From a virus, in the IMG/VR virus record IMGVR_UViG_3300042398_001385, positions 89,315 to 153,314 of that record: a DNA stretch of 64,000 nucleotides. One strand, given 5' to 3'. The notes under the pieces are model-generated. The model was not told the origin of the DNA. It ran no database searches and worked only from the letters and a program-made list of their open reading frames with translations. The position numbers were made by a program, and so were the translations under genes. Of this stretch, positions 1-64,000 are shown one piece after another (position 1 is the first letter of the stretch; each line of letters starts with the position of its first letter).

Positions 1-144
1 TTGAGCAGTTGAGCCTCCAAGGAAAGTAGAAGCAACAGGTTTTTTTGTTGCTCCTAATCCAGCCCATTCTCTTAAAGAATCTGCAGCATTTTTAGAAGTC
101 TCCATATTTAGTCTATTGATCTCTGGATTAATATTTTTTTCCAT
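1..144 (-). CDS. 5' part of a hypothetical late gene (MEKNINPEINRL...), runs off the window edge
   Basis: ATG at 144 with open frame to position 1; GATATATA motif at 164-171 upstream. Confidence 0.6.
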   Translation of the reverse strand, partial: MEKNINPEINRLNMETSKNAADSLREWAGLGATKKPVASTFLGGSTAQ

Positions 145-231
145 TTGTAATTCGCTTTTTTAGTATATATCTAATCTTTTATAGATTCCCTTTTGTTATT
201 TATTTCCGATCGAAAGTATTTTTCAATTCTT

Positions 232-3117
<2,886 letters not shown>

Positions 3118-3130
3118 TTAATTTATTTAT

Positions 3131-3685
3131 TTAAAAAATTATAAAGTCGCCATCCTCGTTAACTAAGATGTTTCCATTTTGATCTGTAAGATATTCTGTA
3201 ATTTCGCTATCTACTAATCCCTCTCCTATTATAACCTCGACATTAACTCTAACTGAATGAGGATTATATAATAGCATACCTCCTTGTTCAAAATAAGGAG
3301 ATTCTATATCGCTTCCATTAGGATCTAAATCCCATCCACCAAATATATAGTTGCTATTCCCTGTTAATATGGTTAGATTTGCCATAGGCAAATAGTTACC
3401 GTTGTATAGTATATTTATAAATCTGTTGGAAACGGGTAATGATGTTGGGTATGTTGCCTTAATCATTACAAAGTCAACATTATTTAATCCTTCGGCACTA
3501 AGTAGTAAAGATGAGTTTCCATAAACACATCCACTGAATGATGAGTAGTTATTAAGTACTATATCAGTGTCACAAAAGCTTATTTCTCTAACAACTTTAG
3601 TCCCATTGACTATTTGAAGATTGCATCTTTGAAAGATAGCACCTTCAAATTGTATTGTATCACATACTAGAGGTGGTGTAGCCAT
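3131..3685 (-). CDS. Hypothetical structural protein, paralogue of 3685-4269
   Basis: Shares FQxCNL, (I/V)KxxY, LxILTG and GWDL motifs with its neighbour. Confidence 0.6.
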   Translation of the reverse strand: MATPPLVCDTIQFEGAIFQRCNLQIVNGTKVVREISFCDTDIVLNNYSSFSGCVYGNSSLLLSAEGLNNVDFVMIKATYPTSLPVSNRFINILYNGNYLPMANLTILTGNSNYIFGGWDLDPNGSDIESPYFEQGGMLLYNPHSVRVNVEVIIGEGLVDSEITEYLTDQNGNILVNEDGDFIIF

Positions 3686-4269
3686 TAGTTAAAAACAAAT
3701 ATTTCTAATTCCATACTATATGTATCGTTAATGTTACTAAACATAATACCACCAAACGAGAGATTCGGAGAGGCGGGAGTTGGATATATGTGTGGACTAA
3801 AACCAGGATTCGGAGGATTATTGGAATAATAGCTAAGATCCCATCCCTGCCAAGGTATTTCTGGTTCAGTTCTACCTGTTAAAATCATCAGGCTTCTTAT
3901 TGGATATGTTTGTCCTTTATATTCCCATGTTAGAAATCTTTGTTCCTCTGGACAATTCTTTTCATATTTAACCTTAACAACTATCATCTGAACTTCTCCT
4001 TGAGCTTGTCCAATTTCTGGAGCATTAAGTGTATAGCTAATATTTGGTCCTAGTGTTATGCTTTTTTTAAGAGATCCTCCACATCCTCCCATCTCAGAGC
4101 TTCCTAAAGATTCCAATTTAAAATCACAGAGAGATACACTAGAAAGTATATTTGCACCCTCTTTTACATCCAAATTACACGACTGAAAATATACCCTCTT
4201 ATAAACACCAGGATTACAATCCAAGTTTTCTATATACTTTGGATCGGTTGTATAAACTTTTTTGATCAT
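3685..4269 (-). CDS. Hypothetical structural protein, paralogue of 3131-3685
   Basis: Same shared motifs; start/stop overlaps with neighbours. Confidence 0.6.
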   Translation of the reverse strand: MIKKVYTTDPKYIENLDCNPGVYKRVYFQSCNLDVKEGANILSSVSLCDFKLESLGSSEMGGCGGSLKKSITLGPNISYTLNAPEIGQAQGEVQMIVVKVKYEKNCPEEQRFLTWEYKGQTYPIRSLMILTGRTEPEIPWQGWDLSYYSNNPPNPGFSPHIYPTPASPNLSFGGIMFSNINDTYSMELEIFVFN

Positions 4270-5522
4270 TTTAAATTTAAAGGGTTATCTTCACCCCCTG
4301 GATTATTTCTAAAATTTTTTCTAGATGCAGAATAATCGGGATTGCTTCTAAATCTTTCCCTTTCGATTCTTTTTTTTCCTAGCATTATCTCATCATTATA
4401 TTTATCAGAATTTTCTTCTTTATTCTCATCTTTTTCTGTATCTTTTTCTACATTTTCGTTATGAGTATCCGGATCTTCTGAAATTTTTAAATCCTCTTCA
4501 TTTTCTATAGGATCTAGCTCGGACGATTCTTCCGTCTTTTCATTATCTAATTCAGCTATATGGTCAATCACTGACTCTTCAATAATATCTTCTTGATAAG
4601 GCTCTTCAATAATTTTTTTGGAATTATCTTCGTTATTTTTAACTCTTATTTTTTTTATTCTATTCCATATATTTTTTATAGAATTTTCTTTATTTTCGTT
4701 TTTCATTTCTTCCTCTTCCTCTTTTTTTTCACTCATTTCAAATGCAAAATTTGCAGCTATAACTAAAGCAATAGCCAAAGGATCAAAAACTAGCATCAAA
4801 ATTATTATGTACCAGTTAACTACACTGTCTATATCGCTTCCCGTTAGTTTTGCAATATATTTTAAAGGTCCTACCTCTTTTGCAAGATCTGCATTAGAGG
4901 AAACACCAAACTTTTCTTGTTCTATTGATGATATCCTAGTATTTTTAGATGATATTGAATCATTTAATATTGATATTTCAGAATCCATTCTTTTTATTTC
5001 TCCGTCGACATCTTTTATCTGTTGGCGTACTGCATTTGTTGATTTTGATTTCTCTATAAGGACATCCTGTGTTGATTGTAGATTTGTCCTTATAGTAGTT
5101 AATTGACCTAGACGATCATTCTTTTGTTTTATCTGAGATTCATAATTGACGATCTCTGTTTTTATTATCGAGATATTTTTATCAAGAATCTGAATATTTT
5201 TATCTTGATTCTGAACTTTAAAAGATGTTTCTTGATAAGCAGATGATAGGAATCCATATATTCCTGCAGATGTTATAATTATTAATATAAGGGTTGCTAT
5301 TGATAGGTATAGTTTCAAACCTAGATTAAGCTTTTTCCAATATTGATATAACAAAGAAGCAGTAACAAGTTTAGCAAATTCTAAGCTTCCTGCTAAAACC
5401 ATTACTTGTAATGATGCACCAGCAAACATTTTACCAAGTCCTGTAACCGAATAAAAAGCAGCTGATCCTGAAACGGATAATGCGGATAAGGCTATTATCC
5501 ACGGTAATAATTTCTTTTTCAT
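4266..5522 (-). CDS. Membrane protein with coiled coil and acidic tail
   Basis: Three N-terminal hydrophobic helices, heptad region, FDPLAIAL helix; start moved to ATG 5522, downstream of GATATATA at 5530-5537. Confidence 0.7.
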   Translation of the reverse strand: MKKKLLPWIIALSALSVSGSAAFYSVTGLGKMFAGASLQVMVLAGSLEFAKLVTASLLYQYWKKLNLGLKLYLSIATLILIIITSAGIYGFLSSAYQETSFKVQNQDKNIQILDKNISIIKTEIVNYESQIKQKNDRLGQLTTIRTNLQSTQDVLIEKSKSTNAVRQQIKDVDGEIKRMDSEISILNDSISSKNTRISSIEQEKFGVSSNADLAKEVGPLKYIAKLTGSDIDSVVNWYIIILMLVFDPLAIALVIAANFAFEMSEKKEEEEEMKNENKENSIKNIWNRIKKIRVKNNEDNSKKIIEEPYQEDIIEESVIDHIAELDNEKTEESSELDPIENEEDLKISEDPDTHNENVEKDTEKDENKEENSDKYNDEIMLGKKRIERERFRSNPDYSASRKNFRNNPGGEDNPLNLK

Positions 5523-5540
5523 ACTTAAGTATATATCCAC

Positions 5541-5571
5541 AAAAAAAGACTGGCATTAATACCAGTCTTTT
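5541..5571 (-). terminator. Intrinsic terminator
   Basis: AGACTGG/CCAGTCT stem followed by a U-tract. Confidence 0.8.
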
Positions 5572-5595
5572 GTATTATAATTTATGTAGTAACTA

Positions 5596-6096
5596 TTATT
5601 CTAGTTCTATTCCTTGTTCAGCAGCTGCAAGCTGTTGCTCAAGATCTTTAACTACCATATTGTCTTGTTGAATTAACATCAATGTTTCTTCTAATGTTTT
5701 CCAAAGAGTTACAAAAGATTCAATTTCTTTTTCTCCTTTCCCTTCCATTCTTAGAACGAAATAATGTGAAGCCTCAACCTCTAGATTTGTAAAATAAACT
5801 ACTCCGTCTTTAATTCCTTCAGATTTTACCTCTTCAATTCTTTTTAGAATTTCTTTAACGCCAAGAGCTTCTTTAGATCTCCATTGAACTTCTTCTCTCA
5901 TATAGATTTCAAATCTATGTAAAAGTGAATCCGACATTGATACTGCATACTCTTTGTCTTTAAGACTTGCCTTATAATTTTCTAAATCTTTCTTAATTGA
6001 TTCTACTTTTTCAGTATCAACTTTACTGATGTATTTTTCAAGTTTAGCTTCATTTTGAGCTACTAACTCTTCCTCTAATTGTGGTTTATTTGCCAT
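5596..6096 (-). CDS. Hypothetical protein
   Basis: ORF with GAAAC-N18-TATA promoter at 6111-6137. Confidence 0.7.
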   Translation of the reverse strand: MANKPQLEEELVAQNEAKLEKYISKVDTEKVESIKKDLENYKASLKDKEYAVSMSDSLLHRFEIYMREEVQWRSKEALGVKEILKRIEEVKSEGIKDGVVYFTNLEVEASHYFVLRMEGKGEKEIESFVTLWKTLEETLMLIQQDNMVVKDLEQQLAAAEQGIELE

Positions 6097-6137
6097 TTTG
6101 TTTTTATTTTTATATCTGTTATTGTCACAGAAGTTTC

Positions 6138-6938
6138 TTATATTCCGTGTATTTCTCTGAATTTTTTAGCAAGATCTATAAATTGTTCCAAATAATATTT
6201 CAATTCGTAGTCATGAACTATAAAAGTTTGTATATCTGATGTTTGTTCGTTTGCTATTCTTATTCTTCCACATTTAGGTACTTCCTGATATTTTTCAGCA
6301 CACATAAACATATAAGCGGCTATCTGCAATTTATAGCTTAAGATATCATCTTCATCTTTTAAAGATGTTGAAGATTTAAAGTCGTCAACTATTAAATATT
6401 GTTCTTTGTTTCTATAAACAAAGTCACAAGCTCCTGCCCATCCACCTTTAAAGGTAGTATATAAGAATGCTTCGTTATCTACTACTTCTTCTATATCTTC
6501 CCAAAAATTAGTGTGATAAAAATTCCAAAATAGATCCCTTCCTTTATTTACATACTTAGCATATTTTCCTTCGTCCCTACTAGATTCCTCTATTGCAAAG
6601 ATCTGTGCTTTTTTTAATGATCTATCTACATCTTTTTCTTTTGCCCATTCTAATAAGAAGAGTTCAAGCATCCTGTGCATAACAGTTCCTCTTTCTGCAG
6701 CATCGTGTAATATTTTATCCCATCGAGCTTCTCCAAATTGAATTTTTAAAGCTTCATATTTTTCATTCTTTACTAGCTTTAATATAGTAGTAACAGAAGG
6801 CAAAATTAAAGGAGCTTCACCAGCTCCTTCTACTACGTAAGCTCTTCCCCAAGGAAATGCTTGTCTATTTATTTGTATGTCAGAAGATAACATTCCACAG
6901 GTATTTAATTCCTCCCAAAATCCATGATATAAATCCAA
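6138..6938 (-). CDS. PD-(D/E)XK exonuclease (Cas4/lambda-exo-like phage family); true start possibly near 6893
   Basis: PSVTTIL, RGTVMH, AGACD, DDFKSS and QIAAY motifs. Confidence 0.8.
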   Translation of the reverse strand: MDLYHGFWEELNTCGMLSSDIQINRQAFPWGRAYVVEGAGEAPLILPSVTTILKLVKNEKYEALKIQFGEARWDKILHDAAERGTVMHRMLELFLLEWAKEKDVDRSLKKAQIFAIEESSRDEGKYAKYVNKGRDLFWNFYHTNFWEDIEEVVDNEAFLYTTFKGGWAGACDFVYRNKEQYLIVDDFKSSTSLKDEDDILSYKLQIAAYMFMCAEKYQEVPKCGRIRIANEQTSDIQTFIVHDYELKYYLEQFIDLAKKFREIHGI

Positions 6939-7341
6939 ACTTATATTGAAGCCACATCAGAAGTAAAATTAATATTATTCTGTAGATGATCCATCTTATA
7001 GATAATCTCTGGAAGTATGGTGTATAAACTATAAGATAAGAAATCGAACTATCTATAGGAGATATTTTAGGAATTATAACCTCTTGAAGATTTAATCTAG
7101 TTAAATATTCATTAAGGGGTCTAGACTCTTCTAAAACATAAGCAGGTCTTATCTCATCAGGAGAATCTGGGGAATAAATAACCTCAGGTGGTAAATTTAC
7201 TACGGTGTATATTCTACCTATCCAATCTACCCTGAGCTTAAATTTTTCCCACTCGATTGTTCCTTTATTTTTCTTTATCGTTTTCTTTATAAAGAAATAG
7301 TTATTAATGTCAGTTATAACTCTTTTAAAGGGATAATTCAT
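6880..7341 (-). CDS. Hypothetical protein with C-terminal transmembrane segment
   Basis: ORF track; hydrophobic C-terminus. Confidence 0.65.
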   Translation of the reverse strand: MNYPFKRVITDINNYFFIKKTIKKNKGTIEWEKFKLRVDWIGRIYTVVNLPPEVIYSPDSPDEIRPAYVLEESRPLNEYLTRLNLQEVIIPKISPIDSSISYLIVYTPYFQRLSIRWIIYRIILILLLMWLQYKFGFISWILGGIKYLWNVIF

Positions 7342-7375
7342 ATCAATTATATCTATCTATTAGAAAAAGTTACGA

Positions 7376-7999
7376 TCAATCATTAAAAGTCAAATTAACA
7401 CCAGGAAACATATCCCTAACTTTTAATCTCGCTCTTCTAATTCTTGTAGCAATGGCTCTTTTCTTCATACCATACTTATCTGCTATTTCCTGATATTTCA
7501 TTCTAAGGATCTCCCTATCAAATAATATATCTTTGTATATTTCTGGGAGATCATTCATTCTTTCTATAACATTGTCGTATAAATCCTCCATTTCGTCATT
7601 TTCTACAGAAATAAAATCGAAATCAGATTCGAATGTTACCGGGGATCTTCTTATTGATGCTGTATTATATTCTTCAGAGTCATCATTATTTTTTACTACC
7701 TCTTGTATAATAGGCATGTATCTGTCCTCGTTCTTTTTTATAACTAATGATTCGTTTTTAGCTATATTATAGATCCACGTGGAAAAGTTCCCTCTTGCTG
7801 AATCATATTGGGATATCTTTGTCCATATTTTAGCCATTGTATTAGACACTGCATCTTCTGCTGATTCTTGCTCTATTAATATAGATCTACAATGTTTTAA
7901 TAACCCCGGTTTAATTCTTTTATATAATTCAACAAAATCTTTCTCTGATGATGTTCTCATAAAACTTTCTGCCAATTCCTGAATATTCTTTGCCGCCAT
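7376..7999 (-). CDS. ECF-type RNA polymerase sigma factor
   Basis: Region 2 (AEDAVSNT...FSTWIYNIAKN) and region 4 HTH (LPEIY...YQEIADKYG...TRIRRAR). Confidence 0.88.
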   Translation of the reverse strand: MAAKNIQELAESFMRTSSEKDFVELYKRIKPGLLKHCRSILIEQESAEDAVSNTMAKIWTKISQYDSARGNFSTWIYNIAKNESLVIKKNEDRYMPIIQEVVKNNDDSEEYNTASIRRSPVTFESDFDFISVENDEMEDLYDNVIERMNDLPEIYKDILFDREILRMKYQEIADKYGMKKRAIATRIRRARLKVRDMFPGVNLTFND

Positions 8000-8029
8000 A
8001 ATTTTTTAATTTTTTTCTAGTTTTTTAGT

Positions 8030-8467
8030 TTATAGGTTTACTTTTTTTATTTCTATTCCTGCCTCCTCGAAAAGTTTAAAAGAATCCGTATTTCTATAGA
8101 CTTCTAAGTAAACTATTCTTTTTATTCCTGCTTGTATAATAATCTTAGCACAATCAAAGCAGGGGGAAAGAGTAACGTAAAGTGTAGCTCCTTCCGCGCT
8201 GTTGGTACTTTTAGCTATTTTAGTAATGGCATTTGCTTCAGCATGTAAAACTGTAGGCAAGGTATTATTATCACAGTCCTCACACTCGTTTGGAAATCCA
8301 GATGGTGTTCCGTTATATCCGTCAGATATTATTTGTCTATCTTTTACTATTAGACAACCTACCTGACTTCTTTTACAGTGAGAGTTCTCTGACCAAACTT
8401 TGGCCATTCTTAAATAGAGTACGTCTAGCTTATTCTGCTTGTTCTGTGGTAGGCTCTGATTGTTCAT
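8030..8467 (-). CDS. dCMP deaminase
   Basis: GYNGTP, HAEANAI and SPCFDC zinc motifs. Confidence 0.93.
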   Translation of the reverse strand: MNNQSLPQNKQNKLDVLYLRMAKVWSENSHCKRSQVGCLIVKDRQIISDGYNGTPSGFPNECEDCDNNTLPTVLHAEANAITKIAKSTNSAEGATLYVTLSPCFDCAKIIIQAGIKRIVYLEVYRNTDSFKLFEEAGIEIKKVNL

Positions 8468-8705
8468 CAGATTGGGCTGTTTTTAAAGGTGTAACTTCTA
8501 TTTTGAATCTTTCAACCATATGGAAAGTTTCCATAAGTCTAAAAACGCCCAGGAGATTTAGGACTTGATTAATTTCATCCTCAGTAAATTCAATTTTTTC
8601 TTCATTTTCCAAAAGTTCCAAACATTCCTTGTAGCCTGCATAGTTTTTTAAAAACTCAAGAACTGTTTCTCTTAGCTCTTTCGTAATTTCATAGTTTTTA
8701 CTCAT
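8430..8705 (-). CDS. Hypothetical protein
   Basis: ORF; TATATTTG element at 8732-8739 upstream. Confidence 0.65.
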   Translation of the reverse strand: MSKNYEITKELRETVLEFLKNYAGYKECLELLENEEKIEFTEDEINQVLNLLGVFRLMETFHMVERFKIEVTPLKTAQSDEQSEPTTEQAE

Positions 8706-8765
8706 AATTTATTATTTAGGTTTATTTTTTACAAATATATTAATTCTTACTTAAAAAGTAAACCC

Positions 8766-10565
8766 CTAATTGAAATTTTTCTTATTAGGGATAACAATAA
8801 GAGGATTCTGTAATGTAGTATTTAATTGAGATAATAATCTCACCATACTTTTTATATCATCAGACATATCTTTGCTCATCTTATCAGATTCCTCTTTACT
8901 TTTAGTTTCTTCTGCTTTTTTACTGTCTTCTTTTTGTTTATCTGCACTCGTAGATGCGGTATTCATATCGGAGCTAGATGTGCTTGTAGCCGTACTAGTA
9001 CTTGTGTTTGTATTAGCAGTTGAACCCGTCGTTGTTGTATTCGTTTGTGTTGTATTGGTTTCAGTCTTAGCAGGTTCACTAACACTATTTAAATTTTGTA
9101 CTTGTGTTTCTTTTATAGAAGTACTACTTGAAGAAGTTTCAGACTTTTGTTGATTTGTTTCTGGTTTTTTGTCTTCTATTTTGGTTTCTTTGGTTTCTTT
9201 CTTTGCTTTTTCTGTTGTTCCTTTAGAATCCCCATCTTTTTTATCCTCAGCTTTCTTCGAGAGTCCTAAATCTTGTAATATTTTATCCTGTGCAGCTTCT
9301 ACCTCAGCATTTCCTTTTCCTTTTTTAGATTTAGATTTATCATCCTCTCCGCCTCCTTCACCCTCTTTTTTATCTCCTCCTATTTTTATTCCTAGAGATT
9401 CTAAAATTGCATCTTGTGCTTTCTCTGTATTTGATTTCTCACCCTTTTTAGTCTTCTCATTACCTTTTTTTGTATCCTCAACTTTTGTTGCTCCTGTTGC
9501 TCCTGTTCCTCCAGTTGTACTCTTATTTGTTAAATTTTCTACTGACGTCGAAGAAGCGGGACCTGTAGGACCAGTAGATGATTTTTCAACATTGGATGTA
9601 GTGGAAGATCCCTCAACAGGTTTTACGTCTCCTGTTGTTCCTGCTGTTCCTGTGGGGGTATTTGTAGAAGCAGGTCCAGTAGCAGATGGAGATTTCTTCT
9701 CCTCAATTTTTGTCTCATCCGTTTTTGTCTTCGGTTCTTCCTTTTTAGCCTCCTGTGCAGCTTCTTTTATTACATCCTCCGCTTTTTTTCCTTCTTTTTT
9801 TTCTATTAGTTTTTTTATGTTATCATCATATGCTTTTGACATTTTGGTAATACTCTCATTAGTAAATCCTTCAGCTTCTAGAACTTTTGCTAAAGCAGAA
9901 ATTATAGCCATATTTTCAGGAGTATATAAAATAGGAGCATATTGGCTAGCTGCAGGTTGAGACTTTACCCCAAAATAGTCTAGTACCTCAGAAAACTTAT
10001 CGAGTAGTGGATCGAATTTAAGTTTTTCGTCCTTTATTTTACTGTCAAAATCGCTTTGTACGTCCTCATATGAATCGAATTCCATTACATCTCTTAGTCC
10101 CAGATTTTCTACTATATCAGTAACCCTACCGTCTTTAAGAAGTTTAGCATTTCCTATTTTATTTTCTGCAGCTTGCTTAGACATTTCAAAAATCTCCTTC
10201 CCGTCTATAGTTTCCCCTTTATCTATTTTTCTGCCTATTGTACTCCTGTCCGAATCTGCACCTGAATAAGCTTCTGTAAAATATATAGCTTTGGTGTCTA
10301 TTCCCTCCCCTAATTCTTTTAAATTCTTCTCAAAGGATTCATTATAGAACTTTCTGGCATTTTTTATAACCTCGTCTGCAGATTTTTTTTTAACCTTAAG
10401 ATCCTCGTCAATTTCTTTACCAGTCAATCTGACATTTACTCCATCAGATACAACTCTTGCTTTGTCTTGTTCTTCGTATTTAGCTCTATCAAAAGCACCT
10501 TCACCTGCTTTAAAAACAGGAAATTCCGATCCTGCTGCTCCTGATGTTCCTGTTTCTCCTGCCAA
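8766..10565 (-). CDS. Low-complexity Lys/Glu/Thr/Ser-rich protein in the tail module (possible hub or tape-measure related)
   Basis: Lies downstream of the tail chaperone-like pair; TTG start. Confidence 0.5.
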   Translation of the reverse strand: MAGETGTSGAAGSEFPVFKAGEGAFDRAKYEEQDKARVVSDGVNVRLTGKEIDEDLKVKKKSADEVIKNARKFYNESFEKNLKELGEGIDTKAIYFTEAYSGADSDRSTIGRKIDKGETIDGKEIFEMSKQAAENKIGNAKLLKDGRVTDIVENLGLRDVMEFDSYEDVQSDFDSKIKDEKLKFDPLLDKFSEVLDYFGVKSQPAASQYAPILYTPENMAIISALAKVLEAEGFTNESITKMSKAYDDNIKKLIEKKEGKKAEDVIKEAAQEAKKEEPKTKTDETKIEEKKSPSATGPASTNTPTGTAGTTGDVKPVEGSSTTSNVEKSSTGPTGPASSTSVENLTNKSTTGGTGATGATKVEDTKKGNEKTKKGEKSNTEKAQDAILESLGIKIGGDKKEGEGGGEDDKSKSKKGKGNAEVEAAQDKILQDLGLSKKAEDKKDGDSKGTTEKAKKETKETKIEDKKPETNQQKSETSSSSTSIKETQVQNLNSVSEPAKTETNTTQTNTTTTGSTANTNTSTSTATSTSSSDMNTASTSADKQKEDSKKAEETKSKEESDKMSKDMSDDIKSMVRLLSQLNTTLQNPLIVIPNKKNFN

Positions 10566-10602
10566 AATTGTTTTTTATTTATATACCTAAAAAGCCAAAA
10601 AG

Positions 10603-10830
10603 TTATCTTTTTGGCTTTGAAAATGCAAATGCTTCTACTAATTCGCCTTGCTCGTTTTTCTTATTTTCTCTTTCTATTCTTTCGTTAAGCTTATCTATAA
10701 ACAGTTGATATTCGTAGAAAGGTAAATCCTCCAAATAATCTATTGATAATTTAAATTCTTCCCAGAGTCTAAATTTAATATCAAAGTAGTTGGCTAAAGA
10801 TATCTGAAATAACGAAAAGAGATCTGTACC
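10603..10830 (-). CDS. Small baseplate/tail assembly protein with no clear start codon; possibly reached by frameshift from the upstream gene
   Basis: SLANYF...LSIDYLEDLPFYE resembles the small gene that follows the baseplate hub gene in T4-like phages; lies in the +1 frame of the upstream ORF. Confidence 0.55.
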   Translation of the reverse strand, partial: GTDLFSLFQISLANYFDIKFRLWEEFKLSIDYLEDLPFYEYQLFIDKLNERIERENKKNEQGELVEAFAFSKPKR

Positions 10831-11833
10831 CTCCGGGAAAGGAAATCTCTGCTGTGACCTCCCCATCACAGCTTTCACATTTACTATTGATTCTTGATTT
10901 TGTAGCAAAGTTTATCTTCTCTGTTATTTGATCTGCAATAGAGAATTGCAGGGGTGACCATTCTCCAGAAGCTCTCTCGTATTGGTCATATAACCTCTCA
11001 TCTAGTCCTCTCCAATCTGGAATAATAAAAGAAGCGACTTTAGCAAAACTTTCATCAAAAGTTTTTCCTTTTCTTCTTTTTTCTGATAATATTTTTCTAC
11101 ATACTGTGGTTACTCCAACAGTAGGAATGTAAAGATTCATTTCTTCAGATCCATCCTTTGGTACAAACTTAAATGAATAGCTATCTCTGCTATATCTTTT
11201 TAATATTTCATCATCAACAACAAAGCTATCTAAGATGTTGGATCTTAGCTCTATCATATCGGGTATATTGCAATCTTCTTTTTTACAATTTTTAGTTACT
11301 GGTAGAAGTATTTTATTTTCACCCCTAATAAAAGTAAAATCTCTAATTGCCATTATAATATAAAATCTATCCTCATACCATAAATCATAAGATTCTAGAA
11401 TACCTCCATTCCATCTTATCTTCATACATTTAGAAATTATGGTATTTAATTTATCGTCTAGATCTAATCTGTCGTCTTCATCTACTGTTGAGTAGTGTCT
11501 TATTTCTTTTACTCCCGCGGCTCTTATAGCAATCTCAAATCCGTCAGGATATCCAAATCCCTTAGAAGGAAGATTGGAAACTGGAATATTTTTCCATTCT
11601 GATTCCATTCCTAAAGGATTCCTATTCATATTTACTTTCCCTAAATTACTATTTTGTGGTGTAATTGATTGGTTCCCAATAGGTTGCGTATCTTTTGTTG
11701 TATCTGATTCTTTATCTATCCAATTGGGTATTTCATATGATCCTACGTCCGGATCATTGTCATATTGGAATTTAGATTGCGCTTCTCTTTTATTGAGCTC
11801 ATTAAGCAATTCGTCATTTGTATTATCTGCCAT
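10781..11833 (-). CDS. Baseplate hub / tail assembly chaperone (T4 gp26-like)
   Basis: LPSKG motif, CxxxxC and C-terminal CxxC, position after tail tube genes. Confidence 0.65.
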   Translation of the reverse strand: MADNTNDELLNELNKREAQSKFQYDNDPDVGSYEIPNWIDKESDTTKDTQPIGNQSITPQNSNLGKVNMNRNPLGMESEWKNIPVSNLPSKGFGYPDGFEIAIRAAGVKEIRHYSTVDEDDRLDLDDKLNTIISKCMKIRWNGGILESYDLWYEDRFYIIMAIRDFTFIRGENKILLPVTKNCKKEDCNIPDMIELRSNILDSFVVDDEILKRYSRDSYSFKFVPKDGSEEMNLYIPTVGVTTVCRKILSEKRRKGKTFDESFAKVASFIIPDWRGLDERLYDQYERASGEWSPLQFSIADQITEKINFATKSRINSKCESCDGEVTAEISFPGGYRSLFVISDIFSQLL

Positions 11834-11848
11834 AACTTATCTTATATC

Positions 11849-12070
11849 TTATTCTACTTTTTTTCCGGGTTTTAGTTTCTTATTTGATGACAAAAAGAAA
11901 TAAAATCCAAAGAAAAGAGCCGAAAGGAAGTAAAAAATCGCTACTGTATGCCAGTAGGAATTTGTCCATTTCATTATCGTTGCAAAAAGGATATCGAATC
12001 CGAAGGGATTGAAGAAAGTTGCTAAGACCAAACATACTGATGATATTCTTGTTCTGTTTTTCTGATTCAC
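11849..12070 (-). CDS. Small two-helix membrane protein
   Basis: Two hydrophobic segments and a basic tail. Confidence 0.5.
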   Translation of the reverse strand: MNQKNRTRISSVCLVLATFFNPFGFDILFATIMKWTNSYWHTVAIFYFLSALFFGFYFFLSSNKKLKPGKKVE

Positions 12071-12121
12071 AATCGTCGTCCATATTATTTTAATATCTAC
12101 ATTTTTGATTTCTATGAAAAC

Positions 12122-12151
12122 AAAAAATGGAGACTTTGTAGAGCCTCCATT
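12122..12151 (-). terminator. Intrinsic terminator after the tail tube genes
   Basis: ATGGAG/CTCCAT stem plus U-tract. Confidence 0.65.
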
Positions 12152-12172
12152 TATATATTTGTTTTATTTTTA

Positions 12173-12751
12173 TTAGTTAAAAATGTCCTCGAAATAGTCA
12201 GCTCTAAAAGATAAAGCTATCTTATAAGGTGTTGTACCGTTAGTGTAATCAAGATCTAAAGCTTTTATTTGATCTACTGGGAAGCAATTAATTAGTTTAA
12301 CTCTTCTAAATACATCACCTTGCTTATTAAATACTGATATTAAAATATAAGTTCCTCCTGCATAAGTAGATTTTATACCAGTAGCACCAGTTAAAGGATT
12401 GTAAATAAGATCTGACCACTGTCTAAGTGTTTTAAACACATAGTTACTGTTATTATCATTAAGGTTAGTCTCAAATTCAATTCTTACTTTAACTCCTGTA
12501 TCATCAACTGCACCTGCAGCATATCTTCTTTTAGAGAACTTATATCTTTGTTCTGCTATACCTGGGTTTTTATCAACTGTTAAACCAGCAACAGATAAAA
12601 CGTTTTCCACTAACAAGCTTCTTCCGTTGTTTCCTTGCTCTAATGCAACTCCAGCGGGTGGTTGAATAATAACCTCAAACTGATTAAGGTATACTGGTTC
12701 GTATAATTGTACCGCTGCTTTTGACGATGTAAAATGTGGTAATCCTGCCAT
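12173..12751 (-). CDS. Tail tube protein (gp19-like), copy 2
   Basis: NQFEV, WSDLIYNP and FPxxI motifs, C-terminal DYF; follows sheath. Confidence 0.8.
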   Translation of the reverse strand: MAGLPHFTSSKAAVQLYEPVYLNQFEVIIQPPAGVALEQGNNGRSLLVENVLSVAGLTVDKNPGIAEQRYKFSKRRYAAGAVDDTGVKVRIEFETNLNDNNSNYVFKTLRQWSDLIYNPLTGATGIKSTYAGGTYILISVFNKQGDVFRRVKLINCFPVDQIKALDLDYTNGTTPYKIALSFRADYFEDIFN

Positions 12752-12762
12752 TTTTTAATTAT

Positions 12763-13335
12763 TTATATAAATATATCATCGAAATAGTCAACTGCCCATT
12801 GCATAGTCAATTTGTAAATTGATGTTTGTGTATAGTTTAGACCCATTTCAGTGATAGGAGACATAGGGAAACAATCTCTAAGATTAATTTTTCTGAAAAT
12901 ATCACCTTGCTTGTTAAAAACATTTATTAATATATTTCCTGTGTAATCCTTTTTAAGACCCATTGCACCCGTTAAAGGATTATAAATAAGATCAGACCAT
13001 TGACGAAGAACTTTAAATACGTACATAGAATTGCTGTCATTAAGGTTAACCTCAAATTCTATATCAACATCTAAACCAGTTCTTTGAGGAGCTGCACCAG
13101 CGTAATATCTTTTAGCAAATTTATATTGCTGTGTGATTTCCGATGGTGTCTGATCTACCTGTAATCCAGAAACTCTAGTTACTTGCTCAAGCAATATATT
13201 AGAACTCTGAGGGTTTCCCTGTGGAGTAGATATACCTGTTGGCGGAGTAATCTGTACTTCGAATTGGTTAAGAAAAACCGGTTCGTATTTATTAACTGAC
13301 GCCTTGGAGCTTGTATAATGTGGTAATCCTGCCAT
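12763..13335 (-). CDS. Tail tube protein (gp19-like), copy 1
   Basis: Paralogue with the same MAGLPH start; directly after sheath. Confidence 0.8.
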   Translation of the reverse strand: MAGLPHYTSSKASVNKYEPVFLNQFEVQITPPTGISTPQGNPQSSNILLEQVTRVSGLQVDQTPSEITQQYKFAKRYYAGAAPQRTGLDVDIEFEVNLNDSNSMYVFKVLRQWSDLIYNPLTGAMGLKKDYTGNILINVFNKQGDIFRKINLRDCFPMSPITEMGLNYTQTSIYKLTMQWAVDYFDDIFI

Positions 13336-13379
13336 ATTTTTATTTTATATATTTATCTTAGATAATTCTATACAAATTA

Positions 13380-16300
13380 TTAACTAAATTGGATGAATCC
13401 TCCAGAAGCTATACCTCCTGTTCTAGTAACCGTCATTCTATTAATGAATTTATGAATACCTCTTGCTGGTTCGATTATAACATCGATGATTCCGATGTTC
13501 TGATCTATAATAGCAGGTGTATTATTAGAAGAATCCATAATAGTTAAGAAGTTATAAATACCACCTACTGATCTTACTCCTGATAAGTAGTTATCAACTA
13601 GAGTTTTAATCTCAAGTCTTACGTTATCTTCGTTGAAATCAAATACGTAGTTTGATAGTATATCCTCTACTGCACTTTCTACAGTAATTAATAAGTCTCT
13701 TACGTGTAGGTTATTAAATGCAGAGTTTGTTCTTTGGTAGCTTGTTTGGTTACCATATATTACTATACCAACACCTCTTTTACGAATGATAGGGTTAATT
13801 CCGAAAGGCTCTAAGAATTCTCTATCTTGAATATCAAAATCATATTCAAGACCAACTAGATTACCAGCTGATATAATACCTCTCTTAAGACCTGCCACGA
13901 TAGAATAAGGTTCTCCAGTAATGAACTTACGTATAAAGTTGTTAGAAACGTAAGGAGATGGCGGAACGTTTAGATTCTTATTGTTTTCTCTGATTGTTAA
14001 GAAAGGAGCAAAGAATCCTGAGAATTTAGCACCTAGATCTTCATCAGGTAAAGAGAAAGTAAATGAAGGATTTAAACTTAAATTACCTCCATCTGCAATA
14101 TATCTAGCTTGTAAAAGTGGAGCTGGATCTGTTGCAGTAGGTGCAGAAGTAAATCTAGGATCAATAGATTCAGAGAACTTCTTCATTGAAGGTAAGTTAC
14201 AAATTGCTAAACATTTTTGTCTGTTTTTAGCAAGTTTAGTAAGTTGGTATTTACAGTTTGGCTGTATACCTCCGTCAAATGTATCTACGATGTATCTGAA
14301 TGTTATTACGTCAGTATCAGCTAATGTTCTAGCAAGATTTGTATTGTATAAAACATCTAGAATCTCATTCATTCTTGTATCTGTTCCGTTAGGCATAGAA
14401 GCAGCTTTAATATCAGAACCAGGAAGATAAGTAAAGTTGAACGTTTTAACAAATTCTTGGATATTCTTAAACTTCCAAACTCTTGTTGTAGTACCAGGAT
14501 AAAGTTTAATAGGTCTTTCAGTTTTAACCTGTACTGTGTAAAGTCCAGGAGAAGACGCAGAAGCTACTGTTTTAACCTCCAATACTCTTGTTAATCTTGA
14601 TTGTAGATTTTCAGTCAAAGGATTATCATATATCTGAACATCCGTTGATACTAATAGATCTCCAACTTTTATTTTAGAAGCTGTTGCTTCAGCAGTACTT
14701 AATTCTATAATATTAGGTTGTAACTGTGTTATGATGTCTACGAAATCACTAATATTACCAGCAGTTGAAACTATGTTAAAGCTTTCTCCTGATGCTTGGT
14801 TAGCTCCTATAGGTAAAGAACTAATATAAGTAGAATCCCAAGTAGCAATAGATTCAGGGGTTGATAATGTATCATCAGCATAAGCTCGGCAAACTAGGAT
14901 ATTGTATCCGTCTCTATCTACATTTACTTCGAATTTTAAATATTGTAATAAAGTACCTGTATCATCTTTCCAGTCAATGTCGCCATCGCCTATATTCCCT
15001 TTAACCCAGTCTCTATACATAGCAGAGTTCTCGTAAGCTAAATAGCTATCCAATCCTACTGGAATATCTGGTGAGAAGTATACGTCATCATTATCAAAGT
15101 AATCAGGATTACCTATTTGGTAAGCTGAAACTGAGCTCTTATTTGTTATATCATAAGGTTCAACATATGTTGTAGATGCAGTAGAACCAATTAGTGGGTG
15201 GTTAAGCCTCAATCTCAACTGTTGCTTAAGTCCAACAGGTAAAGTGTTATTTGTTATAAATTTATTCTCTACTACTCTTAATTTAACAAGATCACCCTCA
15301 TAGAATCCTAAATATCCAGGAGTTGGAAGATTGGAAGTAACTTTACCAACTACCCATTTTACTGCTGGTGCATTGCTAGAAGTATCTAGGAAACTTTCTA
15401 GTGTTGTTATTTGATCGTCATGTAATGTTGGAGACGTAAATAATGTATCTAGATAAATTGCTCCACCATCTCTAGCAGTAGGATTATAAGTATCCCATAA
15501 TGTTGTAGGGATACCTGCATCACCAGTTGTATTGTATAAAATATCCTCTACAAGAGTACCAGTTTCAGGAAGAATATCCATACCAGGACCAGGAGAAACA
15601 GCATCCTGTAACTCAGTTCCTCCAGTAGAACCTGCTAAATTCTTATAGTAAGTATAATCAGCAAATAAATTTTGACTATAAGATAAGAAATTAAGGTTCT
15701 TAGGAATAGCTGTGATATCTGCATCAGGACCTATTTCGTCTACTATATGGTGACCAACTAAGTCAAAAACTGATGAGTTATCTAATAGATCGTCTAAAGC
15801 TTCCTCATTAACAGCACAGAATATACCAGTTGTAGCTGTTTGATTATTAATTAGCGTCTGGATGTATCTTAATGTACCGTTTTGGTCTGTAAAGTTAGGT
15901 ATAATTGTACCAGTAGTGGTTAGAACTATATTAACTCCATTAAGGGATAAGAAATTATCTATTTGAGATTTAATAAACCCTTTAGATGTAAAATATTGAC
16001 TGTAAACTGGGTCGTTAGCTAAAGCTTGATAATCCGTCCAGTTTCCACTTACAACTATAACATCTACAAACCAATCTGAAAGATAATCATACTGATTCAT
16101 GTAAGATGGAACGTTATCCGATCCAAAATATTCTCTAGCTGTAATATCAAATCCTTTTAAAGGGAATTTAGAATCTAGAGATTTTCTTACTATGATACTT
16201 ACGGGGTTTTGCCCAAGATTAACTAAGCTAAATAATTTTCTAGAATCTGGTTGAGATCCAGAATTATCCTCAGTTGCTAAGAAATATGTCGTATCTGGGA

Positions 16301-16778
16301 ACCAAAATTTCTCCTTATTGTAGTATGAAGATAATAATTTATCCTGTTTTGTTAGTGGATCTGAGTACCCTCCTGTCGCATTAGCTCCGTTTTGCTCCTC
16401 AGTGTCCATAGAGAAAGCTCTATATCTAGCTACATCAGCTCCTGCAGAATATTCAGGATCTCCATTTTCATCAACAGAATTATTTAATAATCTTAGATTT
16501 AGTGCAAAGATAGGTCCGCTCTGAAGACATACTAAAGAAGATCTGTGGAAAAATGATCCTTTTTTCTCTAAAGCCTTATCTATACCGCCAAATACAGATT
16601 GGAATGTCGTGATATCTGGACAATAAACCGGGGTATTGAAGTTACCAATATTAGAATAACCAACTACCAATCTAATCGTAGAAGGATTTATAATAATGTT
16701 TTCACTAGCATCAAATTCTAAAGTATAAACCCCAGATGCTTTAAATTGGGATAAATCAAGTTTGACTTGTCTTGCCAT
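13380..16778 (-). CDS. Contractile tail sheath protein (gp18-like)
   Basis: SGVYTLE N-terminus; C-terminal GINPI...IYGNQT...LHVRDLL...FDFN sheath signature. Confidence 0.9.
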   Translation of the reverse strand: MARQVKLDLSQFKASGVYTLEFDASENIIINPSTIRLVVGYSNIGNFNTPVYCPDITTFQSVFGGIDKALEKKGSFFHRSSLVCLQSGPIFALNLRLLNNSVDENGDPEYSAGADVARYRAFSMDTEEQNGANATGGYSDPLTKQDKLLSSYYNKEKFWFPDTTYFLATEDNSGSQPDSRKLFSLVNLGQNPVSIIVRKSLDSKFPLKGFDITAREYFGSDNVPSYMNQYDYLSDWFVDVIVVSGNWTDYQALANDPVYSQYFTSKGFIKSQIDNFLSLNGVNIVLTTTGTIIPNFTDQNGTLRYIQTLINNQTATTGIFCAVNEEALDDLLDNSSVFDLVGHHIVDEIGPDADITAIPKNLNFLSYSQNLFADYTYYKNLAGSTGGTELQDAVSPGPGMDILPETGTLVEDILYNTTGDAGIPTTLWDTYNPTARDGGAIYLDTLFTSPTLHDDQITTLESFLDTSSNAPAVKWVVGKVTSNLPTPGYLGFYEGDLVKLRVVENKFITNNTLPVGLKQQLRLRLNHPLIGSTASTTYVEPYDITNKSSVSAYQIGNPDYFDNDDVYFSPDIPVGLDSYLAYENSAMYRDWVKGNIGDGDIDWKDDTGTLLQYLKFEVNVDRDGYNILVCRAYADDTLSTPESIATWDSTYISSLPIGANQASGESFNIVSTAGNISDFVDIITQLQPNIIELSTAEATASKIKVGDLLVSTDVQIYDNPLTENLQSRLTRVLEVKTVASASSPGLYTVQVKTERPIKLYPGTTTRVWKFKNIQEFVKTFNFTYLPGSDIKAASMPNGTDTRMNEILDVLYNTNLARTLADTDVITFRYIVDTFDGGIQPNCKYQLTKLAKNRQKCLAICNLPSMKKFSESIDPRFTSAPTATDPAPLLQARYIADGGNLSLNPSFTFSLPDEDLGAKFSGFFAPFLTIRENNKNLNVPPSPYVSNNFIRKFITGEPYSIVAGLKRGIISAGNLVGLEYDFDIQDREFLEPFGINPIIRKRGVGIVIYGNQTSYQRTNSAFNNLHVRDLLITVESAVEDILSNYVFDFNEDNVRLEIKTLVDNYLSGVRSVGGIYNFLTIMDSSNNTPAIIDQNIGIIDVIIEPARGIHKFINRMTVTRTGGIASGGFIQFS

Positions 16779-16847
16779 TTTTAAATTTTATTTTATATTC
16801 TAAGAAGTTCTGTATACTTCTTTTTCTATGTATATATCATTCTTCCT

Positions 16848-18653
16848 TCAAGAATCAAGGAGACCGTTTAAGAAAGTATAATTTGAAATGTCGCTATTTT
16901 TGTTTTGAGCGGATTCATTAGCTTCTGATAGCCTTTCTTCTATCATTTTTTTGAATTTTTCTGGGATAATATCGTAAATATCCATCACAGTCTCTTGAAA
17001 ATCGCCATTATCGAATACACAATTTATGTTTACGAGGGTCATAGCTTCGTCATCTTTACCTATTTGACTGGAGAAACTACCATTAGGATTTATACCAAAA
17101 TTTGCCAATTCGTGTATACCGTTTTTATTAGAAGGGATTATTTTATATGATCTTGTGTTTATTTTTAGATCGTAGCAAAATTTTTCTTTGTTTTTTACTG
17201 TGAGTTTAACTCCAGGCTTTAATTTGGTGCTTGCTTCAGAGTGTTTAGTATAAACAAACATTTCATCAAAGAAATCTTCTGAATCTAGTAGCTTGTCCAT
17301 TAACATTTCACCCTTATGATCTAATTCTAATACTACTCTTGTATTATCTACTCCTAGTATATCTAATATTAAAATCTCGAGAAAAACTTTAAACTCTTCT
17401 ATCTCTATAATATTAGATCTAAATATTCCAACCTGAAGCAAGCAGAAAAAATCACTTTCGTCCTCAAAAAATCTCTTACTTTTTATCACACTGCTAGGCA
17501 TGGGTGCTACTTTGAAAATATTAGCTACAGAATAGTCTCCGCCACCACCACTAGCTGTATCTATAGAAATATAAAATTTTTGACCATCCTTTTCAAATAT
17601 TGAAGCTGGATCGAATTTTGGGTGCCATAAAAGATTAGAATAATCTATGGTACTTCTTTCAAATGATGATAGTTCGTGGTATCTAAATTGCTCCTCTGAT
17701 GTTTTTAATCTTTTTAACGTATTAGAATCCAATAGCAATCTAGATGAAGAAAGGAATTGACACCCATACTCCTGGTTAAAATCCTCTTCAGACCCTAAAG
17801 CAGCTATTTCTTTTCTTTTCCATTCTTCGTCTCTTCCAGGGACCTGCCACCATTCAACCCTTATTGGATTAAATTCATTTTCACCTTCAACCGCTCCTTT
17901 ATAAATTTCAAAAAATTTATTCATACCGTTAGGAGTAGAAGTTATAATAACCCTTGCAATTTGTGATGATGATATGGTAGGATAAACCGATTTAAAGAAT
18001 TGGTTTATGAAGTTAGGGTTAATGTGAGCAAACTCATCCATGTATAACATATGGATTGTATAACCGATAGAAGATGTTTTAGTTGTTGTTTTAGCCATTA
18101 TACGACATCCATTATCAAACTTCATAGTCATTACGTTATAAACAACTAAACCTGGCTTTAGGAAGAAAGGTAATCCTTTCATAATTACCTTGATCTTATC
18201 CATTAACTCTGCTGCGGTATCTCCAATATTCGCCATAATCATGGCATTTTTTTCAAAATTAAATAGAAGATACCATAATAAAAATATAGATGATGTAATG
18301 GTTTTACCAGATTGTCTAGGAGATACGAAGACGTTTTTTCTGTGGTGTTGGTATTGATTTAATATTTGTATCTGATAATCTCTCAGTAATATCTGTCTAA
18401 TGCCCTCGTCGGTCATTACGTGACAATATTTATTAGCAAAATAAACTACATCCTCCGCACATTTTTTAATCTCCTCTAACTCGAATTCAGTATATTCAAA
18501 AAGAATATTTCCTTTTCTTAACTCTGGATCGTTCTCATGGAAGGGATTATCCACATCCTTGTAGTCTACTCCATTTTCCTCTGCATCGTATACTAGTTTA
18601 TCAACTTTTGCAGTAGACCAAAAATTACTGGATTTTTCTTCCTTCATAAGCAT
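16848..18653 (-). CDS. Terminase large subunit (gp17-like)
   Basis: PRQSGKT Walker A, YMDEFAH Walker B, ITSTPNG, FNQEY, nuclease D-T-A-S-G...DYS. Confidence 0.95.
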   Translation of the reverse strand: MLMKEEKSSNFWSTAKVDKLVYDAEENGVDYKDVDNPFHENDPELRKGNILFEYTEFELEEIKKCAEDVVYFANKYCHVMTDEGIRQILLRDYQIQILNQYQHHRKNVFVSPRQSGKTITSSIFLLWYLLFNFEKNAMIMANIGDTAAELMDKIKVIMKGLPFFLKPGLVVYNVMTMKFDNGCRIMAKTTTKTSSIGYTIHMLYMDEFAHINPNFINQFFKSVYPTISSSQIARVIITSTPNGMNKFFEIYKGAVEGENEFNPIRVEWWQVPGRDEEWKRKEIAALGSEEDFNQEYGCQFLSSSRLLLDSNTLKRLKTSEEQFRYHELSSFERSTIDYSNLLWHPKFDPASIFEKDGQKFYISIDTASGGGGDYSVANIFKVAPMPSSVIKSKRFFEDESDFFCLLQVGIFRSNIIEIEEFKVFLEILILDILGVDNTRVVLELDHKGEMLMDKLLDSEDFFDEMFVYTKHSEASTKLKPGVKLTVKNKEKFCYDLKINTRSYKIIPSNKNGIHELANFGINPNGSFSSQIGKDDEAMTLVNINCVFDNGDFQETVMDIYDIIPEKFKKMIEERLSEANESAQNKNSDISNYTFLNGLLDS

Positions 18654-18656
18654 ATA

Positions 18657-19427
18657 TTAAAATATATCGTCGTCTAGTTCAAAATCTATTTCGTCGTCAC
18701 CTCCTAAAAGATCTGTTGTTCCTCCGAATTTTGTCCTAGGATTTATAAGGCTATCGTCAGGTGGATCATTGTTTACTATTTCTGCATCTTTTACTATACT
18801 ACCGTTTTTCATAACATTCTGAAGATTTTCCATAAGACTTCTAGTTCCTCTTGCTTTCAATAAATCTTCATTTTCTTTAGATTGTATAATATTTCCGTTT
18901 TCGTCAAATTGTATATCTCCGCCTTTATTAACCTCCTCTGATTCTATTTTTAATTGTTTATAGTTTTTCTCCATTTGTGTCATATATGAAGAAAAGTTTT
19001 TAGGCATCTGCATTATTTGATTTTGTAGCTGTGCTAAAACCTCGAATAATCTTGGCTCTACTCTTCCTGAATCAATTTCTTCTATAAGCTTAGCTATAGC
19101 ATGCTGTGCAGTTCTTATTTGAAATGCCATAGTAGATATACTCATGGCATCTATTTTTTGTTTGTGCTTTATGTATGAATCTTCAGAAAGATTATCCATA
19201 TCATTATAAAATTTTGAAAGAGAATCTAATATAGCTCTTGCTTCTATTTCAACCTCAGTTTTTACCCCATCTATATTAAGCTCTCTGTGTTGCTTAATTG
19301 GTGGTATATCTGGTGTACTTAATCCGGATAGCATTTCATCTGCTAAAATTATACTATCAAGCCTATCTTTAAGATTAAGCTCTTGTTCTTTAGAAAGATT
19401 CTGCGTTTTTGGTTTTCTTCTTGGCAT
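18657..19427 (-). CDS. Helical protein, candidate terminase small subunit
   Basis: Directly upstream of TerL; PRLFEVLAQL resembles the gp16 PRxxEV motif. Confidence 0.5.
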   Translation of the reverse strand: MPRRKPKTQNLSKEQELNLKDRLDSIILADEMLSGLSTPDIPPIKQHRELNIDGVKTEVEIEARAILDSLSKFYNDMDNLSEDSYIKHKQKIDAMSISTMAFQIRTAQHAIAKLIEEIDSGRVEPRLFEVLAQLQNQIMQMPKNFSSYMTQMEKNYKQLKIESEEVNKGGDIQFDENGNIIQSKENEDLLKARGTRSLMENLQNVMKNGSIVKDAEIVNNDPPDDSLINPRTKFGGTTDLLGGDDEIDFELDDDIF

Positions 19428-19430
19428 AAA

Positions 19431-21620
19431 TTATCTGTTTCTGGCAACTTTTGGAAGTTTCAAGATAGGCTTAGCATTATCTATTATTATAGCTAATTGA
19501 GCATCTCCGACTATATTCTGATTTAATAAAGTCGATTGTTTTTCCTCTTCTACCATTTGTTTAAAAAATCTATAATTAGTTACCCATAATGGGCAAGATC
19601 TTGTTTTATATGAATAATTATTTGTTCCATAAAAAGGACTATCGTAACTTTCCTCTATAACAGGAGGAATGTCGAAAGTGTATACTTGACTTGTTACCCC
19701 ATCTAAAGAATGTACTAAGCTAAGATCCGATGTTTGTGTGGAGGGATTATCTGGATCATATGTCAATCTCCATACATTTATAGAATATTGTCTGAATATA
19801 TTAGAGAAATTAAAAACAAATCCATACCAATCATCAGTAGTAGGTATAAATTCTCCTATTGTACTTGGTATACCTGCTCCAAAAGGTGAGATTATCTCTA
19901 GGTTGTTTATTTTAATTCTAAAACTTCCAGTTTGTAAATAATTGTTATCCGATGGGCTATTAACTGAATTTGATCCACTCCATATAAAATCTATCAATAT
20001 TCCCTGGCCGTTATAATATCCATCGAATAAAATCCTGGATTGAGCCTTTTGCATTTTCCAACCAGCTGTATTAGCTGGTGAAGGAGCTCCGTTATCTTTT
20101 ATTTTAAATCTAAACTGGTCTAAGATCTCTATTAATTCAAATCCTCCAGATCTAGTCCCGTCTGCTAATATTGAAACAAACCCATTAGGATTCCCGCCCA
20201 TTACTAATTTATGTGGAATAGGATAAGTGCTGTAAGTTATTTCATCAGTCCCTATATTATCTATAGTAATAGAAAGCTTAGAAGCGGGCTTAGGAACTAA
20301 CTTAGACCTGTCTAAATAGTTTCTATTCCTAAACCAGCAAAGAAAAGATCTTTCTTCGTTTTCTGTTAATATAGGATCAGCTTTCCATCTAACTGCGTCT
20401 CTTTCTATTTGTAAAATTTCAGGAGATGATGGATCTACTTGATTTTGTGAATCAACAAATATTTTATCTAGATCATAATAATTATTAAATACTATGGTCC
20501 AATTATTATTAAGATCATATTCTATTATAGGAAGATCCTTATTTATATATGATCTTATAGGATCCTCGAATCTTCTTTGGGATGTAATAGCATATTGCTG
20601 TGGCTTTGTTAATTCTATCTCCTCATTTTTTATTTCCTCACCAAATAGGTCTTTAGTATTAACCGTGTAATCTAAAAGTTCCGTTTCTGCCTCTGTATTT
20701 AAAAATGTAGTATTTTTCTTAACCTCGTATTTAGCTAATTGTATTTTAAAATATACTGGATAATTATTAATGTCTCTAAAAACGTACATAGAATCTATTT
20801 GGTAGATCCTATTGGTTATAGGAAAGTATATTATATCTCTTTTTCTTGGTTGTGACCCTTTACCAAATATTCCTTCGAAATACTTTCTATCTATATGAAT
20901 TTCAAAAGGCTGGGCAAAGTTTAACCCCCATGAATCAAATGTTAATGCTGCATCTGGGAATTGGTTGTTTGGAACCATAACCTTAATACATTTTTCATCT
21001 ACAACATTAAATAAATTATATTCCTTTAGTACTACATCCTTTCCCCTTCCTTGTGGTTGTACTGAATAATAAACAACCTCATGGCCAAATACATTATTAA
21101 CGATCTTACTTAGATCCTGGTACATATTTATTGACCTGTTTATATCATAAGGTCTAAAAGTAAAATCACAGTCAGAAAAAACTATAGGATAATTTGTTAG
21201 CTCCTTACTACATAAGGGTGCTGGAGGATTACTCATCAAGCTCCTAGGATCTACAGTTTTATATGTTAGATTAAGCTCAAAGTCTAATAATACTATAGGA
21301 GGGCTCAAAGGAGTTCCTGGCGGATAATATGGACTAGAATTTTCATCAGATGAAGCAGTCATCCTTATCTCTATCCATAGTGGATTATCAGGGGATATTA
21401 ATATGCTTTGTATTGAAGATTCTGTAAGCTCTGTCCACAAAGACCAATTGGAACCGTTTATACTCCATCTATACTCTAGATATAGATATATGTGTGGAGG
21501 ATCTTCTCCGCTAGTATCTATGGTCCATCCAGTAAATGATTCTACATTTTTGAATGGTTCTGACCAGGATATGATCCTATAGTTTCCTATACCTGAAAAT
21601 TCTATTAAGCTTTCTGCCAT
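19431..21620 (-). CDS. Neck / head-closure protein (gp14-like core with extra domains)
   Basis: GHEVVYY, FDSWGL and PRKRDIIYFP...YQI motifs. Confidence 0.65.
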   Translation of the reverse strand: MAESLIEFSGIGNYRIISWSEPFKNVESFTGWTIDTSGEDPPHIYLYLEYRWSINGSNWSLWTELTESSIQSILISPDNPLWIEIRMTASSDENSSPYYPPGTPLSPPIVLLDFELNLTYKTVDPRSLMSNPPAPLCSKELTNYPIVFSDCDFTFRPYDINRSINMYQDLSKIVNNVFGHEVVYYSVQPQGRGKDVVLKEYNLFNVVDEKCIKVMVPNNQFPDAALTFDSWGLNFAQPFEIHIDRKYFEGIFGKGSQPRKRDIIYFPITNRIYQIDSMYVFRDINNYPVYFKIQLAKYEVKKNTTFLNTEAETELLDYTVNTKDLFGEEIKNEEIELTKPQQYAITSQRRFEDPIRSYINKDLPIIEYDLNNNWTIVFNNYYDLDKIFVDSQNQVDPSSPEILQIERDAVRWKADPILTENEERSFLCWFRNRNYLDRSKLVPKPASKLSITIDNIGTDEITYSTYPIPHKLVMGGNPNGFVSILADGTRSGGFELIEILDQFRFKIKDNGAPSPANTAGWKMQKAQSRILFDGYYNGQGILIDFIWSGSNSVNSPSDNNYLQTGSFRIKINNLEIISPFGAGIPSTIGEFIPTTDDWYGFVFNFSNIFRQYSINVWRLTYDPDNPSTQTSDLSLVHSLDGVTSQVYTFDIPPVIEESYDSPFYGTNNYSYKTRSCPLWVTNYRFFKQMVEEEKQSTLLNQNIVGDAQLAIIIDNAKPILKLPKVARNR

Positions 21621-21659
21621 TTTTGGCTTTTGTTTCTAATATATATCAGTAAAAACTAT

Positions 21660-21980
21660 ATGAAAAAATTTAGAGCGCAAATGGAGAGGTTTAGTTTCGC
21701 ACAGCTTACTTCAAATTCTGACGGTAAAACATCCGGTAGCGGTACAGCAGGACTTTACATAGTTTTCATTGGGGGAATATGCTTTTTTCTTGGCTGTATA
21801 GATAAAATGTTTTTAGATAAGAGTGTTGATATTCTTACTCAATCTATAATCCTAGTATCATTAGGAGCAGCACTTCTTGGATATAGAAAATCAAAAGATT
21901 CTGGAGTATCCGATTTAGAAGGTGAAGTTAAAGAGGAAACTTCTAGCGAAGGATCAGCTGAAGAGCCACTAAATTCTTAA
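21660..21980 (+). CDS. Small two-helix membrane protein, holin-like
   Basis: Two hydrophobic helices and a charged C-terminus; ATG at 21660. Confidence 0.5.
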   Translation: MKKFRAQMERFSFAQLTSNSDGKTSGSGTAGLYIVFIGGICFFLGCIDKMFLDKSVDILTQSIILVSLGAALLGYRKSKDSGVSDLEGEVKEETSSEGSAEEPLNS

Positions 21981-22813
21981 GGATTAGAAGGAGCTTCTCC
22001 AGTTGCACCAGTTGCACCAGTGATATCTTTTTTGATATCATATATTCCTAGTCCAGATATTATTGTGCTGTTATCAGGAGGAGCTGTACCTAATTCAACA
22101 TTAAGTCTTATTCCACCTTGCATTAGATTTCCTCTAAATCTTTCGGTTGTTTGATCTATATCAGGTAAATAAGTTTCTAACTCCATAGAAAAACTTAATG
22201 TTATTGCTTCTCCTCTTTGAGATCCATATGATAATTGAAAATTATTAGGTTGTTTATCTGGCGGAGCATCTCCTAGACTAACCTGTACAGGTATTCTGAA
22301 TCCTTTGTAATAGAAATAATAAACGAATCTTTTGTAAAGTATCTCTAAAACACTTTGCTGTATTTTAAAAGCATCTAGTGTAGTATCAGCTTTTATCTTA
22401 GCATTTATCGATATGCCTAGAGGAATTGGGTAGAAATAAGATGAATATGTAACCATTTCGCTACCTGTATCTTTTTCTACTTCCTTAGCATATGAACCAC
22501 GAACGAATTTAGTTGTAGCAGATCCGGTGTCTATTCTAGTAGCACCTAGCTCTAAAATACCTCTAGGAATTACGTCATAATTACCTTCTGCAAATGCTGG
22601 TTTACCGTCGCAGTCTTCATAAGATAGATAAAAATCCTGAAGGAATGGTTCGTCACCAACCATCGAATAAAAGAAAGGTATGTATATAGTTGTAACATTC
22701 TGATCACTATCAGTTTGTTCGTATGTTACAGCTTCATTAAGCTTACTTAAAAGTCCTATTATAATACCTCTAAAAAATACATCGTCTGTATTATATTTTT
22801 CTAAAAAATTCAT
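21977..22813 (-). CDS. Tail terminator / sheath stabiliser (gp15-like)
   Basis: IPFFY, IPRG, PIPLGISI and QQSVLE pattern; structural context. Confidence 0.6.
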   Translation of the reverse strand: MNFLEKYNTDDVFFRGIIIGLLSKLNEAVTYEQTDSDQNVTTIYIPFFYSMVGDEPFLQDFYLSYEDCDGKPAFAEGNYDVIPRGILELGATRIDTGSATTKFVRGSYAKEVEKDTGSEMVTYSSYFYPIPLGISINAKIKADTTLDAFKIQQSVLEILYKRFVYYFYYKGFRIPVQVSLGDAPPDKQPNNFQLSYGSQRGEAITLSFSMELETYLPDIDQTTERFRGNLMQGGIRLNVELGTAPPDNSTIISGLGIYDIKKDITGATGATGEAPSNP

Positions 22814-23253
22814 ATAGTATTATTTAAATCGTTATCCAGAATAGCGGACGTTTTATCTCTAATTATTGGTTTACTACCGTATTGATAAGGATCCTTCTCT
22901 AAATCTATAACCCTTATTTTTGATTGTAAATAGATTGGAATTTCTCTCATCTTAAATCTTAAAGGCTGTTTATTTGAATTTTTGTAATCCGGGTGGTAAA
23001 AATCACCTGTTGCATATTCTAGATCCGTAAGTTCTCTACATTCATAAACTGTTGACGTTTCAACAAATTTAAAGTATCTTTTAAGTTGGGATATTCCGTC
23101 ATTCTTGTTAACAGGAACTATAAATCTGTAAACAAAATATTCTTTCTGTGGGATGTCATCTGCTAAAGAGTCTGATTTAACAACAAGAAAATAGTTAAAA
23201 GTGGGATTAAGATTCCTTATTGATTCCGTTCCCGCGGGATATAATTCTGCCAT
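22810..23253 (-). CDS. Hypothetical late protein
   Basis: ORF; GATATATA at 23258-23265. Confidence 0.6.
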   Translation of the reverse strand: MAELYPAGTESIRNLNPTFNYFLVVKSDSLADDIPQKEYFVYRFIVPVNKNDGISQLKRYFKFVETSTVYECRELTDLEYATGDFYHPDYKNSNKQPLRFKMREIPIYLQSKIRVIDLEKDPYQYGSKPIIRDKTSAILDNDLNNTI

Positions 23254-23265
23254 GTTTTATATATC

Positions 23266-24933
23266 CTATGATATCTTATCGAAAGAAATATCGGAGAAGT
23301 TATTTTTCTTAGCGATTTCTATTTTATAATCAAATATTTCAGTAGGCATAGGTGCATGGTTTATTACAAAAATGTTCATACCTAAATCATCAGATAATTT
23401 TCTAAGTGTGTTTAGAATACTATGAACTCCATCTGGATCTACTGAACTAAATATCTCATCCAGGAAAAGTATATTTACTGAAGAGAACCTTATTTTCATC
23501 AATTTTATAACGGCAATTAAAACAGCAAAATCAACTTTTTTCATTTCCCCAGTAGATAATGTACCGTGTGATATCTCCTCCCCTAGATGAAATATCTGTG
23601 CATTAAACTCTTCGTTAAATACCACCTTATATGGTAAATGTAGAGAAAGCAATGTATTTAATATCTCGTTATTTAAAGAGGGCAGTATCGATTTTATTGC
23701 TAATTGTTTTACTCCCTTTTCACTGAGCACCTCGTCTAGTGTTTTTACCCAAGATTGTTTTTCTTCAAATGTAACTTTCTCTTGATTAAAAGATGTGAGA
23801 TCCTCGTTTGCCTGGTTTAAAAGTTTTCTTATAGAATTAGCTTCGTCATTGTTTTTAGCTGTTTTAAGAGACTTTAATTTATCTTTTAGGGTTTTAATTC
23901 CATTTTCGATTTTACTTCCCTTAGAGAAAAGATCATTCTTGACATCAACTAAATCATTTTGTGATTTTTTTGAACTTTCATAATTCTTTTTTAAATCTTT
24001 AAGATCCTCGTCAGATTTTTCTTTTAATCTACATAGATCATCAAATATACTCTTATGAAAATCTGTTGATAAATCTGATGAACATGTTGGGCATTTATCT
24101 TGATTGTAAAGATTTATTTTGGAATTAATTTCTTTTATTTTAGATGCTAGGTCACTGTATTTCTCGTATGCTTTAGTTACTGCTCTGTTTATTTCGCTCT
24201 CACTAGTTTTAAAAGATTTAATCCTGTCAGTATGTAAAGATAAAAGATTCTTATAATTTTCTAACTGGTCCTCCGTCTTTTCTATCTCTGATCCAGAATT
24301 TTCAATTATTTTTTTCTGAAGCTCTTCCAATTCCTTCTGTGATGCTGATATAGATCTACCTGTAGCAAATATTTCACCAGTTAATCTATCAATGGAAGAT
24401 TTTATATTTTTACTTTCCTCTTTTAGAATATCTCTCATATCGTTTAAGATATAGAATCCAAAGATCTTGTCTATAATAAGCTTCTTGTCAGCTGTACTCA
24501 TTTTTAAGAAGCTTTTGAAGTCGTTTATCGAAAGAGATATTGTGTTATTGAAAACATAATAAGGTATTTTTAGAATATCATCGCTGAGATAATCCTGAAC
24601 ATTATTTTTTCCAGCTTGGTCATATATTTTTCCGTCTATAGAAAGTTGAAAGTGTGCGGGTTCTAATCCCCTTTCAACCTCATATATTTTACCGTCCTGT
24701 TCGAATTCTATTTTCATCCATGCAGATTTATTAGATCTGTTAGGAATATCTTTTAATTTTTTACCCTCTAACTTCCCGTATAGACCAAAAGTTATAACAT
24801 CAGATATGGTTGACTTACCTACACCATTCTCACCAAATACTTGAATTAAACCAGTATTCTCCGGCAATTCTAGCTTTTGTACTTTATTTCCGTAAGAGGC
24901 AACGTTCCTCCATTCAATCTTCTTGATCTTCAT
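23266..24933 (-). CDS. SbcC/Rad50-like recombination ATPase (gp46)
   Basis: GENGVGKS, CPTC zinc hook, LSTGE signature, FLDE. Confidence 0.93.
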   Translation of the reverse strand: MKIKKIEWRNVASYGNKVQKLELPENTGLIQVFGENGVGKSTISDVITFGLYGKLEGKKLKDIPNRSNKSAWMKIEFEQDGKIYEVERGLEPAHFQLSIDGKIYDQAGKNNVQDYLSDDILKIPYYVFNNTISLSINDFKSFLKMSTADKKLIIDKIFGFYILNDMRDILKEESKNIKSSIDRLTGEIFATGRSISASQKELEELQKKIIENSGSEIEKTEDQLENYKNLLSLHTDRIKSFKTSESEINRAVTKAYEKYSDLASKIKEINSKINLYNQDKCPTCSSDLSTDFHKSIFDDLCRLKEKSDEDLKDLKKNYESSKKSQNDLVDVKNDLFSKGSKIENGIKTLKDKLKSLKTAKNNDEANSIRKLLNQANEDLTSFNQEKVTFEEKQSWVKTLDEVLSEKGVKQLAIKSILPSLNNEILNTLLSLHLPYKVVFNEEFNAQIFHLGEEISHGTLSTGEMKKVDFAVLIAVIKLMKIRFSSVNILFLDEIFSSVDPDGVHSILNTLRKLSDDLGMNIFVINHAPMPTEIFDYKIEIAKKNNFSDISFDKIS

Positions 24934-26026
24934 CTTCTTTAATTTGTACCGAGACCTTATGTAATAGTTTTTCTATTGCAGAATATATTTTTGTTTTTTT
25001 GTCATCCTCATAGTTACATTTATCTAAATACAATTTAGTTAAGTCAAGGATGGAGAAGCTTTTACCCTCTAAATCGTGAAATCCTTCGTCTATTATTTCT
25101 TCCCCTGGATTTGTTATAGGAGTAAAAGATATCTTAAGTGGAGGATCAACGTATTCTGTTAAAAGTCCCAAAGGAGCTTTTACTGCTAATTCTGGATCTA
25201 CAAGGATATCTATAAAATTGTTTTTAAATATTTTATTTAATTCCTCTGGGGTTGAATTTATTACCTTGTCGAATGTTATTCTTACAAATTTGGGAGAATA
25301 ATTGTTATCATAATAGTCCTCATATCCTGTTTCAAGGTCAAGAACTGTTATTCCCTTAGGATTATCAGTATCAGATCTTGTTAGCTGATACGGAGATCCA
25401 AGCATTCTCATTTTACCAAAAGTCTGAGAATAATGGATATGTCCAGAATAAACTCTTTCAAATTTATCTATATCGCTATATTCTAATCCCTCATCTATCC
25501 TAACAAATTTATTAAACATTAATCCCTTAAGATCTGTGTGACAAAACATATAATCATGAGGCACAGCTACAGATTTTAATGTCTCTCTTTCAGCATCGTG
25601 ATCTTTTCTCCATGGCATTAGAAAAACTTTTCTGTCTCCCATGATAATAGATTCGGGCTGTTCGTATATTTTTATTCTAGGAATCCATTTTAAAGATTTA
25701 AGTGAGTTAACATCATTTGTGTTTTTACCGTAAATGTCATGGTTACCACATATTATGAATATTCCATCTTTAAAAATATCGGAGAGAGATTCAAATATTT
25801 CTATTCCTAAATTAAGAACCCTTAGATTTAAAGATTGTCTACTGTCATAAACATCTCCTAAATGAACTAAGCAGTCTCCAGGTTTATAGATCTTTTTACA
25901 GAAAGGTATAAACCAATTTTTAAAATAGTCCTCGTGTATTTCTATCCAATCGTTGGAATTATTTCTTACACCTAGGTGAGTATCTGTTATAAATATTATT
26001 CTTTTAATGTTTGGGAATTTGTCCAT
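24914..26026 (-). CDS. SbcD/Mre11-like nuclease (gp47)
   Basis: DTHLG, GDVYD, GNHD and SGHIH metallophosphoesterase motifs. Confidence 0.93.
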   Translation of the reverse strand: MDKFPNIKRIIFITDTHLGVRNNSNDWIEIHEDYFKNWFIPFCKKIYKPGDCLVHLGDVYDSRQSLNLRVLNLGIEIFESLSDIFKDGIFIICGNHDIYGKNTNDVNSLKSLKWIPRIKIYEQPESIIMGDRKVFLMPWRKDHDAERETLKSVAVPHDYMFCHTDLKGLMFNKFVRIDEGLEYSDIDKFERVYSGHIHYSQTFGKMRMLGSPYQLTRSDTDNPKGITVLDLETGYEDYYDNNYSPKFVRITFDKVINSTPEELNKIFKNNFIDILVDPELAVKAPLGLLTEYVDPPLKISFTPITNPGEEIIDEGFHDLEGKSFSILDLTKLYLDKCNYEDDKKTKIYSAIEKLLHKVSVQIKEDEDQED

Positions 26027-26499
26027 TAAAATATTTTTTTAATTCCTTTTTTTCCTAATATCCCGTATTTCTGATCCATTTCTTGTACTATAAGTTCTTT
26101 ATATTTCATATGGATAGATTCATAAGCCTTCTGATAATTTATTGCTGTATAATCACAAATAGCTACAAATTTTTCAACCATGCTGTATTCAGTGCTTTCT
26201 AGTTCTTTCAGTATATCCTGAAATATTAATGGTATAAGATCCTTTGGTATTTTCTTACTTGGATTTATAATTGTCCATCTAGATTCTTGGAATATTTCGT
26301 CTATTTTATCATTTAGGTTACATGAATATATGTAGTCTTCATCCTCGTAAGTTACGACAGATTGAAGGCTTCTATAGTCTAGATTAGGATCGGATTCCAT
26401 CTCTTCCTCCGATGATTCTTCCTCTTTTTCCTGCTCTAGCTCTTGGTCTATATTTAGGTCGTCTTTTTCATCTTCAATTAATTTTCTTTGCTTTTTCAT
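26026..26499 (-). CDS. Hypothetical protein, possibly gp33-like late transcription coactivator
   Basis: C-terminal helical pattern (AICDY...KYKELIVQE...IL) reminiscent of gp33; inference only. Confidence 0.4.
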   Translation of the reverse strand: MKKQRKLIEDEKDDLNIDQELEQEKEEESSEEEMESDPNLDYRSLQSVVTYEDEDYIYSCNLNDKIDEIFQESRWTIINPSKKIPKDLIPLIFQDILKELESTEYSMVEKFVAICDYTAINYQKAYESIHMKYKELIVQEMDQKYGILGKKGIKKIF

Positions 26500-27800
26500 T
26501 GATCATTCATTATTTGAGAATTGGGATCCTCAGAAATTCTCATATGGTTATAATCAACCAAAAATTTCTTATAAGAGTTTTTATACCCTTCGTCCCTATT
26601 TGCTAATAGCTTTAGCTTATATTCGTTATTCGTGTACATCATCGGATCTTGTATAATCCCAAACATACCATCTACCGTAGCAACTAATCCTGATGATTCA
26701 GAAGCTGAATTCATACTTAAATCAGTAGCATCAAATTCACTTTGTTTAGTTTGTGTTGCTGTAACAATAGCCCATTGGTTTCTTTGAGCAGCTGCTCTTA
26801 AATCCTCTGCTATTTGTTTGATCTTCATATATGTATTTTCGGAGTTAGGATTTCTCCAGTTCTTCATAATGTTGATATAGTCAATTATTACAATCTTAAA
26901 TTTTATACCCAATATCTGTTCAACTTTAGTTAACCAGTTTTCCACGTCTATTGCAGATGCTTGAGAAGTTGGGAATTCCTTAACTACTAATTCTCCAGGA
27001 GTTCTAAGATTTTCAAAAGCTAAATTTGTAATCTTCTTTTTTATTAAAACATCGTTCTCTGCACTATCTTTATATTCAGACATTCGTATACCTAATAGAT
27101 TAGATCCTAGCCTTTTCATATATTTCCTGTCTCCTAATTCTAGTGTAATAATAGCTACATTATTAGAAGCTCTGATCGCCTGTGTTGCTATATTACCAAG
27201 CCATAATGTTTTACCAACTTTAGGTTGGCCTAATAAAACATATAATCCTTTGGCAGAAAATCCACCTCCTAAGCAAAAATCGATATAATCATATCCACTG
27301 GAGAAGGTTAAATTGCTAGGCTGTTTATGAGATTCGGGATCTCTAAAGTTAAGCCCCATATCAAAAGAAAAGTCGACTTTATTTCGGTCGACTACTATAG
27401 ATTTATAGGTGTTTATTACATCCTTAATGTTATCGGGTGTTACATCAGTACTTCTTATATAGTTTATAGAATCAACTGCACTTTTCTCTAGAGTTTTCCA
27501 TTCAATCCATGATTCTACATTTTGTTCTAACCAATCTATATCATAGTCCTCCAGATTTATCATCCACATTGAATCTAATAAAGAATCGTGTAGCTTATCG
27601 TCTATCTTTAAGAGCTTAGCAGATTCCCTTACTTGTATCTTACTTGGTATCTGTTGATATTTTTTCCAAAAAGACTTTATTACTTTAAATGCTTCCTGAT
27701 AGTCAGTGTTTTTAAAAAAACTAACATCAGTAGCATCTATATAAGCAGGGTTTTCTATTACTGCTCTAAACCAAATATTTTCTAAGTGTTGATTCTGCAT
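26496..27800 (-). CDS. Replicative DnaB-like helicase (gp41)
   Basis: GQPKVGKT, ITLEL, IIDYIN, TATQ, SES motifs. Confidence 0.92.
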   Translation of the reverse strand: MQNQHLENIWFRAVIENPAYIDATDVSFFKNTDYQEAFKVIKSFWKKYQQIPSKIQVRESAKLLKIDDKLHDSLLDSMWMINLEDYDIDWLEQNVESWIEWKTLEKSAVDSINYIRSTDVTPDNIKDVINTYKSIVVDRNKVDFSFDMGLNFRDPESHKQPSNLTFSSGYDYIDFCLGGGFSAKGLYVLLGQPKVGKTLWLGNIATQAIRASNNVAIITLELGDRKYMKRLGSNLLGIRMSEYKDSAENDVLIKKKITNLAFENLRTPGELVVKEFPTSQASAIDVENWLTKVEQILGIKFKIVIIDYINIMKNWRNPNSENTYMKIKQIAEDLRAAAQRNQWAIVTATQTKQSEFDATDLSMNSASESSGLVATVDGMFGIIQDPMMYTNNEYKLKLLANRDEGYKNSYKKFLVDYNHMRISEDPNSQIMNDQ

Positions 27801-27803
27801 TTT

Positions 27804-28097
27804 TTAATAATGTGGATTATCCTTTATTTTGTACCAATTTTTATTCCCTATACTTTTCTCTGTTTTTTCAAATACTTCAGATTCTATTAATTCTTTTACT
27901 AATTTTCCATGATTAGTTTTCTCCCAACCTGGATTTAAAAAAGAATTAAAAGTTTGATCTGAAAATTCTCCATCTGGCCTTCCGTCTCTAACTAGATACG
28001 AATTTAGCTCATAGATTATATCTTCTTTTGTTGGATATTCAGGAAGATCTTTCCATATTCCTAGAAGATATTTTAATTTAAGCTTGTTCTTCTCCAT
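27804..28097 (-). CDS. Hypothetical protein
   Basis: ORF coupled within the operon. Confidence 0.6.
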   Translation of the reverse strand: MEKNKLKLKYLLGIWKDLPEYPTKEDIIYELNSYLVRDGRPDGEFSDQTFNSFLNPGWEKTNHGKLVKELIESEVFEKTEKSIGNKNWYKIKDNPHY

Positions 28098-29259
28098 TTT
28101 CTTCTACTTCTGATTCTTCATTTTCAGGATTAGCTAATTCTTCTAATTCTGTTTCATCAAAAAGATCTGGCAATAAGAAATGAGGTTTAATAGCTTTTTC
28201 GTCAATCATATGCAGTACTTCGTCTGTAAATATTTCCGAACTAAATAATTGAGAGGATGTAACGGTTTTGCCCAAATGCTTAATTGCCCATCTGGTAGAA
28301 GAAGCATTGGGTGTAAATTCCATTTCTCCTGTTTTCTTGTCAACCTCCAATTTACCTCTTTCAATTCCGCAAATTTCCCAAGAAACAAAATCTTGTAATC
28401 CAACATAAGCATTCATACCATTCATAAATGAGATATGAAACTTAACTGGATAAGGTCTAGTAAATCTTGCTTTCTTTGGAGTAGAAGTTACAACAATACC
28501 AGTTCTTGTATTATCACTTCCTTCTTTTAATTGTGCTTTAGAAAGCATAATAACATTACTCATTGAGAAGATTGGTCCATCACCACCTGCAGCTTCTTTT
28601 GTTGGCATAAATCCTCCAATGTTACCAGTAGTTGTGTGGTTAGTACAAATCAATGGAATTTTAACTGCTGTAAGATCTAATGTAATAACTCTGAATAAAG
28701 ATCTTAATTCCTTAGATCTAATACCCATATCCATTACACTTTTACCTTTTAGTGCATCCCCTGATTCTTTATCAGTAGATAACATTCCTAATGAATCCAA
28801 GATAATAGCAATCTTAGGATCTGCTCCTTCTTTTCTATAAGTTTTAACCTTATCAACTAAATTAGCTACAAAAACTTTAAAATCTGAAATAGTCTTAATC
28901 GGTTGATATCTCACTCTATTAGTATCGATACCGAATTTTTTTGCTCCTGTCTTATCAATAGCACCTTCAGTATCACAATAGATTACGTTGTAATCTTTTT
29001 TCTGTGCCTCTCTTACTATATTCATACATAAGAAAGATTTACCTGTTTGTGGATCTCCTGCAATACCCATTGATCTATTGTTTGCAATACCACCAAATAG
29101 AGTACCTGATAACTGTGCATTTAATAAATAGTTACCTGTAGGAATCCAATCTCCGACCTCGGAGAAATCGTTAGTTTCTAAAATTGATCCCATTTCAAAT
29201 CCTTCTATTTTAGATAGGGATTTGTCTAATTCTGCGAATGAAAATTCTTTTTTTGCCAT
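28078..29259 (-). CDS. uvsX: RecA-like recombinase UvsX
   Basis: GDPQTGKS, DTEGA, LDSLG, TNH and GG motifs typical of T4-like UvsX. Confidence 0.92.
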   Translation of the reverse strand: MAKKEFSFAELDKSLSKIEGFEMGSILETNDFSEVGDWIPTGNYLLNAQLSGTLFGGIANNRSMGIAGDPQTGKSFLCMNIVREAQKKDYNVIYCDTEGAIDKTGAKKFGIDTNRVRYQPIKTISDFKVFVANLVDKVKTYRKEGADPKIAIILDSLGMLSTDKESGDALKGKSVMDMGIRSKELRSLFRVITLDLTAVKIPLICTNHTTTGNIGGFMPTKEAAGGDGPIFSMSNVIMLSKAQLKEGSDNTRTGIVVTSTPKKARFTRPYPVKFHISFMNGMNAYVGLQDFVSWEICGIERGKLEVDKKTGEMEFTPNASSTRWAIKHLGKTVTSSQLFSSEIFTDEVLHMIDEKAIKPHFLLPDLFDETELEELANPENEESEVEENGEEQA

Positions 29260-29270
29260 CTTTATTTTTC

Positions 29271-29576
29271 TTATTTAGTTATTTTACACATTGCCCTAGT
29301 AATAATTTCAGAATCCTTTAATTCTTCATTTCCAAATCTTCCGTCCATTTCTCTAAGAATGTACAGATCTTTTCCAATTTCTCTTGCTACATTTTCTAAT
29401 TGTTCTTTTTCTTTAGTGACATCAATATCACCATACCAAATTTTACCCTCCCCTAAAACAAAAATGTTTGCATTGAAATAAACCTCGTTGTCTGGGAATC
29501 GATCTCTATATCCAGATTTAGAGAAAGAAAGCATTCTACCAGAAAATAATTTTTCATTTTCAAAAATCGATTCCAT
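29271..29576 (-). CDS. Hypothetical protein
   Basis: ORF track. Confidence 0.65.
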   Translation of the reverse strand: MESIFENEKLFSGRMLSFSKSGYRDRFPDNEVYFNANIFVLGEGKIWYGDIDVTKEKEQLENVAREIGKDLYILREMDGRFGNEELKDSEIITRAMCKITK

Positions 29577-29634
29577 AATTCCTTATATTTTAATAATCTT
29601 ATATTATAGAGGAAAAATTAAAAAAGATTCGTAT

Positions 29635-29889
29635 TTAGATATTATTTCTTAAATACAAAAGTCGTGAGCAAGATTCGAAATTTTGATTCGTTTCGTTCCA
29701 CTCTATTAAATAGTCTAGGATTTTTATTGTTTTGTCCTTATCCTCACTCAGAGATTCTTCGAGCAAATAAGGGGAGGAAAGCCAGAGCTTTGTTTTTTTA
29801 TCTGGGTCTATGGAGTATACAGGTTTCTCTATATACAAAAAAAATCTGCCATCAGCAGATTTTTTGATATATCGTTTTCCTTTTTCCAT
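29635..29889 (-). CDS. Small protein with UVR-like C-terminal motif
   Basis: ETNQNFESCSRL; own GAAAC-N18-TATA promoter. Confidence 0.55.
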   Translation of the reverse strand: MEKGKRYIKKSADGRFFLYIEKPVYSIDPDKKTKLWLSSPYLLEESLSEDKDKTIKILDYLIEWNETNQNFESCSRLLYLRNNI

Positions 29890-29926
29890 ATTTATATTAT
29901 ATGGAAAAACTTGGAAAAAGTTTCTT

Positions 29927-30235
29927 TTATTTTACAAGATCTTTAAAAGAATTTTTTATGTAATCATTCTTTATTTTTCTTGATAATTTAAGAACGTAAT
30001 CGCACTTTTCGTATTCCTCTGTAGATTCAAAATGTGATATAAGTCTTTCAAAAAGATCCGTTCCTAAGAATTTATTTAAAGGATTTCCTTCTTCAAAAGC
30101 TTTATCTCCCTCCAATAACATATAATCATACAGTTTTCTTGTTTGAGCGTCATACATTCTATCTATATCACTCTCTAATTTTTCTAATCTGTTTATTTCT
30201 TCTGGTTCCATTTTGCTTATTTTTTTATATACCAA
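29927..30235 (-). CDS. Small protein with UVR-like C-terminal motif
   Basis: FESTEEYEKCDYV. Confidence 0.55.
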   Translation of the reverse strand: MVYKKISKMEPEEINRLEKLESDIDRMYDAQTRKLYDYMLLEGDKAFEEGNPLNKFLGTDLFERLISHFESTEEYEKCDYVLKLSRKIKNDYIKNSFKDLVK

Positions 30236-30270
30236 ATGTAGAGTAATTTGAATCTTTAAAAAAATGATTC

Positions 30271-30624
30271 CTATAAATAACTTTTATAATTTATAAATAT
30301 TTCTTCTCCGGGATCTATATCCCTAGTTGTAAAGAATATTATCTTGTTTTTGGATTTATCTGTATTCCAATCAGCATTATAAGATTCCTCAGAATGATTA
30401 AATATACTACCGTATCCTAAACATATAACTATACCATCTATCTCTCCCTTAGGCCAACTAAAGAAATAGTCATTTAATATTTGGGGATATTCAAAATCCG
30501 GTGGTACTTTTATAAAATGACATTCTTCTAAAAGTTCACCCTTTTTAATCCTATCGGAAGAAAAAACCCCTCTACCATGTACCAAGGATTCTTCTACATA
30601 AATTTTATTTGATCTATAAAGCAT
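30271..30624 (-). CDS. SET-domain methyltransferase
   Basis: GRGVF, IFNHS and RDIxxGEEIFINY SET motifs. Confidence 0.9.
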   Translation of the reverse strand: MLYRSNKIYVEESLVHGRGVFSSDRIKKGELLEECHFIKVPPDFEYPQILNDYFFSWPKGEIDGIVICLGYGSIFNHSEESYNADWNTDKSKNKIIFFTTRDIDPGEEIFINYKSYL

Positions 30625-30693
30625 GTTTTTTATATTGTATAGATGAAAAAGATTTCAGATGTAAAATATGATATATAATAGAAAACCTTCTTA

Positions 30694-31494
30694 ATGAACA
30701 ATATTCTTACCATAGAGAACTATTTATTAGAGAATAGACAACCAATATTTTTTACAGAGGAACAAATCAAAGAATCCCTCGAATATCTAAACTCTGAGGA
30801 TCCAGCATTAATGGAAGCTTGGTATAATACTGTACTAGACTTTGCAGCTCTTATACCAGGAGTAGGATCAGTAGCAGAGGGTATAAATTTAGTATCTTAC
30901 GCAAAACAAGGAGAATATCTTCTAGCAGGTTTATGTGCTATAGGATTAATTCCAATTTTTGGTCAATATGTAGGAGCTGGGGGATCACTATTAGTTAAAG
31001 CACTAGGAAAAGGAGCTTCATTAGGATCGTCTATACTTAAACCTTTAATTAATGTTGTAGCTAAATTTTTTCCTAAAATAGTAGCATTTTTAAAAAGTTC
31101 TAAGTTTTTAACTAAGTTTTCTGGAATTGCACCTTTTGTTGGAAAAATCATTGGCTCTCTTAAAAATTTCATATTAAAAGGAGGATCTAAATTAACTGCA
31201 TTAGCTACTAATGCTTCTAAAATTAAAGCACTAAGATCAACTACAAGAGAAGTTAAAACTGGTTATAAAGCTTATAATTGGTTATTCGGTCCTAAAGATA
31301 CACCACAGGTTTCAACTACTCCAAGTATTGCTGGGTATTCAGGAAATTCTTCAGTTTCTCCTGAATATCAAATACCAGTTCCTAAAGATGCTTATATGGC
31401 TTATCAAGGAACTCCGCTTAAAAATATTAGACCATATACAGATATGGAAATATCTCAAGCAGAAATGGCTCAGGATTGGGAAAAATATCTATAA
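30694..31494 (+). CDS. Protein with pre-toxin-TG-like hydrophobic region and shared N-terminal motif
   Basis: LDFAALIPGVGSVAEGIN...GEYLLAGLCAIGLIPIFG; GATATATA at 30670. Confidence 0.6.
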   Translation: MNNILTIENYLLENRQPIFFTEEQIKESLEYLNSEDPALMEAWYNTVLDFAALIPGVGSVAEGINLVSYAKQGEYLLAGLCAIGLIPIFGQYVGAGGSLLVKALGKGASLGSSILKPLINVVAKFFPKIVAFLKSSKFLTKFSGIAPFVGKIIGSLKNFILKGGSKLTALATNASKIKALRSTTREVKTGYKAYNWLFGPKDTPQVSTTPSIAGYSGNSSVSPEYQIPVPKDAYMAYQGTPLKNIRPYTDMEISQAEMAQDWEKYL

Positions 31495-31501
31495 AAAATA
31501 C

Positions 31502-31528
31502 AAACCCAGGATCTCTCCTGGGTTTTTT
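31502..31528 (+). terminator. Intrinsic terminator between convergent genes
   Basis: AAACCCAGGA/TCCTGGGTTT stem plus U-tract. Confidence 0.85.
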
Positions 31529-31540
31529 GTGTAGCATGGT

Positions 31541-32338
31541 TTAGATCTTAGATCCGCAATTAGGACAGAATTTCCAAGTTTGTTTTTTCATTCTAGTTCC
31601 ACAGTCGGTGCAATAGTTTCTTATAGAAGAAGTCTCTAATGGTTTTTGAGATTCCGGTAATATTCTGTATTTAATAATTGTTTCTGCTATATCCATAAAA
31701 TTTGCAGAAACACTTATAAATTCTTGATTACTAGATTCGCCCATTTCAACCCTTCCAGTTTCTAAGCTATTGCTAGCATTTGATCCTTTAACTGAATCGT
31801 TAGTCATACTGGTAGTAGTAAATAAATTGTTTATTGTTGATCCACCTACCGATAAGCTTGAGTCCGAACAATAAGATCCCAAGACATCAGAGCTGTAATA
31901 AATCCCAGTAGATCCTCCAATATTAATTGTTGGATTGTAAAGAGATCCTTTAAAATAACCGCTTCCGGTATAATTAGTTAAAGGTAGTGATTCTTTATAG
32001 AAAGAAACCTCTAACATACCATTATCAATTATAGCTTTAAGAGCCTCATCAGATTTATCAACCTCATATGTTTCAAAAAGAAACTTATTATTAGTATCAA
32101 TAAATCTTTCTAGATAGATTCTTTCTCCTGGTCTTAAAATAATACCAGATTCGGAAATACTCTTACCGTTTAGATTGATCTTTGCAAGGACCCTTGCTGT
32201 TGTGGGATTGAATAATTCAATCTCGAAATTTTCTCCGTCTTTAAGGTAGACTGAATCACCATAGATCTTAGATCTATTTCTGTTTCTTGTGATGTGTGCA
32301 GTACAGCCCACATTCACGCTTGGCGTTGAATAATACAT
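31541..32338 (-). CDS. Hypothetical protein with C-terminal zinc ribbon
   Basis: CTDCG...CPNCG. Confidence 0.7.
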   Translation of the reverse strand: MYYSTPSVNVGCTAHITRNRNRSKIYGDSVYLKDGENFEIELFNPTTARVLAKINLNGKSISESGIILRPGERIYLERFIDTNNKFLFETYEVDKSDEALKAIIDNGMLEVSFYKESLPLTNYTGSGYFKGSLYNPTINIGGSTGIYYSSDVLGSYCSDSSLSVGGSTINNLFTTTSMTNDSVKGSNASNSLETGRVEMGESSNQEFISVSANFMDIAETIIKYRILPESQKPLETSSIRNYCTDCGTRMKKQTWKFCPNCGSKI

Positions 32339-32446
32339 AAAGATTATTTTATTTGGCCCCTTCCTTTGCGTCCATTTCTGAAAACTCTACGGTTCGTTGA
32401 CCGGGAAGTGACTAGAAACCTCTAGTTCTATTATTATATAACTCTA

Positions 32447-32728
32447 TTAATAAAAGTTCCCGAATTTAGCTACAGGAATATACTCTTTTACAAGCTCCGA
32501 ATGTATTAGTTGAGGAATTCTCTTGTATTCTTTATACCATTTATTACATACGTAAATCTCGCTACCTCTAGGATCTTCTATTATTTCTACCACATCATAT
32601 TCTGCTTCCTCGAAAGGACCTATAGGTTTTGTTATAACTTTTCCTATGACTGGCATTCTAGTTACATCCTCTCCACTGTACTCTATATTTTCTTTTATGT
32701 GGAATTCTTTTAATTTCTTTATTTTCAT
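32447..32728 (-). CDS. Hypothetical protein with shared N-terminal motif
   Basis: MKIKKLKEFHIKE. Confidence 0.65.
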   Translation of the reverse strand: MKIKKLKEFHIKENIEYSGEDVTRMPVIGKVITKPIGPFEEAEYDVVEIIEDPRGSEIYVCNKWYKEYKRIPQLIHSELVKEYIPVAKFGNFY

Positions 32729-33564
32729 TTCGTAGTATTTATTCCTAAGGGCACAGTGTTAGCATTAGACTGCTTAGATTTTTCTGTGTTTGCTAAATCT
32801 TGTTGTTGTATTTCTTGATTGAGATACGGGTCTTCTATTGAATCTAATAATCCTCTATAATATTCCAAAGGTTTTTTTTCTCTATAAGATTCAGGATCTG
32901 CAAATGCTCCGGAGAAATTACCCAATATATAATTATTGTTATCGTCTTGCTCTATATCGCTATTAAATACCTGGTCTATGTATTCATAGTAGTTTTTCTT
33001 TGATTTTCCCCCTGAAGGAAATTTCTTAAAAGTTTCCATGTTTTTGTCGACAACATATTCTGGAAATTCCCATTTCCAATCTTTTCTTATAGTCTCTGGA
33101 TAAAAAGTTAATGAAGCAAAATCTCCAGGAGACATTTCACCTTTTAAATTCATTTCAGAAAGCCAGGATTTATAAAATGCTCTAACTAGATCTAGCTGAT
33201 CAACATTTGACATTTGTATAACATCGTTAGGTGTATAATACTTACCGCTATCTGGATTTATAAATGTTTTTAATAAAGAAGGCATAAAAGATAATAAACC
33301 AACTTGTCCAGATACAGGATCCTTATACTTAGGATCGAATCTACTCTCGTGAAATATAGTATGTAGTAACCATTGTGGTTTTATTCCAATTTCCTCTGAT
33401 ATTTTTATTAATTTCTTAAGGAATGAATTTCTGTTTTCTTCTATAAGATTAGTATAAGGTAATTCAGTAACGGTTTCCATCTTATACGAAGATGGATCCA
33501 TTTTTTCTATCTTATTGCTTTCTAATAAATAAAAACTTTTAAAATCTTTTAGATGTCTTAGCAT
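32725..33564 (-). CDS. Lysozyme-fold / lytic transglycosylase-like protein with shared N-terminal motif
   Basis: IFHESRFDP (catalytic Glu), GLLSFMP, QLDLV; MLRHLKDFKSFYLLE. Confidence 0.7.
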   Translation of the reverse strand: MLRHLKDFKSFYLLESNKIEKMDPSSYKMETVTELPYTNLIEENRNSFLKKLIKISEEIGIKPQWLLHTIFHESRFDPKYKDPVSGQVGLLSFMPSLLKTFINPDSGKYYTPNDVIQMSNVDQLDLVRAFYKSWLSEMNLKGEMSPGDFASLTFYPETIRKDWKWEFPEYVVDKNMETFKKFPSGGKSKKNYYEYIDQVFNSDIEQDDNNNYILGNFSGAFADPESYREKKPLEYYRGLLDSIEDPYLNQEIQQQDLANTEKSKQSNANTVPLGINTTK

Positions 33565-33577
33565 CTAATATATATCC

Positions 33578-34363
33578 TCAGATTAAATTCTTTAGCATAG
33601 GTTTTTCAGAAGCCCATGCGTGTAGTGAAGTTATGTGCATTGTTAGCATTCCAGGCTTAACGTCTTTCCAATTTTCTGGGTCTATTTCTTTTAATCTTTC
33701 TATAAGCCAAAATACCTTTCTAGCACATAAATAGATATCATCCCTGAAGTGTCTAAAGAAGTCACATGATCTAATATAATAAACTACATGAACCCATTCT
33801 GCTCTTCTTATGAAATGATATCCTATTGTACAAGGAACTCTTTCTCCGTGAGCAGATCCAGTATCCTCTGGAAACCAAATAGGTAAAAATGCCTGTCTAG
33901 TAAAAGGCTCTCTAGCCATTAAAGAAACAACGTCATTGAAATCTCCATAGTCATATCTTATACCGGACATCTTACTATTAGGTATTTCTGATGCAAATTT
34001 AGGCCAGATTCTTTCTGGATATGTATGAGAGAATTTTTCATTACCGCCAAACTCTTCATTATTCTTTTGAGCATAAGGCCAACGAACATGGGAAGGAGGT
34101 GGATTTAGGGGTAAACCACTTACTCTTTCTTCAAAGTGTTCGTCAGCCCATGCAAAATTTGGTTTTATCTGATCCCCTATAACTTTTAAATCTGTATCCA
34201 TCTGACAAGAGAAGGATAAATTTAGTGTCTCTATCATAGCATATCTAGGATCATGTTTAATCTCTTTTCCTTGCCACCTTTCTGTGTGGACAATATAAGA
34301 ATAATCATACATTTGTTCAGCGGTCCATCTAATGACATCACTGAATCTCCCAAATTTTTTCAT
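33578..34363 (-). CDS. Thymidylate-synthase-fold enzyme, dCMP hydroxymethylase/methylase-like
   Basis: TRQA, PCT, RSCDFFRHFRDD (Asp at the TS Asn177 position), SLH. Confidence 0.72.
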   Translation of the reverse strand: MKKFGRFSDVIRWTAEQMYDYSYIVHTERWQGKEIKHDPRYAMIETLNLSFSCQMDTDLKVIGDQIKPNFAWADEHFEERVSGLPLNPPPSHVRWPYAQKNNEEFGGNEKFSHTYPERIWPKFASEIPNSKMSGIRYDYGDFNDVVSLMAREPFTRQAFLPIWFPEDTGSAHGERVPCTIGYHFIRRAEWVHVVYYIRSCDFFRHFRDDIYLCARKVFWLIERLKEIDPENWKDVKPGMLTMHITSLHAWASEKPMLKNLI

Positions 34364-34407
34364 TTATGCTATTTTCTTTATTATATGATAGTTTTTATAA
34401 AGGTTTC

Positions 34408-35475
34408 TTATTTATGAAATCTATCGAAAGAATTTTTAGATATTTTATTGAACCGTACTTTGCCAATAAATTCTCCTATTGTTAAACAGTCGGTATAACT
34501 CATTGCAGACCTTAGATAATCATTAAAATTTTCACACCATCCAGATAGTGTATATTCAACCTGTTGCATTTTAGATATTCCCTCGGATGTTTTAATCTCC
34601 CCCCTTCCTAAACTTTTTTGAGCCTCTTTAGTAGACATTCCTCTAAACTTTTTAAAGAATTTTCTTCCAGCTTCAAATTGTAAAAGTACATCTATTGAAT
34701 ATTGATCTACCTTATCTCCTGGCTCTGTCCAAGAATCGTATTTTTTATTTCCTTCGAATGTTTCACCGCAGCTTTCTAAAGCTTTATTAAAGATACTTCC
34801 TAGCATCACATAATCAGCTCCTAAACCTAATGCTTTTATAACGTCAGCATATTTTTTAAATCCTCCATCAGCAACGATTTTAGTTGAAAGATTTCTTTCT
34901 TTTTGTATTTTAGCAGTATCATGTATTAGAGAAGCCATTGGATATCCAACACCTGTTTGCACAGTGGTTAAACATCCAGCACCGTTACCTATACCCATTC
35001 TAACATAGTCTGCACCAGCATTTGATAAGGAAAGAAAGGTATGGGGGTTAGCACAATTACCAACCATGATAACAAGAGAAGGCCCGTATATTTTTTTTGA
35101 CTCCTGTACTAGTTCCTTAACTATTTCCATGTGTCCATTGGCTATGTCTATTAAGGCGTACATTCTTTTTCCTAAAGGAATACTTATATTATTTTCTATA
35201 AATACTCTCCTAAAGTCATCTAATCCGTATGAATACCATACTTTGTAATCAGTAGAAAAATAGTCTAATGGGTAATTTACAGGAAGTCTTGGTATTATTC
35301 CGTATATCTTATTATCATTGAATATTGTAAAATTGTTTTTGTCTATTACTGTATCCATAGGAGCAGTAAAAATCGGGAGCATTTGTTTTTCGTCGAAGGG
35401 ATCTACTTTTTTTCTAGATCTAATACTAGTATGGATTTCCGGCTCTATAAGAATATCATCAAAATCGAATAACAT
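34408..35475 (-). CDS. GMP reductase / IMP dehydrogenase family protein
   Basis: APMDTV, IDIANGH, GIGNGAGCLT, ADGG, VMLGS, FRGMST. Confidence 0.88.
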   Translation of the reverse strand: MLFDFDDILIEPEIHTSIRSRKKVDPFDEKQMLPIFTAPMDTVIDKNNFTIFNDNKIYGIIPRLPVNYPLDYFSTDYKVWYSYGLDDFRRVFIENNISIPLGKRMYALIDIANGHMEIVKELVQESKKIYGPSLVIMVGNCANPHTFLSLSNAGADYVRMGIGNGAGCLTTVQTGVGYPMASLIHDTAKIQKERNLSTKIVADGGFKKYADVIKALGLGADYVMLGSIFNKALESCGETFEGNKKYDSWTEPGDKVDQYSIDVLLQFEAGRKFFKKFRGMSTKEAQKSLGRGEIKTSEGISKMQQVEYTLSGWCENFNDYLRSAMSYTDCLTIGEFIGKVRFNKISKNSFDRFHK

Positions 35476-35524
35476 GTTTTTATTTTTTATAGAGTATAAT
35501 ACTATAAAAATTTCCTAATAAAAC

Positions 35525-35551
35525 AAAAAAGTCCGGATTAAACCGGACTTC
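35525..35551 (-). terminator. Intrinsic terminator
   Basis: AAGTCCGG/CCGGACTT stem plus U-tract. Confidence 0.85.
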
Positions 35552-35569
35552 CTAAAAACATATTTTTTA

Positions 35570-37018
35570 TTAATTTAATCCGAATCCACTGAATCCACCG
35601 AATCCTGAAGGACCACCGAATCCTGAAGGACCATTTGATCCTCCTTGATCTGTATCAGAAGATCCCTCTTGTGAACCTCCGTACTTATCCTTCCAGTCTT
35701 GGTATTCTCTCTCAGCATCCATATCGTCTAGACATTGGTTAATAATAACATCAACCTCTCTTCTATCCATATTTTTACCTATCTCAGAAATAGGCTTTAA
35801 CCTGTTTCCTGTAGGATCAAAAGCTTGAGCAAGTATAGAATTTGTTATCTCTAAGCATTTTTTAGCTGGAGTAATTTTAGCTAACTTTCCGTAAAACAAC
35901 CAATGTAGCTGTTCCATAAAAGCAGCAGCTCCTTCGTAATCCTCGTTATTATTAAGATCTTTTAATATAGCTTCTGCTCTAGAGTTACTATTTATAACAA
36001 GTCCAAATACTCTTTGTAGAGTCTTTCCGATAGCTTGTTCTTCGATTTCGTCAAACATAGTTTCAGTGTTAGCTTTAACTATGTCTGCAGCCTCTAAACC
36101 TAATGTATCTCCTACCTGCATAAGAAGAGTTTGTGTTATTAACTTATAAACTCCCTTAACTGATTCGTGGATTAATAAACCAAAATCCAATGCTCTAGCT
36201 ATAACTGTTGACTGAGTTCCCTCTAAAGCTTGAGCCATATCAGGATTTATCTCGCCATCTTTCTGTATATCGTCTAATAGATCCTCAGGATTTATTTCTT
36301 CATCTTCCTCTTTTTTCTTAGGTTTTTCGATATCTATGTCACATGCTCCTGGAGGTGCATCTCTAAACATTGAAGATTTCTGAGCTGGTGTTAGAGTTAA
36401 GTCGTAATAGTGAGCTCCTGCTGCTATTTTATTTGCGAGTCTTCTGTATTCCTCACCCTCATTTTCCCCTAATATTTGTTTTAATCTTTTAGAAACCATT
36501 GGCAAGTTTATGATCTCCTTTACATTTAATCCCTTTCCTTGTTGTACGGTTCTTATTATTTTTCTTCTGTTTATTTCATCTATGATTTCTTGATCCTCTA
36601 ATTCTACAACGTTAGGAAGTCCACAATTTTTACATTCCTTCATTTTATCTTTTAGAGATTGATCCGGTCTAGTAACTATTTTAAGATCCAATATTACATC
36701 ATCTAGAAAAGTACCATATACTTGTCTTATAACTTCAACAGCCAAATCTGAAAGTTCTTGTTCGTGACCTCTCTGCATTCTTTGAGCCTGCATAGCATTA
36801 CCCATTAGATTACTAATGTCCTGTGGAATTTCTGCTCTCATTCTTTGAGCTTCCTCTTGGTTAGCTGTAAGTATTGCGTCTATAAAGTTTCCTTCTCCTC
36901 CGAGAGTATTGTATATGTCCTGGTTTTTATTATTAGCAGGAGTTTCTCCAGGAAATCCTGTATTTCCTCTAAGAGTAGCCTCAGATAGGAAATGGTCGAA
37001 TTTAGATATATTTTTCAT
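35570..37018 (-). CDS. Hypothetical protein with shared N-terminal motif and Gly-rich GPSGFG tail
   Basis: MKNISKFDHFLSE; LIHE motif. Confidence 0.7.
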   Translation of the reverse strand: MKNISKFDHFLSEATLRGNTGFPGETPANNKNQDIYNTLGGEGNFIDAILTANQEEAQRMRAEIPQDISNLMGNAMQAQRMQRGHEQELSDLAVEVIRQVYGTFLDDVILDLKIVTRPDQSLKDKMKECKNCGLPNVVELEDQEIIDEINRRKIIRTVQQGKGLNVKEIINLPMVSKRLKQILGENEGEEYRRLANKIAAGAHYYDLTLTPAQKSSMFRDAPPGACDIDIEKPKKKEEDEEINPEDLLDDIQKDGEINPDMAQALEGTQSTVIARALDFGLLIHESVKGVYKLITQTLLMQVGDTLGLEAADIVKANTETMFDEIEEQAIGKTLQRVFGLVINSNSRAEAILKDLNNNEDYEGAAAFMEQLHWLFYGKLAKITPAKKCLEITNSILAQAFDPTGNRLKPISEIGKNMDRREVDVIINQCLDDMDAEREYQDWKDKYGGSQEGSSDTDQGGSNGPSGFGGPSGFGGFSGFGLN

Positions 37019-37317
37019 TATGCCATCGGTAAATTTTTAAGCTTTCTTAGCCTACTTATAATGCCCATTGCTAGTTTAGTACCTCTTTCTTGAGATAGGG
37101 AATTTTTTATATTTCCCATAGCATCACCAAAAGCTCTAGCTATCGGTCTTTCCGTTTCCTCTGGATTAGGCTCTCTGTCCGGAACAGGTCTACCTGGTCT
37201 TGCAGGAGCTGGCGGAGTTTCAGGCCTAGTAGGTGTAGGTACCGTAGTAGGTGCAGGCTTTGTTGAAGGCTGAGTCATAACGAACTCATATAACTTAGTT
37301 ATTATCTTTCTACCCAT
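37018..37317 (-). CDS. Pro/Thr-rich small protein
   Basis: ORF; palindromic GATATATATC at 37337-37346. Confidence 0.65.
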   Translation of the reverse strand: MGRKIITKLYEFVMTQPSTKPAPTTVPTPTRPETPPAPARPGRPVPDREPNPEETERPIARAFGDAMGNIKNSLSQERGTKLAMGIISRLRKLKNLPMA

Positions 37318-37362
37318 TTTTTGTGTATTTATTTTAGATATATATCTTACTAAAAGAAAAAA

Positions 37363-39024
37363 ATGATAAAGACATTCGACGGGTATTTTGATATCAATGA
37401 AGACGTTGCAACTGCTAAGGTGTGGTTATTAAAGAATGCAGCAAAAAATAGTAAAAGATCCCGATCTGGTGAAAAGGTAACATTTACACCAGAAGAGGAA
37501 AAGAAAATATTAAACGATCCCAGATATACAGAAATTAGAGACTATCTAATAAAAATAAATAAGCCGGGATTGGTATATCCATTTACTTATTTTATTATAG
37601 AAGAGAAACTACCCAGATTCAATCAGAAAGATTCGGAAGGAAATTATGATAAAAGAGCATTTACTGTAGAGAATCTATTGGATCTATATTTACAAGCAGC
37701 ATCAAATTTTTCTATATTTCCTTTACCTCTAGGAAGCATTAGTAATTATATAAAAGAGAAGGAACTAAAAAAATCTAATACCCCTGCTTACGAGGTTCTT
37801 TTTTCTGATCTGGAAAATATTCTTTCAATGAAAGGATTAAAAGGATTTGTAGATAAAATACAATCCAAAGACGTTAGAGATGAATTTAAAAGAGCTGTAC
37901 AATTAGGTGATAAGGATCCGGAGATGAAAGCATTATTAGACACCTTATATGATTCTTACAAAGCTTTTAAAAACTTGGCACCTAAGGTAGATATGCTAGG
38001 GGTTTCTCACACTCCCGAATCTGGAATACTTAAAGGATCTAAAAAATATTTAGATGAATACAATCTTCACAAATTTCAAAACCCACAAGAAAGATTTGCT
38101 ATGTTTGTGGATGATTGTAGAAAAAAAGTCGAGGGATGGGATACAGGTATAGAGGATTTTCTTATAGAGATAGAAAATATATCTCCTTCAATAAAGCTAT
38201 TATACAGTGATCCTTTTTCGAAAGTTGTTGTGACATCCTCAAGATCAGCAAAAGGAATGGAGGAAGTATGTAAGATCTCTAATGCAGATTTATGTATATT
38301 GAGCCCAGCAAACTTCTGGTCGATAACAGGGGGACATTTACAAATATCCATTAACATGATGGATCTTTCAAAAATGGATCTTAAATACCTAACTACATTT
38401 ACAGTTGCTCCTAGTGGAAGGATAAAAGAAGCTAGAACAAGGGTTAATATGTCAGCGCCACAGCCTTGTAAGCCAGGAGAAGACTATAGAGATTTTATAC
38501 CTAGATATTTACCAGAAATAAATTACGAGGAAGTAGTAAAATCAATAGAAAGAAATTTCTCTACTGAGTTAACAATTAAAAAATTAGTACAAATACTAGA
38601 ACAAAAATCTAATAATGAAAGAAGATCTTTTGTTTTATTATTAGGTAGTATGGAAGTACAAAGATCTATAGAAAATGGAGATTACACCAAAAAAGAGATG
38701 CTAGATTACAAGGAACTTATAATAGAAATAATTACAAGAGATAATAAAATAACATATGAAAGTATAGTTGATGATTTTAAATCTGCAGGTGGATTATTTA
38801 TGGCTATGTCCGATATAGATCTTTTTAAGTCTATTACACAAGGAGAATATAAAAAATCTGACGTATTAGATATAATAAATCTTACAAAAGAGGGAATAGA
38901 GCACCTTAAGGATTTTTTAGAACAACTGGAAACATCAGGAGATCCTAATGTTATTAGACTTGCTAAACATTTATTAGATACAAATCCTCAAGTAATTGAA
39001 TACGCAGAAAGAATACTACTATAA
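37363..39024 (+). CDS. Hypothetical protein, paralogue of 39040-40683
   Basis: Shared FTPEEEKKILN, KPGLVYPFTYF, VCKISNA. Confidence 0.75.
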   Translation: MIKTFDGYFDINEDVATAKVWLLKNAAKNSKRSRSGEKVTFTPEEEKKILNDPRYTEIRDYLIKINKPGLVYPFTYFIIEEKLPRFNQKDSEGNYDKRAFTVENLLDLYLQAASNFSIFPLPLGSISNYIKEKELKKSNTPAYEVLFSDLENILSMKGLKGFVDKIQSKDVRDEFKRAVQLGDKDPEMKALLDTLYDSYKAFKNLAPKVDMLGVSHTPESGILKGSKKYLDEYNLHKFQNPQERFAMFVDDCRKKVEGWDTGIEDFLIEIENISPSIKLLYSDPFSKVVVTSSRSAKGMEEVCKISNADLCILSPANFWSITGGHLQISINMMDLSKMDLKYLTTFTVAPSGRIKEARTRVNMSAPQPCKPGEDYRDFIPRYLPEINYEEVVKSIERNFSTELTIKKLVQILEQKSNNERRSFVLLLGSMEVQRSIENGDYTKKEMLDYKELIIEIITRDNKITYESIVDDFKSAGGLFMAMSDIDLFKSITQGEYKKSDVLDIINLTKEGIEHLKDFLEQLETSGDPNVIRLAKHLLDTNPQVIEYAERILL

Positions 39025-39039
39025 AAAAATAAATATCTT

Positions 39040-40683
39040 ATGAATAGAAATTTAAAATCGTTTAACCAATTCTCTCCAGTTAATGAAAGCGTAGCTCCAG
39101 CTAAAGCATGGTTACTAAAAACAGCAGCAGAAGAGAAAAGAAGAAGATTTAAATTAGATCCGATGGAGAAAATTGAGTTTACTCCAGAGGAAGAGAAAAA
39201 AATATTAAATAATCCTAATTATGTAGAGGTTAGGGATTATTTCTTAAATACGGTTAAGAAGCCAGGTTTGGTTTATCCATTTACTTATTTTAGAATAGCA
39301 GAGAGATTACCTATGAGTGATCCTGATCCTAATGCTTTTTCCGTGGAAAATCTTTATAGAAAATATGAAGAAAACTCTCCAATGTTTTCAACCTTTCCAC
39401 TTCCTTTAGGAAATATCGATAGCTACATAAAAAGAACACCCGAGGGAGAAAGATCTTTCGAAAAATTATGGGATGATTTAGAAAATATTACATCACAAAA
39501 ACCTATAAAAGAATTCGTAGATAGATTCGTAGGTCCAATAAGAAGAGAATTTTCAGAATCTCTAAGATTAAAAGAAACAGATCCTGAAAGAGCTAGTCTT
39601 TTAGATAGACTATATCACGCGGTAACTGACCTGAAACAGCTAAAACCTCTAGTTGATGAGGAAACTAATAAAGAGGAAACTGCAGAGGATCAGTTAGTTG
39701 CTAATGGTAGTAAATATAAAGACACAAGAACATATCCAGAATTCTCAGATACTTATGTTGCTTTCAAGGAATTTGTTTTAGATTGTGAAGATAAAGTTTC
39801 GGGATGGGGATCAGGTATAACAGAATTTATAGAACTTTTAAGATCTATAGCGCCATCTATAAAAATACTATATTATAATATTGCTAAAAAAATAGTGGTA
39901 ACTTCAGCTAGATCAGCTGAAGGGATGAGAGCTGTTTGTAAAATATCAAATGCTCCATATTGTATAAGAACGGATTCAACTTTTTGGCAATATACATCAG
40001 GAAGACTACAGTTATCAATAAATCTATTAGGACTTCCTAAAACTGATGATAAATATCTAACTTCTCTTACTGTAGATCCTAACGGAAGAATTACAAGTTC
40101 TGCTAATAGAAGAAACCACTCAGTTACTAATAGAGGCTCTCAGAACTACTTAGAGCTTATGAAAGAATATGGCATCTATTCACCAGAAATAGAGGAAGCT
40201 ATAACTAAAAATTTCGATACAGAGTTAGTAATTAAAAAAATTATACAATCAATATCTCAGAAATCTGGGGGAAGCAACATAGCGTTAATACATGCACTAG
40301 GAAGTTTAGGAGTTCAAAGAGCTATAGAGGAAGGGGAATACTCTAGAGAGGAAATGGATACATTTAAAAATCTTGTAGTAACCATAATCAGAAAAGATAA
40401 CTCTATAAAATATCCAGAGGTTGTTAGCGCTTTTAATTCAGAAAAAAATGGAGGATTCTTTAGTTTAGAAGACATAGATCTATTTAAAGAACTTACTGAA
40501 GGAAAGTATGACAAAAATGATGTTATAAATATATTAAAACTAACAACGGAAGGTGTAGAAATGCTAGGATCTTTTCTAGAACAAACAAAAGATTCAGAGG
40601 ATGTTAACACAATTAAACTTGTTAAACATTTAGTTGATACTCACCCTTCAGTTATGGAATATGCTGAATCAGTTCTTCTTTAA
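39040..40683 (+). CDS. Hypothetical protein, paralogue of 37363-39024
   Basis: Same motifs; MNRNLKSFNQFSPVNE. Confidence 0.75.
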   Translation: MNRNLKSFNQFSPVNESVAPAKAWLLKTAAEEKRRRFKLDPMEKIEFTPEEEKKILNNPNYVEVRDYFLNTVKKPGLVYPFTYFRIAERLPMSDPDPNAFSVENLYRKYEENSPMFSTFPLPLGNIDSYIKRTPEGERSFEKLWDDLENITSQKPIKEFVDRFVGPIRREFSESLRLKETDPERASLLDRLYHAVTDLKQLKPLVDEETNKEETAEDQLVANGSKYKDTRTYPEFSDTYVAFKEFVLDCEDKVSGWGSGITEFIELLRSIAPSIKILYYNIAKKIVVTSARSAEGMRAVCKISNAPYCIRTDSTFWQYTSGRLQLSINLLGLPKTDDKYLTSLTVDPNGRITSSANRRNHSVTNRGSQNYLELMKEYGIYSPEIEEAITKNFDTELVIKKIIQSISQKSGGSNIALIHALGSLGVQRAIEEGEYSREEMDTFKNLVVTIIRKDNSIKYPEVVSAFNSEKNGGFFSLEDIDLFKELTEGKYDKNDVINILKLTTEGVEMLGSFLEQTKDSEDVNTIKLVKHLVDTHPSVMEYAESVLL

Positions 40684-40686
40684 TCT

Positions 40687-41175
40687 CTAATCAGGTAGAT
40701 AAGCAGTCCAGATATCCATTCCTTTAGAGAAATTCCTAATGAAATACCCATAACCAGGTTTAAATGGTTTGTGTCTCATTTTCATACCAGCTTCCTCTGG
40801 TGTTCTGTCGCCTTTTTTACTATTACATTTAGAACAACAGGTAGCTAGATTTTCCCATGTATTAATACCGCCTCTAGATTTAGGTCTAACATGATCTATA
40901 GTAAGTTGCTTCGTAGAATCGCAGTATAAGCACTTTAATTCGTCTCTCTTAAATATGTTCTCCCTAGTGGGTTTTAGCTTTTTAAATGGAAGAACAACGT
41001 ACTTTAAAAGCCTTATAACTGAGGGCCTTTTGTAAATTTTTTGATCTGTTACTATCGGATTTTCTTCATCGTGCTCTAAAACTTCAGCTTTACCTTTGTA
41101 TACAAGCTTAAATCCCCGGGCAAAATCGGTAACGCTTACAGGCGTAAAGTCATTATTTAATACTAGCACTTTCAT
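40687..41175 (-). CDS. HNH endonuclease; start corrected to 41175
   Basis: MKVLVLN, RDELKCLYC, TIDHVRPKSRGG, CNSKKG. Confidence 0.88.
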   Translation of the reverse strand: MKVLVLNNDFTPVSVTDFARGFKLVYKGKAEVLEHDEENPIVTDQKIYKRPSVIRLLKYVVLPFKKLKPTRENIFKRDELKCLYCDSTKQLTIDHVRPKSRGGINTWENLATCCSKCNSKKGDRTPEEAGMKMRHKPFKPGYGYFIRNFSKGMDIWTAYLPD

Positions 41176-41217
41176 AATCTTAAATTTTACATACTGGACA
41201 TTGTATTTATCTTTTTG

Positions 41218-41289
41218 TTTTCCCCCAAGGGTTCGAACCTCGATTCTGTGGACCAAAACCACATGTCCTGCCAATTAGACGAGAGGAAA
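41218..41289 (-). tRNA. tRNA-Gln(TTG)
   Basis: Cloverleaf; loop TTTTGGT. Confidence 0.9.
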
Positions 41290-41294
41290 ATATG

Positions 41295-41367
41295 AGCTTT
41301 TGACGGGGATCGAACCTGCGACACCTTCATTACAAGTGAAGTGCTCTACCAACTGAGCTACAAAAGC
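41295..41367 (-). tRNA. tRNA-Thr(TGT)
   Basis: Loop CTTGTAA. Confidence 0.92.
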
Positions 41368-41368
41368 A

Positions 41369-41445
41369 TGGGGTGACAGAGGGGAATCGAACCCCCGACC
41401 TTCTGAACCACAATCAGACGCTCTAACCAACTGAGCTACCGTCAC
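41369..41445 (-). tRNA. tRNA-His(GTG), CCA encoded, G-1 not encoded
   Basis: Loop TTGTGGT; C73. Confidence 0.92.
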
Positions 41446-41447
41446 AG

Positions 41448-41520
41448 TAGCGAGTGGCAGGTTCGAACTGCCGACCTTTGGGGTATGATTCCAACGCTCT
41501 ACCAACTGAGCTAACTCGCC
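41448..41520 (-). tRNA. tRNA-Met(CAT), elongator type
   Basis: Loop ATCATAC; GGCGAGT acceptor. Confidence 0.8.
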
Positions 41521-41527
41521 ATATAAG

Positions 41528-41600
41528 TGGAGTAGATGGGACTTGAACCCACATCCTCTTCCTTGCAAAGGAAGCGCTCAGCCAATTGAGCTACTACCCC
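41528..41600 (-). tRNA. tRNA-Ala(TGC)
   Basis: Loop TTTGCAA; G3:U70. Confidence 0.92.
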
Positions 41601-41601
41601 G

Positions 41602-41677
41602 TGGAGCGATAGACAGGATTCGAACCTGCGACCCCCGACTTGGAAGGACGGTGCTCTACCAACTGAGCTACTATCGC
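41602..41677 (-). tRNA. tRNA-Gly(TCC)
   Basis: Loop CTTCCAA; CCA encoded. Confidence 0.92.
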
Positions 41678-41753
41678 ATTTAGAGACGTGTGGAATTACG
41701 CATCCACTTCAACCGTCGGACTGTCCGTCTCTATATCTTACAGATACACTGTG

Positions 41754-41835
41754 TCGGAGCGGAGGGATTCGAACCCCCAATGCCGTAAGGCGGCTGATTT
41801 ACAGTCAGCTGAGCAGCCAATTGCTCAACACTCCG
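41754..41835 (-). tRNA. tRNA-Tyr(GTA) with C1:G72 and long variable arm
   Basis: Loop CTGTAAA; acceptor CGGAGTG/CGCTCCG-A. Confidence 0.88.
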
Positions 41836-41840
41836 AATTG

Positions 41841-41912
41841 CGGGGAAGGCTGGATTCGAACCAGCGACCTATCGATTAACAGTCGAGAGCTCTACCGCTG
41901 AGCTACATCCCC
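41841..41912 (-). tRNA. tRNA-Asn(GTT)
   Basis: Loop CTGTTAA. Confidence 0.9.
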
Positions 41913-41917
41913 AGTTT

Positions 41918-41999
41918 AGATTAGAGAATATTTGAGCGAGGTGTTTTTTGGTCAAATTTAAAAGTTCTGAGAAGTAACCCCATTCACCGCTTCTAATCT
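41918..41999 (-). ncRNA. GAAGCGG/TACTTC/TTCTC-family ncRNA (candidate Y-like RNA), copy inside tRNA operon 1
   Basis: Closing stem AGATTAGA/TCTAATCT; same motifs as the three copies beside the Ro60 gene. Confidence 0.7.
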
Positions 42000-42001
42000 T
42001 G

Positions 42002-42074
42002 TAGTCCCTGAGGGATTCGAACCCCCGACATTTTGGATGTAAACCAAACGCTCTACCAACTGAGCTAAGAGACT
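42002..42074 (-). tRNA. tRNA-Val(TAC)
   Basis: Loop TTTACAT. Confidence 0.9.
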
Positions 42075-42079
42075 AAATG

Positions 42080-42156
42080 TGGTTGACATAGAAGGATTCG
42101 AACCTTCGGCCTTTGACGTATCAGATCAACGCTCTAACCAACTGAGCTATATGTCA
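42080..42156 (-). tRNA. tRNA-Ile(GAT)
   Basis: Loop CTGATAC; CCA encoded. Confidence 0.9.
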
Positions 42157-42162
42157 ATGTTG

Positions 42163-42248
42163 CGGAAAGAATTGGAATCGAACCAAATACCAATTAAGGT
42201 ACGCTTCGCTTAGCAGGCGAGCCCCGTCACCATCTGAGATTACTTTCC
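42163..42248 (-). tRNA. tRNA-Ser(GCT)
   Basis: Loop CTGCTAA; long variable arm; G73. Confidence 0.88.
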
Positions 42249-42377
42249 TTTTTTTAATATTCTCTTTATTCTTTTGAGAATTTTTTTACCAGTTGTGAAA
42301 TTAATCACATCAATTCTTAGGTTTTCCCTACTTGAAGCAAAGCTTCCACTAATTACTACTTTTTCTTTTTTATTCAT
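42240..42377 (-). CDS. 45-aa basic peptide inside the tRNA operon (MNKKEKVVISG...KRILKKGK)
   Basis: Open frame filling the Cys-Ser spacer. Confidence 0.4.
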   Translation of the reverse strand: MNKKEKVVISGSFASSRENLRIDVINFTTGKKILKRIKRILKKGK

Positions 42378-42393
42378 AGGCACAATTTATTTG

Positions 42394-42464
42394 AGATCGC
42401 GACTGGAATTGAACCAGTATAGCCGGTTTTGCAGACCGTTTCCTAACCACTCGGACACGCGATC
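42394..42464 (-). tRNA. tRNA-Cys(GCA)
   Basis: Loop CTGCAAA; U73. Confidence 0.9.
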
Positions 42465-42475
42465 TTGTTTTTTAG

Positions 42476-42548
42476 AGGTTCCACCTGGATTCGAACCAGG
42501 ATCAGATCATCCGTAGTGATCCATTCTAATCCGTTGAACTATAGAACC
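42476..42548 (-). tRNA. tRNA-Arg(ACG)
   Basis: Loop CTACGGA. Confidence 0.88.
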
Positions 42549-42554
42549 TTTTTG

Positions 42555-42627
42555 CACGCCCTGTAGGAATCGAACCTACAACCTTTGGTTTTGGAGACCA
42601 ACGCTCTACCAATTGAGCTAAAGACGC
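42555..42627 (-). tRNA. tRNA-Trp(CCA)
   Basis: Loop CTCCAAA; G73. Confidence 0.9.
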
Positions 42628-42631
42628 ATTT

Positions 42632-42766
42632 AAGGAAAGATGAAGATGGTTGCGTGGACATCATCTTTTACGATTGGCTTTACTTAGGTGTATATCTCCC
42701 AACTCCGATGATCCCAGCCGATATACACTCTCATGCTATTGGAATCATCCTTCCCCAATCAACCTT
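42632..42766 (-). ncRNA. Unidentified structured RNA within tRNA operon 1
   Basis: Stems GATTGG/CCAATC, GTGTATATC/GATATACAC, AAGATG/CATCTT; closing AAGG/CCTT. Confidence 0.5.
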
Positions 42767-42768
42767 TG

Positions 42769-42842
42769 TGATCCCGCCGGGACTCGAACCCGGGACTCCC
42801 TCATTAAAAGTGAGGTGCTCTAGCCAACTGAGCTACGAGATC
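42769..42842 (-). tRNA. tRNA-Lys(TTT)
   Basis: Loop CTTTTAA. Confidence 0.92.
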
Positions 42843-42912
42843 ATTTTACTAAACCTATTTTTGTCTCACTAAACAAATGATGTTTAGTAATACAATTTCT
42901 TGTTTAGTATTG

Positions 42913-42985
42913 TGGTACCGGCCGGAATCGAACCGGCGACACCTAGATTTTCAGTCTAGTGCTCTACCGACTGAGCTACGGTACC
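42913..42985 (-). tRNA. tRNA-Phe(GAA)
   Basis: Loop CTGAAAA. Confidence 0.92.
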
Positions 42986-43014
42986 TTGGTTTTCCAGTAT
43001 GTCAAAGAACAAAT

Positions 43015-43044
43015 AAAAAAGGCTTCGAATAATCGAAGCCTTTT
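43015..43044 (-). terminator. Attenuator terminator of tRNA operon 1
   Basis: AAAAGGCTTCGA-TTAT-TCGAAGCCTTTTTT between leader and first tRNA. Confidence 0.88.
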
Positions 43045-43072
43045 CCAAAATATCTAAATATGATTTTCTGTA

Positions 43073-43180
43073 TTAGCTTCGATCGGGTTCTTTCCCCTTA
43101 GCCCAAAACGCCACCGTTTGATAGCAGCCATTAATCTGACTGTTCATGCGAATGATGTTATGTTTACTACAGTTTTTCAT
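43073..43180 (-). CDS. Leader peptide 1 (MKNCSKHNIIRMNSQINGCYQTVAFWAKGKEPDRS)
   Basis: 35-codon ORF just after the promoter; its 3' end ATCGAAGCT is complementary to the terminator 5' arm. Confidence 0.85.
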   Translation of the reverse strand: MKNCSKHNIIRMNSQINGCYQTVAFWAKGKEPDRS

Positions 43181-43192
43181 TGTTTTCTTTAT

Positions 43193-43257
43193 TATATATC
43201 TCTATTCCGATATTGTTTCACAAAATTAGAATAATTATTCCAGATAAAAAAATGATT
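43193..43257 (-). promoter_or_regulatory. Tandem promoters of tRNA operon 1 (AATCATTTTTT...TAATTTTG and GAAAC-N18-TATA)
   Basis: Both motifs recur with fixed spacing elsewhere in the window. Confidence 0.65.
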
Positions 43258-43268
43258 TTTGATATTTT

Positions 43269-43646
43269 TTAATATTCCTCTTCGATTATTTCCATTTCTT
43301 GGATTAATCCGACAGCTTCTTCACCTTCTACTTCATCCCATGAATAATCCACATTAGTAGATTCGTAAGCATTAAAGAAAGAATCTGAATTTCTTTCTAA
43401 TTGTTTTTTCATAAACGATACTATTTCATCTTCTGAATATTGACCGTTTACCATTTCTAAAGCTTCATTGTAATCAGAAATTCCTTCCTGACTTACTCCA
43501 TTCATCACATTTAAGAAAGATCCTAAAGCAAAAATAGCTGCTTCTCTTTGATCTTTTCCAATACCAACTGCTTTAAAATTTACCTGTGCATCAGGATTCT
43601 CGTGAGCTACACTCATAGTAACTCTGCTCATTTTGTTTAATTCCAT
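43269..43646 (-). CDS. Acidic hypothetical protein, probably early
   Basis: ORF; AATCTTTTTT...TACATTTA motif upstream. Confidence 0.65.
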   Translation of the reverse strand: MELNKMSRVTMSVAHENPDAQVNFKAVGIGKDQREAAIFALGSFLNVMNGVSQEGISDYNEALEMVNGQYSEDEIVSFMKKQLERNSDSFFNAYESTNVDYSWDEVEGEEAVGLIQEMEIIEEEY

Positions 43647-43715
43647 TGTAAAAGTTTTTTTAATTAGAATGTAAATGTAGGAATTAAATTACAGGGGAAA
43701 AAAAGATTTTATTAA

Positions 43716-44234
43716 TTAAATTAAAAATTTAATAATTTTATCCTTAATTCCTGACTGTTTTATCCCCTCATTATAAGGTTTGGTAGTCATTACAAAGTTT
43801 TCTAGTTTAGAAAGATTCATATCATCTACTGCCACCCAATGTGTTACCTCTGGATGGTTTTTAAGCCATTCTTTAATCTCTGTAAAACGAATAGCTTCGT
43901 AAAGATTTTTCCATTTGAAAAGTCCAAAACCATTCTCGTCGAAATCTTTCATATTAGGTGTAAGATCAATTGGGGGTTTAATTCCACGGGTAACATACAT
44001 CTTTTTCATTTGTTCAAGATTACCCCAGTTTTTCCAATCGGAAGAAATAACAATCTCGCATCCTGTTTCTTCGATAATTTGATTTAGAACTTTAACAGCT
44101 TTAGAATCAAAGCTATCCATTCGAATATCCAAAGGGGTTTCTGGGTTACTATCGTATCCCTTCTTTTTGAATCGTCCTCCCCATTGTGAGGAAAGACAGA
44201 TTACTCCATCATGATCTAAAAATAAAACTTTCAT
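43716..44234 (-). CDS. HAD-superfamily phosphatase (Swiss-army-knife RNA-repair HAD type); start corrected to 44234
   Basis: FLDHDGV, ISSDW, EIKEWL, VAVDD motifs. Confidence 0.78.
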   Translation of the reverse strand: MKVLFLDHDGVICLSSQWGGRFKKKGYDSNPETPLDIRMDSFDSKAVKVLNQIIEETGCEIVISSDWKNWGNLEQMKKMYVTRGIKPPIDLTPNMKDFDENGFGLFKWKNLYEAIRFTEIKEWLKNHPEVTHWVAVDDMNLSKLENFVMTTKPYNEGIKQSGIKDKIIKFLI

Positions 44235-44235
44235 G

Positions 44236-44309
44236 TGGTCCCTCACGGGCTCGAACCGTGGACCTACTGATTATGAGTCAGTTGCTCTAACCTGCTGAGC
44301 TAAGGGACC
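44236..44309 (-). tRNA. tRNA-Ile2(CAT), lysidine type
   Basis: Loop CTCATAA; GGTCCCT acceptor; near-identical to 49153-49226. Confidence 0.8.
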
Positions 44310-44315
44310 TTTTTG

Positions 44316-44395
44316 TACCTTCGGAGAGACTCGAACTCTCACGCTTTCGCACTAGATCCTAAGTCTAGCGTGTCTACCAATTCCACCACGAAGGC
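44316..44395 (-). tRNA. tRNA-Leu(TAG)
   Basis: Loop CTTAGGA; variable arm. Confidence 0.92.
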
Positions 44396-44401
44396 ATTTA
44401 G

Positions 44402-44474
<73 letters not shown>

Positions 44475-44480
44475 ATATTG

Positions 44481-44554
44481 CGGTCCTAGCGGGACTCGAA
44501 CCCGCGATCTCCGCCGTGACAGGGCGGCGTCCACTCCAACTGGACTGTAGGACC
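44481..44554 (-). tRNA. tRNA-Asp(GTC)
   Basis: Loop CTGTCAC; G73. Confidence 0.92.
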
Positions 44555-44640
44555 AATTTGTTACTTATTCTCCTACCCTTTTATTTCGTAACCAACCTGC
44601 TTATCTTTAAATACGAGTTTCTCAAGGGTACAGGTTGTAG

Positions 44641-44712
44641 TAGTCGGTACGGGATTCGAACCCGTGTGACAAGGATGAAAACCTTGTATCCTGACCCCTA
44701 GATGAACCGACC
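44641..44712 (-). tRNA. tRNA-Glu(TTC)
   Basis: Loop TTTTCAT. Confidence 0.92.
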
Positions 44713-44834
44713 ATAAAAAAGGAATAAGGCAGGACCTACGCTCTGTCTTGCATTCCATCTCAAGAGCTGCCTAATACCAGTGGGTTAGTGGTTACCTTAT
44801 TCCTAATTTCAATATTTCAAAGAGCGTATAAAAC

Positions 44835-44863
44835 AAAAAAACCTCTGAGGTTATCAGAGGTTT
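44835..44863 (-). terminator. Attenuator terminator of tRNA operon 2
   Basis: AAACCTCTGA-TAACC-TCAGAGGTTTTTTT. Confidence 0.88.
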
Positions 44864-44884
44864 AAATTATATCGTTATATTAAT

Positions 44885-44974
44885 TTAATTCCTCTGACAC
44901 TTAAATCTATCCTCTAGAAGTGAATCTTCTTTACGAAGAGTAAAATCTGTTGCGATATTTAAAAAGTGTTTCAT
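44885..44974 (-). CDS. Leader peptide 2 (MKHFLNIATDFTLRKEDSLLEDRFKCQRN)
   Basis: 29-codon ORF; its 3' end TCAGAGG is complementary to the terminator 5' arm CCTCTGA. Confidence 0.8.
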   Translation of the reverse strand: MKHFLNIATDFTLRKEDSLLEDRFKCQRN

Positions 44975-44999
44975 TGAAAGTTTTGTTCCTTTTTTATTA

Positions 45000-45026
45000 T
45001 ATACTCCAAAAGTACAGAAAAGTTTC
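45000..45026 (-). promoter_or_regulatory. GAAAC-N18-TATA promoter of tRNA operon 2
   Basis: Recurrent motif. Confidence 0.65.
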
Positions 45027-45062
45027 CTATTTAAAAAACGATTTCCTGAATTTTTTTATTTT

Positions 45063-45602
45063 TTATCCTCCTACTCCTATAGCAGCATAGGTATCAGCTA
45101 TTTTTTTGATCCCGTCGAATAATCTTTTTTTCTGTCCTTCCCATCTAGAATCACCCGTATTAATAGCTTTAACTAATACTGGAGGAAGAGCATTAGTAAT
45201 GTTTTCCATCGTGATATCATATATTTTATTTTGTGAAGGGAACAATTTAATTTTTTTGTCTTTAGGATCAGGAGCTAAATATATGTCTATATTTTTTTCT
45301 GTCCCTCCTGCAGTTGTTTTTAATCTCACTGCAATACCGTTTCCTGTAGATTTTGGTGCTTCCATTTGACTAGCAATAGATGCTGATTCAACTAATATAG
45401 CTGGACTCCCCTTAATAGGAAAATAAAGAGGATTAAGCTTTCCAGCAGAGTCTTTAACTTCACTAACAAATAGTTTGCCGAGTAAATCTTTTTGTTGACT
45501 TATATAAGTTTCCAATTTCTTTTTAAACTCCTCTGGTGAAGCAGCCTCGTTTACATTAAGATTCTCGGATAGGAATAAATCGAATGTTAGGATATTTTTC
45601 AT
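45063..45602 (-). CDS. Hypothetical protein with shared N-terminal motif
   Basis: MKNILTFDLFLSENLNVNE; start corrected. Confidence 0.7.
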   Translation of the reverse strand: MKNILTFDLFLSENLNVNEAASPEEFKKKLETYISQQKDLLGKLFVSEVKDSAGKLNPLYFPIKGSPAILVESASIASQMEAPKSTGNGIAVRLKTTAGGTEKNIDIYLAPDPKDKKIKLFPSQNKIYDITMENITNALPPVLVKAINTGDSRWEGQKKRLFDGIKKIADTYAAIGVGG

Positions 45603-45613
45603 TTTAATTTTTT

Positions 45614-45892
45614 TTATAAATTCCAAGCTGGGTTAGCAACTATTAGAATGCCATTTTCTACTCTAGGAATAGGTTTAGTTGAATAAACATCATCATATTC
45701 TATTTGGTCTGGGTAGAATTTTTGTCCTTGGAACATGATGTAGTTTTCTTCATCTTTACCTCTGTGGCTCCATCCTTGTCCTCTCATAGAATCGTGAGCT
45801 GCATCATCAACTGTTGGTCTGCCAAAGAGAGCATCCCAGAATCCCTCGTTTACTTTTTCAGAGAATGATTCAAATTCAAATATATGTTTCAT
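45614..45892 (-). CDS. Hypothetical protein with shared N-terminal motif
   Basis: MKHIFEFESFSEKVNE; start corrected. Confidence 0.7.
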   Translation of the reverse strand: MKHIFEFESFSEKVNEGFWDALFGRPTVDDAAHDSMRGQGWSHRGKDEENYIMFQGQKFYPDQIEYDDVYSTKPIPRVENGILIVANPAWNL

Positions 45893-45905
45893 TTTGTTTT
45901 TTATT

Positions 45906-46262
45906 TTAAAGCATATTAGATAAAATGTGATAAAGACTATCGCATTCATAATCCATATCGCTTAATTCTAAATTTCTTCCGTTGTACATTATAGTTGATT
46001 CATTAGTATCAACAGTAACAGATTTTCCAATAATCCAAGCTACTATTACACCAGGTTTAATCTCTCTGACGTTTTCAACAAAGGATTTATCAGGAAATCC
46101 TGATGGGTCTTTATATCCAATAGCTCTATAAATGCTGTCCAGTGATGCTCGATCTTCTTTTTTTTCGTATCCAATAAATCTTTTTCCAGCACTTACTGCT
46201 TTTTGAAGCAGAGAAGGTTTTTTAAACTGATTAAAATCCTCGAATATTTTTAGGTGCTTCAT
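45906..46262 (-). CDS. Hypothetical protein with shared N-terminal motif
   Basis: MKHLKIFEDF; GATATATA at 46276-46283. Confidence 0.7.
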   Translation of the reverse strand: MKHLKIFEDFNQFKKPSLLQKAVSAGKRFIGYEKKEDRASLDSIYRAIGYKDPSGFPDKSFVENVREIKPGVIVAWIIGKSVTVDTNESTIMYNGRNLELSDMDYECDSLYHILSNML

Positions 46263-46282
46263 TTATTTTTTTATTTATATAT

Positions 46283-46702
46283 CTATAGTATTCCTTGAGA
46301 TCTTAGAAATTGGTAGATAGAATCAGAATTTTCCTCTGCCCACGTTATAGCTATTTCCTCTATATCTACACCTTTATATGTTAAATCTGTTCCGTGTATT
46401 TCTAGAGATAGGTGCATAGATTCGTGCATAATCAATAAAACGTCCTTATATCCATTACCTAACCGAGTAGCATTTAAAAATAAAAAGAGCTTGTTGTGAT
46501 CATCCGGATAAACATTACATAATCCTGCTATATAAGCATTAGTTGGATTATCGTAACAGTCTTTCTTATAAAGACCATGTAGTTCTTCTACACCAAAAAA
46601 ATTAAATATATCTTCGGACTTTTTCCCTATTATTAGAGTATATTCGGGATATTGCTTTGTAATTATTCCTGATATATCGAAATATGATAGTTTTTTAATC
46701 AT
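46283..46702 (-). CDS. HExxH metallopeptidase-like protein
   Basis: IMHESMH followed by EE. Confidence 0.55.
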   Translation of the reverse strand: MIKKLSYFDISGIITKQYPEYTLIIGKKSEDIFNFFGVEELHGLYKKDCYDNPTNAYIAGLCNVYPDDHNKLFLFLNATRLGNGYKDVLLIMHESMHLSLEIHGTDLTYKGVDIEEIAITWAEENSDSIYQFLRSQGIL

Positions 46703-46712
46703 ATTATTCTAA

Positions 46713-48326
46713 TTATAATTCAAGCATGTCATAAACGTCCTTATATCCGTACTTTTTAGCCCCTCTATTCATTGCTATTAGATATGATCCAATGTTTAAA
46801 AGATCAGGAAATACTGGACTGTCTACTAATCTATCAGCTATCTTACCGGCAGCTTCTTCCCATTCTGGGCTTTCTTTCTTTTTAATAATAATATCCTGTA
46901 AAATTTCTAGTTCTTTACGGTTATCCTGGAGGAACTTTCCTATCCATGAAGTTTTAAACGCTTGCTTTATGTCGAACAGTAGGTACTTATTGAAATAGTA
47001 ATACTCACCTATGTATTCATTGCTCCTTTTAGCCATAACTTCTTTTTGTTCTGGAGTTCCGTAACTGTATCGTTCAGGTCTTGTGTATTCAGGGTGAGAC
47101 TCAAAATCTCTATCTAACTCAGATTCTAATTTATTCGGATCCCATGAATCCATACTTAACGCGTGTTCATCCGAATTATTCCAAATGAAACCTGCAGTCT
47201 CATCGAACTGTTTCATTGAAAATTTAGGAGTAGCTATGATCTTGCAAACCATCGTCATGTATCGTAAGTAGTTGCGCACAACTTCTTTGTCGAAAGGATC
47301 TTCTGTATGATCATTTGATAAATATTTCACACAAGCTTTCAAGTAATCTTTGCTGAATCCTCTATGAGCTTGGTACTCCTGTTCTTCTTTCTTGATGTCC
47401 AAGTTTTTGTACTGAGATCTTTTAATCTTCCCTAGACTCATAAAATCTTCCCAGTTCGTTTGTCCCTTCTCAAGATTGTACCATTTAGAACCCCAGTGTA
47501 GTCCACTTTTTCTGATGTCTTCCCTGTCTTGTAAATCTCTCATCTCACTGTCAAGATTATCATCGGTTGAGTAGTGAGAGCCCCCACTAAACGTAGTGTA
47601 GCCCATAGCTTCTATCGCATTGTTGGCATCTTGCAGCTCGTAATCGACAATATCTCCTTTTATCTTCAAGAAATAAATTTGGTTTCTGTTCTCAGCTGTT
47701 TTAGACACAAACTCCCTAACTTCTTCCTCTGCTTCAGGTAAGTAAAGAACTACTGTACCGTCAGACACTACCAAGCTCTTGTCATAGTAAGTGTCTATAG
47801 CAAAGAGACTGGCAGGTTTTCCGTTAGTCTTGATCATAGATTCTCCGGGCATCAAGTAGATGTACTTGTTACCTGTCCAGTTTCCACCTGAGTGAGAAGA
47901 AACTACGTGGTTCAACGTAAAGTGTTTTGTCCATCTGGTGGAATGAGCATCTATCATCCATTTTCTAAAAGTTTCAAAGTCCTTGTAGTGAGGTTCTTCC
48001 TTTATCCATGTATTTTCAGGGTCGTTGATGTCATCATTGTACTTCTTCTTGAGGTACTTCTCGAAAGAGTCATTGAAGCCTACGCTCTTTAGAGCTTTTC
48101 CTGTGTGAAGTATCATATCTTTACCACGAAGTGTGGGAAGCTCATCTGAGGATCTAATAAAAACTAAGTTCTTCCAATCAATAGCTACTATACCATCTTC
48201 CTTAAAATCCAGTTTGTCCACAGGTTCTCCAACTTTAGGTAATTCACTAATATTATTAATTATTTTAGAAGCTTTTGATAGGTATTCAAAAACAAACTCT
48301 TCGAATAATTTTATGTACTTTTTCAT
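46713..48326 (-). CDS. Hypothetical protein with shared N-terminal motif
   Basis: MKKYIKLFEEFVFE; GATATATA at 48333-48340. Confidence 0.75.
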   Translation of the reverse strand: MKKYIKLFEEFVFEYLSKASKIINNISELPKVGEPVDKLDFKEDGIVAIDWKNLVFIRSSDELPTLRGKDMILHTGKALKSVGFNDSFEKYLKKKYNDDINDPENTWIKEEPHYKDFETFRKWMIDAHSTRWTKHFTLNHVVSSHSGGNWTGNKYIYLMPGESMIKTNGKPASLFAIDTYYDKSLVVSDGTVVLYLPEAEEEVREFVSKTAENRNQIYFLKIKGDIVDYELQDANNAIEAMGYTTFSGGSHYSTDDNLDSEMRDLQDREDIRKSGLHWGSKWYNLEKGQTNWEDFMSLGKIKRSQYKNLDIKKEEQEYQAHRGFSKDYLKACVKYLSNDHTEDPFDKEVVRNYLRYMTMVCKIIATPKFSMKQFDETAGFIWNNSDEHALSMDSWDPNKLESELDRDFESHPEYTRPERYSYGTPEQKEVMAKRSNEYIGEYYYFNKYLLFDIKQAFKTSWIGKFLQDNRKELEILQDIIIKKKESPEWEEAAGKIADRLVDSPVFPDLLNIGSYLIAMNRGAKKYGYKDVYDMLEL

Positions 48327-48364
48327 ATACGTTATATATCTCGTTTATTTAGATATATAGTAGT

Positions 48365-48937
48365 ATGAAGTATATTAAACTATTTGAGGGATTTGATACA
48401 AATAATAATCCCACATCGATAACATTAGAGATACTTCCTGGATTCTACAATAGAATGAAAGAATCTAATGGAACTGTAACAGATGGAAGTTATGGATATC
48501 CTGATCCTAAAAATATACAGTTGTTCGATGGGAGTACTGATTTTAAAGAGAATTATAATCTTTGTTACGTAGCTAGATTAAATTCCAAATCTGAATATAA
48601 CTACGGAGGATCTGTATCTATTTGGATTAGTTATAGAAGAGACATTGCAGAGATTTCAATGTACGAGTCTATATTTGACTTTGATACTAATAGAAAATTA
48701 ATGGATTATGCTTCAGGTTTACCTAACACATCCCCAATTTATAAGGGATTATGGAAGGATACAAATCAGGATAACATAGAATATAACAGGAGATTAATGC
48801 CAAAGGATACACTATCAAGAGTTAGAAGAGAAGAATGGAACTTCTTTAATCCTACTGGATATTGCAAATTTGAAGATGGCGTAGAACCAGGTAAAACCGA
48901 TCACCGAGGATACTTCAGAATTAAAGAGGTTAAGTAA
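48365..48937 (+). CDS. Hypothetical protein with shared N-terminal motif
   Basis: MKYIKLFEGF; GATATATA at 48352-48359. Confidence 0.75.
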   Translation: MKYIKLFEGFDTNNNPTSITLEILPGFYNRMKESNGTVTDGSYGYPDPKNIQLFDGSTDFKENYNLCYVARLNSKSEYNYGGSVSIWISYRRDIAEISMYESIFDFDTNRKLMDYASGLPNTSPIYKGLWKDTNQDNIEYNRRLMPKDTLSRVRREEWNFFNPTGYCKFEDGVEPGKTDHRGYFRIKEVK

Positions 48938-48951
48938 AAAAATCTAAAAAG

Positions 48952-49054
48952 TACAAGAGGTTGGACTTGAACCAACATGAACTTTCGTTCTCGGGCATGA
49001 CACCCTAGCGTCTATCCATCGGATCATAAATGAACTCGCTTCCGCCACTCTTAT
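48952..49054 (-). ncRNA. Atypical tRNA-like RNA (Leu-type body, D-loop insertion, non-canonical anticodon loop TGTCATG)
   Basis: Acceptor ATAAGAG/CTCTTGT-A; T-arm GTTGG-TTCAAGT-CCAAC; variable arm GAAC-GAAA-GTTC. Confidence 0.65.
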
Positions 49055-49059
49055 ATTTG

Positions 49060-49143
49060 TACCCGGAGAGGGACTTGAACCCTCACGACCAAATGGCCAA
49101 CAGATTTTAAGTCTGTCTTGTCTACCTATTCCAACATCCGGGC
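49060..49143 (-). tRNA. tRNA-Leu(TAA)
   Basis: Loop CTTAAAA. Confidence 0.92.
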
Positions 49144-49152
49144 AGACTTTTG

Positions 49153-49226
49153 TGGTCCCTCACGGGCTCGAACCGTGGACCTACTGATTATGAGTCAGTT
49201 GCTCTAACCTACTGAGCTAAGGGACC
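49153..49226 (-). tRNA. tRNA-Ile2(CAT), lysidine type
   Basis: Loop CTCATAA; differs by 1 nt from 44236-44309. Confidence 0.8.
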
Positions 49227-49230
49227 TAAG

Positions 49231-49304
49231 TAGAGACGACGAGAGTCGAACTCGTGACCGCATGCGTATAAGGCATGTGCTCTAACCAATTGAGCTACGC
49301 CTCT
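49231..49304 (-). tRNA. tRNA-Ile(TAT)
   Basis: Anticodon arm CATGC-CTTATAC-GCATG; A73. Confidence 0.85.
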
Positions 49305-49311
49305 ATGGCTG

Positions 49312-49384
49312 TCGGGATACCAGGACTCGAACCTGGGGCCTCCTGGTCCCAAACCAGGCGATCTACCAACTGATCTACATCCCG
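49312..49384 (-). tRNA. tRNA-Pro(TGG)
   Basis: Loop TTTGGGA; CGGGATG acceptor. Confidence 0.92.
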
Positions 49385-49551
49385 AAATTGTATGTCTTTA
49401 AGTATCACCAGAACATACAAACTGTGCCAACCAACGATTTGGAGAATAAGTGTGCATAACATTAAAGAATACCAAGGTATCCTACCTGTCTACGGTGTAG
49501 AGGCCTATTCCATCTTCGATCCATGCCCAGCGCTAGGCAGAGGGATTTGTG

Positions 49552-49625
49552 TGATCCGAGCAGGATTCGAACCTGCGACCTACTGCTTAGAAGGCAGTTG
49601 CTCTATCCAGCTGAGCTATCGGACC
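49552..49625 (-). tRNA. tRNA-Arg(TCT)
   Basis: Loop CTTCTAA. Confidence 0.92.
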
Positions 49626-49628
49626 AAA

Positions 49629-49717
49629 TGGCGGAGAGGGCGAGATTCGAACTCGCGGTAGCTTTCACTACGTCGGTTTTCAAGACCGGTGCATTAAACC
49701 AACTCTGCCACCTCTCC
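49629..49717 (-). tRNA. tRNA-Ser(TGA)
   Basis: Loop CTTGAAA; long variable arm; CCA encoded. Confidence 0.92.
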
Positions 49718-49742
49718 AATTCATCATTATTTCAAAGACCAT

Positions 49743-49777
49743 AAAAAAACCGGGACTTTTAAAGGTCCCGGTTTTTT
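49743..49777 (-). terminator. Attenuator terminator of tRNA operon 3
   Basis: AAAAAACCGGGAC-CTTTAAAA-GTCCCGGTTTTTTT. Confidence 0.9.
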
Positions 49778-49798
49778 AGTTTATAGTTATAGTTAAAA

Positions 49799-49873
49799 CT
49801 AACACAGGACCTTTAGAGATCGTCTTATCGACGGTCTTAATATTATAGGTAATATGTTAAGTGTTTTGTTCAT
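49799..49873 (-). CDS. Leader peptide 3 (MNKTLNILPIILRPSIRRSLKVLC)
   Basis: 24-codon ORF; TAAAGGTCC near its end is complementary to GGACCTTTA in the terminator. Confidence 0.85.
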   Translation of the reverse strand: MNKTLNILPIILRPSIRRSLKVLC

Positions 49874-49881
49874 TTAAGTAT

Positions 49882-49946
49882 TATATATCGTTCCTTTTGT
49901 TTTGTTTCACAAATATAGATCTTTTATATTGATAAAAAAAATGATT
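49882..49946 (-). promoter_or_regulatory. Tandem promoters of tRNA operon 3 (AATCATTTTTT...TATATTTG and GAAAC-N18-TATA)
   Basis: Same layout as upstream of leader 1. Confidence 0.65.
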
Positions 49947-49959
49947 ATGTGGATTAATT

Positions 49960-50451
49960 TTAAAAATTAATTTGTTTTTTAATCTTTTCAATGATATAAT
50001 TTGAAAGATCTGTTTTATCTGAATAATCTAATTTATGTTTGCTAATAAACATGCTTATTTTATTCTTTATATCTCTTTTTATATCATTAGTTAATGTATC
50101 AATCTCATTAGAAAGACTATTATAAAGAGAGGCTCTTTTATAATCTCTAATAGTATCAGGATCGAGGCCATTATAATATTTTTCGATATCTGAATTATCC
50201 ATTTTACCAGCATTTATAGCCATAGTTATAATCTCAGTAAAAAAATCTCCATTTAGTTTTCCTTCTTTAACCATAGATCCAATAACAGAAATAAAGTGGT
50301 AAAGATCATCCTTATCTCCTTTATCGATTACACCTTTTGCAAGTGCTAAAATCCCTGAAGGAGTCATTGACTCAATCATTTTAGGTGTAAGTCCAGCAAG
50401 TTTTTGTGAATATGGAGTGCTATACTCTTCGAATAAATTTATATGCTTCAT
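49960..50451 (-). CDS. Hypothetical protein with shared N-terminal motif
   Basis: MKHINLFEEY. Confidence 0.7.
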   Translation of the reverse strand: MKHINLFEEYSTPYSQKLAGLTPKMIESMTPSGILALAKGVIDKGDKDDLYHFISVIGSMVKEGKLNGDFFTEIITMAINAGKMDNSDIEKYYNGLDPDTIRDYKRASLYNSLSNEIDTLTNDIKRDIKNKISMFISKHKLDYSDKTDLSNYIIEKIKKQINF

Positions 50452-50492
50452 TATATTTATATTATTTATCTATATCTATATATCTATATATT

Positions 50493-51422
50493 TCAATTAA
50501 TTCTTTTTTTACCTGCTATAGAATCCCATATGTTTCTACTTTTTGTAGCTATGGCTTTTCCCGTTGGTGCTAATCTATCCTGTACTGTTTTAAGAGCGTC
50601 TTGTGTGTCTTTCTTTAATCTAGCGCCAAACACATTTCCTTTTCTTATCCCCTTATCGATCATTTGTGTCATTTTTTCCATTCCATCATCAATAGTTTTG
50701 TTAATAGGAACTTTAAGATTGTCTAATGTATTTTGACACACTTTATAAAAGTCTTCTATATTTTGTCCTATATTAATTGATTTTACACCAACCTCTTTTG
50801 CTGTACCATAAACACAAGAACTTAAAAATTCAGGTATTGTTTTAAATGATGAAGTCGATGATTTATAAGATCCTACAGTTAATACTGATACAGCCTCTGA
50901 AGCTTTTGGCGAAGATTCTGCTAATTTATAAAGATCTTTAAGAACCATTTTAAATAATCCGGATGAATCTTCCTTCATACTATTAAAGGTCTCTTCTCCT
51001 TTATCAGTGTAATATTTATTTATTCTGCTAAAAGTGTATATAACGCTTAATCCTGCTGTGATTTCTCCTTCTTTAACATAAGAAAAAATAGACGAAGCTA
51101 GAGTCATTATTCCGTCTGCAACTGCTTCAGAAACAACATATATCCCGTCAGGCGTAAAAACTAGGGTCTTATCTTTTTTTTCTGCTATTTTTAAAAGCGT
51201 AGCTCCTATCTTCTTATTACTTTCATTAATTGAATCAGCATAAGCTTTCATTCCGCTTCCTACACACAAGAAATTATATTCCCTCCCGCTTATAGTTGTA
51301 GTTTTTACATCTTTTAATGTTCTATACAGAAGTTTATTATCTATATCAAACAGTTTTGATTTACTGTCTGTAATTTCGCTTTCAAATAAAACGAAATCAT
51401 TAAAGTCTAAAATCTTATTCAT
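50493..51422 (-). CDS. Hypothetical protein with shared N-terminal motif
   Basis: MNKILDFNDFVLFE. Confidence 0.7.
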   Translation of the reverse strand: MNKILDFNDFVLFESEITDSKSKLFDIDNKLLYRTLKDVKTTTISGREYNFLCVGSGMKAYADSINESNKKIGATLLKIAEKKDKTLVFTPDGIYVVSEAVADGIMTLASSIFSYVKEGEITAGLSVIYTFSRINKYYTDKGEETFNSMKEDSSGLFKMVLKDLYKLAESSPKASEAVSVLTVGSYKSSTSSFKTIPEFLSSCVYGTAKEVGVKSINIGQNIEDFYKVCQNTLDNLKVPINKTIDDGMEKMTQMIDKGIRKGNVFGARLKKDTQDALKTVQDRLAPTGKAIATKSRNIWDSIAGKKRIN

Positions 51423-51431
51423 TGGTATTTT

Positions 51432-51722
51432 TTAAGAAACACAAAATACTATTTTGTGAAAATCAGGGAGATACATTCTTTTAAATTTACCTAGATATCC
51501 AGATATGTCCTCGGCGTTTTCTTCGTCCTCCATATCAGAAACAACATAAAAAGTTGATGAATCTACAAAATCTAATCCTTTTTTACTTACGAAAAATAAA
51601 TCGTCTGACTCATCTTCAGATTCTTCTTCATCTTCGCTGCAATTCTCATCCTCTAGATATTCTGATATCTGTGGTTCCTCGTATTTAAACTCGTCGTATC
51701 CTGAATATATTTTTATACTCAT
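51432..51722 (-). CDS. Acidic hypothetical protein
   Basis: ORF coupled to the upstream gene. Confidence 0.6.
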   Translation of the reverse strand: MSIKIYSGYDEFKYEEPQISEYLEDENCSEDEEESEDESDDLFFVSKKGLDFVDSSTFYVVSDMEDEENAEDISGYLGKFKRMYLPDFHKIVFCVS

Positions 51723-52141
51723 TATCCCTCAATTAAAACCTTCTTTAGTTCATAAGCACCTTCAGATCCAGGTACCTCGTCATAATAACCAACTATAGAA
51801 TATTCTCTTCCATCAGAGCTTGAATCTGGTATCATTTCTATGGAGCTAACCATATTTCCTCCAACATATTCAGGATCTACTGAATGACCTATAGCCATTG
51901 TTGTTTCCTCTCCGTTAGCGTTAGTAAAGTTTACTATATAATCTCCCTCCTCATCATCTTGAGTTGGTACAAATTTAGTAGTTTCAGTTTCGAAGTTAGC
52001 AGGATCCATGTCCATTTGCTCTCCGCCCATATCCATGTCCATTTGCTCTCCGCCCATATCCATGTCCATTTGCTCTCCGCCCATATCCATATTTTTAACA
52101 GGTCTACCGACGAAACTTTCGTATATTTTAAGGTGCTTCAT
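51722..52141 (-). CDS. Acidic protein with shared N-terminal motif and three MDMGGEQMD repeats
   Basis: MKHLKIYESF; 27-bp tandem repeat at about 52005-52090. Confidence 0.7.
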   Translation of the reverse strand: MKHLKIYESFVGRPVKNMDMGGEQMDMDMGGEQMDMDMGGEQMDMDPANFETETTKFVPTQDDEEGDYIVNFTNANGEETTMAIGHSVDPEYVGGNMVSSIEMIPDSSSDGREYSIVGYYDEVPGSEGAYELKKVLIEG

Positions 52142-52161
52142 TTTTTTATATTATATATCTC

Positions 52162-52308
52162 TTATCTTCCTTGTGACTTATAAGGTTTTTTATAATGCTT
52201 AGAATTCTTACTAACACTAGATTTACATTTAGAATGTATACCTGGTCTTCTTTTTCTTGCACTTTTTATGTGATTTCTAGATGATTCTGAGGATTTAGCC
52301 TTTGCCAT
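52162..52308 (-). CDS. 48-aa highly basic peptide (MAKAKSSESS...RPGIHSK...YKSQGR), absent from the ORF track
   Basis: ATG overlaps the upstream stop codon; K/R/S-rich. Confidence 0.7.
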   Translation of the reverse strand: MAKAKSSESSRNHIKSARKRRPGIHSKCKSSVSKNSKHYKKPYKSQGR

Positions 52309-52490
52309 TATTTAGATTTTATTTTGTCTTTAGTTCCTAATGTAGATTCAAATATTACTCTTTGAATAAGATCATAGAATTTCTTTTTTCTTATAGGATC
52401 GTCTGATATAGAACAGTTAGCAACAAAAATTTTGATGTCTTTTTTTGTTTTATCTGATAGTATATCTAGTATTTTAATATCTTCTTCCAT
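52308..52490 (-). CDS. Hypothetical protein
   Basis: ORF track. Confidence 0.55.
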   Translation of the reverse strand: MEEDIKILDILSDKTKKDIKIFVANCSISDDPIRKKKFYDLIQRVIFESTLGTKDKIKSK

Positions 52491-52494
52491 ATTT

Positions 52495-52752
52495 TCAATT
52501 TCTCATATTTCCTATGTAACCTTTTTGGTTAAACATATTTTGGTTAACCCTAAGAGTTTTTCCTCTTTCGGCGGATCTTAATAATAATGTATGCTCTTCA
52601 ACTTTTTCTACTATATAAGGAACTCCTAAATATGTAACTTTATCCCCCACTTTAAGATTTAGGAGAGGATAAGGATCACCATATTTTTTTATTGGCTCTT
52701 CGCCTGGTGAATCTATAACAGTATAGTTTTCGAAAGTCTTTATGTTTTTCAT
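52495..52752 (-). CDS. Small SH3-like protein with shared N-terminal motif
   Basis: MKNIKTFENY; LKVGDKV. Confidence 0.65.
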   Translation of the reverse strand: MKNIKTFENYTVIDSPGEEPIKKYGDPYPLLNLKVGDKVTYLGVPYIVEKVEEHTLLLRSAERGKTLRVNQNMFNQKGYIGNMRN

Positions 52753-52785
52753 ATTAGTATTTATCTATTTTCTACATAAAAACAC

Positions 52786-52812
52786 AAAAAAAATCCCTAT
52801 TGCTAGGGATTT
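52786..52812 (-). terminator. Intrinsic terminator after the Ro60 gene
   Basis: AAATCCCTA/TAGGGATTT stem plus U-tract. Confidence 0.8.
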
Positions 52813-52834
52813 AATAAGAAATTTAAGGAATATC

Positions 52835-54466
52835 TTATTTTTTGGACTCTATAGAATCCCAAGTATCTATAATAGCATTGGCAAATATTGGTTCTTTACC
52901 AGTCCATCCTGCTAATATTGCACCTCTATAAAGATTTTCAGGAAGTACAGAATTGTTGTAACCTGCAACTTGTATACAGAAGACATTAACCTTAGGATTA
53001 ACAGTTCTTCTATATTCTTGTACCATTGCTAGAACGTCGACGTTTACTGATCCCTTATCTCCGTGTCCATAAGGAGAAACCCCAACTGTGTCTCCGTGTC
53101 CATATAAACCTCCATGTCCTGCCTGCATATCTGAGTATATGAAAACAGTATCATAATGTGTCTTATTTTTTATAGCATCGTCCCAGAATATCCATATTCC
53201 ATTTTCTGTTCCACCTCCTTGTTCTCTACCTCTTTTAGATGTCTCTGCTAATTGAGTGAGTATACCATTTCTTTTAGAAACTCCTTTTAGTGATAATTCA
53301 TCTCCAAATACTCCTACAATACCTTCGTCGGACTGTAAAGCAGTTGTTAATGAAGAAAGGTTAGCTATTTCTGCTACTGTTACAGTTCCATATTCGCTAT
53401 TAAAAGATCTCCATGCTGATCCTGAGTTGTCAGATAGACAAGCAGTTTTACCTTTTAATTTAGGCATATTAGATACTGAAATATCTAAGCACTCCTCTAA
53501 AGTATCCAGTACAAGCTGTTTGTGGTGTATATCAGAACCTTGAATTGCTTTGAAAGCAGACCAATATCTGAATGGAAATTGTTTTCCGTTTTCAACCCCA
53601 GATTTTAGTTGAGCTAATATTCTTGCTGTGATTGTACGATCATCTACTTCTGTAAAAATACCTCTAAGGTTTCTCAACAACGCCATATGAGGAATAAGAA
53701 TGGTATCTGTTATTTCCTTCCATGTTTTTCCTTCAGATCTTAGAGTTTCCCAAGTTTTTTCGCTCTCTTTAACTTTTAAAGTACCAGTAGACATTAACTC
53801 ATTTATGTCCTCTCCTTTTGCGTGAGATATACGTACAAGATCTATTAGTCTTTTTCCTTTGTACTTATTTAATTGGTATCTGCTAAATTCTCCAAGTCTT
53901 TCTGCCCAAGTTCTTTTAACCATAGACGAAAGACCTTTTTTATCTCCATTCTTATACATGTAGTATTCGAATTGATTAGTCAAATCATCTGGTCGTAAAG
54001 AAATAGCTTTACCTATACTCTTCATGTACCCCGGATTACTTTCATTAAACTCGACTCTTGAAGGGTGTTGTGAAGCTTTTATAAAGATCACAGCTGGATT
54101 AAGTCTCATAAAGAAATTAGTTCTTAGATCTAGGGCTAAATCCAATGTTCCTTTAAAATCGTAACTTAAAGCAGATTCTATAGCATTTTCAAAAATCTCA
54201 GTAGCAGTTACATCTGATTGATACATTGATGGAAATATAGAATATTTTGACAATGTCTGTAGATTGCTAGGAGCCTTTAATCCATCTCTATAATACTGAG
54301 GCTCTCCAAATATAGACGAAGCCGCTACGATTCTTAAAGTGTCTAGAGGATTTATCTCATAGGATGTCCCTCCCATAAAATTTTCCACTGCAAAAGCACC
54401 GTAAATTGAATTTTGTGCAATTTGCATTGCCATTTTTTTGTCTGCGTAATCACTTAACTTTGACAT
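52835..54466 (-). CDS. rsr: Ro60/TROVE-domain RNA-binding protein with vWA domain
   Basis: YQLNKYK, TWETLRS, MALLRNLR, QFPFRYWSA; DNSGS MIDAS motif; YSDMQ. Confidence 0.92.
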   Translation of the reverse strand: MSKLSDYADKKMAMQIAQNSIYGAFAVENFMGGTSYEINPLDTLRIVAASSIFGEPQYYRDGLKAPSNLQTLSKYSIFPSMYQSDVTATEIFENAIESALSYDFKGTLDLALDLRTNFFMRLNPAVIFIKASQHPSRVEFNESNPGYMKSIGKAISLRPDDLTNQFEYYMYKNGDKKGLSSMVKRTWAERLGEFSRYQLNKYKGKRLIDLVRISHAKGEDINELMSTGTLKVKESEKTWETLRSEGKTWKEITDTILIPHMALLRNLRGIFTEVDDRTITARILAQLKSGVENGKQFPFRYWSAFKAIQGSDIHHKQLVLDTLEECLDISVSNMPKLKGKTACLSDNSGSAWRSFNSEYGTVTVAEIANLSSLTTALQSDEGIVGVFGDELSLKGVSKRNGILTQLAETSKRGREQGGGTENGIWIFWDDAIKNKTHYDTVFIYSDMQAGHGGLYGHGDTVGVSPYGHGDKGSVNVDVLAMVQEYRRTVNPKVNVFCIQVAGYNNSVLPENLYRGAILAGWTGKEPIFANAIIDTWDSIESKK

Positions 54467-54492
54467 ATATTTGTTTTTAAATTTTACTAAAT

Positions 54493-54527
54493 AAAAAAAG
54501 GGTTTAGTCGCTAGCGTCTAAACCCCT
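54493..54527 (-). terminator. Intrinsic terminator between the ncRNA cluster and the Ro60 gene
   Basis: GGGTTTAG/CTAAACCC stem plus U-tract. Confidence 0.8.
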
Positions 54528-54534
54528 TAGTGTC

Positions 54535-54609
54535 GTTCTGAGAAAATCGATTTCGAGGATTTTTCGAGTCTAACAATATATGAAGTATCTCAAAATCCCG
54601 CTTCAGAAC
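54535..54609 (-). ncRNA. Candidate Y-like RNA A
   Basis: Stems GTTCTGA/TCAGAAC and GATTTTGAG/CTCGAAATC; GAAGCGG, TACTTC, TTCTC motifs. Confidence 0.7.
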
Positions 54610-54614
54610 AATTT

Positions 54615-54695
54615 TAAATCCGAGAATATTAGTGAAAGGCGTTTTTTCTTTTTTCCTAAATATTGAAGTAACCATTCACACCGCTTCGGAGTTTA
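54615..54695 (-). ncRNA. Candidate Y-like RNA B
   Basis: Stems TCCGA/TCGGA and GTGAATGG/CCTTTCAC; same motifs. Confidence 0.7.
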
Positions 54696-54702
54696 TATAA
54701 TT

Positions 54703-54933
54703 TTTTTCTTGAGAAATCTCTAAAGAGTGGTCCCTCCTTATGGGAGGTAATCATTCCCTCATTTCTAGTCTGGTGAATTAAACCGAGCTACTGATTTTTC
54801 TCTTATGTCCTTTCGTAAATAAGAGCGCCTCATCTATAGCAGTACTGAGACCTGTGTAGATTAGAACCGGAGAACTAATCTTTTTCTGCGTTTATAATTT
54901 TTGAAGTAACCCTTTAAACCGCTTCAAGAAAAA
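54703..54933 (-). ncRNA. Candidate Y-like RNA C with large multi-hairpin insert
   Basis: Stems TTTTTCTTGA/TCAAGAAAAA and TTTAAAGGG/CTCTTTAGA; same motifs. Confidence 0.7.
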
Positions 54934-54939
54934 TATGTA

Positions 54940-54986
54940 TGTTAAAGAACGTTTTATTAATATATTGCAAATTTAGATAAAGTTTC
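54940..54986 (-). promoter_or_regulatory. GAAAC-N17-TATA promoter plus boxA (GTTCTTTAACA) for the ncRNA cluster
   Basis: Matches to the recurrent promoter motif and to the boxA consensus. Confidence 0.65.
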
Positions 54987-55305
54987 AATTTAAAACCTGA
55001 TGATCCTCAAGAAATTTTTTAATTTGTTCATCATTTTTTACTCCAGAGAATCTTGCTATCTCTTTATCTCCCTCTATAAGTACACAAGTTGGAATATTTC
55101 TTATGTTGAATTTCTTTGCAGATTCTTCCGCCTCACTAACATCAGCTTTTACTATTTTTATATTTTCTGATAGTTCAATTTCTAATTTTTCTAGTGACGG
55201 CTTAATTATTTTACAAGGCCCACACCAATCAGCGGAAAAAAGAACTAAAGTTTTTTCACCACTTACAATTGCTTCATTTAACTGTTCATCGTTAATAATT
55301 TTCAT
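54985..55305 (-). CDS. trxA: Thioredoxin
   Basis: WCGPC active site; IPT cis-Pro motif. Confidence 0.93.
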   Translation of the reverse strand: MKIINDEQLNEAIVSGEKTLVLFSADWCGPCKIIKPSLEKLEIELSENIKIVKADVSEAEESAKKFNIRNIPTCVLIEGDKEIARFSGVKNDEQIKKFLEDHQVLN

Positions 55306-55350
55306 GTGATTTGATTATTTGATATGGTATATAACCATCCGAACACAAAG

Positions 55351-55373
55351 AATCCCGCCTTAAGACGGGACTT
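55351..55373. terminator. Hairpin, probable terminator
   Basis: TCCCG/CGGGA stem. Confidence 0.5.
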
Positions 55374-55382
55374 TGCTTGTTC

Positions 55383-55733
55383 TTAAATTTCTGAAGAAAT
55401 AGGACCTTCTTCCTTATTTTCTTCAATTTTTTCTTCGATTGGCTCTTCTAAAATGCCATCCTCGTCGTTTTCTTTTTTATCAGATAACTCTGGTCCCTCT
55501 TTTATTTCTGATGCGGGGGATACATTTAATTTTTTTATAAAATCCGGTGAAATTAAAAGTTCTCCAGTTTCTCTTATTTCTGGCGTTCCTGCACTGTTAA
55601 TCTCTGCAGATTTTTGTTGCTCTTGTATCATTTCCAAGAGCTTCTTCATTTTCGTTTTAGATAAACCTTTAGGCTTTGCTTTATACTTTACTGGTTTACC
55701 GTTTTTCTTTCTTACTCGACTTTTAGTAGCCAT
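55383..55733 (-). CDS. Hypothetical protein, basic N-terminus and acidic C-terminus
   Basis: ORF; GAAAC-N18-TATA at 55754-55780. Confidence 0.65.
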   Translation of the reverse strand: MATKSRVRKKNGKPVKYKAKPKGLSKTKMKKLLEMIQEQQKSAEINSAGTPEIRETGELLISPDFIKKLNVSPASEIKEGPELSDKKENDEDGILEEPIEEKIEENKEEGPISSEI

Positions 55734-55788
55734 ATTTTTTGCTTATTTATTTTTATAGAACCCTATTTGTTTATAGTTTCCATTTGCT

Positions 55789-56391
55789 TTATATAATAAT
55801 ATTCATCTCGTCCCAATGCTCATTCCAATTGGATTTAGCTTCACATCTGACTATCATATCTTCCTTTTTAAAGTGTATATAATCACTTTCGAAGACATCA
55901 TTAACCAATATATTAGGTACGTTTATTTTTCGTGCTATAAAGTCCCCGTATTTCTCCATATCAGAAGGTTTTTCACCCTCAGTTCTAACAAAAACCCCAG
56001 AAATGCTTTGTTTATATCCAGATACAATATCTTCTATGTATATTCTATTTTCTGTCTTTACAAGATCTAATCTTGGATTTGGACATTCTTTTAATTCCCT
56101 ATCTTCTAAGAACCACCAAAGATTAGTTTTTTCTTCCCTTATATAGACACCTATTTTTTCTGAGATATGTCTAAGAAAAAATGCCTGGACATTTTTGGGG
56201 TTATAGAATGTTTTTATAAAATCTACGTTTTTAGAAACCCTCTTATACTTTCCTTCATATAAAAATTCAGGATCCCCTGAATCATTTAATAATATACCAT
56301 CAACATCAAAAAGGCAATAATTATTTGGTAGATTATTCCTGTGACTCTCAGAGAAAGGATTTGTTATACCGTAATTTCTTTGTTTAGACAT
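55789..56391 (-). CDS. Hypothetical protein
   Basis: ORF; GAAAC-N18-TATA at 56398-56424. Confidence 0.65.
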   Translation of the reverse strand: MSKQRNYGITNPFSESHRNNLPNNYCLFDVDGILLNDSGDPEFLYEGKYKRVSKNVDFIKTFYNPKNVQAFFLRHISEKIGVYIREEKTNLWWFLEDRELKECPNPRLDLVKTENRIYIEDIVSGYKQSISGVFVRTEGEKPSDMEKYGDFIARKINVPNILVNDVFESDYIHFKKEDMIVRCEAKSNWNEHWDEMNIII

Positions 56392-56430
56392 ATATTTTAT
56401 ATAGAAAAAACATAAGTTTGTTTCTAAATG

Positions 56431-57012
56431 CTAAAGTATCTGTTTTTTCAATAAATCAAAGAAATCAGTAGGATTTAGTCTTTCTATATCTTTTTTCATC
56501 ATTCTATAGACCATATTTCCTGCTCTTTCATTTCCTCTTAGCATATTTTCCTCTCTGTCCATCTCTCTTGTAAATCCTATCTGTCTCATAGATTCGATAG
56601 CATAATCATTAGCATCTATTTCTAATCTAGAGTAAGCTTCTAAAAATCCTTGAAGATCATTATCTAATACTGTATTATAATATCCATCCATAAATATTCC
56701 TTCCCTGTATTGATCACAATGTCTAGATTCATGTAGAGATAAAAACATTTTAATGTGCGGAGGCATTCTTAAATTTTCATTTATACACACAGTATCATCA
56801 CCTAAAAAAACACCTGCTATAGGCTCAGGTGATCCAAAACTAAAAAGGTGTATCTTAATATTTGCTCTGTTATTACTCCACCATTCAGATATAGATGGTA
56901 TCATAGCCGGATATATTCCTATTCTATTACAGAATTCATCTATAGTTATACCAGGACTGCTTATATTTTCGGATTCGAAAAGTGCACTAAAGTATTTTAA
57001 ATTCTTCATCAA
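56431..57012 (-). CDS. HExxH metallopeptidase-like protein with shared N-terminal motif
   Basis: LHESRHCDQ...EIDAN; MKNLKYFSALFE. Confidence 0.6.
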   Translation of the reverse strand: MMKNLKYFSALFESENISSPGITIDEFCNRIGIYPAMIPSISEWWSNNRANIKIHLFSFGSPEPIAGVFLGDDTVCINENLRMPPHIKMFLSLHESRHCDQYREGIFMDGYYNTVLDNDLQGFLEAYSRLEIDANDYAIESMRQIGFTREMDREENMLRGNERAGNMVYRMMKKDIERLNPTDFFDLLKKQIL

Positions 57013-57270
57013 TTAATAATTATTTGGTAATATACCTGCTTCATATTGGCTTTTTCCATTTTTAAGAAGATACTCTAATTGTATCCACTGCTTTTTAGAA
57101 AGATACATCTTATTCTTAGCCTGTTCCCATAGGCTTAGAAAAAATTTATTATATCTATATTTTTCCGGAAGCCAATCCCAGAGCTTCTGATAGTATTGTA
57201 TTTCTGAATCAGTGAAATCTTTTCTTTCTGGAAGATTAAAGTTCTCGTATAATCTAATATGTTTCATCAT
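57013..57270 (-). CDS. Hypothetical protein with shared N-terminal motif
   Basis: MKHIRLYENF. Confidence 0.65.
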   Translation of the reverse strand: MMKHIRLYENFNLPERKDFTDSEIQYYQKLWDWLPEKYRYNKFFLSLWEQAKNKMYLSKKQWIQLEYLLKNGKSQYEAGILPNNY

Positions 57271-57321
57271 ACTCTTATATATTTAATTTTATTAAGCATT
57301 TATCTGGATATATAGAAATAT

Positions 57322-58077
57322 ATGGAATACCAACTAGAAAAATTAATAGAGGGACTCAGAGATAAAAAGAAGGTTCTTTTGCTTACTACTTCTAATAGAT
57401 GGGAAGAAAGTAAAGAAATACCAAAATCAACTCTATTAGCAATGGAGGTAAAGGAAAAATTAAAAAGATATTCCAGTGTAACTTTACTAGAAATACCTAA
57501 ATTAAAAATATACCCGTGCGAGGGAAATGTATCGGGAAAAGATGGTAACAATTGCGGAATTAAAGGATCAACTTTAAAGGACAAAGAAAAAAATCCATCA
57601 GGAGATCACAGATGTTGGGCTTCTCTTAATAATGAGGATGACGAACTATGGAAAGTATCGAAAGAGCTTTTAGAATGTGATGCAGTTATATTTTTTATAA
57701 GTGTTAGATGGGGACAGGCAAATTCTTTTTATCAAAAATTAATCGAAAGATTAAACTGGATAGAAAATAGACACACCACTCTAGGAGAGGATAATATAGT
57801 AACAGGAATAGATGCTGGGTGTGTAGTAATAGGACAAAATTGGAATGCAGAGCAAGTATTAGAAACTCAGAAAAAAGTATACGAATTTTACGGTTTCAAT
57901 GCTCCGGATGATTTATCATTCTATTGGCAATATACGAGAGACTTTAATGATGAATCAAAAGAATCTTATAAAGATGCTCCTAAGCTATTTGGTAGAGAAT
58001 TTGAAATATCTATAACAAGATTAAAAGAATCATTAGATAGAGGATTTAAGAACTTAAGGAGGCTGATGGATTTCTAA
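57322..58077 (+). CDS. Flavodoxin-like / NADPH-dependent FMN reductase family protein
   Basis: TTSNR...PKST, IYPCEG, DAVIFFISVRWG...KLIERL. Confidence 0.72.
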   Translation: MEYQLEKLIEGLRDKKKVLLLTTSNRWEESKEIPKSTLLAMEVKEKLKRYSSVTLLEIPKLKIYPCEGNVSGKDGNNCGIKGSTLKDKEKNPSGDHRCWASLNNEDDELWKVSKELLECDAVIFFISVRWGQANSFYQKLIERLNWIENRHTTLGEDNIVTGIDAGCVVIGQNWNAEQVLETQKKVYEFYGFNAPDDLSFYWQYTRDFNDESKESYKDAPKLFGREFEISITRLKESLDRGFKNLRRLMDF

Positions 58078-58481
58078 TGCGGAAATTTTATTCCACCCAG
58101 AGCTTTCCATACATCAGCTACTTTCTCTTCAAATAAAATTATATTAAGCTCTGCACTTTCTTCGGTCTTAAAATCCCATTGTATCGCCTCTAGTCCTATA
58201 ATTCCTATTCCAGCATTTAATTGAACCTCAAATGAGAATTCAAAAAATTGATGATTTGGCACTATTCCATCAAGATCTAAGCAATAACAATATATTGTAT
58301 AATCTGTATCTGTAGAATCATCAGAATTAAAATCTTTAAAATAAGCATCATAACAAACTTCACCTTTTATAGGCTTACCGTCAAATTTTCTATATCCCAT
58401 CTCTACTAGTTTTTTTCTAAAACTGTCCGATACCTGGGATGTTCCTTTTTTTATATTATTTATGGAGAGAAAATTTTCCAT
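58074..58481 (-). CDS. Hypothetical protein
   Basis: ORF track. Confidence 0.55.
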   Translation of the reverse strand: MENFLSINNIKKGTSQVSDSFRKKLVEMGYRKFDGKPIKGEVCYDAYFKDFNSDDSTDTDYTIYCYCLDLDGIVPNHQFFEFSFEVQLNAGIGIIGLEAIQWDFKTEESAELNIILFEEKVADVWKALGGIKFPH

Positions 58482-59118
58482 CTTCGTATATTAATTCAAT
58501 CGGATTATTTGTTGGAGAGTATCTTCTGTTCAATAAACTACAATTTATAAAGATAGTATTATCGTCCTCGTGTGTTCCGTACCCCTCGTGTATGTGCCCG
58601 AATGCGCTAACCTTTGGGTTTATTCTTTTTATAGCTCTATATAAATCCTCACATCCAACATCCTCTCCCTCTAAAACCATAGATAAATAGTTTTCCATAT
58701 AAGCAGGAGGTCCGTGTGTTAGAAGTACATCTGTATCTTCGGGAATTTTATTCCAGTGGTGCTCTATCTCAGATCCTCTATATCGATTAAAAGCCCAATT
58801 GTGAAACCACGGGGTTATAGGAGATCCCCAAAATTTTATTCCCTCTATCTCTACTGAAGAGTCTATAAGAAATATTATACCTCTAGAATCCATTATGTTT
58901 TTTGAAACATCATAATTTCTTTCAAAAAGAAAATCATGATTTCCCGGTATCATGATTTTATATTTATGAGGGAGTGACGAAAACCAATCGGCAAATGATA
59001 TTATCTCTTCCTCTCTGCCAACAGAAGAAACATCTCCACAATGTATTATAAAATCACCATCAGGTATTTTAAACTTGTTATGTTGTCCGTGTGTGTCAGA
59101 TATAAATACTAATTTCAT
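58456..59118 (-). CDS. Calcineurin-like metallophosphoesterase
   Basis: SDTHG, HCGD, GNHD, THGPP, FGHIHE. Confidence 0.9.
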   Translation of the reverse strand: MKLVFISDTHGQHNKFKIPDGDFIIHCGDVSSVGREEEIISFADWFSSLPHKYKIMIPGNHDFLFERNYDVSKNIMDSRGIIFLIDSSVEIEGIKFWGSPITPWFHNWAFNRYRGSEIEHHWNKIPEDTDVLLTHGPPAYMENYLSMVLEGEDVGCEDLYRAIKRINPKVSAFGHIHEGYGTHEDDNTIFINCSLLNRRYSPTNNPIELIYEDGKFSLHK

Positions 59119-59402
59119 AATTGCCAAAGTAGTTAATTATTTATATATAAAAAATAGATAACTAAGACTTAATCGGTTCTTCTATTATATCAGATATCTC
59201 TAAATATGATTTTTTCTTATAAATCTCCATTAGCAATTCAAACTTCATTGCATCTTCTAATGTTTCTATTTTAATCTCATTTAGATGTGAAATGCACGAA
59301 GGCAATATTATTGAGTTTTCCATAAATTATTATTTATTGTTTTTATGTGTCAACACAATTTTAGTTTCGGAACAAAACTTAATTAGAGTGGTATGAACTT
59401 AT

Positions 59403-59714
59403 ATGATTGAAGAAATAGAAATGACAAATAAGGTTAATCCAGATCGTTTAGAAGAATGGCTAGTTAATAATCCTGAAAAAGTTTATAAAAGGTCTGTCGA
59501 AACTGCAATATATCTATCAGAAAATAAGGATTTGATAGAAGAATCATTTATGGAATTTATGTGGGAGAATGAAGTATATTCAAAAATATACATGAAGAGA
59601 AGCGATATACCTAAAGCTATGAACAAAGCTATAGAATATTTCGTTAAATATGAGCTTTATGAATATGCACAGAAGGCAAAATTAGCTAAAGAATCATTCG
59701 AAAAAAATCAATAA
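59403..59714 (+). CDS. Small protein with UVR-like C-terminal motif
   Basis: AIEYFVKYELYEYAQK. Confidence 0.6.
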   Translation: MIEEIEMTNKVNPDRLEEWLVNNPEKVYKRSVETAIYLSENKDLIEESFMEFMWENEVYSKIYMKRSDIPKAMNKAIEYFVKYELYEYAQKAKLAKESFEKNQ

Positions 59715-59829
59715 ACCAAGTTTTTTTACCTTTTTTGATAAAAAATACGTGGAATAATTTTTTTTATTAACAATAAGATGTTAATTTAGCAGTAATAAAG
59801 TTACTAAGTTTAACTAAAATAAAAAAACA

Positions 59830-60030
59830 ATGTTAACAAAAGGTTCCTCAAGAAACGAGGGAATTAACGTAAGAGACGAGAAAGAATTTAAACTTTGGGT
59901 TAAATTCATAGCATCTATCCAAAGAGATGGCGGTAACATAAGTAAACCCCTAGAGATATTATGGGATAGCGTTAGAAAAGAATTTGAAATTCTAGAAAAA
60001 AAATCTAAACAAAGATCTAAGGTTTACTAA
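59830..60030 (+). CDS. Hypothetical protein
   Basis: ORF with A-rich start context. Confidence 0.55.
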   Translation: MLTKGSSRNEGINVRDEKEFKLWVKFIASIQRDGGNISKPLEILWDSVRKEFEILEKKSKQRSKVY

Positions 60031-60033
60031 TAA

Positions 60034-60576
60034 TCAGTCAGTAAACCCACCAACTTTTATTCCTTTAGATAAATCATTTAGTAATATTTCAGGGGAAGGA
60101 TCGTCGTATCTGTAATCTAAAATACTTAATAATTCCCTTTTAGAAAAGATAGCATCAACTTTCCTTCTACTTTTTATAAAGGTAGACATGATATTATTAA
60201 AGATATCGGTTTTTCTTAAATAAGCTATAGGATAATCAGTATTATTTATTCCATTAACTGATGAAATGAATATATCATTATCCCTAAAAGTAGCTCCTGG
60301 AGTAATAACTAAAATATATGGAGTATTTATAAGATCTAAACAATCTTTTATATTATTCTCCTCTTCCATCTTTATCGATTCTATTCTTACAGATCTTATA
60401 TGTTCACTAGATGCCTGAGCTGCATATTGGTATGATCCGTCAGTTGATCCGAAATCTAATATTATTATTCTGGTATTTATTACCTTGGTTTTTTTAATTA
60501 TATCCTCGACAGTTTTTTTAAGAGAAATTACTGAATTTTTGCAAGGGATAATTACAGTTAAAAGATTGCTTATCAT
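60034..60576 (-). CDS. Glycosyltransferase family 2-like protein (short, degenerate)
   Basis: TVIIPCKN, ILDFGSTDGS; DxD position replaced by TPG. Confidence 0.65.
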   Translation of the reverse strand: MISNLLTVIIPCKNSVISLKKTVEDIIKKTKVINTRIIILDFGSTDGSYQYAAQASSEHIRSVRIESIKMEEENNIKDCLDLINTPYILVITPGATFRDNDIFISSVNGINNTDYPIAYLRKTDIFNNIMSTFIKSRRKVDAIFSKRELLSILDYRYDDPSPEILLNDLSKGIKVGGFTD

Positions 60577-60582
60577 TTATTA

Positions 60583-60900
60583 TTAATAATTAAAAAATAT
60601 GTAGTGTACTGAAAAAGAAACCGACCATACAAATATAACTCTGAAAAGACGATTTACACTAAAAGACATAATTGTTTGAATAATCGGGGGTTCTTCATCC
60701 TCATCTATTCTAATTCTATTTCTTGTTATCATTACTATAAAACTAATCCCTAGTATCTGGTAGTAATAAAACTGTATTAAATAAGGTATTTCGTAAAGAT
60801 TTATTATGGAATATATTGCTAAAGCTTCTAGCATAGATAATGGCAATGATATTATCAAAGATAAAGCGATTGCGGAAAACAGTTTTTTTATAAATTCCAT
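60583..60900 (-). CDS. Membrane protein
   Basis: Three hydrophobic segments. Confidence 0.6.
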   Translation of the reverse strand: MEFIKKLFSAIALSLIISLPLSMLEALAIYSIINLYEIPYLIQFYYYQILGISFIVMITRNRIRIDEDEEPPIIQTIMSFSVNRLFRVIFVWSVSFSVHYIFFNY

Positions 60901-60921
60901 ATAGTATATATTCGTAATTTT

Positions 60922-61335
60922 CTAAACTGTATGTGGTATTTTTGTTCTAATGCAATTTTGGGGTAGTTTCATATTTTTTAGATAATTATTTATATAGCCC
61001 ATAATATTTGCAGATCCTATAGGATTAGCACTATGAGTTAATATAAGAGGTAATTCTATATTTTTTTCAATGCTCTGATCAACTAGCCATTTAGAACAGT
61101 CATATCCGGTTTTTTCGTGTATATTATCATAATCCAGTACATAATTCTTGGAAACATTTTTAAAATATTCTCTTATTGCAGTTTCACCTAGATCGTGGTC
61201 TAGAGATATCATATAAATGTTTTCTAAGCCTATCTCGCTTACTTTATTAACAAATTCATCGTAATCCCTACAAATTAGCCAATCGTTCTCTATAGGTGTT
61301 CTAATGTCGTCTAAATATACTCTTACTTTTTCCAT
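60922..61335 (-). CDS. Cyclic-phosphate-processing receiver-domain protein
   Basis: YLDDIR, ISLDHDLG, TGYD, HSANPIG motifs. Confidence 0.75.
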   Translation of the reverse strand: MEKVRVYLDDIRTPIENDWLICRDYDEFVNKVSEIGLENIYMISLDHDLGETAIREYFKNVSKNYVLDYDNIHEKTGYDCSKWLVDQSIEKNIELPLILTHSANPIGSANIMGYINNYLKNMKLPQNCIRTKIPHTV

Positions 61336-61341
61336 AATATT

Positions 61342-61761
61342 TCATTTATCATTAGGATCCGGCTGTTCGCCAACAATCCTATTTATTCTATTTCTTCCTT
61401 TTTCTCCAATAGGAATAGGATTTCCTTCTTCGTCTATATGAACAAATGTTATATGCGTCTTTAGAACCAGAACCTGCTTTCCAGTATAAACATTGTGAGC
61501 TCTAGCCTCCATGTAAAGAGTCACTGAACAGTTCCCTACTTTAGTTGGATTCCCGTATATTTTTAATAGCTGGCTTTCTCTAGCTGGCTTTTCGAAGTTA
61601 CATTTATCTATTGAAACAGTAACTACTCTTGGGCTATCACAAAGCTGCATGCAATATCCAGCTGCTGCAGCATCTATCCAAGCTAATAATTTTCCGCCAA
61701 AAAGATTACCATGAAATCCTAAATCAGATTTTTTAATAGGATGGGTGTTTAATAATTCCAT
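61342..61761 (-). CDS. Acyl-CoA thioesterase (HotDog fold)
   Basis: DLGFHGNLFGGKLLAWIDAAA; TFVHID. Confidence 0.85.
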   Translation of the reverse strand: MELLNTHPIKKSDLGFHGNLFGGKLLAWIDAAAAGYCMQLCDSPRVVTVSIDKCNFEKPARESQLLKIYGNPTKVGNCSVTLYMEARAHNVYTGKQVLVLKTHITFVHIDEEGNPIPIGEKGRNRINRIVGEQPDPNDK

Positions 61762-61964
61762 TATTTTATAGATAAGTAGTTTTTCCCTTTTATGTTTTTT
61801 ATTATCCAATCTATACTAGGATCTAGAGGGATATCAACTTTCATTGATTTTTTAAGCTCTTCTTCCTTTCTTATTCTTTCGTTCTCCGCTCTTCTTGCAA
61901 GAGCACCCATAGGTTTTTCTGTGCTTTTTTCTGGAATAATAGGAGGATATTTTTTACGATCCAT
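61761..61964 (-). CDS. Hypothetical protein
   Basis: Coupled ORF. Confidence 0.55.
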   Translation of the reverse strand: MDRKKYPPIIPEKSTEKPMGALARRAENERIRKEEELKKSMKVDIPLDPSIDWIIKNIKGKNYLSIK

Positions 61965-62155
61965 TATAATTTTGGTTTGATTGTAATTGTTAAAAGTGGT
62001 TCAAATTCGGGTTCGTATATTGTTTGTACACTTTCAATCCTGTTTTTATCTATAGCAAAACAATCTTCAATATATTGAAATCCTTCATCCATTGTTTTTA
62101 AAGATGACATCTCCATTATCATCTCCCTACTTATTTTAAATGAAATCTTATTCAT
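61964..62155 (-). CDS. Hypothetical protein
   Basis: Coupled ORF. Confidence 0.55.
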   Translation of the reverse strand: MNKISFKISREMIMEMSSLKTMDEGFQYIEDCFAIDKNRIESVQTIYEPEFEPLLTITIKPKL

Positions 62156-62465
62156 ATTCTTTACAGCTATTTGTAAATTTTTCCATCTCTTCTCTAAACA
62201 TAGGAAAAATAAAGCCCTCCGCTATCTTATCGCCATACGGAGTGTGCATATCTTCACACAATTGGCAAGTAAGAAAAACATCCTTAGATCCTAGTTCTTC
62301 CCAATCTATTCTTACATTAACTCCTAACGCACCTATAGGTAAAAATTCAGTAGGCTCGGTTCTAGACATTTCTTCGTCAAGTATCTTAACAGTAACACCT
62401 TCGATTGTGTTTTCAATAATCTTAATTCCTGATCTAATAACTAGTGAAATTTTAGGCTTTTCCAT
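62148..62465 (-). CDS. Hypothetical protein
   Basis: Coupled ORF. Confidence 0.55.
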   Translation of the reverse strand: MEKPKISLVIRSGIKIIENTIEGVTVKILDEEMSRTEPTEFLPIGALGVNVRIDWEELGSKDVFLTCQLCEDMHTPYGDKIAEGFIFPMFREEMEKFTNSCKEYE

Positions 62466-62466
62466 T

Positions 62467-62715
62467 TTATTTTTGTTTTATTGAATCATATTTCATACCC
62501 CAGAACTTGATCTCTATTTCTCTTTCTGAAATTTCATCCTCAAGAATTTCCACTTCAGATTCTAGCTCATCAATCCTTAATTGCTTTTCCTTTAACTTGT
62601 TTGTTAGTCTTTCATTTTCATTTTCATTTTCAATTCTTTTATAGGAACTAAAAACCATTAAACCACCAGTTAGCATTAAAAGTAATCCGCAGATAATTAA
62701 TCTTCTTCCTTCCAT
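62467..62715 (-). CDS. Membrane-anchored coiled-coil protein
   Basis: N-terminal hydrophobic helix followed by heptads. Confidence 0.6.
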   Translation of the reverse strand: MEGRRLIICGLLLMLTGGLMVFSSYKRIENENENERLTNKLKEKQLRIDELESEVEILEDEISEREIEIKFWGMKYDSIKQK

Positions 62716-62718
62716 TTT

Positions 62719-62955
62719 TTAATAAATTTTAATTGTTGAATGTTCTATAACTTGTACAAATCTTTTATCCGTCTGATAATATTTTTCAAGAACTTCATCA
62801 AGAAGTGATTCCTTGGTATCGGACGTATAGTAATTTGTAATAGAGCCATAACCCATATTTATTGTATAAGTTATATCTTTCCACCCAAACCATCCTCTTC
62901 TTTGAATGTAGTATTTGTCCCTCTCGTGAATAAATCTTATTTTAATAGTTTTCAT
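62719..62955 (-). CDS. Hypothetical protein
   Basis: Coupled ORF. Confidence 0.55.
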   Translation of the reverse strand: MKTIKIRFIHERDKYYIQRRGWFGWKDITYTINMGYGSITNYYTSDTKESLLDEVLEKYYQTDKRFVQVIEHSTIKIY

Positions 62956-63190
62956 TCTCTTTTTTAAAATGTTCTCTTATCTTATTGTCGTGTTCCTGAT
63001 TAATTTCATCAAGTAGATCGGAAACCATTCTTAAAGCATAAGAACTCCAGAATCCATTTGATTGGGCGACATGCTCAAAATAATAATATCCATCAACGTC
63101 CATTATTGCATATCCTATATGTCGATTTCCACCAAATATTACTTTAAAGTGATTATCCCCTATCTTTTCCGTTGTTAATTGACTATCCAT
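62942..63190 (-). CDS. Hypothetical protein
   Basis: Coupled ORF; DVDGYYYF motif. Confidence 0.6.
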   Translation of the reverse strand: MDSQLTTEKIGDNHFKVIFGGNRHIGYAIMDVDGYYYFEHVAQSNGFWSSYALRMVSDLLDEINQEHDNKIREHFKKENENY

Positions 63191-63488
63191 TCTTCTTGGA
63201 TTTTATTACATCGACATATCCTTCCAATAGCATCATTTTTCTTTTAAGACCTACTTTCATATCAGATAGTAATTTTAGATATTCATCAAAGTCTTCTAGT
63301 AATCTTTCCTCTTTTTCGTATTCGCTTTCAATATCAACATCAGGAAATGTATTTAAGATTGCATTTATTTTTCTTTGCGACAGACTAGAAAATTTTTTGT
63401 TAAAAACTGTTCTTTCCCATTCCTCGAAAGTTATTTTCGAATCTGTTGCAAATAGATAATTTTCGTACTGTTGTCTTAGAGTTGCCAT
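63183..63488 (-). CDS. Hypothetical protein
   Basis: Coupled ORF. Confidence 0.55.
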   Translation of the reverse strand: MATLRQQYENYLFATDSKITFEEWERTVFNKKFSSLSQRKINAILNTFPDVDIESEYEKEERLLEDFDEYLKLLSDMKVGLKRKMMLLEGYVDVIKSKKNG

Positions 63489-63490
63489 AA

Positions 63491-64000
63491 TTAATTAGAA
63501 AGTGGTATTTTTATAGCTGGATGAGATTTATAGTTCTCTAATTTAAATTGACTAATGTTGTATTCAGAGATATCGTCCATATCGCCAATATAATGATTTG
63601 TTTCATCAAACTGATCGATAACTAATTTTGGTAATTGATATGATTCTCTTGTTAATTGTTCTTTAACTCCATCAATTTGATTTACATAAATGTGAGCATC
63701 ACCAAGACTTGCAATTAGTTCATCAGGAACCATATTAACTTCTTTTGCTAACATTTCTAAAAGTAATCCGTATGAAGCCAAATTGAATGGAAGACCAAGT
63801 GGAACATCATTGCTACGCATATTGAACATTAAAGAGATTGCTCTGGTTGGGATGTTTTCTTTATTTAATTGTTCTTCTGTTGGTTGTATTAAATATAACT
63901 TTGATAAATCTGTTTTATAAAACAAATACTGTACTCTCTCTTCATTACTCAACTCTCTTGTATAAACTTGAAATCCATAATGACAAGGTGGAAGAACCAT
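63491..64000 (-). CDS. thyA: Thymidylate synthase, C-terminal part (gene starts beyond the window)
   Basis: LPPCH, RSNDVPLGLPFN, GDAHIY. Confidence 0.95.
   Translation of the reverse strand: MVLPPCHYGFQVYTRELSNEERVQYLFYKTDLSKLYLIQPTEEQLNKENIPTRAISLMFNMRSNDVPLGLPFNLASYGLLLEMLAKEVNMVPDELIASLGDAHIYVNQIDGVKEQLTRESYQLPKLVIDQFDETNHYIGDMDDISEYNISQFKLENYKSHPAIKIPLSN

Follow-up and report, generated by a model that had tools for sequence, protein, structure and literature searches.

A candidate leader-peptide attenuator ahead of a phage tRNA operon, with sensor codons that match the operon's own tRNAs

INTRODUCTION

Leader-peptide attenuation of transcription has its paradigm in trpL and hisL, and its multivalent forms in thrL, which senses Thr and Ile, and ilvL, which senses Ile, Val and Leu. 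To our knowledge, all described attenuators have genes for amino-acid biosynthesis, amino-acid transport or aminoacyl-tRNA synthetases downstream. T-box riboswitches, which lie upstream of aminoacyl-tRNA synthetase or amino-acid genes, likewise sense tRNA status and switch between a terminator and an antiterminator, but they do so without translation: a specifier loop and the T-box sequence make direct contact with the tRNA.

The reasons for the carriage of tRNA genes by phages and the control of their expression are still debated, and in full-text literature searches no account came up of tRNA genes under leader-peptide attenuation. Here we analyzed a 64,000-nt stretch of the viral record IMGVR_UViG_3300042398_001385 (the window), using the whole 153,314-base record for genome-wide counts. 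Judging from sequence and modeled RNA folds, we consider it likely that the leader of the third tRNA operon in this window (leader 3) senses tRNA supply and controls the phage tRNA operon behind it as a ribosome-mediated (leader-peptide) transcription attenuator.

RESULTS AND DISCUSSION

Anatomy of the leader 3 locus

ARAGORN identified 26 tRNA genes in the window, all on the minus strand and grouped in three blocks. On the basis of ARAGORN, Rfam and the sequences themselves, operon 3 (49059 to 49717, minus strand) encodes tRNA-Ser(UGA), tRNA-Arg(UCU), tRNA-Pro(UGG), tRNA-Ile(UAU), an Ile2-like tRNA (CAU) and tRNA-Leu(UAA). From its start, GGTCCCTTAGCTCAG, and its anticodon loop, CTCATAA, we take the CAT tRNA to resemble tRNA-Ile2 by comparison with E. 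coli ileX.

Read on the minus strand, the 240 nt ahead of tRNA-Ser begin with TTTGTGAAACA, 15 nt, TATATAAT, 6 nt and an ATG at 49873, 3' of which follow a 24-codon ORF, a 21-nt A/T-rich spacer, a terminator, GGTCTTTGAAA and 12 nt, and then tRNA-Ser itself. The gene upstream stops at 49960, well 5' of the promoter box. A short ORF between a promoter and an intrinsic terminator is what an attenuator calls for, although here six tRNA genes lie downstream instead of the usual amino-acid or synthetase genes.

The upstream promoter box TTGTGAAACA (49903 to 49912, minus strand, preceded by a T) lies 15 nt 5' of TATATAAT. With no mismatches allowed, the promoter pattern occurs in the window only 5' of operons 1 and 3, and a looser regular expression applied to the whole record again found only these two places. 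The upstream box is also kept in metagenome relatives, which a different pattern had retrieved. The -10-like box TATATAAT (49880 to 49887, minus strand) holds the hexamer, TATAAT/C/A, that stands exactly 6 nt from the ATG; in 16 of the 17 distinct relatives (see below) this distance is likewise 6 nt, while the 6 nt themselves differ. Because the spacing is kept while its bases vary, we infer that the transcript starts at or next to the AUG, and on this sequence pattern the leader 3 mRNA is probably leaderless.

Shine-Dalgarno sequences precede 7 of 122 phage genes against a background of 7.7%, i.e., there is no signal, and the upstream regions are A-rich. As phage genes generally lack these sequences, their absence is not an argument against translation of the ORF, and the host, whatever its identity, may be one that initiates without them.

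Leader ORF 3 (49799 to 49873, minus strand) comprises 24 codons and a TAG (MNKTLNILPIILRPSIRRSLKVLC; the TAG occupies 49801 to 49799). The intrinsic terminator behind it (49743 to 49777, minus strand), recognized by a terminator scan and by folding, consists of A6, CCGGGAC, an 8-nt loop (CUUUAAAA), GUCCCGG and U7, and it was scored as a terminator on both strands. The U tract is separated from tRNA-Ser, which begins at 49717, by a gap of only ~25 nt, which leaves no room for a second promoter.

Codon content of leader 3

Each sense codon was assigned to the operon whose tRNA reads it, with U34 tRNAs taken to read a whole four-fold box. On this assignment the operon 3 set (ATA, TTR, CCN, AGR and TCN) accounts for 22.9% of the codons in phage genes (122 long ORFs of the 153-kb record), the operon 2 set for 18.1% and the operon 1 set for ~59%. 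The first-pass annotation had claimed that codons 7 to 19 of the leader read ATA TTA CCT ATA ATA TTA AGA CCG TCG ATA AGA CGA TCT and that 12 of these 13 fall in the boxes of the operon's tRNAs; both statements proved accurate for these sensor codons (49817 to 49855, minus strand), the exception being CGA. A search of the 153,314-base record in all six frames for stretches of 13 codons that are free of stops and hold 12 or more operon 3 codons yields three loci only, namely, a 650-bp tandem repeat, a site at window position 9337, and leader 3 from exactly codon 7. ATA, TTA and AGA, which were said to be common in this phage, are indeed, at 52.3, 38.6 and 29.8 per thousand, the codons that it uses most for Ile, Leu and Arg, respectively. 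The ORF is in this respect enriched, as expected of an attenuator, in codons that depend on the regulated product. Codon 18 (CGA), which is invariant in relatives and yet is decoded by an operon 1 tRNA, counts against the model.

Alternative folds of the leader RNA

A 9-bp pairing between the ORF and the terminator, also claimed at first pass, is exact: TAAAGGTCC (49815 to 49807) is fully complementary to GGACCTTTA in the terminator. A longer version of this helix, of 11 bp with one G-U pair, joins UAAAGGUCCUG and CGGGACCUUUA. We refer to UAAAGGUCCUG (codons 20 to 23; 49805 to 49815, minus strand), which folds, duplex energies and covariation point to as the 5' strand of an antiterminator, as segment 2, and to its partner CGGGACCUUUA (49760 to 49770, minus strand), which comprises the terminator 5' arm and loop and is indicated by folding and covariation, as segment 3. 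The best duplex between ORF 3 and the 5' half of the terminator has an energy of -19.4 kcal/mol and lies at the last bases of the ORF; dinucleotide-shuffled versions of ORF 3 gave a mean of -7.3 kcal/mol (standard deviation, 2.0), and none of 2000 reached -19.4. In the leaders of the two other tRNA operons, the best duplex between ORF and terminator likewise lies at the 3' end of the ORF (p ~0.015 for leader 1 and ~0.005 for leader 2).

The minimum free energy (MFE) fold of the full leader 3 (-38.9 kcal/mol; z = -5.6) consists of a long 1:2 hairpin plus the terminator. In the 1:2 hairpin, UAACAUA and ACCU of segment 1 (49847 to 49859, minus strand), the predicted partner of segment 2 in the untranslated full leader, pair from within the sensor codons with AGGU and UGUGUUA at the 3' end of the ORF, enclosing an inner hairpin, AGACCGUC-GAUAA-GACGAUCU (codons 13 to 19; 49817 to 49837, minus strand), that folding suggests as a possible pause or spacer hairpin. 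The 1:2 hairpin is present in both the MFE and the centroid folds and overlaps the sensor codons. When the leader 3 RNA is cut before the 3' arm of the terminator, it folds into the 2:3 antiterminator instead. As modeled, the leader has a trp-like arrangement of 1:2 hairpin, 2:3 antiterminator and 3:4 terminator. In relatives, 94.6% of the cells of the 1:2 helix are paired, in near-invariant columns with no double change and with a covariation score equal to that of shuffles, and some single changes weaken the helix.

The 2:3 helix ends 3 nt before the TAG, and segment 2 is in every case no more than ~12 nt away from the stop codon. The standard footprint of a ribosome is ~28 to 30 nt. With that geometry, a ribosome with one of codons 7 to 15 in its A site would protect the RNA to about nt 55 and leave segment 2 (nt 59 to 69) free, and a ribosome at the stop codon would cover segment 2. 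An antiterminator that excludes the terminator, with a 5' strand that would lie under a ribosome at the stop codon, is again the configuration of an attenuator.

Constraint on leader 3 among relatives

The promoter pattern retrieved 12 viral contigs with related tRNA operon blocks, several of which hold part of the three-operon layout, and a scan with the leader core retrieved 20 metagenome stretches; pooled, the two sets contain 17 leader 3 sequences that differ from one another. Because a metagenome locus had to be identical over codons 12/13 to 19 to be retrieved, and a viral locus was retrieved by its promoter, conservation of the corresponding part in each set is by construction, which leaves codons 2 to 12, codons 20 to 25, the spacer and the terminator free of selection bias. 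The relatives are close, with a mean column identity of 82% and few independent substitutions. A further scan for the terminator plus the boxA-like motif returned the same ten contigs and no more divergent members of the family.

The leader 3 ATG is kept in 16 of the 17 distinct variants, and the frame is intact through codon 19 in all of them. Across the 17 relatives, all 204 of the 204 cells at codons 7 to 17 and 19 fall in the operon 3 set, codons 13 to 19 being fixed by the search in the metagenome loci; at codons 8 to 12, where the comparison is unbiased, the same holds for 16 of 16 codon states. Codons 2 to 6 vary freely, and of the 23 states at codons 2 to 5, 5 belong to the operon 3 set, a share equal to background. 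Codons 10 and 11 occur as ATA, TTA, TCA, TCC, TCT and TCG, so that Ile, Leu and Ser interchange, and their third base varies solely in the four-fold TCN box, the whole of which is read by one tRNA; ATT, ATC, TTT, TTC and ACN, though one step away, are absent from these positions in the 17 relatives. The bases observed at these two codons could make up 16 codons, 7 of which are in the operon 3 set, and all 6 that occur are among those 7 (~9e-4). This pattern indicates that the constraint on codons 8 to 12 acts on the tRNA and not on the peptide or on an RNA helix.

The 3' end of the ORF points the same way as the proposed role of segment 2. Six distinct relative ORFs end at codon 20, with a stop that overlaps segment 2: five carry a 1-nt deletion that produces TCC TAA AGG TCC, and the sixth, L026, stops at TGA. 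These relatives have lost the C-terminal peptide, and the nucleotides of segment 2 are largely kept (L026 being changed there), such that a terminating ribosome would, from the position of the new stop, still cover segment 2. In the most divergent relative (L042), a C-to-U change in segment 2, a G-to-A change in segment 3 and a C-to-U change in segment 4 occur jointly, and both alternative helices are kept; the covariation score of the antiterminator, which rests on one or two sequences, is above those of all 500 shuffles and all slid controls. The terminator of leader 3 is paired in 98% of cells across 20 relatives, with one compensatory pair. The inner hairpin is invariant in the promoter-ascertained viral relatives, and its conservation in the metagenome loci follows from the construction of the search.

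Also counting against the model, two relatives show that the leaders do not follow recent changes in tRNA content. One (L003) has lost most operon 1 tRNAs and has an unchanged leader 1. In the other (L008), operon 3 is rearranged, the CCN and TTA codons of the leader are still there and its ATG is lost, a single case that could represent decay of the module.

Leaders 1 and 2 and a fourth noncoding RNA operon

Leader ORF 1 (35 codons; 43073 to 43180, minus strand), recognized by its codon run and folds, precedes operon 1, with a terminator at 43047 to 43014. Its codons 1 to 30 all belong to the operon 1 set and, with three upstream in-frame codons, form a run of 33; no other run in any frame of the genome is longer than 23. 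The ORF samples every operon 1 tRNA class, with one to five codons each, including CGC, which has a frequency of 0.1 per thousand in the phage. The probability that all 29 codons fall in the set and all 15 classes are sampled is ~1e-10, in a count that includes AGY codons. A candidate tRNA-Ser(GCU) in operon 1 (42163 to 42249, minus strand), which ARAGORN misses and which was identified from its sequence and fold and from a match to Rfam tRNA-Sec (38.3 bits, below the cut-off of 47), would decode the AGT and AGC codons of leader 1, an assignment that we regard as uncertain.

Leader ORF 2 (29 codons; 44885 to 44974, minus strand) precedes operon 2, with a terminator at 44863 to 44839, and was recognized from its codon cluster, its variants in the family and its folds. 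These variants keep a cluster of Glu, Asp and Leu(CTN) codons despite extensive in-frame variation in length and sequence, and TTA, the preferred Leu codon, never occurs inside the cluster in any of them. The cluster alone is not significant, as 36 loci in the genome reach 6 of 7, and the match of leader 2 is, at the sequence level, supported by the family comparison instead of by single-genome statistics. Indels between variants of leaders 1 and 2 keep the frame. Further, L026 has a different leader 2 terminator stem (CCUCGG/CCGAGG), and the end of the ORF, with segment 2, has changed along with it (CCGAGUUUU...). The phage has three leaders, each matched to its own tRNA operon.

A boxA-like motif, GGTCTTTGAAA, with a putative function, lies immediately 3' of the leader 3 terminator (49730 to 49740, minus strand) and follows the terminator in every relative. 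The consensus of boxA is TGCTCTTTAACA, and rrn-type boxA elements downstream of a promoter recruit NusB/NusE. BoxA-like motifs (GGTCTTTGAAA, GCTCTTTGAAA, GTTCTTTGACA and GTTCTTTAACA) occur after the three terminators and after the promoter of a fourth noncoding RNA operon, and they are conserved in relatives. This fourth operon, which is upstream of a Ro60-like gene and has no tRNAs, shares a similar promoter and the boxA-like motif and serves as an internal control, as neither a leader ORF nor a terminator is present in it. The module of leader ORF and terminator is specific to the tRNA operons.

The terminase of the phage, with identities of at most 39%, is nearest to those of huge uncultured phages, Sphingomonas phage PAU, and Tenacibaculum and Flavobacterium phages. 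Among these distant terminase relatives, Tenacibaculum phage PTm1 lacks tRNAs and Sphingomonas phage PAU has a tRNA block with neither leader nor terminator; hence, the module is not general among them. When the locus was compared at the DNA level with isolated phages, all matches were to tRNAs. Of the proteins encoded nearby, one of 163 amino acids has no relatives in viral contigs, and one of 537 amino acids has one close relative only.

Proposed mechanism and alternative explanations

We propose that a promoter of a class confined to the noncoding RNA operons of the phage would start transcription at the AUG or right beside it and that a ribosome would translate the 24-codon ORF, drawing for codons 7 to 19 on the six tRNA species that the operon encodes. 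With fast decoding, the ribosome would reach the stop codon and mask segment 2, the terminator would form and the polymerase would halt 25 nt before tRNA-Ser. A ribosome waiting at codons 7 to 15 would melt the 1:2 pairing and leave segment 2 free to pair with the terminator 5' arm over 11 bp, and the polymerase would continue into the tRNA genes; with no translation, the 1:2 and 3:4 pairings would both form and transcription would terminate. The outcome of such a scheme would be negative feedback, with a tRNA set produced whenever ribosomes are slow on the codons that it serves, whether from ATA-, TTA- and AGA-rich phage messages outrunning the host pool or from loss of tRNAs. As read from the sequence, the phage probably makes the operon 3 tRNAs only when ribosomes decode their codons slowly. 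Apart from covariation in the 1:2 helix, the predictions of an attenuator that can be checked in silico gave the outcomes expected, and the interpretation is supported, not proven.

The terminator might instead be constitutive and partly leaky, or might be a processing or stability hairpin, with the ORF untranslated and its codon content a by-product of other constraints. We regard this as unlikely, although it is consistent with the facts that AGACCGTCGATAAGACGATC inside the ORF is conserved at the nucleotide level and forms a hairpin, that the terminator scores on both strands, that Sphingomonas phage PAU has tRNAs without any such module, and that translation of the ORF is something we infer. 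It leaves unexplained why codons 8 to 12 stay in the operon 3 set in 16 of 16 states despite the Ile/Leu/Ser interchange, why third-base variation is restricted to four-fold boxes, why indels leave the frame of leaders 1 and 2 intact, why three leaders each fit their own operon and why segment 2 is always found within ~12 nt of the stop codon.

In another scheme, a translated ORF does gate the terminator and reports general translation capacity, or the coupling of transcription and translation, rather than particular tRNAs. An ORF end that overlaps the antiterminator would also serve as a coupling sensor, and the one to five codons per tRNA class in leader 1 imply weak codon-specific sensitivity; a general sensor, however, needs neither an operon-by-operon codon match nor substitutions confined to the codon set of the operon, and we hold this scheme to be quite unlikely.

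Conservation of the ORFs and their ATGs would also suit functional micropeptides, with the terminator merely ending their transcripts. This explanation, which we rejected as very unlikely, runs against the replacement or loss of the C terminus by an earlier stop in six distinct relative ORFs, the nonconservative changes (I/L/S) at positions 8 to 12 and the high variability of the leader 2 peptide in length and sequence, and it would leave the tRNAs without a promoter, there being no room for one after the terminator. Direct, translation-independent binding of tRNA by the leader RNA, as in a T-box, is hardly credible and was also rejected, as the complementarity of leader triplets to the anticodons of downstream tRNAs is set against the lack of any Rfam T-box match in 40500 to 55500 even at a permissive threshold (E <= 1) and against a dozen distinct specifier triplets that share one reading frame, an invariant ATG and indels that keep the frame, all of which speak for a ribosome.

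Comparison with known systems

Three Rfam leader models, Thr_leader (RF00506), Phe_leader (RF01859) and L20_leader (RF00558), align weakly over their full length to 49740 to 49848 and 43013 to 43077, with 29.7, 26.9 and 26.2 bits against gathering thresholds of 55, 55 and 58.7, respectively (E = 0.038 for Thr_leader). As these scores are far below threshold and the likeness comes mainly from the terminator hairpin, we rejected membership in these families.

A similar module is present in Caulobacter phage phiCbK (JX100813), where TTGACA-N17-TAGGGT and 7 nt precede an ATG. The ORF contains CAA TTT GTG CGC CAG ATT CAG GTC GTC CGG AAT ATC, and its GGGCGGGCC is able to pair with the 5' arm of a terminator that is followed by tRNAs for Phe, Val, Ile, Ile, Val, Gln and Gln. 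The phiCbK module is like leader 3 in its promoter, ATG, codon-enriched ORF, complementarity of ORF and terminator, terminator and tRNAs, whereas there is no sequence similarity between the two, phiCbK being an alphaproteobacterial siphovirus with 66% G+C and different tRNA sets. A second phiCbK ORF, gp083, matches its tRNA block only partly, as Ala and Thr codons are abundant in it without matching tRNAs. The phiCbK genome paper annotates terminators and makes no mention of attenuation (Gill et al. 2012; PMC3556154).

With somewhat less assurance than for leader 3 itself, we lean toward the view that unrelated lineages of large phages (the freshwater myovirus family described here and phiCbK-like siphoviruses) run codon-resolved feedback on their own tRNA supply. 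Each tRNA operon would then stand behind a probably leaderless test ORF and be transcribed only upon slow reading of its codons, as might be triggered by phage messages that exceed the host pool or by host defenses that destroy tRNAs. If this is true, phages gauge tRNA sufficiency directly, through the decoding speed of each codon, and tune the supply operon by operon, and attenuation, known for half a century from amino-acid operons, extends to tRNA genes with selectivity at the level of isoacceptors. The leaders would show which tRNAs a phage treats as limiting, which bears on codon-usage mismatch and on tRNA-targeting defense. As the phiCbK host Caulobacter is tractable in the laboratory, the idea is open to testing at the bench.

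With thrL, ilvL, trpL and hisL, the phage leaders share a short ORF between promoter and terminator and clustered sensor codons. Further features in common with the enterobacterial attenuators are a mutually exclusive terminator and antiterminator, in which a ribosome that has reached the stop codon would hide the 5' strand of the latter; a predicted 1:2 hairpin that would give termination by default; and the use of several codon types per leader, for which thrL and ilvL are nearest. In contrast to enterobacterial attenuators, the phage leaders would regulate tRNA genes and not biosynthetic or synthetase genes, and their codons are chosen per tRNA species (ATA and not ATT, TTA and not CTN, AGA and not CGN). 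The output of the phage system would directly replenish the molecule that is sensed, the transcript is probably leaderless, and the leaders are phage borne, with three in parallel, each matched to the operon that it precedes. The specifier loop and T-box sequence, by which T-box riboswitches bind tRNA directly, were not detected in the phage leader. The comparison supports a mechanism of the classical leader-peptide attenuator class, in which the new elements are the tRNA target, the isoacceptor selectivity, the probable leaderless start and the three self-matched copies in one phage.

Promoter class and boxA-like motif of the ncRNA operons

The three tRNA operons of the window and a fourth ncRNA operon, the Y-RNA-like operon upstream of the Ro60-like gene, seem to be the only users of a promoter class consisting of (T)TGAAAC followed after 15 to 20 nt by TATATAAT (49880-49912, 43189-43223, ~44995-45030, and ~54960-55000, all on the minus strand). 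In its strict form, TTGTGAAACA-N15-TATATAA, this promoter occurs only twice in 153 kb. The same strand carries a boxA-like motif, G(G/C/T)TCTTT(G/A)A(A/C)A, at 49730-49740, 44815-44825, 43000-43010, and 54940-54950. It is positioned after the attenuator terminator in every one of the three tRNA operons and directly after the promoter in the fourth ncRNA operon, and it is kept in all of the relatives examined.

Additional elements of operons 1 and 2

Between tRNA-Cys and tRNA-Ile(GAU) of operon 1, positions 42163-42249 (minus strand) probably encode a tRNA-Ser(GCU) whose variable arm is long. ARAGORN made no tRNA call at this position, and against Rfam the candidate matched the tRNA-Sec model with 38.3 bits, under the cutoff of 47. 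Relatives show the same gap of ~237 nt between the two flanking tRNAs.

Operon 2 contains an extra structured element of ~90 nt (44713-44812, minus strand) between the boxA-like motif and tRNA-Glu, which is closed by a stem (GGAAUAAGG/CCUUAUUCC) with a U-run behind it and has a predicted fold of -26.9 kcal/mol (z = -2.0); it was found in the window and in one related contig (L027) and is missing from most relatives. Of the two CAU tRNAs in this operon, the proximal one (44401-44474, minus strand) bears initiator hallmarks, namely, a C1 that is mismatched to position 72 and an anticodon stem closed by three G-C pairs, and the distal one (44235-44309) differs by 1 nt from the Ile2-like tRNA of operon 3. 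Directly behind the last tRNA lies a gene for an RNA-repair-associated HAD phosphatase (HAD_SAK_2; 43716-44246, minus strand; Pfam E = 1.3e-23).

Operon 3 in related contigs

In the related contig L004, an insertion of ~700 nt (~3190-3860, minus strand) separates the leader 3 terminator and boxA from tRNA-Ser; judging from the upstream sequence, a mobile ORF may be present. In another, L008 (3432-3686, minus strand), the ATG of leader 3 is replaced by ATA, and the operon is rearranged to the order Ser-like RNA, Arg(UCU), Ile(UAU), and Glu, the first of which is not called by ARAGORN.

Codon-set windows and comparison with phiCbK

A tandem repeat of ~650 bp, whose plus strand encodes an acidic/Leu-rich run, lies outside the window at 45300-45980 of the full record. 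Counts across the genome of codon-set windows, i.e., stop-free runs rich in the codons of one operon's tRNAs, are dominated by this repeat.

In the Caulobacter phage phiCbK (JX100813, 47200-52700), depositor-annotated terminators are located upstream of three tRNA blocks. The block for Phe, Val, Ile, Ile, Val, Gln, and Gln is preceded by an ORF that is clearly matched to its tRNAs and is probably leaderless, and this block offers a cultured system for testing.

What the first reader, a model, noticed from the sequence alone, without database searches (positions are those of the whole stretch)
52835..54986. Phage Ro60 beside a cluster of related ncRNAs: candidate new Y-RNA class
Three tandem elements upstream of the Ro60 gene, and a fourth in the tRNA array (41918-41999), share one layout: closing stem, GAAGCGG, second stem, TACTTC, variable domain, second stem partner, TTCTC, closing stem partner. 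Stem sequences differ between copies but stay complementary, while the motifs are invariant. The cluster has its own promoter, boxA and terminator. Established knowledge: bacterial Ro60 (Rsr) genes sit next to Y RNAs and are linked to tRNA damage and RNA repair. The motifs do not resemble the canonical Y RNA Ro-binding helix as I recall it, so the Y-RNA assignment is inference from adjacency.
Basis: partly seen in the sequence, partly recalled or inferred. Interest (0 to 1): 0.82.

Follow-up and report, generated by a model that had tools for sequence, protein, structure and literature searches.

The report
Phage Ro60 with four Y RNAs
A giant freshwater phage carries the ring-shaped RNA-binding protein Ro60 together with four small folded RNAs that share one conserved two-helix "handle"; they are most likely an uncatalogued branch of the known Ro60 partner RNAs (Y RNAs), not a new kind of system.

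Summary
Four copies of one structured RNA lie on the minus strand: three in tandem upstream of a Ro60/TROVE gene and one in a tRNA slot 12.6 kb away. Both helices are strongly supported by compensatory changes across 90 distinct copies.

A covariance model finds the element beside Ro60 genes, on the same strand, in about 50 uncultured phages and in Bacillus phage G. It also finds it in seven bacterial assemblies, including a Flavobacterium chromosome. In three whole bacterial genomes it occurs only at the Ro60 locus.

The element is not in Rfam. Its architecture, however, matches the Ro60-binding module of bacterial YrlA:
- a closing stem ending in GA/UC;
- a 5-nt loop containing GC;
- a second stem;
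- a conserved UA.

One phage G copy joins this handle to a YrlA-type rearranged tRNA. In this window the "cargo" loops are short and A-rich in three copies and a conserved domain of about 190 nt in the fourth.

Verdict: these are Y RNAs in the broad sense, a new sequence subfamily with modular cargo, not a new class. Binding to Ro60 and discrete transcripts remain untested. First-reader notes elsewhere in this scan report the same handle in two other genomes.

The parts
54705..54931 (-). Element A: handle RNA with a structured cargo of about 190 nt. P1 5' strand 54924-54931, AGCGG loop, P2 5' strand 54910-54918, UUACUUC 54903-54909; P2 and P1 3' strands at the low-coordinate end.
   Evidence: Exact motif. 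P1 8/8 and P2 9/9 pairs. The MFE fold gives the same P1/P2. The cargo is conserved with covarying helices in 14 relatives. There is no Rfam match.
54616..54693 (-). Element B: short handle RNA (78 nt) with an A-rich loop
   Evidence: Exact motif; model R1 74.4 bits (it was in the training set); MFE fold agrees.
54534..54610 (-). Element C: short handle RNA (77 nt)
   Evidence: Exact motif; R1 68.3 bits (in the training set); P1 8/8 and P2 9/9 pairs.
41918..41999 (-). Element D: short handle RNA (82 nt). It fills the slot between tRNA-Val (42001-42074) and tRNA-Asn (41840-41912).
   Evidence: Exact motif; R1 72.2 bits; tRNA coordinates. The same Val|Asn slot is occupied in five related contigs, and a Gln|Tyr slot in two others.
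52835..54466 (-). Ro60 (TROVE + vWA) gene, 543 aa
   Evidence: Pfam TROVE. Profile hits PDB 9kop/9l5y and 2nvo. Invariant DxSxS..T..D. 51% identical to Bacillus phage G gp540.
54959..54988 (-). Promoter-like site for the A-B-C cluster: TTGAAA-18-TATATT. It contains TAAATTTG (54968-54975), a Bacteroidota-style -7 box.
   Evidence: Consensus scan. TAnnTTTG is kept in relatives. This is consensus-level evidence only.
54940..54951 (-). boxA-like leader CGTTCTTTAACA, 8 nt before element A
   Evidence: GTTCTT(T)A(A) is kept at the same place before the first element in about 20 relatives, including distant ones. The resemblance to rrn boxA is from memory.
54490..54528 (-). Intrinsic terminator (11+2 bp hairpin, U7) between element C and the Ro60 start codon
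   Evidence: Fold -14.7 kcal/mol, z -3.4. Relatives keep a GC hairpin plus T-run at this place.
52783..52812 (-). Hairpin plus U-run after the Ro60 stop codon (probable terminator)
   Evidence: Read directly from the sequence; not scored.

Best explanation
The four elements are phage-encoded Y RNAs in the broad sense.

Each has a constant two-helix handle: P1 ending in G-C and A-U pairs, an asymmetric internal loop AGCGG / AAUAUUC, a 9-bp P2, then UUACUUC. The handle is the docking site for the phage's own Ro60 ring. Each also has a variable cargo loop that gives the particle its second contact.

Three of them (A, B, C) are made as one transcript from their own promoter behind a boxA-like leader. 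That transcript ends at a terminator about 25 nt before the Ro60 start. The fourth (D) is transcribed inside a tRNA operon and is set free when the flanking tRNAs are cut out.

By analogy with Deinococcus RYPER and Thermus phage phiLo, the Ro60-RNA particles would tether or gate a host exoribonuclease such as PNPase during infection. The different cargos would give different partners.

Shown here: the RNA structure, its conservation, and its exclusive linkage to Ro60 genes. Inferred: transcription and processing, Ro60 binding, and the effector.
For: - Structure: 17 of 17 pairs show double compensatory changes. 84-88% of cells are paired against 55-56% in shuffles and 38-50% when slid.
- Invariant unpaired letters G10, C11, U29, C31, U33, C34 and the loop C on the 3' side in 90 distinct copies.
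- Linkage in phages: 113 model hits in about 50 Ro60 loci, all on the Ro60 strand. They lie upstream in near relatives and downstream in distant ones.
- Viral pattern hits that pass the model but lack Ro60 are all fragments 9-22% complete that hold the tRNA-slot copy. The one 96%-complete record has Ro60 adjacent.
- Bacterial scan: 7 of 40 pattern hits pass the model, and exactly those 7 have a Ro60 gene (37-58% identity) next door. In three whole bacterial genomes the model hits only the Ro60 locus.
- Kinship with known Y RNAs: the Rfam YrlA consensus is stem cggCga / loop AUGCu / 7-bp stem / CUA ... aAaAcUuG / ucGccg, the same plan as here.
- Published motifs GNCGAA(N0-1)G and YUAY. The UA kink is conserved in YrlA. 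The Yrn1 probe complement reads GGCGGAAGCGGUG.
- Bacillus phage G has five tandem copies in the unannotated 1-kb gap before gp540. A sixth copy carries a cargo that is a rearranged tRNA, hit by RF02553 (36 bits, E 1.2e-5).
- Phage Ro60 binding two upstream Y-like RNAs and host PNPase is shown for phiLo.
- Module behaviour: in L037 the same handle, capped at P1 and open at P2, replaces the anticodon arm of a tRNA body.
Against: - There are no transcript or binding data.
- Rfam finds nothing at E<=10 over the A-B-C cluster (54400-55050; element D was covered only by the gathering-threshold scan of the window), and the YrlA model hits only tRNA junctions in this genome. My model does not hit a canonical YrlA in Gordonia phage Neville.
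- The GNC part of the published Ro60-contact motif is not conserved here. Those positions covary as ordinary stem pairs, so the protein contacts may differ.
- Single-sequence fold energies are not unusual, z -0.4 to -1.6. The case rests on covariation.
- Ro60 genes at 26-34% identity (L051, L052, Desulfovibrio phage) lack this handle.
- PNPase as the partner is analogy only.
Confidence: 0.82

Rival explanations
1. The elements are cis-acting leader structures that control Ro60 expression, for example Ro60 binding its own leader to favour termination. They would not be free small RNAs.
For: A-B-C lie directly upstream of Ro60 on the same strand, with a terminator only about 25 nt before the start codon and no room for a separate Ro60 promoter. 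In Flavobacterium sp. 9AF the single copy ends in a U-run 15 nt before the Ro60 ATG.
Against: In distant relatives the copies lie downstream of Ro60. Copy D is 12.6 kb away in a tRNA slot that is conserved in seven contigs. There are 2-6 copies with different cargos, including whole tRNA look-alikes. Autoregulation could coexist with a trans role.
Confidence: 0.07
2. They are decayed tRNA genes or tRNA-operon spacer/processing signals unrelated to Ro60.
For: Copy D occupies a tRNA-sized slot with 1-5 nt spacers. Relatives carry tRNA-like cargo. The copies are packed 5-11 nt apart like tRNAs.
Against: None of the four copies has a cloverleaf or a tRNA hit. The conserved part is the handle, not a tRNA feature. 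The handle tracks Ro60 in phages and bacteria and is absent elsewhere in three whole bacterial genomes rich in tRNA genes.
Confidence: 0.03
3. The handle docks a different protein, or acts on its own as a decoy or sponge, and Ro60 is only a frequent neighbour.
For: The GNC letters contacted by Ro60 in other systems are not conserved. The neighbourhood holds many ORFs of unknown function.
Against: Ro60 is the only gene that stays beside the element across phage lineages and in cellular Flavobacterium, where the other neighbours are an amidase and a cNMP-binding regulator. The handle plan equals the YrlA Ro60-binding module.
Confidence: 0.05

Closest known systems
YrlA / YrlB Y RNAs of bacteria and mycobacteriophages (Rfam RF02553; Chen et al. 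2014, PMC4201824; Wang et al. 2018, 10.1101/312249)
   Same: Encoded within a few kb of Ro60 on the same strand, in two or more copies. The 5' and 3' ends pair in a stem that closes with ..GA/UC... A 5-nt loop containing GC, a second stem, then a conserved UA follow. The cargo module is variable. A phage G copy carries the YrlA-type rearranged tRNA on this handle.
   Different: Neither model finds the other family. The GNC of GNCGAA(N)G is not kept. AGCGG, UACUUC and AAUAUUC are conserved on both strands, whereas only the 5' strand is recognisable in YrlA. The four copies here have no tRNA-like domain: three carry A-rich loops and one a domain of about 190 nt.
Deinococcus radiodurans Yrn1 / Yrn2 with Rsr and PNPase (RYPER)
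   Same: Both strands of the Ro60-binding helix are conserved. The complement of the published Yrn1 probe contains GAAGCGG. In Yrn1 the tRNA-like arms are in normal order, as in the tRNA cargo of relatives such as L032.
   Different: I could not fetch the Yrn1 sequence for alignment. The PNPase link is untested here.
Thermus phage phiLo Ro60 with Yrl1 and Yrl2 (PMC12135203)
   Same: A phage Ro60 with tandem Y-like RNAs just upstream. The phiLo protein is the best solved-structure match of this Ro60 family (E 3.5e-30).
   Different: The phiLo RNAs were picked by a CGAA motif and folding, not by a conserved covarying family. No tRNA-operon copy or large cargo is described there.
Metazoan Y RNAs
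   Same: A terminal stem with the Ro60 site, a large loop as effector module, and 80-130 nt in size.
   Different: The bulged GGUCCGA/UUGAC helix is not present, and there is no sequence similarity beyond GA(A)G.

Membership tests
YrlA (Rfam RF02553) | Match to the family covariance model at or above its gathering score (69 bits) | tested here: not met
   No YrlA hit on the elements at E<=10. Hits in this genome are tRNA junctions of 10-26 bits. The positive control, Gordonia phage Neville, scores 44 bits over the full model length.
YrlA (Rfam RF02553) | Rearranged tRNA-like domain (T arm, closed acceptor-like stem, D arm) | tested here: not met
   There is no tRNA-like feature in A-D. It is present on the same handle in Bacillus phage G L180:1722-1879.
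YrlA / YrlB (Chen et al. 2014) | GNCGAA(N0-1)G near the 5' end | tested here: inconclusive
   GAAG is present in all four copies (G 85/90, A 82/90, G 90/90 across the family). The GNC positions vary and covary with the 3' strand. A few relatives read GGCGAAG.
YrlA / YrlB (Chen et al. 2014) | Conserved YUAY / UA after the stem | tested here: met
   U 90/90, A 86/90, C 90/90 directly after P2. The UA kink is conserved in YrlA.
Bacterial/phage Y RNA (broad sense) | Encoded near Ro60, on the same strand | tested here: met
Bacterial/phage Y RNA (broad sense) | 5' and 3' ends paired in a stem next to an internal loop, plus a second module | tested here: met
   Covariation counts.
Bacterial/phage Y RNA (broad sense) | Bound by Ro60 in vivo or in vitro | not testable with these tools
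Ro60 / Rsr protein | TROVE (HEAT ring) plus vWA domain with a MIDAS motif | tested here: met
   Pfam TROVE. Profile hits to solved TROVE/Rsr structures. Invariant D346-S348-S350, T420, D446.

The most novel reading that the evidence does not exclude
The handle is a general docking plug that lets one Ro60 ring display interchangeable RNA cargos. In related phages the cargo is a whole tRNA look-alike with an authentic anticodon loop. Lys-UUU recurs in five loci that mostly also hold an ordinary tRNA-Lys. That would fit decoys or sensors for host anticodon nucleases or other tRNA-directed defence enzymes. In this phage the conserved 190-nt cargo of element A would be a new effector domain, and the tRNA-operon copy would couple Ro60 particle supply to tRNA expression.
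Probability: 0.15. Interest if true: 0.75.

Novelty: new variant of a known kind. Interest (0 to 1): 0.5.

Why it matters
Bacterial and phage Y RNAs are known almost only through the tRNA-like YrlA model. The authors of that work stated that many Ro60-bearing genomes had no detectable partner RNA.

This handle gives a covariation-backed, searchable signature for such partners in giant freshwater phages, Bacillus phage G, Flavobacterium, other Bacteroidota and Ruminococcus. It shows that the docking module is kept while the cargo is swapped: A-rich loops, a 190-nt domain, and tRNA look-alikes in either strand order.

It also points to two culturable systems, phage G on Bacillus megaterium and Flavobacterium sp. 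9AF, where Ro60 binding and function could be tested directly.

Tried and rejected
- GAAG pairing with the CUUC of UACUUC (a pseudoknot or alternative hairpin) was rejected. The third letter varies A/C/U and the partner U/A without Watson-Crick correlation.
- Rfam at relaxed threshold on the cluster gave only noise: PISRT1, snoRNAs and similar, all far below their cut-offs.
- The YrlA model on the own genome hits only junctions of neighbouring tRNAs.
- Single-sequence phmmer of Ro60 against the PDB gave nothing. The family profile was needed.
- A 14-base pattern scan of viral contigs returned mostly chance matches. About 35 of the first 100 loci passed the model; L153-L171 were not run through it.
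- The gapped pattern in genomes gave 33 of 40 chance matches.
- A search for permuted handles in the window found none; the one match is the B/C junction.
- RtcB and T4 Rnl1 families were not found in the 153-kb contig, which is about 53% complete. One ligase match fell below its cut-off.
- The supplement of Chen et al. 2014 is not held, so I cannot say whether phage G was among their 22 phages.
- The review PMC10870794 is not held.
Full report
**What is there.** The window comes from a 153-kb, roughly half-complete viral contig of 33% G+C. On the minus strand, 52835-54466 encodes a 543-aa protein. It matches Pfam TROVE (E 2.7e-8). As a 17-member family profile it matches the solved Thermus phage TROVE protein (9kop/9l5y, E 3.5e-30) and Deinococcus Rsr (2nvo, E 3.5e-4). 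A DxSxS..T..D metal-site motif is invariant. It is a Ro60.

The motif GAAGCGG-N10-TACTTC occurs exactly four times in the window, and in the whole contig, always on this strand. Reading the sequence and a pairing script gives four complete elements:
- A, 54705-54931 (227 nt);
- B, 54616-54693;
- C, 54534-54610;
- D, 41918-41999.

**Structure.** Each element has this order:
- P1, 8 bp; its last two pairs are the GA of GAAGCGG with the final UC of UUCUC.
- An internal loop, AGCGG opposite (A)AUAUUC.
- P2, 9 bp.
- N-UACUUC, a variable stretch, then the return strands.

In an alignment of 33 short copies from this and related contigs, every one of the 17 pairs shows double compensatory changes. 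84% of cells are paired against 56% after shuffling and 38-50% when the partner is slid. The same holds for 90 distinct model-aligned copies: 87.6% against 55%.

The G1-C and A2-U pairs switch to GU/AC, GG/CC and AA/UU in relatives. The unpaired letters G, C (of AGCGG), U, C, U, C (of UACUUC) and the loop C on the 3' side are invariant or nearly so. Single-sequence folding energies are unremarkable, z -0.4 to -1.6, so the case rests on covariation.

**Linkage to Ro60.** A protein-guided search found 48 viral contigs with a relative of this Ro60. Nearly all carry 2-5 copies of the motif on the Ro60 strand. The copies lie upstream in near relatives and downstream in those at about 50% identity. 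The exceptions are loci cut at the gene's edge and two distant Ro60s.

A covariance model, R1, was built from the short copies. It gives 113 hits in these loci, all on the Ro60 strand.

The reverse test started from the DNA motif alone:
- In viral contigs, model-positive loci without Ro60 are all fragments 9-22% complete that hold the tRNA-array copy. A 96%-complete record has Ro60 right beside its copies.
- In 185,579 prokaryote assemblies a gapped pattern gave 40 hits, about the number expected by chance. Seven pass the model, and exactly those seven have a Ro60 gene (37-58% identity) adjacent. None of the other 33 does.
- In three of these genomes, searched whole, the model hits only the Ro60 locus (only the 150 best first-look candidates per genome were scored).
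- One is the chromosome of the isolate Flavobacterium sp. 9AF. There a single copy ending in a U-run sits 20 nt before Ro60, among ordinary cellular genes.
- Bacillus phage G, a cultured phage whose gp540 is 51% identical, has five tandem copies in the unannotated 1-kb gap before gp540 and two more nearby.

**Relation to known Y RNAs.** Rfam has no match to the A-B-C cluster even at E<=10; element D was covered only by the gathering-threshold scan of the whole window. Its YrlA model hits only tRNA junctions here.

Yet the published bacterial Ro60-binding signature is GNCGAA(N0-1)G near the 5' end plus a conserved YUAY (PMC4201824). The UA is a conserved kink in the YrlA crystal structure (10.1101/312249).

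The Rfam YrlA consensus, seen in full on Gordonia phage Neville, reads: stem cggCga, loop AUGCu, 7-bp stem, CUA ... then aAaAcUuG and ucGccg on the return. That is the same plan as P1..GA / AGCGG / P2 / UUAC ... AAUAUUC / UC..P1'. The complement of the published D. radiodurans Yrn1 probe contains GGCGGAAGCGGUG.

One phage G copy (L180:1722-1879) joins this handle to a T arm, an ACCA-ended acceptor-like stem-loop and a D arm in the YrlA order. RF02553 scores it at 36 bits, E 1.2e-5.

In more distant phages the cargo is a complete tRNA look-alike in normal order, attached by its acceptor end. ARAGORN assigns Lys-UUU cargo in L032, L036, L037, L039 and L048; other cargos read as Thr, Ser, Leu or UUA. 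In L037 the handle is capped at P1 and opened at P2 to replace the anticodon arm of a tRNA body.

The handle therefore behaves as a self-contained docking module with exchangeable cargo. Thermus phage phiLo Ro60 has been shown to bind two upstream Y-like RNAs and, with them, host PNPase (PMC12135203).

**This window's copies.** B, C and D carry 35-45 nt loops with an A-rich tract before the P2 return strand. A carries about 190 nt that is conserved in 14 relatives, with at least three covarying hairpins and long conserved single-stranded runs. It has no Rfam match and no tRNA features.

D fills the slot between tRNA-Val and tRNA-Asn with 1-5 nt spacers. The same slot is filled in five related contigs and a Gln|Tyr slot in two others. 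Its ends are therefore probably made by the enzymes that cut out the neighbouring tRNAs; this is inference.

A-B-C follow a promoter-like site. Its TAAATTTG box is kept as TAnnTTTG in relatives; from memory this is the Bacteroidota -7 consensus, which would fit the bacterial hits. A boxA-like CGTTCTTTAACA is conserved 8-12 nt before the first copy in about 20 relatives. The cluster ends at a strong hairpin plus U7 just before the Ro60 start. Ro60 is then probably expressed by read-through; this too is inference.

**Mechanism and confidence.** Most likely (about 0.8), the handle docks the phage Ro60 and the cargo contacts a second component, giving several kinds of Ro60 particle in the infected cell. 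Tethering or gating of a host 3'-5' exoribonuclease is the best-documented precedent, but here it is analogy only.

The rivals are each unlikely:
- A purely cis-acting Ro60 leader does not fit the variable positions or the distant tRNA-slot copy.
- Decayed tRNAs or processing signals do not fit the exclusive Ro60 linkage.
- A different protein partner would have to explain why Ro60 is the only constant neighbour.

**Novelty.** Y RNAs beside bacterial and phage Ro60 genes are known. New here is a well-defined handle subfamily missing from Rfam and conserved on both strands. It lacks the GNC contact letters. It is spread over giant freshwater phages, phage G, Bacteroidota and Ruminococcus. Its cargo includes a 190-nt domain, and one copy is embedded in a tRNA operon. 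I rate it a new variant of a known kind, of moderate interest.

**Earlier notes of this scan.** First-reader notes report the same handle in two other genomes (e1-5882158, e1-5768871), and follow-up reports describe related handle-plus-cargo arrays. I used these as leads only.

Noticed in passing
window 43716-44246 (-): A 176-aa ORF inside the tRNA arrays matches the HAD domain of 'Swiss Army Knife' RNA repair proteins (PF18143, E 1.3e-23). It is the only RNA-repair-type gene I found on the contig. RtcB and T4 Rnl1 were not detected, but the contig is only about 53% complete.
   Followed up: partly
window 54985-55305 (-): A thioredoxin gene (PF00085, E 1.4e-24) lies immediately upstream. The promoter-like site of the RNA cluster overlaps its 3' end.
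   Followed up: no
L034:1809-2452: A related phage carries a full-length ROOL RNA (Rfam RF03087, 284 bits) among tRNA genes about 1.5 kb upstream of its Ro60 gene. Five handle RNAs lie downstream of that gene.
   Followed up: no
L037:8140-8271: A tRNA body (acceptor, D and T arms) whose anticodon arm is replaced by the same handle in permuted form: P1 capped by a 6-nt loop, P2 open. The same phage also has handles with tRNA cargo attached at the acceptor end.
   Followed up: partly
L032:5618-6121, L036, L037, L039, L048: tRNA look-alike cargos have authentic-looking anticodon loops. Lys-UUU recurs in five loci, and L039 and L048 also hold an ordinary tRNA-Lys(UUU) in the nearby array.
   Followed up: partly
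L197:5093-6792 (Flavobacterium sp. 9AF chromosome): A cellular Ro60 (52% identity) has one short handle RNA 20 nt upstream that ends in a U-run. Its neighbours are an amidase and a cNMP-binding regulator, so it does not look like a prophage.
   Followed up: partly
L190 and L099: A contig binned in a Melioribacteraceae MAG has the same length (177,804 bp), the same model hit and the same Ro60 match as an IMG/VR viral contig. It is probably a phage contig binned into a bacterial MAG.
   Followed up: no
L052:1892-2249 and L180:8590-8898: Phage-encoded tmRNA genes lie near the Ro60 and tRNA regions of a distant relative and of Bacillus phage G.
   Followed up: no
window 54968-54975 and relatives: The conserved TAnnTTTG box upstream of the RNA cluster, the lack of Shine-Dalgarno sequences before Ro60, and the bacterial hits in Flavobacterium, Chitinophagales and Saprospiraceae suggest a Bacteroidota host.
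   Followed up: partly
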